From Pecten maximus (lineage: Eukaryota), in contig NC_047029.1 of assembly GCF_902652985.1 (NCBI RefSeq), positions 7,192,001 through 7,256,000 of the forward strand: a stretch of 64,000 nucleotides of DNA, given 5' to 3'. Under the pieces are notes generated by a model. It saw only the letters and a program-made list of their open reading frames with translations, did no database searches and had not been told where the DNA came from. Both the position numbers and the translations under genes were made by a program. Shown one piece after another: positions 1 to 64,000 of the stretch (position 1 is its first letter; the number at the start of each line of letters is the position of its first letter).

Positions 1-14420: not shown

Positions 14421-15362
14421 GTGACGGGCCTCCCGTGTGTTGGCCATTGAGGTAGTCACTTGTGACGGTCCTCCCGTGTGTTGGCCATTGAGGTAGTCAC
14501 TTGTGACGGGCCTCCCGTGTGTTGGCCATTGAGGTAGTCACTTGTGACGGGCCTCCCGTGTGTTGCTCATTGAGGTAGTCACTTGTGACGGGCCTCCCGT
14601 GTGTTGGCCATTGAGGTAGTCACTTGTGACGGGCCTCCCGTGTGTTGCTCATTGAGGTAGTCACTTGTGATGGGCCTCCAGTGTGTTGCTCATTGAGGTA
14701 GTCACTAGTGACGGGCCTCCCGTGTGTTGGCCATTGAGGTAGTCACTTGTGACGGGCCTCCCGTGTGTTGTTCATTGAGGTAGTCACTTGTGACGGGCCT
14801 CCCGTGTGTTGTTCATTGAGGTAGTCACTTGTGACGGGCCTCCCGTGTGTTGGCCATTGAGGTAGTCACTTGTGACGGTCCTCCCGTGTGTTGCTCATTG
14901 AGGTAGTCACTAGTGACGGGCCTCCCGTGTGTTGCTCATTGAGGTAGTCACTTGTGACGGGCCTCCCGTGTGTTGCTCATTGAGGTAGTCACTTGTGACG
15001 GGCCTCCCGTGTGTTGGCCATTGAGGTAGTCACTTGTGACGGGCCTCCCGTGTGTTGCTCATTGAGGTAGTCACTTGTGACGGACCTCCCGTGTGTTGCT
15101 CATTGAGGTAGTCACTTGTGACGGGCCTCCCGTGTGTTGCTCATTGAGGTAGTCACTTGTGACGGGCCTCCCGTGTGTTGCTCATTGAGGTAGTCACTTG
15201 TGACGGGCCTCCCGTGTGTTGCTCATTGAGGTAGTCACTTGTGACGGGCCTCCCGTGTGTTGCTCATTGAGGTAGTCACTTGTGACGGGCCTCCCGTGTG
15301 TTGCTCATTGAGGTAGTCACTTGTGACGGGCCTCCCGTGTGTTGCTCATTGAGGTAGTCACT
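14421..15362. repeat. 41-bp minisatellite (GTGACGGGCCTCCCGTGTGTTGGCCATTGAGGTAGTCACTT), 23 copies, abutting a CORE-SINE-like motif
   Basis: Tandem periodicity; preceded by TGTGTCCTTGGACAAGACA, which resembles the CORE-SINE central motif. Confidence 0.93.
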
Positions 15363-16285
15363 ATCTACTACAACTGGTAACATTATGAAAACCTTAATGG
15401 ATATACTACAGTTGTAGTTATAGAAACTAATCCAGGTTTGAACTGGTAATTAGTAGACATATTAACTACGTGTCTGCGTTGTTGCATTTAACATCAAAGC
15501 CCCCACGAGATAAAAGATGTCTTGTAATCACGAATCATTTAAATATTTATGCCGTTACATCAACATAAATGCGACATTTCAAACGCCACTAAAGCTATAT
15601 TGGTACCACAGGGACTCACTTCAATACGACTCGCAAACGCTAAAACGAAAATTAAAATTGGATTTTCCGTCTATCTGATAAAATCATTGACTTCGGTGGC
15701 TTTAGATTCTGAAACTTGTATTATAGCAAGATTTTCATGATTGTTCAGACATCGTGTGTCATTCCTGACCAAACAAGTCCTCTGTATATATAATGTACGA
15801 CCTGACATCACAATCTGTTTTAAACATCTGCATGTGACATAATATCGTTAGCCAGTCTCCAGTGACACACATCCTACGGAGAGACGTTTTCGCTGAAGAA
15901 GAAGACCTTACACAGGACGTATTTCAAACCGGTTTGGTCTGGTTTTGTGGTGTTTTATGTCCAATTAAGAAAAAAAAAAGACCGGTGTCCACAAATGATG
16001 AGGCTCATTAACATATTCAGCATCAATTACGTTTATGATGGGCCACTAACGGATGATTTTACATTGAAATACCACTTCTGGACAACCCACCAGACTTAAA
16101 AATTTCCTGAGGAAGGCATTTCAGTATTTAAGGGGAAATCTGAGTGAAGGAACCTCCTTTATATCCTGAAAGTCCAAAAGCTAAGCCCATCACCCAGCAA
16201 TCACTACGGACTTAAAAAACGTCTTACTGAATAATACATACAGTGTAGGTCTTAACGTGAATATTAAACTGTACCATACAATAGA

Positions 16286-16578
16286 TTCGTCCTTCTAGGA
16301 CTTATCAGTGATGCTATAGGGACATTATACAGCTGTGTCGCCCCTCTAGGACTCGTCAGTGATGTTAGGGACATCACACAGCTGTGTCGCCCTTCTAGGA
16401 CTCGTCAGTGATTCTAGGGACATCACATCTGTTTCGCCTTTCTAGGACTCATCAGTGATATCAGGGACATCATACAGCTGTTTCGCCCTTCTAGGACTTG
16501 TCAGCGATGCTAGAGATATCATACAGCTGTTCGTCCTTCTTGGACTCGTCAGTGATGTTAGGGACATCATACAGCTGT
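16286..16578 (-). ncRNA. Tandem array of ~6 minimal hammerhead ribozyme motifs (49-bp unit)
   Basis: Minus-strand consensus ACATCA-CTGACGA-GTCC(TAGAA)GGRC-GAAA-CAGCTG-TA-TGATGT: stem I, CUGANGA, stem II, GAAA, palindromic stem III, GUA cleavage triplet. Confidence 0.8.
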
Positions 16579-16665
16579 GACCCATACATTTTCACGCCCG
16601 GTCGGGGAATCGAACCCCGGCCGCCTAGGTGAAAGGCAAGTGTGTTACCACTATGCCACCCGACC
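16579..16665 (-). mobile_element. tRNA-Glu(TTC)-derived SINE head / Pol III promoter
   Basis: GGTCGGGTGGCATAGTGGTAACACACTTGCCTTTCACCTAGGCGGCCGGGGTTCGATTCCCCGACC: A box TGGCATAGTGG, B box GGTTCGATTCC; anticodon stem poorly paired, so not a functional tRNA. Confidence 0.8.
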
Positions 16666-17909
16666 ATCCTAATAATTGGAAGCAGGACATACTGATTAGA
16701 ATACTATTTTAGTAAATAGCATAAAACAATTGCTTGATAATTATTTTGATAAATTACTGAAGTTTTCTCTACAACTAATGCTGAAAAAAAGTCATATCAC
16801 AGGCTCATGGGACCTTTTAAAATTTTCAAACATACGTCATGGGTTGTTTCTTAGACTGCTACAAATAACACCTAATTATGTCCAAATTGGTGTGTGTGGG
16901 CAAGTTCTATTGTTCCACTAACACATCATTACAGCTTTTCCTGATACAAAGATACGCAAGGCGCAGGTGATGAGGGGTCGTAATAGCTGTTCTACAATGA
17001 GCAAAAGGGTGAACCAAAGAATACCTAATTGAAGTAGAAATAAGAAAAAGATGTGATCCGTTATCGGCCAGCAACAGTGCAAAGTCGTGTCAGTGCGTCT
17101 TTGGTTCCGTGTAGATTAGCATTGTCTTACTCAAACATACAAACAGCACTTTTATTTATTCAGTACTATTGGTTCCCAGATGTATGACTTTAAATTAGAT
17201 TGTCAATATAGATATCACTGTGTAAACTGTAGACATCGCACTGTCACTCTCCTCCCCCGGTAAGTCATCATGGCTGTAGTCTTCATTTTGTCACTGGTGT
17301 ATGTTGCCTTGAGAAAAGTCAAAATAATGATTAACGTAATGATTCACAGGAGGCTAGCTTTCGTATTCCTGAGCGTTTTAAAAGTCTCGTCTCGACTGCT
17401 GTCAACACCGAAAACCGAGTTGGGTAGAGTATCTGTACAAATCCAGTGTTGTAGCAATCCCAATTCTTTATTAGTGTTGAGAGTATACTTCTCATCGGCA
17501 TCATACATATACAATTACATGAAATATAATTCAAGTAGACCATCTGAGTTGGGTAGGATATCTGTAACAAGGTCTCCAGTATTGTAGATTTATGTATCCC
17601 TTTTGTTTATCAAATCATCGTCTCCCCAGTTGCCCACATGAACTTGATCCAAACTCACTTCGTCCTTATACATTCAGAAATGGTACCCGATATTCGCTTT
17701 CCATATACATATATTTACATTTGTTCCGCATTTCCCCATTGACACAATGCTAAGAGGCAGTTGCCACCATACGCCTATAACACCCAGTGCCTCAGGCTAT
17801 AACACCCAGTGGGTTATGTGACATTACAAAAGGCGGGATTTTTTTTTTTTTTTTTTTTGTTGGTTCAGTTTTTTTCAAAGTTGACAGAAATGGCAAGACA
17901 ATGTAAATA

Positions 17910-18090
17910 TAAGTATTGAACAGTGGTTTTAATGTTGTTATAGTCGATATGGCAGCAAGATGTATGGTGGGCAAATGGCATGGGAACCCGTTTAGCATGG
18001 AAACCCTAACGGGTCCCCATGCCATTTGCCCACCATACATCTTGCTGCCATATCGACAATAACAACATTAAAGCAACTGTCCATTGCTTA
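17910..18090. repeat. Long fold-back palindrome (~180 bp)
   Basis: GTCGATATGGCAGCAAGATGTATGGTGGGCAAATGGCATGGG vs CCCATGCCATTTGCCCACCATACATCTTGCTGCCATATCGAC; TAAG...CTTA ends. Confidence 0.88.
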
Positions 18091-18978
18091 AATATATGTA
18101 TCTCCACAAGATCTGGTAAGAAACAAATATCATCTTTCCCAGCTCCACAAGTACACTCAGGATGCTATAGCGTGTCAACATCATCTATAGTAAGGGGCTA
18201 GTCTCCCTTATAGGGGTGTCAGTACTGTACATATCCCCCGGGATCCGTGGGAAGATCTTAACTTACGTTTTCACTACATCGCTTTTAATGGAAAAGTTCT
18301 TCAAAGAAGCCATGATTTGATATAAAGCCATATTATCTACACTATCATCTGTCTATACATAAGAATCGACAATGAACGTGTTCACTCGGGAGTGAATGGG
18401 TAGATAAGGTTTTCAAAATGTTTTGTCTTTTTAAAAAAAATTGTCGACCAGGATGAAAACCCTATACATGGTTCATCATAGTTCGCACGTATCCTGCCCC
18501 CGAGAATTTGTATCTAGCTCAATCGATTTTTACCTTTTACACATTGCTTAATGTAAATGATAGTTGTTTCATTAATTAATTAAAATTCCAGCATGCACAT
18601 GTACTCAAGTGATATTGCATCTTTTGAAATTTTAGATGCCGTTTAAAAAGTGAAATGTGTTGCCGAGATATGATGTACAGCATCTAACAAGGCCTGCTAG
18701 CAGAAAGCATTTACATTTGATAAGCTAAGATGTTTATTATATTTTCCAGTCATTCTCGTTCCAGAACGAAAATTCGGCCCATCGCAACTGAAAGCATTTT
18801 GGCATGAAGGCCCAAAAAAGTTTAGAAGTCAACGAGAAAAGGGATAAGAAAAGGAGAAGAAAGAATTAGACGTCGTCATATTGTAACACCGTGTGCTCCC
18901 CGGATGAATTTAATGGAATGTGGGTTTTGAGGAGCTATCAGGATGTCTGAAAGCAGTCTTGAACACAGCCTTACTTAC

Positions 18979-19014
18979 ATTGTTTTTCTTCTTAAGAACC
19001 CGAAATCACCGAAG
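18979..19014 (-). CDS. Putative 36-nt micro-exon (FGDFGFLRRKT, ending in the AT of a split ATG)
   Basis: cactctttcag|CTTC...ACAAT|gtaagtaa, near-consensus sites; only the phase-2 frame is open. Confidence 0.55.
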
Positions 19015-19379
19015 CTGAAAGAGTGCATTCACTATATTATGATGAGATTTTCATTTACTAGGACCTGCTTTCGACGATAGAAATGTATCCTTGTAAAACA
19101 CGTTATCCCATTGGTTAACCAATATCCGATAGGGTCAGTTTACCGCAAGACTATGTTTTCAATTTATCAATGTTCAGCTTACCATTTCTTTATAGTTAGA
19201 TCTCTGTTTCCCCAACCTAAGGTATCCACCACAGTTGATTCTAGTGAGAGGCACGTGCCCATTTCCGTAATGGATGTCGAGTGGTGACAAAAATTCAACA
19301 CGGACGCGGAAAATAAGGGCTGATGAAGACCATATGAATTTTGAAGGTCAACATCACGATGTCATACAAGTCTACATGT

Positions 19380-19990
19380 ATTTCCTTTCCTGACATGAAA
19401 GGCGTATTTGACACTTGTTGATATGCCTAATGGTTCTGTTGTCTCTGCCATTTCTCTTGTTTAAAATTGTGACTTAACACGGATTTGACCTAAATTTGTA
19501 AGGATGAAACAGAAGACGCTTACTACCCTGGGGCACGCGGTCTATATTATCTTTGTACCTTTTCATGAGTTTCCATGGAAATATATATTTTCTTTATGAT
19601 TTGTCCACGTTTAATCGTTTTTGTGTTTAAATTACAGCTTTATTATTATGTCGGTATTCTTTGCTGTTTTTGTTGAGTTCAGTAGAAATAACGTTCCAGC
19701 CGTCTACACTTTGGCCCTCTATCGACTGACTTTTCGTCCTGACATGATGTTGGATTCATCAAAGCCCTTATCAAGACAGCTTTAGTGAGTTTTCCCTCGA
19801 TTCTTTCAGATATATCGACGACTTATTGGTTTTAAATGAGAAATTTATTGACAACGCCGATAACATATATTACCTGAGCATGAAATCAATGTCACTACGG
19901 ACTTCATCAGTTGTCTACATATATACTTACTTACAACATATCAGACAGGAAGTGTTTATTTCTTACCTTGATGATACCTTTTATTGAAAT
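19380..19990 (+). mobile_element. Decayed Penelope-like retroelement fragments (3' region and RT YIDD block)
   Basis: FRYIDDLLVLN at ~19805-19837; 19390-19540 homologous to 29575-29700 (GATTTGACCTA...GAAGACGCTTAC). Confidence 0.6.
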
Positions 19991-21193
19991 CGAAATCACT
20001 TCTAACATTACCTATTGGAGCTGGCTTGATACATGACGTGCCGTGATAGACGGCATCTGTTCAAACTTACAATACTTAGATTCGAGAGTTGCGGGTTGAT
20101 GAATTTTGCTGACGGTTTTTACTGCCGTCATCTTGGAATTTAAGGTATATACCATATGCCCTTATATGGTATGATGATATAGGTCAAACTTACATTATTG
20201 CGGCTTTGGGCTTACTAACTAGAAAGACAAATCATGATCTGCATCTGTGGTCGAAGTAAAGCCAAAAGGCTACTCTCCTGAGAAACATTGTTGTTTTTTA
20301 AATCTAATATATCTGAATATGGTTTTCCTCACTTTCCCCATTCTTTGAGAGAAGATATGTCATTTAGTCTTTGGCATTGAACACCATGGTAGTCATTATT
20401 ATTGGGACATTGCGTTTGCGTTCCATTACAAAGTACTTCAAGCTTATAATTGTTTTAAGTCTAGTTTTATGTATTTATGTATTAAAAATGTCTTTAAAAA
20501 TAAAAAAAATATTTTAAAAAAGTCTAGTTTTTTGTCTATATGTAGGGGCTCGCATGTATCCTGTTTTATGACATTGCATGTGCTCAATGAGCTGTGACAC
20601 TCCGACTACCAGTCTGCACGCTAGTGCGCATGTCCTAAGGTTTCATCGGTGTGAATTTCTCACCTGATTGTGATATGGCCATTATAGGCAGTATAAACCA
20701 GGGGCGACACAGATGATCAAAAAATTATCCACAGCCATGGCAAAATAAAGTAATTCAAAAAAAGGAAAAAAATTCTGACGAAGATAGAATGATATTCCTT
20801 GTTGGGAAGTAAGGCGTTTGGTGTGATTACGTGTACAGCGCTGATCGGTGCCCACAGGGGCTTTGTTAGCTGTATCGAGGATAAAAACACTAAAGTGTTC
20901 GTCTCACAATTGAAGTTGTCATGTGGTCCCTAGAAGCTATTTTTCATTAGATGTTTCCGAGAGTCGGTAAAATGTAGCCAGACACAAGAAGACGTCGATA
21001 CAAGTTTTAAAAAATGTATGTTGCAAGGTTTTGTCAGTTATCACTGAAAAGTTTACATAAACAATGCGTGTTCAGATTAACGAGTTCAGAAGTTTAGAAC
21101 TCTGATGTAATGATATTCTCCGGGAAATGTTTGTGGTCAATTTATGCCGAGATATTTAGTAAGCCTACATAATTCGTTTCCTGGTGTTTGAAG

Positions 21194-24100
21194 GTATACC
21201 TATAATGTGATATTGTCTGATGGTAAACCTGTAGTGTGATACACTGTCTGATGGTATACCTGTAGTGTGATACACTGTCTGATGGTATACCTGTAGTGTG
21301 ATACACTGTCTGATGGTATACCTGTAGTGTGATACACTGTCTGATGGTATACCTGTAGTGTGATACACTGTCTGATGGTATACCTGTAGTGTGATACACT
21401 GTCTGATGGTATACCTGTAGTGTGATACACTGTCTGATGGTATACCTTTAGTGTGATAGTGTCTGATGGTATACCTGTAGTGTTATAGTGTCTGATGGTA
21501 TACCTGTAGTGTGATACACTGTCTGATGGTATACCTGTAGTGTGATACACTGTCTGATGGTATACCTGTAGTGTGATACACTGTCTGATGGTATACCTGT
21601 AGTGTGATACACTGTCTGATGGTATACCTGTAGTGTGATACACTGTCTGATGGTATACCTGTAGTGTTATAGTGTCTGATGGTATACCTGTAGTGTGATA
21701 CACTGTCTGATGGTATACCTGTAGTGTGATACACTGTCTGATGGTATACCTGTAGTGTGATACACTGTCTGATGGTATACCTGTAGTGTGATACACTGTC
21801 TGATGGTATACCTGTAGTGTGATACACTGTCTGATGGTATACCTGTAGTGTTATAGTGTCTGATGGTATACCTGTAGTGTGATACACTGTCTGATGGTAT
21901 ACCTGTAGTGTGATACACTGTCTGATGGTATACCTGTAGTGTTATAGTGTCTGATGGTATACCTGTAGTGTGATACACTGTCTGATGGTATACCTGTAGT
22001 GTGATACACTGTCTGATGGTATACCTGTAGTGTGATACACTGGCTGATGGTATACCTGTAGTGTGATACACTGTATGATGGTATACCTGTAGTGTGATAC
22101 AGTGTCTGATGGTATACCTGTAGTGTGATACAGTGTATGATGATATACCTGTAGTGTGATACAGTGTATGATGATATACCTGTAGTGTGATACACTGTCT
22201 GATGGTATACCTGTAGTATGATACACTGTCTGATGGTATACCTGTAGTGTGATAGTGTCTGATGGTATACCTGTAGTGTGATACACTGTCTGATGGTATA
22301 CCTGTAGTGTGATAGTGTCTGATGGTATACCTGTAGTGTGATACACTGTCTGATGGTATACCTGTAGTGTGATACACTGTCTGATGGTATACCTGTAGTG
22401 TGATACACTGTCTGATGGCATACCTGTAGTGTGGTACACTGTCTGATGGTATACCTGTAGTGTGATACACTGTCTGATGGTATACCTGTAGTGTGATAGT
22501 GTGTGATGGTATACCTGTAGTGTGATACACTGTCTGATGGTATACCTGTAGTGTGATAGTGTCTGATGGTATACCTGTAGTGTGATACAGTGTCTGATGG
22601 TATACCTGTAGTGTGATACACTGTCTGATGGTATACCTGTAGTATGATACACTGTCTGATGGTATACCTGTAGTGTGATACACTGGCTGATGGTATACCT
22701 GTAGTATGATACACTGGCTGATGGTATACCTGTAGTGTGATACACTGTCTGATGGTATACCTGTAGTGTGATACACTGGCTGATGGTATACCTGTAGTGT
22801 GATACACTGTCTGATGGTATACCTGTAGTGTGATACACTGTCTGATGGTATACCTGTAGTGTGATACACTGTCTGACGGTATACCTGTAGTGTGATACAC
22901 TGTCTGATGGTATACCTGTAGTGTGATACACTGTCTGATGGTATACCTGTAGTGTGATACACTGGCTGATGGTATACCTGTAGTGTGATACACTGTCTGA
23001 TGGTATACCTGTAGTGTGATACACTGTCTGATGGTATACCTGTAGTGTGATACACTGTCTGATGGTATACCTGTAGTGTGATACACTGTGTGATGGTATA
23101 CCTGTAGTGTTATAGTGTCTGATGGTATACCTGTAGTGTGATACACTGTCTGATGGTATACCTGTAGTGTGATACACTGTCTGATGGTATACCTGTAGTG
23201 TGATACACTGTCTGATGGTATACCTGTAGTGTGATACACTGTCTGATGGTATACCTGTAGTGTGATACACTGTCTGATGGTATACCTGTAGTGTTATAGT
23301 GTCTGATGGTATACCTGTAGTGTGATACACTGTCTGATGGTATACCTGTAGTGTGATACACTGTCTGATGGTATACCTGTAGTGTTATAGTGTCTGATGG
23401 TATACCTGTAGTGTGATACACTGTCTGATGGTATACCTGTAGTGTGATACACTGTCTGATGGTATACCTGTAGTGTGATACACTGGCTGATGGTATACCT
23501 GTAGTGTGATACACTGTCTGATGGTATACCTGTAGTGTGATACAGTGTCTGATGGTATACCTGTAGTGTGATACAGTGTATGATGATATACCTGTAGTGT
23601 GATACAGTGTATGATGATATACCTGTAGTGTGATACACTGTCTGATGGTATACCTGTAGTATGATACACTGTCTGATGGTATACCTGTAGTGTGATACAC
23701 TGTCTGATGGTATACCTGTAGTGTGATAGTGTCTGATGGTATACCTGTAGTGTGATACACTGTCTGATGGTATACCTGTAGTGTGATACACTGTCTGATG
23801 GTATACCTGTAGTGTGATACACTGTCTGATGGTATACCTGTAGTGTGGTACACTGTCTGATGGTATACCTGTAGTGTGATACACTGTCTGATGGTATACC
23901 TGTAGTGTGATAGTGTGTGATGGTATACCTGTAGTGTGATACACTGTCTGATGGTATACCTGTAGTGTGATAGTGTCTGATGGTATACCTGTAGTGTGAT
24001 ACAGTGTCTGATGGTATACCTGTAGTGTGATACACTGTCTGATGGTATACCTGTAGTATGATACACTGTCTGATGGTATACCTGTAGTGTGATACACTGG

Positions 24101-25340
24101 CTGATGGTATACCTGTAGTATGATACACTGGCTGATGGTATACCTGTAGTGTGATACACTGTCTGATGGTATACCTGTAGTGTGATACACTGGCTGATGG
24201 TATACCTGTAGTGTGATACACTGTCTGATGGTATACCTGTAGTGTGATACACTGTCTGATGGTATACCTGTAGTGTGATACACTGTCTGATGGTATACCT
24301 GTAGTGTGATACACTGGCTGATGGTATACCTGTAGTATGATACACTGGCTGATGGTATACCTGTAGTGTGATACACTGTCTGATGGTATACCTGTAGTGT
24401 GATACACTGGCTGATGGTATACCTGTAGTGTGATACACTGTCTGATGGTATACCTGTAGTGTGATACACTGTCTGATGGTATACCTGTAGTGTGATACAC
24501 TGGCTGATGGTATACCTGTAGTGTGATACACTGTCTGATGGTATACCTGTAGTGTGATACACTGTCTGATGGTATACCTGTAGTGTGATACACTGTCTGA
24601 TGGTATACCTGTAGTGTGATACAGTATCTGATGGTATACCTGTAGTGTGATACACTGTCTGATGGTATACCTGTAGTGTGATACACTGGCTGATGGTATA
24701 CCTGTAGTGTGATACACTGTCTGATGGTATACCTGTAGTGTGATAGTGTCTGATGGTATACCTGTAGTGTGATACAGTATCTGATGGTATACCTGTAGTG
24801 TGATACACTGTCTGATGGTATACCTGTAGTGTGATACACTGTCTGATGGTATACCTGTAGTGTGATACACTGTCTGATGGTATACCTGTAGTGTGATACA
24901 CTGTCTGATGGTATACCTGTAGTGTGATACACTGTCTGATGGTATACCTGTAGTGTGATACACTGTCTGATGGTATACCTGTAGTGTGATACACTGGCTG
25001 ATGGTATACCTGTAGTGTGATAGTGTATGATGGTATGACTGTAGTGTGATACACTGTCTGATGGTATACCTGTAGTGTGATACACTGTCTGATGGTATAC
25101 CTGTAGTGTGATACACTGTCTGATGGTATACCTGTAGTGTGATACACTGTCTGATGGTATACCTATAATGTGATACTGTCTGATGGTATACCTGTAGTGT
25201 GATACACTGTCTGATGGTATACCTGTAGTGTGATACACTGTCTGATGGTATACCTGTAGTGTGATACACTGTCTGATGGTATACCTGTAGTGTGATAGTG
25301 TCTGATGGTATACCTGTAGTGTGAAACAGTGTCTGATAGT
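21194..25340. repeat. 31-bp (29-bp variant) minisatellite (TGATGGTATACCTGTAGTGTGATACACTGTC), ~134 copies
   Basis: Tandem periodicity; source of all YHTTGIPSD ORFs. Confidence 0.97.
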
Positions 25341-26596
25341 ATGACTGCTAATATCAAAATTAATATGAAATACTAGAATTGTCCCTCCCATGTTGTAGAG
25401 TACCGGGGCGTGGTTCAGTTCTGTTTTGAGCACATTTGGCAGACAACCGTCTTCAATATGTTCTGGGCGCGGTATTACGTCCCTTTAGTAGCGTTCTTTT
25501 CCGGAGTAATTATACGTTGTAGAACGCCCCCTTTTCTGACGAACTTGTAACTACATAATTTTAATATCATTTTTATAATCCACTATAATGGAAAATTTGA
25601 ACAAATTGATTCTGTGGATTCTATTTGTGCACTATTGTCACATATTGCCGTGGTTCCTGCCGGGGCGTGCACATCCTTGGCGCCTTTGTTAACGTCCGCT
25701 AATATTTGTATTGGTAATAATTTGGGGTTTTGTCGGTTACAACATTGTCCTCGAAAGACGTAATAATACCCATGGTCGGTGATTACCACAGGAAAGGCAA
25801 TGTTAAGGATTCCGCCCGTTTGTTTTCAAAGCCATTCAACTACACCTAGTTCATTCATTGTCAAGAAGTCACAATGCATTTTTTCGCTAACAAAAGACTG
25901 GAATGTTTGTAAAATATAAAAGTATTGCTTGATGTATGATGGCCTAGATCGACTCCATTCGTATGAAAATTATCCTCTCGTTATGTAGACCAACTGTGAT
26001 TCTACGTAAACATTTCGTGTATAAGGAACGGTTCGTCTTATTTCACTACCTTACATACTACATACAAAGGTGTATTATATACTAGGCAGATTCTGCCTCA
26101 TTTGTAATAGATTTTCGTACTGAATTTGAATCTGGCACGACATTTTTTGTAATCATGCCGATGATCGAGTCCCTTTACCGAGAATAAAGAACGATAAATT
26201 GCCGCGGTAGATTTTAATCATAAGAACTGCAACTACAAAATGTAGGCAAGTACAACAGATTGACATACATAACGTCCTAAAACATTAAATAGAGATTAGT
26301 AAATAAACATGTCAATCTCACCAGTCTCACCACTGGGACAAGTATTGTAATAAAATCGTGGTGTCATTGATTATCGCAGTACTACACAACCCCCACCCCA
26401 TCCCCCTGAATAACGGACCTTCATTACTTTTGTAAATGACAGGAAAGGAACAGTTTACGCCAACATTTTAATTCCATCTAATTGATGTTCGTCAAGATTG
26501 CAAATTTAAAATGAAACAATACGTTGTAATTATCCCAAGACGTGACGGGAATACGAAAGCTTCAGTAGAATAGCCACGCCCATCTGAGCCCCGTAC

Positions 26597-26617
26597 CTCC
26601 GGCGCGGGAAACGATCC
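26597..26617 (-). CDS. Putative 21-nt micro-exon (DRFPRR)
   Basis: atttcgttttgcag|GGATCGTTTCCCGCGCCGGAG|gtacgg; phase 2-2, in frame with the 18979 exon. Confidence 0.45.
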
Positions 26618-28019
26618 CTGCAAAACGAAATATTCGATTATCTTTTCATATAATATGGCATTACTGCAGAAAAAAAATGGACCTAATTAATCCTAGGACG
26701 GTCAAGTCAAGATATCCTTGAAAGGAAACGCTGCACAACTTCGGGGATATTTACATCATTGATACATATTACGACACTGCCAATAAAATACCTAAGGTGC
26801 TTTTACTTGTCACAGAATGGCTTCTGTAGCTTGGCTTCCGCTCACGCAACGATTGCTCTTTCGGTAAAACACAACAACAGTTAGATAGCTGCAAGCAATT
26901 AATTACGATTTTGTGTTGATTACGTGCAATAACTGCGATAACACGTCAGAGCATTGTGTAATTATAGCTGTGTACAGTGATAATTAAATTTCTGAAGGAT
27001 ACTTATTAGGCAAGGAGAAAGCCAGATAATCTTTGTCAGAATATATGATGCTTAAGACGGAGTCAATTCAGCGGGGTAATAACACCAATGGTATCGTTAC
27101 AGGCCTACGTTTCAGTCATTTGTACTTGTGTTTAAGATTTCAATATCTTGTCGTTATGGCGTGTAAAAGGGTTAACATGATGTTCAAAAAGGTGTTTTAT
27201 GGGGTTCGATGTCTTCTTAACAAGAAAGAACAGATAGAAAAAAACAAAGCAAAGAATTAAAGAGCGCATAGGAACTGGGAAAAACAAGGTTCAAAGGAGG
27301 CTTTCATTTTACCGCCTCCCGAATCATGCAGCCGATTGCAGCAAACCTTAGACAGCATGGAGTATACGGCAAGCATGCTTTTCACTCACTCGCACACGGG
27401 TTGCGTTTAAAGGTGAAAATGGCTACAACATTCGAACGGGGGAAAAAAGATTCACGTAGGCAATGAGAAATTCGTTCACCCTTTTCGGTGATTATAAAAA
27501 CATGCTTACCATTTATCACCGACAATACATAGTAAAAGTAAAATAACGACACGCCAGAGACATGCAAACAATGCAATTCCAGAACAGGCCTCCAAATACC
27601 GTTGTAATCCGCCATTATGCGGGGATTATTTGAGACGTTTGTCCTGAGACGCCCGCATCTGCTTAGTCCCTTACTTGGCACTTCGTTGCGACTGATCCAC
27701 TGATTTAGCATACTATAAAAGTTCGCAAATGTAACTAACCTTACAATCTGCTAAAAGTGCATCAGCTCGAGCTCACATGCTGCTGGCCGTGATGCCAAAA
27801 ACTCCGGTGAATCTTTACTTTTAAAACAGTAGTTGGTGCAACTAGTGGCAAGATATGTCGATGTCTTCTCAATAACAGGCGCCGTTCTCTTATAGAAAAA
27901 CTCTTCATAATCAACTGGTGTCAAAACCAAAAGTATAGTATTATTGGAAGAGTTCAGAATCAATATAGAATTGTCCTATCTAAGTAGCTGGTATATGTAT
28001 TGATGTATAGCGGTGTTTT

Positions 28020-29720
28020 GATAATACTCCAATCTAGTGACATGTTAACCGACTTGTAAGGATTCCCTATCATCTTGTAAAATCCATATTACCACCGGCG
28101 TCTACAGCCTATTCCTGCTGCAGCATCCACAGTCCAGTTGGACACGTCAAAATTGGCGATCGTTGCATTATTCCTAACGATAAGTTACGAGAGCTTTTCG
28201 AGAAGGGTCCGAATTGAGTATGAATTCCAAGATACTTATGGATTGCATTGAAGAATTGGTAAAAGGAGACCATGCTACAGCAGCTTAAAATCCAAAATGA
28301 ATACAAAACGCAAATTTGAACTTTCTTGATCCAGATGTCAAAACTTGACATGTTTGTAGATAGCACTAGCGGATCCGGGGGGGGGTATGGCGCGAGCATT
28401 ACCACTAAATTACTGGACCCCCCTTTTCAAATTCCTGGATCCGCACCTGATTAATTTGATCTTTGTCTGTAAGCATAACACATCTCCTACTGACAAAAAA
28501 GAACTAGATTTGCTTGACAACCATAACCATCTTACCTATAATGTATACATTGCCTGGGGTATCTTCAGTATTGGAATATTTCAAAATCCCTGATTGTAAG
28601 AAGATGCTGATCTTACTCGTTTATATTGGATTTCTAACTTTATATGAATCCTTATATACAAATTTTTTATTACTGGCTTGTGTTGTTATTCAAATACTCT
28701 TTTATCGTAACATTCCTAGAACATTCAAGTCGAGACTACAGTCCTATTGGAGAACTGTTTTCCCCAAAAGAGGAAGAGATGGAATGTGGATTTTGAACTT
28801 CCATGTGTGCTCCTAAGATATGTTTCATCCCCCAGAAACGGTTTTTTTTCTTCTCTTTACAATACTATTCTCCGTTTCAAAATTCAGGAACGTCTTTGTC
28901 CTCATATAATGAGAACTTTCTTTTCCAAGAAAGGCGAACGGTGATAGCAACATATTTCGTAAAGTTTACGACTAGGGCTTATAGAAAATACATCCAAGAT
29001 GACGTCATGAGCATGGGTGACTTTCTGATCGACAGCATCTCTGTTCAGTGATCAGATCTCCCAACATAATTTTGGCATTCTCTTGGGAGCAAATTATACC
29101 CCTCTATTAGCTGACTTGTTAATTATATTGAAGATTGTGCAAAGTACTTAAATTTCACTTATATGTATATTGACTATGTCTTATCTATAAATAGCAAAAA
29201 CTTGTATTGGCCATCAAACTGAGGACACTACAGACTCTTCAACATCAACCGCTTACCTCGATCTTTACTGACAACGCAATCAGCTGGGAGAGCATACAAC
29301 TACCTGTATGATAGATGTGATAATTTACTGTTAATTTTCCATTTCTAAATAGCAGCATCCCTGCATCCCCTACCTACGTGGTTTACATGTCCCAGTTGAT
29401 TCGATATTCAAGGTTTGCTCTATTATCACGATTTCAGTGACATATATCAACTGCTGACAGAGACATTAACAACACAGTGTTTCGAGAGATGCGGGTTGAT
29501 AAAGACCATGGGAGAAGTTAGTTTTAGTGCCGACATTCTGACCTCATTTAAAGCTTATATGATATGAAGTCTGACGTTTTTGATGTTTGTTGATATGCCT
29601 CGAGGTTTCGTTGTTAGCACCTTAACTCTCATTTGAGATTTTAACCCGGATTTGACCTAGATTTCTATGACATCGCTGAAGCAGAAAACGATTACCCTTT
29701 GTGGAGAACCTTGACATATT
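28020..29720 (+). pseudogene. Decayed Penelope-like element reverse transcriptase plus 3' region
   Basis: Frameshifted motifs in expected order: GHVKIGD..II.NDKLRELFEKGP (~28140-28210), IFVCK, MWIL, GILLGANYTPLLADL (29074), YID(Y)VLSIN (29166), TTDSS..AYLDL, VNFPFLNSSIPASPTYVVYMSQLIRYSR. Confidence 0.82.
28368..28450. mobile_element. Small MITE remnant inserted in the Penelope-like RT
   Basis: GCGGATCCGGG...CCTGGATCCGC inverted ends interrupt the RT motif series. Confidence 0.5.
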
Positions 29721-30149
29721 CTCCTCGTGTTGTTTTCAGGAATCTCAATGAAAAACAATATTGTTGCTATTATTTGCATTATTTTCATTGTTATGTAGGC
29801 ATCCTTTGTTGTTTCATCTCTGTGTCCGAATATGGTCTGACAATTTTCCACTGTGATATTAAGCCATCGATTTCTTGAAGTCGAAGGATAAACGCAATGA
29901 GCGTTGAGCAATATACCAACCGATGACAATAGACAATGCATTATACATTCCAACGACTATTTAGACACCCATACATTCGCCGACTACGATAGCAGTTTTC
30001 ATCGACAGCAGGACTATAGCCGATACTAAGCTGGTCAACCACAATTTAGTCGACATTATGTTCGCCGACCACTACAGCAGATACTATGTTTGCCGACCAC
30101 TAAAGTCGGCAATATCGTCTTCAACCACTATAGCCGACAAATTCCATCG

Positions 30150-32785
30150 ATACAGTCGACACTGTTCACCGATGACAACAGTCGACACTGTTCACTGATG
30201 ACTACAGTCGACACTGTTCACTGATGACTACAGTCGACACTGTTTCACTGATGACTACAGTCGACACTGTTCACTGATGACAACAGTCGACACTGTTTAC
30301 TGATGACTACAGTCGACACTGTTCATTGATGACAACAGTCGACACTGTTCATTGATGACAACAGTCGACACTGTTCCCCAATGTCTACAGTCGACACTGT
30401 TCACTGGTGACTACAGTCGACACTGTTTACTGATGACTACAGTCGACACTGTTTACTGATGACTACAGTCGACACTGTTCACTGGTGACTACAGTCGACA
30501 CTGTTCATTGATGACTACAGTCGACACTGTTCACTGATGACTACAGTCGACACTGTTCACTGATGACAACAGTCGACACTGTTCACCGATGTCTACAGTC
30601 GACACTGTTCACCGATGACTACAGTCGACACTGTTTCACTGATGACTACAGTCGACACTGTTCACCGATGTCTACAGTCGACACTGTTCACCGATGACTA
30701 CAGTCGACACTGTTTACTGATGACTACAGTCGACACTGTTCACTGATGACTACAGTCGACACTGTTCACCGATGACTACAGTCGACACTGTTCACCGATG
30801 ACTACAGTCGACACTGTTCACTGATGACTACAGTCGACACTGTTCACCGATGACTACAGTCGACACTGTTCACTGATGTCTACAGTCGACACTGTTCACT
30901 GATGACTACAGTCGACACTGTTCACTGATGACTACAGTCGACACTGTTCACTGATGACTACAGTCGACACTGTTCACTGATGTCTACAGTCGACACTGTT
31001 CACTGATGACTACAGTCGACACTGTTCACTGATGACTACAGTCGACACTGTTCACTGATGACTACAGTCGACACTGTTCACTGATGACTACAGTCGACAC
31101 TGTTCACTGATGTCTACAGTCGACACTGTTCACCGATGACTACAGTCGACACTGTTCACCGATGACTACAGTCGACACTGTTCACTGATGACTACAGTCG
31201 ACACTGTTCACCGATGACTACAGTCGACACTGTTCACTGATGACTACAGTCGACACTGTTCACCGATGACTACAGTCGACACTGTTCACTGATGACTACA
31301 GTCGACACTGTTCACTGATGACTACAGTCGACACTGTTCACTGATGACTACAGTCGACACTGTTCACTGATGACTACAGTCGACACTGTTCACCGATGAC
31401 TACAGTCGACACTGTTCACTGATGTCTACAGTCGACACTGTTCACTGAATGACAACAGTCGACACTGTTCACCGATGACTACAGTCGACACTGTTCACTG
31501 ATGACTACAGTCGACACTGTTCACTGATGACTACAGTCGACACTGTTCACCGATGACTACAGTCGACACTGTTCACTGATGTCTACAGTCGACACTGTTC
31601 ACTGATGACTACAGTCGACACTGTTCACCGATGACTACAGTCGACACTGTTCACTGATGTCTACAGTCGACACTGTTCACTGATGACTACAGTCGACACT
31701 GTTCACCGATGTCTACAGTCGACACTGTTTACTGATGACTACAGTCGACACTGTTTACTGATGACTACAGTCGACACTGTTCACTGATGACTACAGTCGA
31801 CACTGTTCACTGATGACAACAGTCGACACTGTTCACTGATGACTACAGTCGACACTGTTCACTGATGACAACAGTCGACACTGTTCACTGATGACTACAG
31901 TCGACACTGTTCACCGATGACTACAGTCGACACTGTTCACTGATGACTACAGTCGACACTGTTCACTGATGACTACAGTCGACACTGTTTACTGATGACT
32001 ACAGTCGACACTGTTCACTGATGACAACAGTCGACACTGTTCACTGGTGACAACAGTCGACACTGTTCACTGATGACTACAGTCGACACTGTTCACTGAT
32101 GACTACAGTCGACACTGTTCACTGATGACTACAGTCGACACTGTTCACTGATGACTACAGTCGACACTGTTCACCGATGACTACAGTCGACACTGTTTAC
32201 TGGTGACTACAGTCGACACTGTTCACTGATGACTACAGTCGACACTGTTCACTGATGACAACAGTCGACACTGTTCACCGATGACTACAGTCGACACTGT
32301 TCACTGATGACTACAGTCGACACTGTTCACTGATGACTACAGTCGACACTGTTCACTGATGACTACAGTCGACACTGTTCACCGATGACTACAGTCGACA
32401 TTGTTCACTGATGACAACAGTCGACACTGTTCACCGATGACTACAGTCGACACTGTTCACTGGTGACAACAGTCGACACTGTTCACTGATGACAACAGTC
32501 GACACTGTTCACCGATGACTACAGTCGACACTGTTAACTAATGACTACAGTCGACACTGTTTACTGATGACTACAGTCGACACTGTTCACCGATGACAAC
32601 AGTCGACACTGTTCACCGATGACTACAGTCGACACTGTTCACCGATGACTACAGTCGACACTGTTCACTGATGACTACAGTCGACACTGTTTACTGGTGA
32701 CTACAGTCGACACTGTTCACTGGTGACTACAGTCGACACTGTTCACTGATGACTACAGTCGGCAATGTTCACCGATGACTACAGT
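30150..32785. repeat. 26-bp minisatellite (GACTACAGTCGACACTGTTCACTGAT), ~100 copies
   Basis: Tandem periodicity; one GTCGAC per unit; diverged related units at 29960-30150. Confidence 0.97.
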
Positions 32786-32915
32786 AAGTTACATGAATCT
32801 GTGATGACAATTTTTTCCCACTATTTTGAGTCATTAAAATATGGTCGTGGATTTATACATAAAAAAAACACTAACAGAAACATAGTGTTGTCTTTAATTC
32901 AAATAAAATAGTTAC

Positions 32916-32931
32916 CTGGAATCTGTCGTGC
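32916..32931 (-). other. Putative 16-nt micro-exon (coding TTDS, or 5'UTR)
   Basis: gatttttgtag|GCACGACAGATTCCAG|gtaact. Confidence 0.4.
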
Positions 32932-34664
32932 CTACAAAAATCACGAAGGATGTTCAAACATCGGTTTCCGGTGATGTCAATACAAACACAAGATAGATCG
33001 GTTCACACCTGCCAATCTGGAGATAAACTGCCCGTAAGCTTCAGATTGTGTCGCATCGCACTGTAGTAAGTGTGGGAAATACACACGTTTACACGAGCAT
33101 GCATAGATTGAGGTTGGTACACTTATCAGTTGCCTTGACCCTATAAAGGCTATGAAGAGTGTTGAAATCAGGATTAAATCGTTCTAGTTATACATACCAA
33201 CGCTTACAAGACAATAAATCATGCTAAGATCGTCACCCATACACCTCAGAAACGTGTCGTGATTACGAAAAGGCGTTAACATGTGTGGGAGAACTGGTGA
33301 TGTCTCTTCATCCGTATCTCAGGTACAAAGTGAAATCACTGAACCGTAAAGCAGATGCTTTATTGGGTATAAAAACTTATATTTCTATCAAGCTCTTTGT
33401 GACTAATATATTAGCGCACACATTTTTACGACAACACTATCACAAATGTGATATGACATTTTGATAACGCTGTGGAATTTAAATGTCTTACTTTACCTAA
33501 TTGTGTTTCAAGATTCGTGTCAACCAACTCGTTGTGAAGTGCTAATTCAGCGTTTTGTTATTAAGTTTAGTTTAGATAAATGAGGTTTGAAACATGTAAT
33601 ATAATCAGAATTGTTCTTCCATACTCAAGAGCGTTCAATGGTGTCTTCGGGCTTTTGAGCAATCGCGAACTATTCTAGTTGTGTATCTAACACCTGAAGC
33701 ATGCAATAGACGTTCGTTTGATTACCAAAAAAAAAGAAGTTAAAAACGTGTAATCGCTCAGATGGTTGATCGACTGAGATGGCCAGCCGATGTGTCTTGG
33801 CGTGACAAGAGTTTCGGGCTGATTGGAGCTGTGATTAGCTCTACTTCATTGGACGGATGGCGACGCTGTAGTTTCGTGCACAATACCAATTAAACGCCAG
33901 GAGGGACGGAATCCTGACTGTCTGCCGCCAATATTCAGCAGGTTGACGGTCGTACGGAGATGGCTGGCGGGTTATTCATAGAACTGAAATCTTTGTGTCC
34001 TGTGATAATAAATGCTTAGTGTTTAATCTTGTATCCAAAGACTACCTGGCTACTGGGAAAGAGGACAGGCCTGACCAAGTTAAGATCAAAGCCATACAAC
34101 GGATGTTGATTTCGAGGAGTTACGAAAGAGAGTATCGATTATGTACAATTGATTAAAACTGCAGAGTACCCGGTAAACCATCGGATCATCTCGTCCTCTT
34201 TCGTATGTGGGAAAAGAATCGGGGAAATTTGTTTCCTTTCTTATTAAGGAAAACAATCGAAGCAAATTATTTCATTTAATAGAAAAGCAATCGAGACACA
34301 TTGTCGCCTTTCTAAAAGAAGAAAATATCATAATATGTACATGTTTGCTTTATATGACATAAAACAATCTGAACACAGATTTTCATTTCTTATATAGGAA
34401 AACAATTGACACGGTGTCTCCATTCTACAACAAAAGATCAACGGAATACATTTTTGTCTTTCTTGTGAAGAATAATACATTAAGAAAACATGTCGCATTT
34501 TTGTTATGTAGGGAAACAATTGGAATGCATTGTCTTATATTTCATGAATAAAGTAAGGTATAGCCTTATCTATAAGTAATTGTTTACTCTCAAATTCTGC
34601 TGCTGATATCGATGATTATTTTTTAAATACTTGCTGAATAATCGCTCAGCAAATTTTAACTTAC

Positions 34665-34770
34665 AGCAACAAGTCTTCCTCTGGTACAGCTTATACTCGA
34701 CACTGGCTTATGCATTTAACAGTCTCTGGAACTGAGGAGAGTGGGTTTTGTGATAGTATAGGCTATCTGC
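34665..34770 (-). other. Putative 106-nt exon, likely 5'UTR
   Basis: gtattttcag|GCAG...TTGCT|gtaagt; has an in-frame stop relative to the downstream frame. Confidence 0.4.
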
Positions 34771-34809
34771 CTGAAAATACTTTTCATGAACTAACAGAAT
34801 TCCAGTTTA

Positions 34810-35205
34810 ATGGTTGTTGTATTAATATGATTCCTTCGTGCATGTGTTGTGTTGCATCTAAACTGCTATAAACGTACATATTTAGCGGTTTTCTTATTTA
34901 AGTTTTTTTCACTAGAACGCTAAATTGCGCTATTTGCACTTTCTTAAACTGTTTCTATATAAAATAATATTGGAGCGCCAATTCATCAATGCGCTAAGTT
35001 AAATGGTTGTTGTATTGATATGATTCCTTCATGCATATGTTGTATGTGGTGTTATTTTGCAACTAAACTGCTATAAATGTACATATTTAGCGGTTTTCTT
35101 ATTCAAGGTTTTTTTCCCACTAGAACGCTAAATTGCGCTATTTGCACTTTCTTAAACTGTTTCTATATAAAATAATATTGGCGCGCTAATTCATCAATGC
35201 GCTAA
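34810..35205. repeat. ~195-bp direct tandem duplication
   Basis: AATGGTTGTTGTATT...CATCAATGCGCTAA present twice (34810, 35002). Confidence 0.85.
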
Positions 35206-35649
35206 TCGCTTAAAAAATGGAAATGCGTTGAAAAAGTATGCCAAATACAGTACATTCACAGTACTTTGTAGTTACAAGTGCAAGTAAAAAGTATCGAATT
35301 TATCCTAGTCTGTAACTAGCCCCCCAGGAGGCCATAAGCCCCGTACTATTGACGCCATCAAACTGTGGATCCATGTATATACATTTCAACTACGATTCAC
35401 GACACGTTGGTTCCTAGAAACATACCCGATGTTTATTACCATGAAACATGTATAAATGATATCCTACCAATCTTATTAAATGCTTTGCTGTGGGTTATCG
35501 CTGAATCATGTGACCGAGTACTTACGGGGATTACAATTTGTCGCCTGTTACGATTACGTGTCTAACTGTACATGGGTCTGGTTCATGTGTACCCCAACAG
35601 ATAAATAGACGAATCTACACAGAACTGAACTTTATCATAACCATTCAAT

Positions 35650-36165
35650 AGTCTCCCTAGAAACCAGGGGAACTATACTGGTTTCCTCTCCGTCCGTTTT
35701 GTATAGGTGGCCGCGGTGGCCGAGTGGTTAAGGTGTCCCGACACTTTAACGCTAGCCCTCCACCTCTGGGTTGCGAGTTCGAAACCTACGTGGGGCAGTT
35801 GCCAGGTACTGACTAGGCCGTTGGTTTTTCTCCGGGTACTCCGGCTTTCCTCCACCTCCAAAACCTGGTACGTCCTTAAAGACCCTGGCTGTTAATAGGA
35901 CGTTAAACAAAACAAACCAAACTCCGTCCGTTTTATACGTATGTACGTACGTAACGCTAGAGATTGTCAGCACTCTAACAGCTTTATTCCTGGAGGGATT
36001 TTGTCCAAACTGCACACGATGATAAAAGGGCCACCCTGACCATCGAGACATGATATCTCGGACAAGTTTGAGTTTCAGAGATTTTGGGTCAATGTCATTG
36101 TTAATTTTTCAGCGAGGGACGGTAGAGGACATGTATTGCTTTAATAATGCCCAGTATGTTTGTTT
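35650..36165 (+). mobile_element. Helentron-associated (HINE/DINE-like) non-autonomous element, interrupted by a SINE
   Basis: Terminal TAGTC.CCC...GGGGAACTA inverted repeat, GTCC/GTAC microsatellite, body homologous (inverted) to 42381-42650. Confidence 0.65.
35706..35921 (+). mobile_element. Full-length tRNA-derived SINE with V-like central domain
   Basis: A box TGGCCGAGTGG, B box GTTCGAAAC, TTTCTCCGGGTACTCCGGCTTTCCTCC domain, AAAC tail; TSD CTCCGTCCGTTTT(G)TATA at 35688-35705 and 35922-35937. Confidence 0.9.
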
Positions 36166-37799
36166 ATTTTTAAACCGGTTGTTTGTTTGGTCAGTTTTGT
36201 ATTGTGAAAATGTACATTGTGTTGTGTGGCAAACATAGTACTGTTTTGTTAGCTCGTATAGTGTAATACTGAGTAAACGTCCAATACGTAATGATATAGA
36301 CATGTGTAATCCTGTGTATATAAGGAACCAATATTGGCAGTGAAAGTAATCACAAAATTTACATTTCCCGTCAAGGTAAGTTGTACGGTAAAATGTGTAG
36401 TGAACTGAGAAAGGTTTATAACCAGAGCCTATGTACATATGTAACAAGCTATAACCCCCTCTGGTATGTACGTATTTACACCTGTGATAGGGGAACCCTT
36501 TAAACCTCCGTCTTTCTTTGTGTTTCTGACCCGAACCTTGTCTCTGTGTTTGAGGAGCTTTCCCCACAATAGGCCGTTAGTCCGCTATCAAACCCCGTAG
36601 ACCGCCATTAGTAAAGGTTAATGGGATTATCCTGTTTTCACGGACATGTGCGGTATTTGGTAACGTCATTGTAATGGGGTGTACCGACAGCAATGGACAT
36701 ATAGTCTTAAAGCAACCTATTACTGTGCGTCCTAAGAAGCAGTGGACAGCAGCTTGCCGTCGGCGTCTATAATTATATGAACTTGGTGGATTTCCTATGA
36801 TGCTGAAAATGGATAGCTCGTCCAAATGTTGGACGTTCGCACTCAACGTACTTATGGGGTGCATTAGCGATTCCTTCCGTCAAAATATTTCCGTCTATGG
36901 GAGACGAAAATGACATTAAATAAGAGGTTTCCGTACAATTAGACCCATATATTTGCGTATCTGCATTATGGCAACGTGGTGAATAATAACGAATTTTGAA
37001 ATATATATTGAATTGTGAGTTGTACCCCAACAGTTTTCAGTAAGTTGTTTGTAGCATTAAGACCTAGCTATTCCGTGATGTCCAGCCCAACTTGGTAGGT
37101 TAAGAGTTATAAGTGATATGATGGTAACAATCCCGTGGTCTCGCTCTTCTTATAACATTGTTATATGTTATCGTCTTCTCAAAACCACGTGACTTGAAAG
37201 TAAATTTGTCTCTGAGCTAGTTTCATTTAAGAATTAAACAAATATAATCTGATCTTCTGATTATATTCTGTCTATGTTCAAGTTTAAAATACGTAAATCT
37301 ATGTCCCCGAGTTTAACTTTTATTTTAGAAACCGACAAAAATAGACTAGCCTTTGCTTCTTATTTCATTCCGTCTTCGTTCGTTTAAACTACCATTAAAG
37401 GTCAACGAACCATCCTCGTAGTGCTCTACAATACCATTTTATTTTAGTAACTCAAACCCAGTGTAGTAATAAAAGGGGACGAAACTGGCAACGAAAATGT
37501 CCCGTCAAGGGGACAAGGCTGACCACTGAAGATATCTAAAAACAACAGAGAAAATGGGACAGGACTGACCACCGGAGATATCTAAATAGAACAGAGAAAA
37601 TATGACAAGACTGACCACCGGAGATATCTAAAAACAACGCCGACGGTAAAACGAAACCATAATGTTTAGATCAAATACAGTATAGAAAATATAGAATGAG
37701 TGCGAAATACCAACAAAAATAATAACTTTCATGAAAGTTCTTAAAAAGTTTTGGGAGTAAGAGTATGTGCTTCGGAAGAGTAAGCGTCTTCCGCTTCAC

Positions 37800-39003
37800 C
37801 GACGACAGGCGCCATACAAATATAGGTCACTATGACACCCGCAATACACATCTAGGTCATAACGACACCCGCCATACAAATCTAGGTCACGACGACAGGC
37901 GCCATACAAATCTAAGTCAAATCTACGACATCCGCCATACAAATCTAGGTCACGACGACAGGTGCCATACAAATCCAGGTCATGACGACAGGCGCCATAC
38001 AAATCTAGGTCAAGACGACAGGCGACATACAAATCTAGGTCAAATCGACGACACCCGCCATACAAATCTAGGTCACGATGACACCCGCCGTACAAATCTG
38101 GGTCACGATGACACCCGCCGTACAAATCTGGATCACGATGACACCCGCCGTACAAATCTGGGTCACCACGACAGGCGCAATACAAATCTAGGTCACGACG
38201 ACAGGCGCCATACAAATCTAGGTCAAATCTACGACACCCGCCATACAAATATAGGTCACGACGATACCCGCCATGCAAATCTAGGTCACGACGACGCCCG
38301 GCATACAAATCTGGGTCACAATGACACCCGCTGTACAAATCTGGGTCAAATCTACGACACCCGCCATACAAATATAGGTCACGACGATACCCGCCATGCA
38401 AATCTAGGTCACGATGACACCCGCCGTACAAATCTGAGTCACGATGACACCCGCCATACAAATCTAGGTCACGACGACAGGCGCCATACAAATCTAGGTC
38501 ACGACGACAGGCGACATACAAATCTAGGTCAAATCTACGACACCCGCCATACAAATATAGGTCACGACGACACCCGCCATGCAAATCTAGGTCACGACGA
38601 CACCCGCCATACAAATCTAGGTCACGATGACACCCGCCGTACAAATCTGGGTCACGATGACACCCGCCGTACAAATCTGAGTCACGATGACACCCGACAT
38701 ACAAATCTAGGTCACGACGACACCCGCCATACAAATCTAGGTCACGACGACAGGCGCCATACAAATCTAGGTCACGATGACACCCGCCGTACAAATCTGG
38801 GTCACGATGACAACCACCGTACAAATCTGGGTCACGATGACACCCACCGTACAAATCTAGGTCACGATGACACCCGCCGTACAAATATAGGTCAAATCGA
38901 GGACACCCGCAATACAAATCTAGGTCACAACGACACCCGCCATACAAATCTAGGTCACAGCAACACCCGCCATATAAATCTAGGTCAAATCGAGGACACC
39001 CGC
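37800..39003. repeat. 30/33-bp minisatellite (~39 copies) expanded from a Penelope-like 3' segment
   Basis: Minus-strand unit (GATTT)GACCTAGATTTGTATGGCGGGTGTCGTC runs into GTGAAGCGGAAGACGCTTACTCTTCCGAAGCAC, matching 19482-19536 and 29650-29700. Confidence 0.9.
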
Positions 39004-40797
39004 CTATCCATATGCCAATAATGCAATACAAAGCTATGACTATCCAATATCTACTTTGAAAGTGTATTGTTTAGTTCAGACAACAATACCATTGTTTAAA
39101 TAACAAAAGAGTATACCAGGGGATTTAATGGAAAATAAACTAACTCTAACTAATAAACATACGTGAATTCATTTGTCTTGAGCGTGTTTCTAAAGATACG
39201 TGATTTGACTGGTGACGTAATCTACAATCAGGGCAGGGCCATGTCCCAGTTTTTCATTACAGAGTTTAAAAACACAAAAATCAGAAACGAAACAGATAGC
39301 AATTAAGATATCCGATATCCTGAAAGCCGTCCAGTTCAAAATGGTAAAAAATACGAACATTCTTTATTATTTGTGAATTCCTCAATGCGACTGAATTATA
39401 TACCTAGTCGGTATAATGCGTCCGTCGAATGTGACGACGTTTTAAAAATGACGCCGCTTTGTACCCAACGAAAATTGATACTTACAATGACATGTCCTCC
39501 GAGTTGGTAGGTCAATTTTGTTACCGTAGTCTATTTTTTTTTAACTACAATTGTAAAACTATTTCTTTGAATAACTTTACTGCTCAAGGTAGAAAAGAAA
39601 AGCGTATTTCCTGCTAAGCAGGAACTTGACAAGATTCATGTTAAATTGTGAAACTGAATTGTCATTATTTGACACGTATATAGATAGCATGTTTACTTAA
39701 TTATATGTGTGAAGTTCGGGAATGTATTCCGGCATCCAAGTTAGGTACACTTATTGTACTTAACGATGGTGTTAAAAAAAACTATGGTCTACTCTGAGCT
39801 GGGTCGCTTCACTTTAAAAGTTAGTCGTAAGATTACTATCATCAAATATTGGCTTAAGCCATTGAATACTGATAATTGCGTTTTAAAACCGTGTTATAAT
39901 GAACTCGTGAAGCTTAGTATAAGTAAGCCTAACTGTAAAATAAATTGTATGTATCACGTTAAACGAGAGCTTAGTCGTATAGGGTTTTATGACACTTGAT
40001 TACCCAAGCATATATCTCTTTAAAAAATGAAAAATAAATAAATAAATAACTGAAAATATATAAAAAAAAAAAAGCCTTATGCACACAATATCTGCAGGAT
40101 ATTTTATCAAAAACATTTGAAAACTCTCCTAAGTACATTCTATATAAGCACATTGTTGATCGGTTTGAATTGTAGATAAATCAAAAATATCCTTACTAAG
40201 TTTAGGGTACTAGCACATAATATTTTAGTGTTGATAGATAGCAAGGTATCTCCAGAGTCAAGTGGCTGTCTTTATTATTCAATAGAGGATAAGATAAAAT
40301 TGGAACTCATTTTATTTTATTTTTCCCGCTTACTCAGAATTGAGAACATTGTATTACTAAATGATGGTATATATAGTCAGTGTCATTTTCACCGAATTTT
40401 AATCTTAATTGACAAATTCTCAGATCCCTGTGAACAATCTTTTTCAAGATTTTTCTAAAATTTCAGCCATTACACCCACTTAACAATTTCTCGTCGCGTT
40501 TTAACCCTTCCTCACACAAATTACAAAAATGACATCGTCGCTTAAAATGCTGACGCATGAAAATGTCAGGAAACTGAAGAAGGAGAAAAAGTTTTATAAT
40601 AGATCTGTGCAGTGAGAACAGTACGACAGTTTCTATACCTGGGCTGTACTATAAATTATTCATATAGAGTATTTCTCCCGGCTTTTTTCTCTATTGTTAT
40701 CCGATTCTATCTCACGTGTCAGCTTTATGTCATAAGGGCTATCTTAAACTGTTAACGCGCGCGATAAGAAATCTCGAGATTTCTATGATGCACTTAC

Positions 40798-40828
40798 GCC
40801 TTGTCTTAATCGGTTACATAACTTTAAG
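40798..40828 (-). other. Candidate 31-nt exon
   Basis: ccattgtcag|CTTA...AAGGC|gtaagt. Confidence 0.3.
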
Positions 40829-42380
40829 CTGACAATGGCGGTAATGAAGGTATGCTTGTTTTGTTTGGTTAGAGACTTAAGTTGTCCTCGTAACCGCTTC
40901 TCGTGCTAGCGCCCTTGTGAATACGACACAGGGGAGATATTTGGTAACCACCCCTGTGTGATTTCGGATGATCGTGAATATTACTTGGTTCGCTCCCGTC
41001 TCTGGCAGAAATAAACTAATTCAACGCATTCGACCCGAAGCCGTTGAGTCGAGGGCATCATCAGCATCAATAATGGCGTCCCTGTAAATTGGAGAAGTTT
41101 ACTCGCTCCCGTTGGCTCCTATCACGTTACGATGTGTGGAAGGGTATACACAAATGTATATGGGAAAAGACAATATGGTATATCAATATAAACATTCGTG
41201 AATACCCTCGTGTACGGAGCCCATTGACTGACATGCCACATGCTTATTTCATTTCATTATATCGTTTTAACGAAATGATAATTCGTTTCAACGTAATATT
41301 TATCGAAATAATAAAATTAGTTTGATCGAAATAATAATTCGTTTTATCGAAATAATAAATCGTTTTATCGAAATGATAATTCGTTTTATCGTAACGTTAT
41401 TCGTTTTTTTTTCGAAATGTTATTTCGTTTTATCGAGTCGAGGGGGAGGGGTACGGGGGATACTAGGGAGTACGGGGGTGGGGGGGGGGGGGGGGGGGGT
41501 GTACCATAATGAATGAATGGATGGATATACACATTTTACAAAATACAATCTAAATCAGGAAAACATTGTCACTAATATATTCCAGAATGCATCTGTCGCC
41601 GTAACCTTCTTTGTAGATTCTGATATCAATTGTATTATTTCAATCGATCAAAGCTAACAACGACAATTTAAAACAATAAATAAAGTTTTATTTCAGGACA
41701 ACGTGGTTACTGTTTCAGCCAGGGGGGGGGGGGGGGGGGGGGGGGGGTCAGTTTAGTGTAAGTCTAGAGCGTAAGTCTAGCCAGCCGGAGTCCCTGCCCT
41801 GGTTCGATCCCTAAAAAGGGCATTTGGAAGGAGGTGAAGAGTATAGACACTGATTAAGGATATCACCTGTAACGTCCCAATAAACAACCCAAAGGTCGCC
41901 AATGACAGTGGAAAGGGAATAATGACAATCCCTTTTAAAGGATTTCGCTTCTTTTTCATTAGAAAATCGACAGTAAAACTCAGCAAAGGGCGCGATAATT
42001 GTACACGTTAAACACATTTCCCCTCCGTTTAAATACATTTGTAGCTCTCATTAGCTAACCGAACGAATCTCTCCAAGATGATGTTAATGAATATCAAAAA
42101 GGGGAGTCAATGGCAAGTTGTAGTTCAAGACTGCTTGGTATTGTTTGTTCAAGTTATATTACATCAGATAGGGGGGGGGGGGGGGGGGTCGGTAAAAAAA
42201 AAAAGACAATCGGTGTTCAGTGAAATACTACAAATGTCAATAACATATAGACCATATAACAATTTTTCCAGTGTTCTGACCTTCGACGACAGCAATATAT
42301 CATCGAGGCTATAGGAAATCTTATTTTGGACATGTGTATTGGATTATTTTCCCTTAAAATGTGAACATCAAGAGCGAATA

Positions 42381-42650
42381 ACAAGCAAAATATGTATCAC
42401 TAAAACAATACATGACCCCTACCGGTCCGCACTAAAAATAGTAACAATTAATGACCTTGACCTTGACCCAAAATCCCTGAAACGCGAACTTGTCCGAGAT
42501 ATTATGGTCCTTCATCATTGTGTGGAGTTTAATCAAAATCCCTTGAGGAATGAGGCCTCTAGAGTGCTGGCAAACTTTGGTGTTACGTATGTACGTACGT
42601 AACGGAGAGGAAACCTTTAGTTCCCCCCGGTTTCGCCGGTAAGGGACTAA
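42381..42650 (-). mobile_element. Helentron-associated (HINE-like) element, second copy
   Basis: Inverted homology to 35650-36165; GACCTTGACC motif, GTAC microsatellite, TAGTTCCCCCCGG...CCGG.AAGGGACTA end. Confidence 0.65.
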
Positions 42651-44371
42651 TATAACTGGTCTACTTAAATCATCCACTGTTTAATAACTTTACACACTCG
42701 GTAAATATTGTATTTCTGTCAGACACAATATACCGGTGTCACATGGCGTCAGAAATTCTATTACACCTAACACCGTGTGTTTTTATAACAGATATCTGCT
42801 GATCTCGCTTAAAATTCCAGGTGTCCATGTGTGACACGCCAGTCCCATGCTGTCCCCGACGTCAGCACCACTTGTTATACTAGTAATAGGGTACGTGTGT
42901 ATATGTTTATTAAATCCCAAACCTCTTATCGACAAAGAATATACTTAATACACAAAAATCCATTTCAATTGGATTGTTAAACTCCCGTCTTTCCTTATAT
43001 AGCTAATATTCAATACGTATAGAGTTATTACTTGGGTTGTCCGGTACCCTTATATACAATACTCCTACTCCAGAAGTATCCTCTCAGGTAAAACTCTACC
43101 CTAAAATACACTCTTCAAAACAAATATGCCTGCTTGAAAATACGCTCTTGTTCAAAATGCATACTTCTACTCCGGAGTAGCATTCTGGTCAAAAGTACAG
43201 CCCAGCGCCAAAACAAAACAAAACAAAACAAAAACGTACATTCAATTCCAGAAAGGGCGTTTAAGATGTTAAAATAACTTTTGCTCGACCCTTTGTCTAC
43301 TGATACAATGTGTTTAAGTTAAATTCAAAAGTAACGTTAAGCGCAAAACTACTCTCAGGCATAAAAAGTAACCTCCTTCTCGAAATTTCTGTAAACTATC
43401 CTGCAGATTCACAAGTAACCCCGCTATACATTATTTTTGTATTTGGCTTCCTGAAAACAATTTTGGATTGATATTTTGAATGTCAGCGTGATCCTTCGCA
43501 CTCGTCCATCCGGGCCAACATGAATTATTAATTGATATAAATGGAATTTTTAGTTTTACATCAGACATGTTGGTCTGGTCCGGTAATGATGACAACACGA
43601 GTAGCTGTGTGTGCAAGACAATTAGTGCGCTGGATACATAACACTTCTTCAACAAATCGATTTTAAAATGATGTTGTTTTTAAGTACGAGTTGTGTCAAT
43701 GTAGAACCGTGTACTGTATGTACATGTACGTTATTTCTTATAGATTATTGTTGATTATGTTGAACATATTAATATTGTTGTGTTAGTTTCGGGTTTGATT
43801 TTTTTTTTTTCGGGAGTTTTGATGTTGGGAGGGATGACGAATTAACAAATGCCTCTAAAACATGTTAACGTAACTTCACATTTCCTCCCTAACTGATCAA
43901 TAATGTTTAAATTAGAATTTACTTGTACGAATTGTCTCCCGACATAAACAGGAACAGCGACCACCATATGTTATAAACGCATTCGCACAGTTGGAATGAA
44001 GACGGTCACAGCTTTAGAATGTATATATAATAATAAAAGTGAGGAATTTCTTTATTTACACAACATGTGGGCATTGCACAACTCGACCAATAATCAATAC
44101 ACAAACTAGACTGCTGTACCACGTACATATGTTATTCATTCAGTATTTGTCCCTAAAACAATAGACGAACCAGAACAATGTGTACAGTCCGCAGACAGAA
44201 AGGCAAAACACACCGTGACGTAGACGTTTCCTTCCGATTTACTTTCGGATGTAGTTATGTTGGTCTTTTGTAATATTTCGCTGAAAAACGTCCATATAGA
44301 GTGAATTGATTCTTAATTTTCAGACCTTGTCAATGGTTTTACGTCGTAAAATTACAGTGGTCCTGGACTAT

Positions 44372-45332
44372 GTGTCTCCAGACACACACGATACGTGTCT
44401 CCAGACACACACGATACGTGTCTCATTACACACACGATACGTGTCTCCGGACACACACGATACGTGTCTCCAGACACACACGATACGTGTCTCCAGACAC
44501 ACACGATACGTGTCTCATGACACACACGATACGTGTCTCCAGACACACACGATACGTGTCTCCAGACACACACGATACGTGTCTCCGGACACACACGATA
44601 CGTGTCTCCAGACACACACGATACGTGTCTTCAGACACACACACGATACGTGTCTCCAGACACACACGATACGTGTCTCCGGACACACACGATACGTGTC
44701 TCCAGACACACACGATACGTGTCTCCAGACACACACGATACGTGTCTCCGGACACACACGATACGTGTCTCCGGACACACACGATACGTGTCTCCGGACA
44801 CACACGATACGTGTCTCAACACACACACGATACGTGTCTCCGGACACACACGATACGTGTCTCATGACACACACGATACGTGTCTCCAGACACACATGTA
44901 ACGTATCTTCGGACACACACGATACGTGTCTCCAGACACACACGATACGTGTCTTCGGCCACAAACGATACGTGTCTCCAGACACACACGATACGTGTCT
45001 CATGACACACGCTCTACGTGTCTCATGACACACACGATACGTGTCTCCAGACACACACGATACGTGTCTCATGACACACACGATACGTGTCTCCAGACAC
45101 ACACGATACGTGTCTCATGACACACACGATACGTGTCTCCAGACACACACGATACGTGTCTTCGGCCACAAACGATACGTGTCTCCAGACACACACGATA
45201 CGTGTTTCATGACACACACGATACATGTCTCCAGACACACACGATACATGTCTCCAGACACACGTCACACGATACGTGTCTCCAGACAAACACGATACGT
45301 GTCTCCAGACACACACGATACGTGTCTCCAGA
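44372..45332. repeat. 23-bp minisatellite (GACACACACGATACGTGTCTCCA), ~42 copies
   Basis: Tandem periodicity. Confidence 0.95.
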
Positions 45333-47049
45333 TACAAGATCACGTTTTGCTATATAAGATCTTGCAAGTTCCCAAATCATTTTAGCACCTCACACGTCTA
45401 CTCAGACAAAGTAATTTAGATGGTTCCTACTTTCAGAAAGCGACTCTGTATAAAAAATATGTTATTGTAATAAACAATCTCTGAGACGTACGTATAACTA
45501 ATCAACGGCTACAAGTTTGTATTTGCCAATATGAATGCAATTCGCAAAGCATTGTCACACAATACGTTCGTGGTATGATGCGCCTTGCCACGGGTACTAT
45601 GTACAAATTCCCGTCCAATGACAATGACAATTGTTTATTCTCGTAAACAGTACAGTGCAGAGAATATGAGTATTAACAAATGGATAACAATAATGCATGG
45701 TAAAACAGGATGGACATCAGTATTATTGATTAATAACTTGTAATGCTAACAATGAATACGATATGGGTAGCCAAGTTATGTTGAGGTGGTGCTACTGTGT
45801 CAATGAAGTCGTTGGGGGTTCTTGATTTGTCGCATCGCTTGGACTTAATTTAAACATATTTTATTTGAAAATTAGAAGGAATTGAACACAAGTTGTGTAA
45901 CTTATAAACGTCGTTTTCCGCAAACATGTATACAATGGTGTTTACAAATGGCAGCATTTGAGATATAAAGGAAAATAACATTAATATATAAGGTGACAAT
46001 ATACAATTCCGTTTGCTATGAGTTGATGATGAGACGTGAACCTCTAAAACAATCTTATTCCCCGGAAAAAGTAGGCACACATGACGTCAATATATTTTTT
46101 CATTCCGTTAGTGTAGTTAAAACAAAGTATTTACTGTTTATTATGATTTATTATTTAGTAGTAGGTGTAACGTTACTATAGAACCCACCATACATCACCG
46201 GTATCAGACCAGCTATCTCCCTTTCACAGTTTGGCACATTTACAACACTGCGCTGTTATATAAACCAATAAACACTATATATGGTGTCACTAATTGTATA
46301 TGTGTACCTTCAAACACAAAAGTAAACGCCATGTCACGTCATCGATCTTGTGGGACCCCGGGGGTCGGACAGGCCACGCCCAGGGGATCAGTGATTAAGT
46401 CGTCATTCTCCGACATTGACAAGTCGGTGGAAACCGTCCGATACGCCCCCTGGTGGTAAAACAGAATACAAGTACATTGCTATAACGACAATTGTTTTTA
46501 TATAGATCATTTTTCTTACTTTTGTTGTCTTCACGAATGAAAAGGATGAACTTGACCGCTGGCCTGAGGCTGACCGTCAGGGAAATTCTTCAAAAGAAGA
46601 TATTGATGTGTCACCGATTTGACCGATAGGTTCCCGATCGTTTGGTTCCCGGTGCTAATTATAGCGGGTAATTAATTATGAAGAAGCAATAATGTGTATT
46701 TAATTAAATTAACGTCGTTTGATCATCAGAATACGTATATATGAGAGCACTAGATGTTAATTACAGCTTCATTTCATCTTCCTGAACGTTCTCGTGTACT
46801 AAGAGTTATACATGGTTTTGGACATGTGTAAATTGTAAAAGCGCCAGATGGTTACCAAGTGCAAAGCTATTTTTTTTTAAATTTCAACTTCGTTTAAGTT
46901 TGTGTCTTGAACTCAGATCTAAAGATCAGTGTGCATACAGACCACTTAGAATTGTGTGGGTTATTTTTCATTTAAGAATATTTTACTGCAAAGATCTTAA
47001 AAACAACATATGAAATTAAAAATTAAAAAAATATTAAGTCCTCTCCTTA

Positions 47050-47796
47050 AGACCTGCACTGAAGGTCAGCACAGCCACAATTCAGTCCATCAGTCAGACC
47101 CAAACTGGAGGTCAAACAGGCAAATATCAGTCCATTAGTCAGGCATGAACTTAAGGTCAACACAGTCAAATATCAGTCCGCTATCATACCTGAACTGGAG
47201 GTCAGAACAGTCAATTATCAGTTCATTAGTCAGACCTGAACTTGAGGTCAACAAAGTCAAATATCAGTCCATTAGTCAGACCTAAAATTCAAGTGAACAC
47301 AGTCAAATATCAGTTCATTAGTCAGACCTGAACTGGAGGTCAACACAATCAAATATCAGTTCATTAGTCAGACCTGAACTGGAGGTCAACACAATCAAAT
47401 ATCAGTTCATTAGTCAGACCTTAACTGGAGGTCAACACAGTCAAATATCAGTTCATTAGTCAGACCTGAACTGGAGGTCAACAAAGTCAAATATCAGTCC
47501 ATTAGTCAGACCTTAATTGGAGGTCAGCAGTCAAATATCAGTCCGTTAGCAGAGATGAACTTGAGGCCAACACAGTCAAATATCAGTTCATTAACCAGAC
47601 CTTAATTGAAAGTCAATAAAGTCAAATGTCACTCCGTTATTAGACCTGAACTTAGGGCCACCACACTCAAATATCAGTCTATTAGTCAGACCTGAATTAG
47701 CGGTCAACACAGTCAAATATCATTCCGCTGTCAGCCCTGAACTTGAGGTCAACACATTCAAATATCAGTCCGCTATCAGACCTGAACTTGAGGCCA
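47050..47796. repeat. Diverged 46-bp minisatellite (AGTCAGACCTGAACTGGAGGTCAACACAGTCAAATATCAGTTCATT), ~16 copies
   Basis: Tandem periodicity; homogeneous in the centre, diverged at the edges. Confidence 0.9.
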
Positions 47797-48807
47797 CCTT
47801 AGTAAGATACCAATGTCCTGTACGATCACATAGATTTATTGTACTCCGGTTCCCTTCCCAAAATAAGACCCCTCGCGCATTTCATCCGGGCAAACAAGAG
47901 TGATTCATAATTAGTTGATTTAACTTTAATTGTTGTAAAATAAATAAAACTCATCGGATACAATTTGAAACATATTGGGTCGAATGTTTTTTTTAGTATA
48001 TACGGTATATTATTTAAAGTTAACTCGTTTTCCAACCAATTTCACCCAGACACCGAGGACCTTGGGATTTGATGAGTAGGCGTGACCGTCTAATTGGATG
48101 CCTATACGTTATTATTTTATAATTGTATGTGATGTCACGTTAATCATTCACTTTCAAATTGGACAGATGATCCGCACGCGCGACCTTGCATTATTAGTGG
48201 GTATATAATGGCAAGATAGGATGATTAAATGGTTCTATCTTCACCCAAGAAGACTATGACTGATTGGGGTACCGCGTGATATGAACATTTGTCTCATGAC
48301 ATATTAATACAACACTAAAGAGTATTTATGATTGAATTCGGGTCGTCGGGGGGCACATACATGTACATTGTATACAGATTGCGACAGCTACTTAAACCCC
48401 CAAAACAATGTGATAACGATAAAGTATTTCAAATACAATCCTGTCAGAACACTACAGTTTCACTGTTCGTCCCTTTCTCAGAAACATGGATCATTAACTA
48501 TAATTAACTTTTTTCACGTGCTTTGACCTCAGGGACGCATGGTACATTGTTCCTGATGACCTCTAATTTGACCTATGGGTTATATGTATATCTCCGCACA
48601 CGTTCGTGTCGGTAAATGAACCTAATCGTACTATAAGTTGCCAACGTAATGATTTCACCTCCATTGTATAGAAGGACATTGCCAGGGTGTACGGTGTAAA
48701 AATAAGCTGTGAGCGATGTGTCTAAATTACATGTGTTACGAGACTGATGACAACAGGGGATCATCGACAGTAGGGATTCAGACGCCGACCCCGTGGGAAT
48801 ATTTTAC

Positions 48808-48833
48808 CTTGGGGGAGTGGTGTGCTCAGAGCT
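48808..48833 (-). other. Candidate 26-nt exon (likely 5'UTR)
   Basis: cgcttcacag|AGCT...CCAAG|gtaaaa. Confidence 0.3.
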
Positions 48834-49971
48834 CTGTGAAGCGTTGTAGACGTTTATTTACGATAAATTTTAAAGTTACCCGTACTTAAAGTTGTGATGT
48901 CTTCTTAGCGGAGCCACTTAGATCTTTATTAAAACGAGAAGTACACATTCGCATAAATAATGTTTTAACCTTGGGCACTTTAAGTCTGGTTAGATTTTCA
49001 CAAGTTCACACTACCTGATATATATGTCTTACAATACCTGAGGCTGTTTATCTCTCAGTGTGTGCATTTTACCTATTGTGAATGAAGTCAATGGGATTTT
49101 TTTTAGAAAGTTTAACTTTGTATAATCTCGGCAGAGATATAAAGAGGAATGCTAACCGCTTATGCCCGCTTATCTTATATGAGCGGTGCGGTCTAACTAC
49201 ACGCGTAGGGGTACGATTTGACATCATAATTACGAAATAACCCTTTGGTATTCGAAGATGTTGCGATGCCAATTAAAATTCAATTCTATTCAATATTTAT
49301 CAGCACTATTATAATTATGAATGTAATTTTATGACTTATCAAGAACACGGAAATAAGAAGATAATGTACACTTAATACTTAATCAAAACGGACACAGGCC
49401 TGGCTTCCTCAGTTTTAATGACCGGTCTGAAGTAGGATCTTTGTATTTGACAAAAAAATCTGTGTGATCACAGTTTGGTTAAAGATTTCCGCAGCCTGAA
49501 GATAGAACTTCGTTTGTATCTAAACGAGTATTGGTTAATTGGGTAGCGGGAAAAGAAATGCAATTCATCAAGTGAATTGCAGATTGAACACAGTCTTTGC
49601 ATTCCTTGAATATTTATCAAAATTGTTGACTGGAGAAAGCCAACCAAAACACATCACATTGCCAACATGTACAAATCAAGAGATGTCCTAGAACGAATAT
49701 CCATACCCTGTCTGACGACCATCTGTCAGAAATTGTCCGTCCGTCGTCCAGAGCTACGTCATCGCAGCTAGAGATGTCGGTCCGTACACCGTCAACAATG
49801 CGTCATAGATCCCTGTATATTCCTAACAGATTGCTTGTTCACAACTTCTCCTTGTTTGCTTTAAAAACAAACCAGAACCATTACTCTGGTATTAATTTTT
49901 TTTCTTTATTTAGAGCGTCTTGGCCTTATGCAGGGACGTTAACCCCAGACAAGAGAACATTATCCACTTAC

Positions 49972-50001
49972 CAAGGACTACGATCCAGTATTTTCCTCTT
50001 T
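49972..50001 (-). other. Candidate 30-nt exon
   Basis: acttttcag|AAAG...CCTTG|gtaagt, near-consensus sites. Confidence 0.4.
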
Positions 50002-51374
50002 CTGAAAAGTACCATGGTATTGAACACCTTGGCAAGCGAAGGTGCAGAGAGAATAAGCAATCCCAACTTCCATAGGGATTTCGCCACAAAATCCTCGCCT
50101 CATCGGGTTTGTGTAGGAATATTATATTTGTCAATGGTTGTAACTCCTCAGAAGAGCAAATCGGACAAAATTTGTATATTTAAACTCTTAACGAGTTCAC
50201 TAAAAGCCACGTCACTACAAATAAAGTACAGATTTATTATTTACAAGAAAAAAATTAAATGTATTTACCATGTCCCAAATAATAAAAAAAAATGCTGATA
50301 TTGCAATTTTTTCACATTTAATTAGATGGAGATTTTCAGTGATTACCTATGAGTGACGTGTATGTATTAAATTATAGAGGTGTTTATGCCGTGTTATACA
50401 CGAATTTGTTTTCTCATGTAAATATATGTCACGTTCAGTGTGTCATGTTGGGTATATAAATGGTCAGTAAGGAGTTTCGGTAACACTTTATGTAAAAAAC
50501 AAGGAAAAACATTTATCTTTTTTTTCTTGACATTTAATGTCACCTTCCGTATCCTCAGTAAAACGATGACGTCATCACATCGTTCCCGATCCATTAAAGA
50601 AAAAAAGTATATAAAGGAGGGAGAAGAGGAATGGGGACGTTAATTTATTTATATAATTGTTATTTGATTTATTTTATTTATTTATTTATTTCAAATGGAA
50701 GAAACTTTACGTCTTATTAATACAAGGTCCCTTAAAGTCTGTCCACAAATGATGAGACTTAAAATTAAAGTGTTATCACACTGAAATGTACACGTGGGTG
50801 TACGGTAGCGTGACACCCGGTCCATATGTATTTGTAGCTATAAATAGAATAACGATAATAAGATATACCTAGTATACTAACCTCAATACCACACCTATAA
50901 TGTCTAACGAGATACAAACACATCACATCATCCTGGTAACCTTGAGATCCGAGCCTGCAAAGCGTACTGTGTATTACTGATGTCATCGACAGTCATAATG
51001 ATGTGTGGTTAATTAAATTGTTAGTGAATGTTTAATAAATTCTTGAACAAATAAAAATTGAGAACAGTTTTCATTTTCGGATAATACATCAAGACCCATA
51101 AAATAACAATCGAAAAATTTCTCAATTATATTTAGATCATGTTCTTGTTTAATTTTCTTCTAAGGATATTTATGGATTCAAAAGATACAGGGGTATTCTG
51201 TAGCAGGATTAAATTGATACATTTAAGGTCAGGGCTAAAGGAACTGCTGTAATACCCAAGTCGTGTACGCATGGTGTTTAATTTCCCATTATCAGAAGAG
51301 CAACGTTTGAGAGCGCGTTTTCCTTTTATAAGAAAATTTACTTTTACACGTTGAAAATTACTGTATGTTTTGGC

Positions 51375-51665
51375 AATGTAGCGGAAATTGACTTGACTTG
51401 GTTAGAGCGTCCGCCTAGAATTCGGTAGTCACGAGTTCGAGTCCAACTAAATATCCACGAAAAGTGACATACGGTCGCCGCGGATGTGTAGGAGGGTGAA
51501 ATACAGCGTACCTGGACGGGTGGAGCGATCCAGGCTTCCTCTCCAAGACGAACGCTCAATTAAAGGCCAGAATTGAGACAGTATCACAACCTTCAAATCC
51601 AAGGCGAACGCTCAACTAAAGGCCAGAATTGAGACAGTATCACAACCTTCAAATCCAAGGAGAAC
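51375..51665. mobile_element. Degenerate tRNA-like SINE head followed by a short direct duplication
   Basis: TGGTTAGAGCGTCCGCC...GAGTTCGAGTCC; GAACGCTCAA.TAAAGGCCAGAATTGAGACAG...CCAAGG twice. Confidence 0.45.
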
Positions 51666-51765
51666 GATCATCATCATCATCATCATCATCATCATGCATC
51701 GTGTCTGACTTACAATATCCGCGTGTTACAAATACAGGTAACGATTACACCTGTATACGGGACTA

Positions 51766-53355
51766 ACCCAACAGTACACCATCCTTACTCTGAACCAACA
51801 ACACACCATCCCTACTCTGAACCAACAACACACCATCCCTACTCTGAACCAACAATACACCATCCCTACTCTGAACCAACAGTACACCATCCCTTCTCTG
51901 AACCAACAATACACCATCCCTACTCTGAACCAACAATACACCATCCCTACTCTGAACCAACAATACACCATCCCTACTCTGAACCAACAGTACGCAATCC
52001 CTACTCTGAACCAACAGTACACCATCCCTACTCTGAACCAACAGTACACCATCCCTACTCTGAACCAACAACACACCATCCCTACTCTGAACCAACAATA
52101 CACCATCCCTACTCTGAACCAACAGTACACCATCCCTACTCTGAACCAACAGTACACCATCCCTTCTCTGAACCAACAGTACACCATCCCTACTCTGAAC
52201 CAACAGTACACCATCCCTACTCTGAAACAACAATATACCATCCTTACTGCAGAACAACAATACACCATCCCTGCTCTGAACCAACAGTACACCATCCCTA
52301 CTCTGAACCAACAGTACACCATCCCTACTCTGAAACAACAATATACCATCCTTACTGCAGAACAACAATACACCATCCCTGCTCTGAACCAACAGTACAC
52401 CATCCCTACTCTGAACCAACAGTACACAATCCCTACTCTGAAACAACAGTACACCATCCCTCCTCTGAACCAACAGTACACCATCCCTACTCTGAACCAA
52501 CAGTACACAATCCCTACTCTGAACCAACAGTACACCATCCCTACTCTGAACCAACAGTACACCATCCCTACTCTGAACCAACAGTACACCATCCCTACTC
52601 TGAACCAACAATACACCATCCTTACTCTGAACCAACAGTACACAATCCCTACTCTGAAACAACAGTACACCATCCCTACTCTGAACCAACAGTACACAAT
52701 CCCTACTCTGAACCAACAGTACACCATCCCTACTCTGAACCAACAATACACCATCCCTACTCTGAACCAACAACACCATCCTTACTCCAGAACAACAATA
52801 CACCATCCCTACTCTGAACCAATAATACACCGTCCCTACTCCAGAACAACAACACACCATCCCTACTCTGAACCAACAACACACCATCCCTACTCTGAAC
52901 CAACAACACCATCCTTACTCCAGAACAACAATACACCATCCCTACTCTGAACCAACAATACACCGTCCCTACTCCAGAACAACAACACACCATCCCTACT
53001 CTGAATCAACAACACACCATCCCTACTCTGAACCAACAACACCATCCTTACTCCAGAACAACAATACACCATCCCTACTCTGAACCAATAATACACCGTC
53101 CCTACTCCAGAACAACAACAACCCATCCCTACTCTGAACCAACAACACACCATCCCTACTCTGAACCAACAATACACCGTCCCTACTCCAGAACAACAAC
53201 ACACCATCCCTACTCTGAATCAACAGTACACCATCCCTACTCTCAACCAACAATACACCATCCCTACTCTGAACCAACAGTTCACCATCCCTACTCTGAA
53301 CCAACAGTACACCATCCCTACTCTGAAACAACAATATACCATCCTTACTCTGAAT
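51766..53355. repeat. 27-bp minisatellite (ACCATCCCTACTCTGAACCAACAGTAC), ~59 copies
   Basis: Tandem periodicity; source of the HHPYSEPTV ORF. Confidence 0.95.
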
Positions 53356-54299
53356 CACTTCTCATGCTAATAAACAAGACCGGTTATATGTTACTTATAT
53401 ACCGCCGTTGTTATATGACATTACCTGCGATAACGTCCAGGTGTGTACAGGTGTGTGATGATTACACTGCTTCCGATACCTGTACACTTATCAATATACC
53501 ACAGGTGTGTCATGGCTTTACATGCTTCAGTAAATAACTGATGCTGAGATTTAATTATAAGTACGTACATACAAATGTACTAGTAATACGTAATCTAGGG
53601 AATGTGTGTTGGGGCGTGACGAATGTCAACAGATGTTAACTGGAGCTGGAAGTGCATGAAGACTATATTTGTTTACTTTGCTATTATCAGTAAAAATTCA
53701 TAATTTCAAAAATAAGCTTAAAATGTTATTAACGAACATGCTCAAACTCCCCACTGGGGAATATCTACCTTTAGCTTGGTAATATTTTTTTAAAGTTCGA
53801 TCTTCTTAGATAATTGACGATATCATAAAAGTACTAGCTAAATGTTCGCATCACGGGCTTGCATATCTAATATATATATACATGTATATGTCCGTTGTAT
53901 GCAAATTATAAATATATGAGTGCTCTATATATCCTTTTCAATGAATATTTATGTACTGATGAATGTTTATAACATATATAAAACAATTATTTCAATTATC
54001 TAGATAAGCATATGTCCAGTTATGTAATTAATTCCTATTTCACATCGGAGTTCATGAAATTCAGTGTATATCACAGCTGTCCTGGTTGGTATGCCCCAGC
54101 AGAGACCTATCTGGCCCCAGTAACAAACACAGCATTAGTCAGAATATTGATCATTGTCAACAATAGTCCTAACAGCCTGAATCAAAATTCACAGTAGGCT
54201 GTACAACATTCACCGGTAAATGTTCACAGTCTTTCTCTAAACAAAGACCTGCTCTGACCATTCTTTGTGACAGAAATCGCATTTTCGTCCAAATAATCG

Positions 54300-54420
54300 A
54301 GAATTGGCTGCGGGCACCTGGCCAACTGTCGACGCACCCTATCACAAGCCCCCAGCTAGGCTGTCTATTTGTAGCGGAGTGACGTCACATACTTCTCACA
54401 ACCTCTTTCCCAGTCGGAAT
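54300..54420 (+). promoter_or_regulatory. Probable Pol II promoter with a CCAAT box and a palindromic CRE
   Basis: ATTGG near 54304, TGACGTCA at 54380-54387, Inr-like CCAGTC near 54410, locally CpG-richer, ~100 bp before a good ATG exon. Confidence 0.55.
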
Positions 54421-54480
54421 ACAACCGCACGTTTTCTGCCGGTGTTTGAATTCTATTTGGAATAAGTCCGAACAACAAAC

Positions 54481-54535
54481 ATGGAATTACTAAAATGTTG
54501 TGCACTATGTGTAATTATGGCATTACCCCAATTAG
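54481..54535 (+). CDS. First coding exon of a secreted or membrane protein (signal peptide MELLKCCALCVIMALPQL)
   Basis: Kozak-like ACAAAC-ATG-G, basic residue plus hydrophobic core, perfect donor AG|GTAAGT in phase 1; downstream exons not identified in the window. Confidence 0.65.
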
Positions 54536-57307
54536 GTAAGTAAATGTGGTGAATAAGATTTGAATGTGCACGGAACGTACTTTTTATGTCTCACCTGTAA
54601 TTTAGCCGAGTGAATTCACCGGTGTTATAAGGACCGACGCCATTGTAGAGATAGCGTGGGTAACCAAAAGTTTGAATTCGAAGAAATTTAATAATTCTAC
54701 TTGTGTGTTATGACTTATTCAGTTTGGGTTTTAGTTATCCTAAGTTTACAAGTTTCTGTCCCGTGTTATTTTCAGTGTGGTACAATGTGTATAATTTGAC
54801 TAGATATCGTATGCCGGTTTTCGCCCATTGCCAATTGGAGCGGTTACACACGTGTGATTTGTACAGGTAAATCCGGGTAGGCTTTGAAGTCGGGCCAAAC
54901 AAAAACCGTCATTGCAAATTATGCTAAGTAATCGAGTCTTACATCTATTCCGTACAACATGTCACGTCCCGAAATTATGTGTGTATGTATGTAAATTCTA
55001 CAATGAAACTACTGCCCATGGACACAACTATGCACGCATCCCAGCTAAATTTGGCGGGCACGCATATTTATTTTTCTTTTGTATTCTGCATAGACTGAAG
55101 CGGCTCTCTGAAACCATTAACAATGGTAGTCTATTTTCACTGGTCTGTAATTTAGCAAATTAAAAGTGCCCATCACGTTCTTTACTGGTGGACAGGGAAT
55201 ATCATTTTACAGAAGACCCCATAAACTACTAATTACATGGACACGGAAATGTGTCTTGCTTGGAATATTTAAAGTGTTACCATAATATTGGCAAACATAG
55301 TTTTAATTGGTATAGCTAGTTATTTTATTGATGATGAAACATGATTTATTCATAACCTAATTATGGACATTTACCTTATAAGGCAGTATGCATTAAGTAG
55401 GAATTATGTTGGAAGCTGATGATTCAGTGTACAGTATCTGACTATACTAATAGATATTGATCAGATGTTCTAGACAGCAGTGTTTATACACAGGACAGTA
55501 TGTGACCTCATTTCCCGAAAAAAATCCATCAAGGCTTGGCTTCTATCATGATTATATATATACTAGTCATTGATGGGGAATTTCAATATTATAGATTTTG
55601 AGTCCTTGTATTATGGGTCACCTGGTATTGTCTCCACACGTGACAGTGTTAATTTCAGTGATCAATGTTAAAAAGCTACTGCCTAAACAAGACGACTGCT
55701 TGCTTATAATTACTAACAATTCCATTGTGTCTCTTAAGATAAAAAAAAATCTGTCATATCCGACTTATGAAGACTTTTGGTCAAGATGACATCATTCTAA
55801 ACGTGTCAAGGTAAGATTGATCGTGATCAATTGGGTTGATATATGCATATATGGAGGACGTCTCATCCTGTGCGTGCTACTTTTGGGTTTATAAAAATAA
55901 AATGTATTTGAGAAAATTTTCTTCTGCTACCATAGTGATATTGATGGCCCAACAACATAATTATCCCTACAATATGTTATCCTTGATCATCAATCATGAT
56001 CAAGAACGAACATTAGTTGTCATACTTAGCTATATTTCTTCAGTTAATTTCATTCAAAGTGTTAATTAGCAACTGTTGGCATGAAACTCGACAACAAATC
56101 TGATTACATTAATATTGGATGATCCTTACATTATAATATTCTACTTTCCAGGAAAATATTATGATAACTGGGATATATAATGAGTAAGCAATTATATGCC
56201 CCTTGAACCGGACGTTTAGTCCATTACAATCATAAGACTACAACTAAAAGTAGAATGAAAGAGATGAAACAGCATTATACAATATTTGTAACTGCTATAA
56301 AACATATCAATAAAAGATATCAAATCAATTTAATATTAAATTGATATAGATGTTGATATATTTGTATTTTGTCATAAAAATCACCATAATCATTTGCAGC
56401 ATATTTCAACTTTCATTTTCAATATTTGTTAGAAATATTAGGTTAAACTGGAGTCAGAGAACTATTGTTATGTAACATCCAGTAATAACTGGAGTATTTG
56501 ATTTAAAGAATACATCATTTAACATATTTTGCTGAATTTCTGATCATAAATGTACCAGGTTTTTCATTCATTGATAAAATTTTGAATTGATATATATATA
56601 TATATAGCAGATTAGTATGTAGGGGTCAAAGGTCACATACACTGACAATATCATTTCTTCATCAATATTGAAGTAAATCATTAACACTTTAGAGCATCAA
56701 TAATATATATATGCTGACATTCAAATGTGGTAGGCAAGGGTTTTCACTATTTGACTAATTGGATTTAGCCCTTAACAATGTAAGAATCTATATGTTATAC
56801 TATTATACAGATACAGAAGTTTGTTAATCTAAATTGTCAAATTAACAATATCAACCTGGTAAAAAAATTGGTCATCAGACTCGGTGTGTAAATTTTGGTT
56901 GAGGTCAGGAACTCTGAATATATTAATAATTATGAATTGAATATAGGTTGAATTAACTCTGTATATATTAATAATTATGAATTGAATATAGGTTGAATTA
57001 ACTCTGTATATATTAATAATTGTGAATTGAATATTGAATTTGGATCAAATGATCTTACCCTATATCCTAGCTATACAGGACTTTTTCTCAATGGTGTGGG
57101 ACGTGACCTTTTTATCTCATTTTGGGAGGAAAATTGGTGAATTGGAAAAGAATTTTTCGTGAGAAAACTCTGAAAATTTGGGGAAATAATTTCAATTTGG
57201 AATGGGATCCATTGGTGGTCTCCAAAAACCCTGCTATAATGAGTCTGCTGTAGTTCAGTAAAAATGATAAAAATGCTGTCTAATTGTCCTGAGAATTTAT
57301 CTGTCTC

Positions 57308-57918
57308 CAGTGATTTTTTTTGGCCAGATCTACAGCCGACTTTAGGCTGTTTCCCCTTGCCAAAAAAAGTTGTATTTTCCCAATTTTGAAACATCATTTT
57401 TCCCAATTTCAAAAAAAAAAAAAAAAAAATAGTATTGAATTTCTATCTGGTTATCTGTATATTGTATTTCATTCCTAGAATATGTGAATATTATGGTACG
57501 ATAGTTGATCATCATACACGTGAACAGTAGACTGACAAATTTACTTCCGCGATAGGCAAGTTGGCTTCAATTAGTCGTATAAACGGTATGAGGGAGGTAA
57601 CTCGAATCCTGATCACTGTTGCGCTTTCCACAAATGACATGCAGGCAAGCGTTTCAGAGAGTCCGTAGACAAACACCAAGATGAAAACAAGAAAACTTCC
57701 TTTGTTTTGTAGTCTAAGTAACTAAGTAATAACCCAGGATGCTTGCTACTGACTCTTCATATCAAGAGGCAGACTAGAAAAGCCAATAAATGAAGTGTTT
57801 TGACTTATTTAAGTATTTTGTCATTATTTGCTATTTTCCCAAATTCACCAAACACCGCAATTATTTTCCCAATTGAAAAGGCATAGGCTGTTGAAAAAAT
57901 TATCTGAAAAAAACACAG
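57308..57918 (+). mobile_element. Non-autonomous hAT-like (hAT5-type) element with 5-bp TSD
   Basis: gtctc|CAGTGATTTTTTT ... AAAAAAACACAG|gtctc; both ends homologous (inverted) to the 62184-63276 element; TTCCCAATT subterminal motifs. Confidence 0.7.
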
Positions 57919-60900
57919 GTCTCTTCTACTTTTAATCAAAGTTTCTAGCTGTTTTGGCGTCTTTCATTGGCTTGTAAAGATTAGATATATACTATACATT
58001 TCCCAATCCATCATATTGTATTATCTCACATTTGTCTGTTCAGAATAGCTCAAGGTTTCTCAACTCAAATCAATTAAGCAGCTATCTATAACCATGCTGT
58101 GATATACACATTTCAGTGGGATCACACTATAAAATGGAAAAGGCAATTCATTGGTCATTTGTGGACAAAGTCATTGTACAGTATTTAAATCCATATTGAT
58201 ATATTGCATGTGAACACATGAAATCCACAAACACACAAATTTTAAAAGCTCCAGGGTATATCAGCTATACGGACTAGAATCTAAATATGACCTTTTTCAA
58301 CCAGTGAATATTTAAATGACTATGATTAAACAGTCATATATCTGAAGTGGAGAGGATATGAGAGATTATAAATTTGTAGATTGTGTATTGTAAATCTGTA
58401 CATCATCATATAATGTCATCTGATATGTGTATGCATGTGCATACCCAATGCTATTGTCAATTTCCTATATAAGTGGATTTACAAGTGGTTTGATTTATAT
58501 GACAATTCAGCTTCCTTTCGATCTGTCACTGCATGATACTGCATTAAACAGTACTGATGTTTTTTGTAATTATTACGGTAAATGTCCCAAAATTTTATAA
58601 TTCTGATCAAATGTTGGCAGCATCCTACATTTGTACTTGATTGCAATAAATTACTCCTTTGGGAAAATTGGTGTTATTTTTTCGCCGCTTCATATTTTAT
58701 TGTACAAAATTAATGCATTGCCAGCCAAATTTGCCTTTAAGTTGACATGTCCAGATATTGTTGCAATTAAGTTCAATGTGCAAGCTAAAAATGTAAGCAT
58801 GTGACTACTTGCCAAATTGACAAGTGCCAAATTTCTCAAAAGTTTTACCTTTTCCTTTTCATGTGTAGTGATTTTGATATCGTAAGTTTTAAAACATCAA
58901 TATTTTTAAATTGCAGTGTTTGGAGATCTAGGTTACATGCATTGTAATTATTTGATATATAAAAAAAATGAAAAGAAAAAATAGAGGGATGTAAACAATC
59001 CCCATAGGTAAATATTTAAGCTGCTGTTAAACCATGAAAAAATGAAGTACTGCAGTATTATTATATAACACAGTATTTAGTCCAATACAACAGTCTATGT
59101 CCCTATCATATACACCACAGACATATTAATAGGCCTCATGGGCCCAACAGACATGCGATATAAATTGAAGTCAAAAAGCTAAAAAAAAAAAACAACCTTG
59201 GTTCAACAAATGTTTCAAAGAAAAACAATGCCATCTTTAAGATACATTTTAAACAGTACATTGTCCAATTTCGCAGTGATAGTTCTATTTAGCTTACCAA
59301 CTGGAATCCCAAAAATCTTCATATCATTTTCATGTCCAATTCTTGCAATACTGAAATAGCTTGTATTGCCAAAATCTAACATATGCATGGGCATGGAAAA
59401 AATATTTCCTAAATACTGAATTAATCAAAATTATTCTGAACACAACCATGTATTAGCAGTCTGAATTTTCTTTCGACTGCCATCTTTTTTAATTTGTTAC
59501 TCCTGAGCATGTTGAGTTTGTTTCTACATGTATTTACAGAACTTTGAAATACTACAGGGAGTGGGGTGACCGTGAAATTAAAGCTATCCTCACCTCAAGC
59601 TTAGTCTAGTTGATCAGAGAATTTGTAGGATATCAAAATCAATTCTTTTGAGAATTCCATTTCATCTATATATGGAACACGTCCATTCTGTTGATAAAAA
59701 AAATATTGATACAGATAGTACATCTCTATGTATTTGTTAAAATACCTATATACTGGGCTTCTGTATACTGATATTACACTCCCACCTTGAAGTATATATA
59801 TGTGTACATCATAAATTGAGAACATTTACCACAGCTGGTGGCTTTGTGAGATCTAATGTTGTATACAGCTTATGAAGTCTGTACTGAATATCACCCCAAT
59901 TTTGTCTAGGATGTACGCCAACTCCAAATTGTGATACAATGAAAACACTTTACGTTAATAAAAAACATATGAAATGATAAAGAGGACTTTGATAAAACTT
60001 AACAAGAGAAGCTTCCAAGGTCAAAAGGTTAACCTAATTTGTTGGAACGAGTCATTCATCAGAGAAACTCGACTTGATGCTTCAGTAGCATTTAAAATTA
60101 CAAAATTTGTGAGAGAAAAGGCAATAATATGAGGTTCTGTAATGCTGACCATATTGGAACAGATTTTATAGAGAGAGAGTCAGACCTATTTATCATCAAA
60201 ATATCCCAAGTAAATACATGTTTCAGCCAGATGTTGTTCATGAACAGTCTAGCTACTCCTGTTTAACATTATATTAAAGTGCACTCTAGTATCAGTTGAC
60301 TTTTGTGAAACAGCCATGGTTGCAATTATGTAAAATCATAAAAAAAAATTAAATTATTTAATCACTTCCAAAAATTTTAAACAATTACATTCAGATAATA
60401 TTGCATACTTTAATATTAGATTAGTCTGAAGGACAAAAAAAGACAAATCTTTAAGGCATCCAGAAGTGCTTGCATGCGGCAGTAATTCACGGTTAATAAT
60501 TAACAATAAGAAATTAATTATCATGACAAATAGGGAATTGTTACCGGTAGGATGAAGATTAATGTCCGAGATCTTAAAACGGAACAAAAAATGAAACGCA
60601 TGTTTCCACTAATCATATTACGTGTTGGAGAAAAGTTCGGTAGGAATTCAAAGCTTTTTTAATGTTGGGAATTTTGAAGTAGTTTTCACTTTAAGCATTT
60701 TTATCCACGGATTCGGAAACTTAATTGACTTAAATTATAGCTATAGTCATAGACAGTTGTTGAAATTAGTGTCAAAAGGGACAGGCACAAATAAGGCCGG
60801 TACTCGTGGGGTTATTAATGAAAACACCGGGTTATTAATGAAAACACCGGTAATTTTAGGGCCTGATTATATACATGTTGACAACCTGTCTGCTTGACAT

Positions 60901-62183
60901 GTATATATTGATGACGGAAAAAATGACATTCATCACTTCCACTCATGGACAACCAAAAGTATTTCTCCCAAGGCCGACATGTTTTTGCTGTGTCATTGAT
61001 CATCATTAATTAATAAAATATTGCATGTACGATCATATAGTGCAAAATCCTGAGAATGTCACAAGGTCGGTGTACTTAACATGTGAGGCCACACAGAATG
61101 AATATGTTTGTGTGTCCCATCTCGGCTGGATCAGTTTATTACTCGACATAAATAAATGTGTCAACTAGAGCGCTAGCTGATGGTACATGATATATAGAGC
61201 ATATATATATATCTATATATAGATATACAGAGTATTCCTTGACCTTGTGTTACATTAAATAAAGTTTTTCATAATACTTGGATTCTTATATTCATTACAA
61301 ACCAATTTTATTAAAACGATTCTTATATTCATTACAAACCAATTTTATTAAAACGAAAAATGCACCAACCCTAGAAATTCTAGTAGACATTAAAAAAAAG
61401 AAATAAAGTACCAGTAATCATACAATCCCAGATATTTGACGGCTCTCATTTTCTGTCAAATTTAAGCATGTTTAAAAGAGATACTCCACACATTGTAGGA
61501 TTTCATTATAATGCTTTTTATGAAAATTGCACAAAAGCAAATTGATCTACTTGATGTTCTTGTAGAATTTTCATGTCTGACAGATACTCTGTACAGTGTC
61601 GCAGGTCTGCATTTTAATAGCGGAGCTGTGTGAAATATTTGTGTACATTTAAAATTTTAAATCAACAAAAAATAAGCGACATAACAATGCAATGACATCA
61701 TTATTATCCCAATCAGACATTACAACTTAACACTGTAGACATATCAATGATATGGTGATCATGACCTTTCGGATCCTGATTCCCCAATGTGCTATATTTA
61801 CCGTAGGCGGGCTAATTTCCCCCAGTGATTTCATTAGTCAAAACTGACCAAATGCAGGAAATAAAGTAATGAATAAGAAGAGAATCGGACAACTCCTGAA
61901 GCCAGGTTTCCAAATTTACAGTACATTATAAAAGATTTCCTAAAAGTTTAATTTCTTCTACAGCAGCTGGTTGCCGATATGCTGTCCACAGGAAGGATAT
62001 TTTAATGCTGAAAATATTTTTAAATGTCGTGGATCACAAGTCCTTATAATATACCGTATTTATTCTAATAAACGCCCCCCCCCCCCCTTTTTTGGGAAAG
62101 AAAAATTCCTCAATTTGAGAAAAAGAACTTACCGTGGTATGTAATTGCAATTTCATACACGGGTGTCAAAATGTTTGTCACTT

Positions 62184-63276
62184 CAGTGATTTTTTCATCC
62201 TTTTTTACAGGGGCCTGTACCTTTTCAATTGGGAAAATACAGCGGCATTTTTCCCCAATTGGGAAAATTTGGTGTTGCTTTTAAATGAAAAAAAAAGTCA
62301 ATAACACGTCCATATATTTATTTATCTGTTAAATTTTCAAAATTCATCTGGCCTAATGATTCTTAATAGCTATCTAAAGGGCCATTTTCCTTGTTTTTTG
62401 CCCCTTGAACATGTCCACCAAAGAGTCCAGGCCAGTTGTCATGTTTTTTCAATTTTCTTGAAGGATGTGTCCCAAGTTTTATACCCTTTTGTAACAAATG
62501 GCTTACAACTCAAATGTGCACCAAAAAATAAACAATTCTCAAACAATTCGCAGTACTTGCACATGTAGCCACATGTCACACTACTGTGATAAAGACAAGA
62601 GAAGGTAGATCCATATTTGGCAGCATTAAATGTTCATCTATCGACGCTGCTCCTCTTTTTTCCCGATAAAGTTAATACCAGATTTTCGTCGCGGGTTACA
62701 TGTACATTGACGTTTGCTACGGGTAAACATTCCGTCTGGACGGTTGATAAAACAGATTCAATGTTGGATGATGATCCATTGGTTGACGGGTTGTTTGGTA
62801 TATCGCCGCCGGAAGACTTTTTGAAGAAGTCACTCACTTTCGTAAGGCCTTTCCTATCTTTTTTGTCAGTCTTTTGACATAACACTTCGTGTTGTCCGAC
62901 TCTTGTTTACATGATCTTAAACTTTCAAGCGCTTGTCATAGCATATGTGAGACACGTGTGCGATTAAAACACTCGATCGACACAGACTTTCGCGGTGCGC
63001 TCGATTTGAAACATTGAGGAAAACGACATCGTTTCAGACACGGAAACAGAAAGCACGGGAATTTGCGTTATCGAACGCGACCAACATAGAACGAGAACAC
63101 CGGCGTTGAAAATTTCTTGTGAAATACATTTTGGTCGGCATTTCTTTATACCAATTAATATGAAGGGATATTTTCTGAATGGGAAAATATGAGCAAGAAA
63201 TTGGGAAAATACAACAAAATTTCTCTAGGGGAAGGGGCCGAAATTCGGCCCCAAATCGACCCTAAAAAAATCACTG
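62184..63276 (-). mobile_element. Internally deleted hAT-like (hAT5-type) DNA transposon with 5-bp TSD
   Basis: cactt|CAGTGATTTTTT ... AAAAAAATCACTG|cactt; contains a transposase N-terminal remnant. Confidence 0.82.
62440..62885 (-). pseudogene. Transposase N-terminal remnant with TTF-type zinc finger
   Basis: ORF ...KVSDFFKK...KKRSSVDR* continues in frame as TFNAAKYGSTFSCLYHSSVTCGYMCKYCELF...PFVTKG, then (frameshifted) LGTHPSRKLKKH. Confidence 0.7.
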
Positions 63277-64000
63277 CACTTAGTTTTACAATGTTTTGGA
63301 TACATATACACATATATATTTCATGGTGTGAAATGGGTACATACAACATATCTCACAACTTACCGACTCTGAAATTTTTATCTCCATTAAACGCCCCCCC
63401 CCCCCCCCCCCCTGGAAAAATTTCACGCCCCCGGGGAGTTTATTAGAATAAATACGGTAAGTAGGACAGAACAATCAAAATTTTTCCAATATATGTGCAG
63501 GATATATGATATATCCCTTTATTACAATATAAATGTAAATTAAATTTGAAATCAAAATTGTAATTATTCTTTTGATGTGGCATCATATTTATATATAATC
63601 CAAAATCTAGCACAATTAATCATAAATACTTATGGAAATTTGACCTGGTCATATATGAGCTAGTTCACATGACAAAATGAAATTTGATTATAATTGACAG
63701 ATGTACTGGTATTAAAACCCAATATATACTGATATCGGAAACCTGTAGTTATTAATTATATATATAATGTGTAGAAAATCAATACCGCAAATAATGACCA
63801 ACTAACTATGGTGACCTCAGCTGAAAAATGGGCCAGCTAGCTGTGGTGACCTTATAATTACTCGGTTGAATAATGACCAGTTATATATATAGCTAACTAG
63901 GGTGACCTCACGATCGGCTGATGACCTGCAGATAGCTATGGTGACCTCAGTTGAATATTGACCAGCTATATAAGGTGACCTAGACTGAATTTATAATGAC

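What the first reader, a model, noticed from the sequence alone, without database searches (positions are those of the whole stretch)
16214..16665. tRNA-derived Pol III promoter fused to a tandem hammerhead-ribozyme array (retrozyme/Sm-alpha-like unit)
Seen: on the minus strand an intact A box and B box (tRNA-Glu-like head, 16665-16590) read straight into ~6 copies of a 49-nt unit. The unit consensus is ACATCA CUGACGA GUCC-UAGAA-GGRC GAAA CAGCUG UA UGAUGU, i.e. stem I, CUGANGA, stem II, GAAA, self-complementary stem III ACAGCUGU and a GUA site. The first run of 4 or more T on that strand is at 16219-16214, predicting a ~450-nt Pol III transcript. Known: minimal type I hammerheads with palindromic stem III occur in Penelope-like element LTRs and animal non-LTR retrozymes, and schistosome Sm-alpha repeats combine a Pol III promoter with a hammerhead. 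Inference: a chimeric SINE-head/ribozyme unit that could yield multimeric RNA cut into ~49-nt monomers, far shorter than typical retrozyme monomers, possibly mobilised by Penelope RT (remnants lie 3 kb and 12 kb away). A one-off fusion of a truncated SINE with an array is also possible.
Basis: partly seen in the sequence, partly recalled or inferred. Interest (0 to 1): 0.85.

Follow-up and report, generated by a model that had tools for sequence, protein, structure and literature searches.

The report
Decayed hammerhead array behind tRNA-like promoter
A stub of a tRNA gene that still carries an RNA polymerase III promoter runs into six tandem 49-base copies of a self-cutting hammerhead RNA typical of animal jumping genes, but five copies are mutated at essential bases and no second example was found, so it is most likely a dead one-off relic.

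Summary
On the minus strand, 16665-16595 is a tRNA-Glu(UUC)-like sequence with A and B boxes that match the Pol III consensus exactly. Seventeen bases later, six 49-nt units (16577-16287) begin. The first run of four or more T is at 16219-16214.

The unit consensus is a complete minimal hammerhead. Its core, helix II and palindromic helix III match hammerheads found in Penelope-like elements and retrozyme-like repeats from metagenomes. It folds as a compact type III-like hammerhead in which neighbouring units share helix III.

The locus is decayed. No Rfam hit reaches the gathering score (36.2 and 31.4 bits against 48.5). Five of six units carry a lesion at an essential core position. Core positions have diverged as fast as loops.

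I found no second copy of the head, the junction or the 49-nt unit, either in the window or in the collections I could reach. There is no target-site duplication.

Best reading: a relic hammerhead minisatellite fused to a tRNA-derived promoter in a region that is 30% minisatellite. A dispersed Pol III-driven ribozyme SINE family is not excluded, but it could not be tested without the source genome.

The parts
16595..16665 (-). tRNA-Glu(UUC)-derived head (SINE-type Pol III promoter module; not a credible functional tRNA)
   Evidence: ARAGORN tRNA-Glu, anticodon at position 32. Rfam tRNA 24.4 bits against gathering score 29, with mismatches in the acceptor, D and anticodon stems. The MFE fold is no better than shuffles, z = -0.76.
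16648..16658 (-). A box, exact match to TRGCNNAGTGG
16606..16616 (-). B box, exact match to GGTTCGANNCC
   Evidence: one of only two matches in the window
16578..16594 (-). 17-nt linker between the tRNA-like 3' end and the first unit
   Evidence: Read. No significant similarity to the unit or to the 3' flank.
16530..16577 (-). Unit 1: helices intact, but one A of GAAA/A15.1 is deleted
16481..16529 (-). Unit 2: core G8 changed to A (CUGACAA); helix I weakened
16432..16480 (-). Unit 3: the only unit with all 12 constrained core positions intact. One mismatch each in helix II and helix III. Predicted cut between 16473 and 16472.
16385..16431 (-). Unit 4: 2-nt deletion at the palindrome/cleavage site and GACA in place of GAAA
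16336..16384 (-). Unit 5: cleavage triplet GUG (G at position 17) and GACA in place of GAAA
16275..16335 (-). Unit 6 (G8 changed to A, 2-nt insertion in loop 1, no 3' helix III partner), followed by a partial seventh unit fading out
16220..16274 (-). Unique 3' trailer
   Evidence: No other copy in the window
16214..16219 (-). T6 run, the first possible Pol III terminator after the head

Best explanation
The stretch 16665 to 16214 on the minus strand is a composite relic. A tRNA-Glu-derived, SINE-type head with perfect A and B boxes is joined, 17 nt downstream and in the same orientation, to a minisatellite. The 49-nt unit of that minisatellite is one complete minimal hammerhead ribozyme of the metazoan Penelope-like-element/retrozyme class and nothing else. 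It has a 6-bp helix I, CUGAYGA, a 4-bp helix II with a 5-nt loop, GAAA, the palindrome ACAGCUGU and a GUA site. Only a 5-nt cap (CCCUA) sits where retrozymes carry 120-350 nt of cargo. In tandem, the palindromes of neighbouring units pair, so each unit can fold as a compact type III-like hammerhead. An intact ancestor transcribed through the array would have cut itself into 49-nt RNAs with 5'-OH and 2',3'-cyclic phosphate ends, and these can dimerise through the palindrome. Shown: the anatomy, the homology of the core to PLE/retrozyme hammerheads, the fold of the consensus, and the decay. Five of six units carry lesions at essential core positions, and the core diverges as fast as the loops. 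At most unit 3 could still cut, after 16473. Inferred: the array arose from the hammerhead end of a PLE or retrozyme copy and was amplified at the DNA level in a region that is 30% minisatellite. The fusion to the head is a local one-off. Pol III could still read from the head to the T6 run (452 nt), but the product would be essentially uncut.
For: Anatomy. Hammerhead identity: Rfam Hammerhead_3 at 36.2 and 31.4 bits, E 3.9e-6 and 8.5e-5. The consensus unit plus 6 nt has the three-way hammerhead junction as its MFE fold, -17.3 kcal/mol. 91.7% of helix cells are paired, against 23-61% when partners are slid. Class: a 26-specified-base pattern of core, helix II and helix III found 24 metagenome loci. 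All are type I hammerheads. L002 and L014 lie next to RT or GIY-YIG ORFs. L013 and L017 are 565-569-nt tandem repeats. All six helix I pairs covary across these loci and the window units, with 37 double changes and 0 of 500 shuffles reaching that. Decay: divergence is 11.1% in the core, 9.9% in stems and 9.1% in loops, and 5 of 6 units have core lesions. Lesions are shared between units (U4/U5 GACA; U2/U6 G8A), so the array went on being copied as DNA after inactivation. One-off: head, trailer and unit are unique in the window. There is no target-site duplication. The 49-nt form and the head gave no hits in the collections. Context: 21 arrays cover 30% of the window. Literature: PLE ends can seed locally amplified retrozyme arrays. 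Metazoan type I hammerheads have 6-bp helix I, 4-bp helix II and a short palindromic helix III, and act as dimers.
Against: A head ending within 20 nt of an array edge and pointing into it is unlikely by chance: about 0.7% per head and about 2% for the three tRNA-like elements in the window (my estimate). This hints at a real link between head and array. The source genome could not be searched, so 'one-off' rests on absence of evidence in collections that may not hold this organism. The metagenome pattern required an intact core, which even the window's own units fail, so decayed sister copies would have been missed. No PLE or retrozyme parent with this helix I sequence was found.
Confidence: 0.55

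Rival explanations
1. One reading: this is one (old) copy of a dispersed SINE-like family. A tRNA-derived Pol III head drives a multimeric hammerhead transcript that is cut into 49-nt monomers. The element would be propagated by a Penelope-like reverse transcriptase, as tRNA-SINEs borrow the 3' end of their partner LINE.
For: The A and B boxes are perfect, although the rest of the cloverleaf has decayed. There is no T>=4 for 452 nt. The head sits 17 nt from the array in the right orientation, about 2% by chance (estimate). The hammerhead is of the PLE/retrozyme class. There is precedent in Sm-alpha, a promoter followed by a hammerhead and apparently transcribed by Pol III, and in the proposal that retrozymes are non-autonomous partners of PLEs.
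Against: No second copy was found anywhere I could look. There is no target-site duplication and no recognisable tail. The core is not under purifying selection at this locus. Cleaved monomers would lack the promoter. No significant PLE coding remnant exists in the window.
Confidence: 0.25
2. The array is part of a degraded Penelope-like element (tandem minimal hammerheads of a pseudo-LTR), and the tRNA-like head is an unrelated neighbour or a later insertion.
For: PLEs carrying minimal hammerhead copies in tandem are reported. The core matches hammerheads that sit next to PLE ORFs in L002 and L014. A faint GIY-YIG-like ORF lies at 29794-29940(-): pairwise E 6e-4, but 0.35-0.37 window-wide.
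Against: No RT or endonuclease signal was found within 13 kb by Pfam, tblastn or phmmer. No other hammerhead is found in the window at Rfam E<=1 or with the custom model; the hit at 29393-29453 lacks the core. The PLE hammerheads recovered have an open helix I spanning the element, not a 5-nt cap.
Confidence: 0.1
3. The head is a working tRNA or tRNA-like gene. The array either lies in its 3' trailer by chance or landed there through integration targeted at Pol III genes. RNase P and RNase Z would separate the two RNAs, as in tRNA-linked dicistronic Pol III units.
For: ARAGORN calls a tRNA. The promoter boxes are perfect. There is a weak match to the mascRNA/menRNA tRNA-like model, 19.1 bits, E 0.34.
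Against: Rfam tRNA scores 24.4 bits, below the gathering score of 29, with non-standard pairs in three stems. The fold is no better than shuffles. There is no terminator directly after the tRNA-like part.
Confidence: 0.07
4. The hammerhead resemblance is a chance property of one of the many minisatellites in this region.
For: 21 arrays in 64 kb give many trials. No Rfam gathering-level hit. No compensatory changes within the array.
Against: Whole-window E-values of 4e-4 and 9e-3 already account for both strands and 4227 families. All three helices and both core strands are in register. The 31-nt core/helix II/helix III segment differs by one base from a pattern shared by 24 independent hammerhead loci.
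Confidence: 0.03

Closest known systems
Minimal or canonical metazoan type I hammerheads of Penelope-like elements (Cervera and de la Pena 2014, PMC4209133; Lunse et al. 2017, as cited in PMC6765202)
   Same: 6-bp helix I, 4-bp helix II, and a very short palindromic helix III expected to work through pairing between two copies. The same core/helix II/helix III sequence occurs next to RT and GIY-YIG ORFs.
   Different: Here helix I is closed by a 5-nt loop and the motif is repeated head to tail every 49 nt. No PLE coding sequence is nearby, and most copies are mutated.
Animal non-LTR retrozymes (Cervera and de la Pena 2020, PMC7229834; Li et al. 2026 preprint, 10.64898/2026.07.22.740005)
   Same: Tandem repeats that each carry one type I hammerhead. 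They have no coding capacity and a proposed origin from PLE ends followed by local amplification. L013 and L017 (565-569-nt repeats) are examples with the same core.
   Different: Reported monomers are about 150-450 bp and give structured circRNAs of about 170-400 nt. This unit is 49 nt with no cargo. Array GC is 48%. No expression data are available. That paper names no native promoter for retrozymes.
Sm-alpha / Sj-alpha SINE-like elements of schistosomes (Ferbeyre et al. 1998; Laha et al. 2000; as summarised in PMC6765202 and PMC8490949)
   Same: [quoted passage not shown]
   Different: In Sm-alpha the whole unit of about 335 bp, promoter plus one hammerhead, is what repeats and disperses. 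Here a single head precedes six promoter-less hammerheads, and no dispersal is shown.
tRNA-derived SINEs and SINE-derived satellites
   Same: A tRNA-like head with internal A and B boxes. Tandem arrays growing out of or beside SINEs are documented (titles). In this window another tRNA-SINE copy (14112-14245) also lies just upstream of an array.
   Different: No SINE body, tail or target-site duplication, and the head is unrelated to the window's other SINE family.

Membership tests
Hammerhead ribozyme | Conserved core CUGANGA ... GAAA with A15.1-U16.1 and a cleavable NUH triplet | tested here: inconclusive
   Met by the majority consensus and by unit 3 only. Units 1, 2, 4, 5 and 6 each break at least one position.
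Hammerhead ribozyme | Three helices around the core in the right register | tested here: met
   91.7% of cells paired, against 23-61% when slid. The MFE fold of the consensus is the three-way junction.
Hammerhead ribozyme | Rfam covariance-model score at or above the gathering threshold | tested here: not met
   Hammerhead_3 scores 36.2 and 31.4 bits against 48.5. Hammerhead_1 scores 13.8 against 34.
Hammerhead ribozyme | Self-cleavage | not testable with these tools
   Needs in vitro transcription of unit 3 and of the consensus dimer.
Animal non-LTR retrozyme | Tandem repeats that each hold a type I hammerhead | tested here: met
   Six units; both the type I and the type III registers are readable.
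Animal non-LTR retrozyme | Monomer of roughly 150-450 bp giving a structured circRNA | tested here: not met
   The unit is 49 nt.
Animal non-LTR retrozyme | Many genomic copies; expressed circular RNA | not testable with these tools
   The source genome and transcriptome are not available. There are no copies elsewhere in the window.
Sm-alpha-like Pol III hammerhead SINE | Internal Pol III promoter upstream of the hammerhead | tested here: met
   The A and B boxes match exactly and lie 31 nt apart. No T>=4 occurs before 16219.
Sm-alpha-like Pol III hammerhead SINE | Promoter plus ribozyme repeated as one unit and dispersed in the genome | tested here: not met
   A single head precedes the array. 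Dispersal beyond the window is not testable.
tRNA-derived SINE | tRNA-related head with A and B boxes | tested here: met
tRNA-derived SINE | Target-site duplications and a 3' tail (A-rich or simple repeat) | tested here: not met
   The longest shared flank word is 6 nt. Flank similarity is no better than shuffles, 248 of 2000.
tRNA-derived SINE | Multiple copies | tested here: inconclusive
   Unique in the window. No hits in viral contigs for the head or at protein level. The source genome was not searchable.
Functional tRNA gene | Cloverleaf scoring above the Rfam tRNA gathering threshold | tested here: not met
   24.4 bits against 29, with non-standard pairs in the acceptor, D and anticodon stems.
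Penelope-like element | RT plus GIY-YIG endonuclease ORF flanked by hammerhead-bearing pseudo-LTRs | tested here: not met
   No RT or GIY-YIG hit in ORFs of 40 aa or more between 12 and 30 kb. tblastn and phmmer with PLE ORFs from L002, L014 and L023 give best E of 0.35-0.37.

The most novel reading that the evidence does not exclude
This locus is a fossil of an undescribed kind of SINE: a tRNA-derived Pol III head joined to a 3' module copied from the hammerhead end of a Penelope-like element. Its transcript would process itself into 49-nt cargo-free hammerhead RNAs, the smallest retrozyme-type unit by a factor of three or more. Such a family would give animal ribozyme repeats a defined promoter and a defined retrotransposition partner.
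Probability: 0.15. Interest if true: 0.75.

Novelty: new variant of a known kind. Interest (0 to 1): 0.42.

Why it matters
Animal hammerhead repeats (retrozymes) are abundant and highly expressed, yet the retrozyme paper read here names no native promoter, and their dependence on Penelope-like elements is still a proposal. A tRNA-type Pol III head fused directly to a hammerhead array would, if it proved to be a family, make both questions testable. It would also show that a retrozyme can shrink to the bare ribozyme. At present the locus documents only two things: such a fusion can form, and a hammerhead can persist as an ordinary decaying minisatellite.

Tried and rejected
1. Rfam at gathering thresholds over the whole window returned nothing. 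The hammerhead call rests on sub-threshold hits.
2. I looked for other copies and found none. The 49-nt-specific pattern gave 0 hits in genome contigs and viral contigs. The generic pattern and the head pattern gave 0 hits in viral contigs.
3. The single metagenome scan found 24 hammerhead loci, but none is a 49-nt array and none has the head.
4. I translated the 58-aa ORF that spans the head plus 1.7 units (16494-16667, minus strand) to find spurious gene calls on sister copies. The word-based search found no homologue. The full HMMER search gave one spurious hit to a repetitive 2446-aa protein.
5. Attempts to identify the organism failed. Two protein searches on interspersed-repeat ORFs and one exact look-up found nothing. 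The source stays unknown. My impression of a mollusc is from memory only and is not used as evidence.
6. Nothing was significant. Pfam RVT_1 is weak even on the intact PLE ORF of L002 (E 0.007), so this negative is soft.
7. The RYIDD-containing ORF at 19748-19984 shows no real similarity to a PLE RT.
8. A custom covariance model of the unit (R1) found one extra window hit at 29393-29453(-), 17.5 bits. It is an 8-bp inverted repeat without the catalytic core and was rejected.
9. The target-site duplication idea (TGTATGG at both array edges) was rejected: it is no better than shuffles, and the right edge is simply a partial seventh unit.
10. No clear higher-order repeat structure exists among the units, only some shared lesions.

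Full report
**What is there**

All coordinates below are on the minus strand.

- **tRNA-like head, 16665-16595.** ARAGORN calls it tRNA-Glu(UUC). The Rfam tRNA model gives 24.4 bits, under the gathering score of 29, with non-standard pairs in the acceptor, D and anticodon stems. The fold is no better than shuffled sequence. It is therefore tRNA-derived, not a credible working tRNA.
- **Promoter boxes.** The two internal Pol III promoter elements are perfect. The A box at 16648-16658 and the B box at 16606-16616 match their consensus without mismatch, and they lie 31 nt apart.
- **Array.** After a 17-nt linker, six units with a 49-nt period occupy 16577-16287 (TRF: 6.0 copies, 83% matches). A partial seventh unit fades out by about 16275.
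- **Terminator.** The first run of four or more T after the head is T6 at 16219-16214. A Pol III unit of 452 nt is geometrically possible.

**The unit is a hammerhead**

- The majority consensus of the six units reads, in order:
  - palindrome CAGCUG
  - U and A (the GUA cleavage triplet)
  - helix I UGAUGU, with a 5-nt cap, pairing to ACAUCA
  - CUGACGA
  - helix II GUCC, with a 5-nt loop, pairing to GGGC
  - GAAA
  - then the palindrome of the next unit
- Rfam finds nothing at gathering thresholds in the whole window. With E-value thresholds it reports Hammerhead_3 at 36.2 and 31.4 bits (gathering score 48.5). The E-values are 3.9e-6 and 8.5e-5 for the local search, and 4e-4 and 9e-3 for the whole window against all 4227 families. 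The better hit is spliced across two units.
- The consensus unit plus the next six bases has the three-way hammerhead junction as its minimum-free-energy fold, -17.3 kcal/mol.
- Across the six real units, 91.7% of helix cells are standard pairs, against 23-61% when partners are slid by one to three columns.
- In a tandem array the motif can be read in two ways:
  - As type I: helix I open, with the palindrome ACAGCUGU as a very short helix III.
  - As type III: helix I capped, with helix III formed by the palindromes of neighbouring units.
- The type III reading is the stable one for a single RNA. Cleaved consensus monomers are predicted to dimerise through the palindrome.

**Which class of hammerhead**

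- I scanned the metagenome collection with a pattern of 26 specified bases covering the core, helix II and helix III. It returned 24 loci.
- All are type I hammerheads with an open helix I.
- L002 and L014 carry them beside ORFs with reverse-transcriptase or GIY-YIG endonuclease signatures, the Penelope-like arrangement.
- L013 and L017 carry them once per 565-569-nt tandem repeat, the retrozyme arrangement.
- I aligned 21 distinct loci with five window units. All six helix I pairs change on both sides (37 cells; none of 500 shuffles reaches this), while helices II and III stay constant.
- The window's unit therefore shares its catalytic centre with a real, covarying hammerhead class, and it has its own complementary helix I.
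- This matches the published description of metazoan type I hammerheads: 6-bp helix I, 4-bp helix II, and a short palindromic helix III that acts through dimers.

**The locus is decayed**

I checked twelve constrained positions in each unit:

| Unit | State of the core |
|---|---|
| 1 | One A of GAAA/A15.1 deleted |
| 2 | G8 changed to A |
| 3 | All positions intact; one mismatch each in helices II and III |
| 4 | GACA in place of GAAA; 2-nt deletion at the palindrome/cleavage site |
| 5 | GACA in place of GAAA; uncleavable GUG triplet |
| 6 | G8 changed to A; no 3' helix III partner |

- Divergence from the consensus is 11.1% at core positions, 9.9% in stems and 9.1% in loops. There is no sign of selection on catalysis.
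- Lesions are shared between units: GACA in units 4 and 5, and G8-to-A in units 2 and 6. The array therefore went on being copied as DNA after those units were already dead.
- In the fold of the real 452-nt RNA, only unit 1 keeps the hammerhead shape.
- At most one cut, after 16473 in unit 3, can be expected today.

**Is it a family?**

- Within the window, the head, the linker, the trailer and the unit are all unique. A covariance model built from the six units finds no further credible copy. Its one extra hit, at 29393-29453, is an inverted repeat without the core.
- There is no target-site duplication. The longest shared flank word is 6 nt, and the similarity between the two array edges is matched by 248 of 2000 shuffles.
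- Outside the window:
  - The closed-helix-I form gave no hit in the genome or viral collections.
  - The head gave no hit in viral contigs.
  - None of the 24 metagenome loci has a 49-nt array or the head.
  - A 58-aa ORF running through the head and 1.7 units has no relative in either protein collection.
- These negatives are soft. The source organism could not be identified. The collections may not contain it. The metagenome pattern demanded an intact core, which the window's own units do not have.

**Surroundings**

- 21 tandem arrays cover 30% of the window. Minisatellite growth is the local norm.
- Another tRNA-derived SINE family is present twice: full length at 35709-35915 and internally deleted at 14112-14245. 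Its head is unrelated. The deleted copy also lies about 175 nt upstream of an array, in the same orientation.
- By my estimate from these densities, a head ending within 20 nt of an array edge and pointing into it has a chance of about 0.7% per head. Head and array are therefore probably linked by more than coincidence. The link could be mechanical (arrays seeded at or near SINEs) rather than functional.
The only trace is a GIY-YIG-like 49-aa ORF at 29794-29940. Its pairwise E-value is 6e-4, but it is 0.35-0.37 once the whole window is the search space.

**Interpretation**

- Best reading (0.55): a relic. The hammerhead end of a PLE or retrozyme copy became a 49-nt minisatellite next to a tRNA-derived promoter and then decayed neutrally. 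The published model that PLE termini seed locally amplified retrozyme arrays fits this.
The perfect promoter boxes and the tight, co-oriented junction are what it predicts. Sm-alpha shows that a Pol III promoter plus a hammerhead can form a SINE-like element.
- Remaining rivals: a fragment of a PLE pseudo-LTR (0.10), a working tRNA-like gene with the array in its trailer (0.07), and chance resemblance (0.03).

**Novelty**

- In the searchable literature, only two papers hold 'hammerhead', 'retrozyme' and 'RNA polymerase III' together. Neither describes a tRNA-headed hammerhead array.
- Reported retrozyme monomers are about 150-450 bp.
- A cargo-free 49-nt unit behind a tRNA-type head is thus a new variant of known kinds. 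Here it is seen only as one degraded copy.

Noticed in passing
window 1-64000 (arrays listed; e.g. 767-3651, 10808-12268, 14419-15362, 21185-25342, 30151-32785, 37800-39004, 44372-45336, 51768-53354): 21 unrelated minisatellite arrays with periods of 21-59 nt cover 30% of the window. Several create long spurious ORFs in more than one frame.
   Followed up: partly
window 35709-35915 (+) and 14112-14245 (+): Two copies of a different tRNA-derived SINE: A-box-like start, a body, and an AAAC-rich tail. The second copy has an internal deletion and lies about 175 nt upstream of the 41-nt array 14419-15362. It faces the hammerhead unit across about 2.5 kb. Rfam does not score its head as tRNA.
   Followed up: partly
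window 4744-4918 and 17904-18096: Two long, near-perfect palindromes (86% and 85% self-complementary, about 180-190 nt). They hit microRNA precursor models on both strands below gathering score (MIR6274, let-7). They look like MITE-type hairpins rather than miRNA genes.
   Followed up: no
window 29794-29940 (-) and 29393-29453 (-): A 49-aa ORF with faint, non-significant similarity to the GIY-YIG region of a Penelope-like ORF (L014). About 340 nt downstream is a weak hit of the custom hammerhead model that lacks the catalytic core.
   Followed up: partly
window 35936-36164 and 42380-42601: An inverted pair of a 70%-identical interspersed repeat whose translations are conserved (…DPKSLK…LVRDIM…QNP.RN…). 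It has no Pfam hit and no homologue in the protein collection.
   Followed up: partly
window 41480-41499, 41722-41747, 42171-42188 (G runs); 62075-62087, 63394-63412 (C runs); 41801-41811 (+): Long homopolymer G/C tracts. The only other exact B-box match in the window lies about 55 nt after the 26-nt G run.
   Followed up: no
window 8473-8764: A 59-nt tandem repeat whose units each contain an exact A-box consensus match (three matches). No B box is nearby.
   Followed up: no
window 13411-13556: A 146-base run of N (assembly gap or masked), flanked on both sides by (TTGTA)n microsatellite. Left as is.
   Followed up: no
L017:1-1839, L013:1-1132, L006: Metagenome contigs made of 565-569-nt tandem repeats, each with one type I hammerhead with a GUA site (retrozyme-like). 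L002 and L014 carry the same hammerhead core beside Penelope-type RT/GIY-YIG ORFs. L016 and L004 also show inverted partial hammerhead copies.
   Followed up: partly
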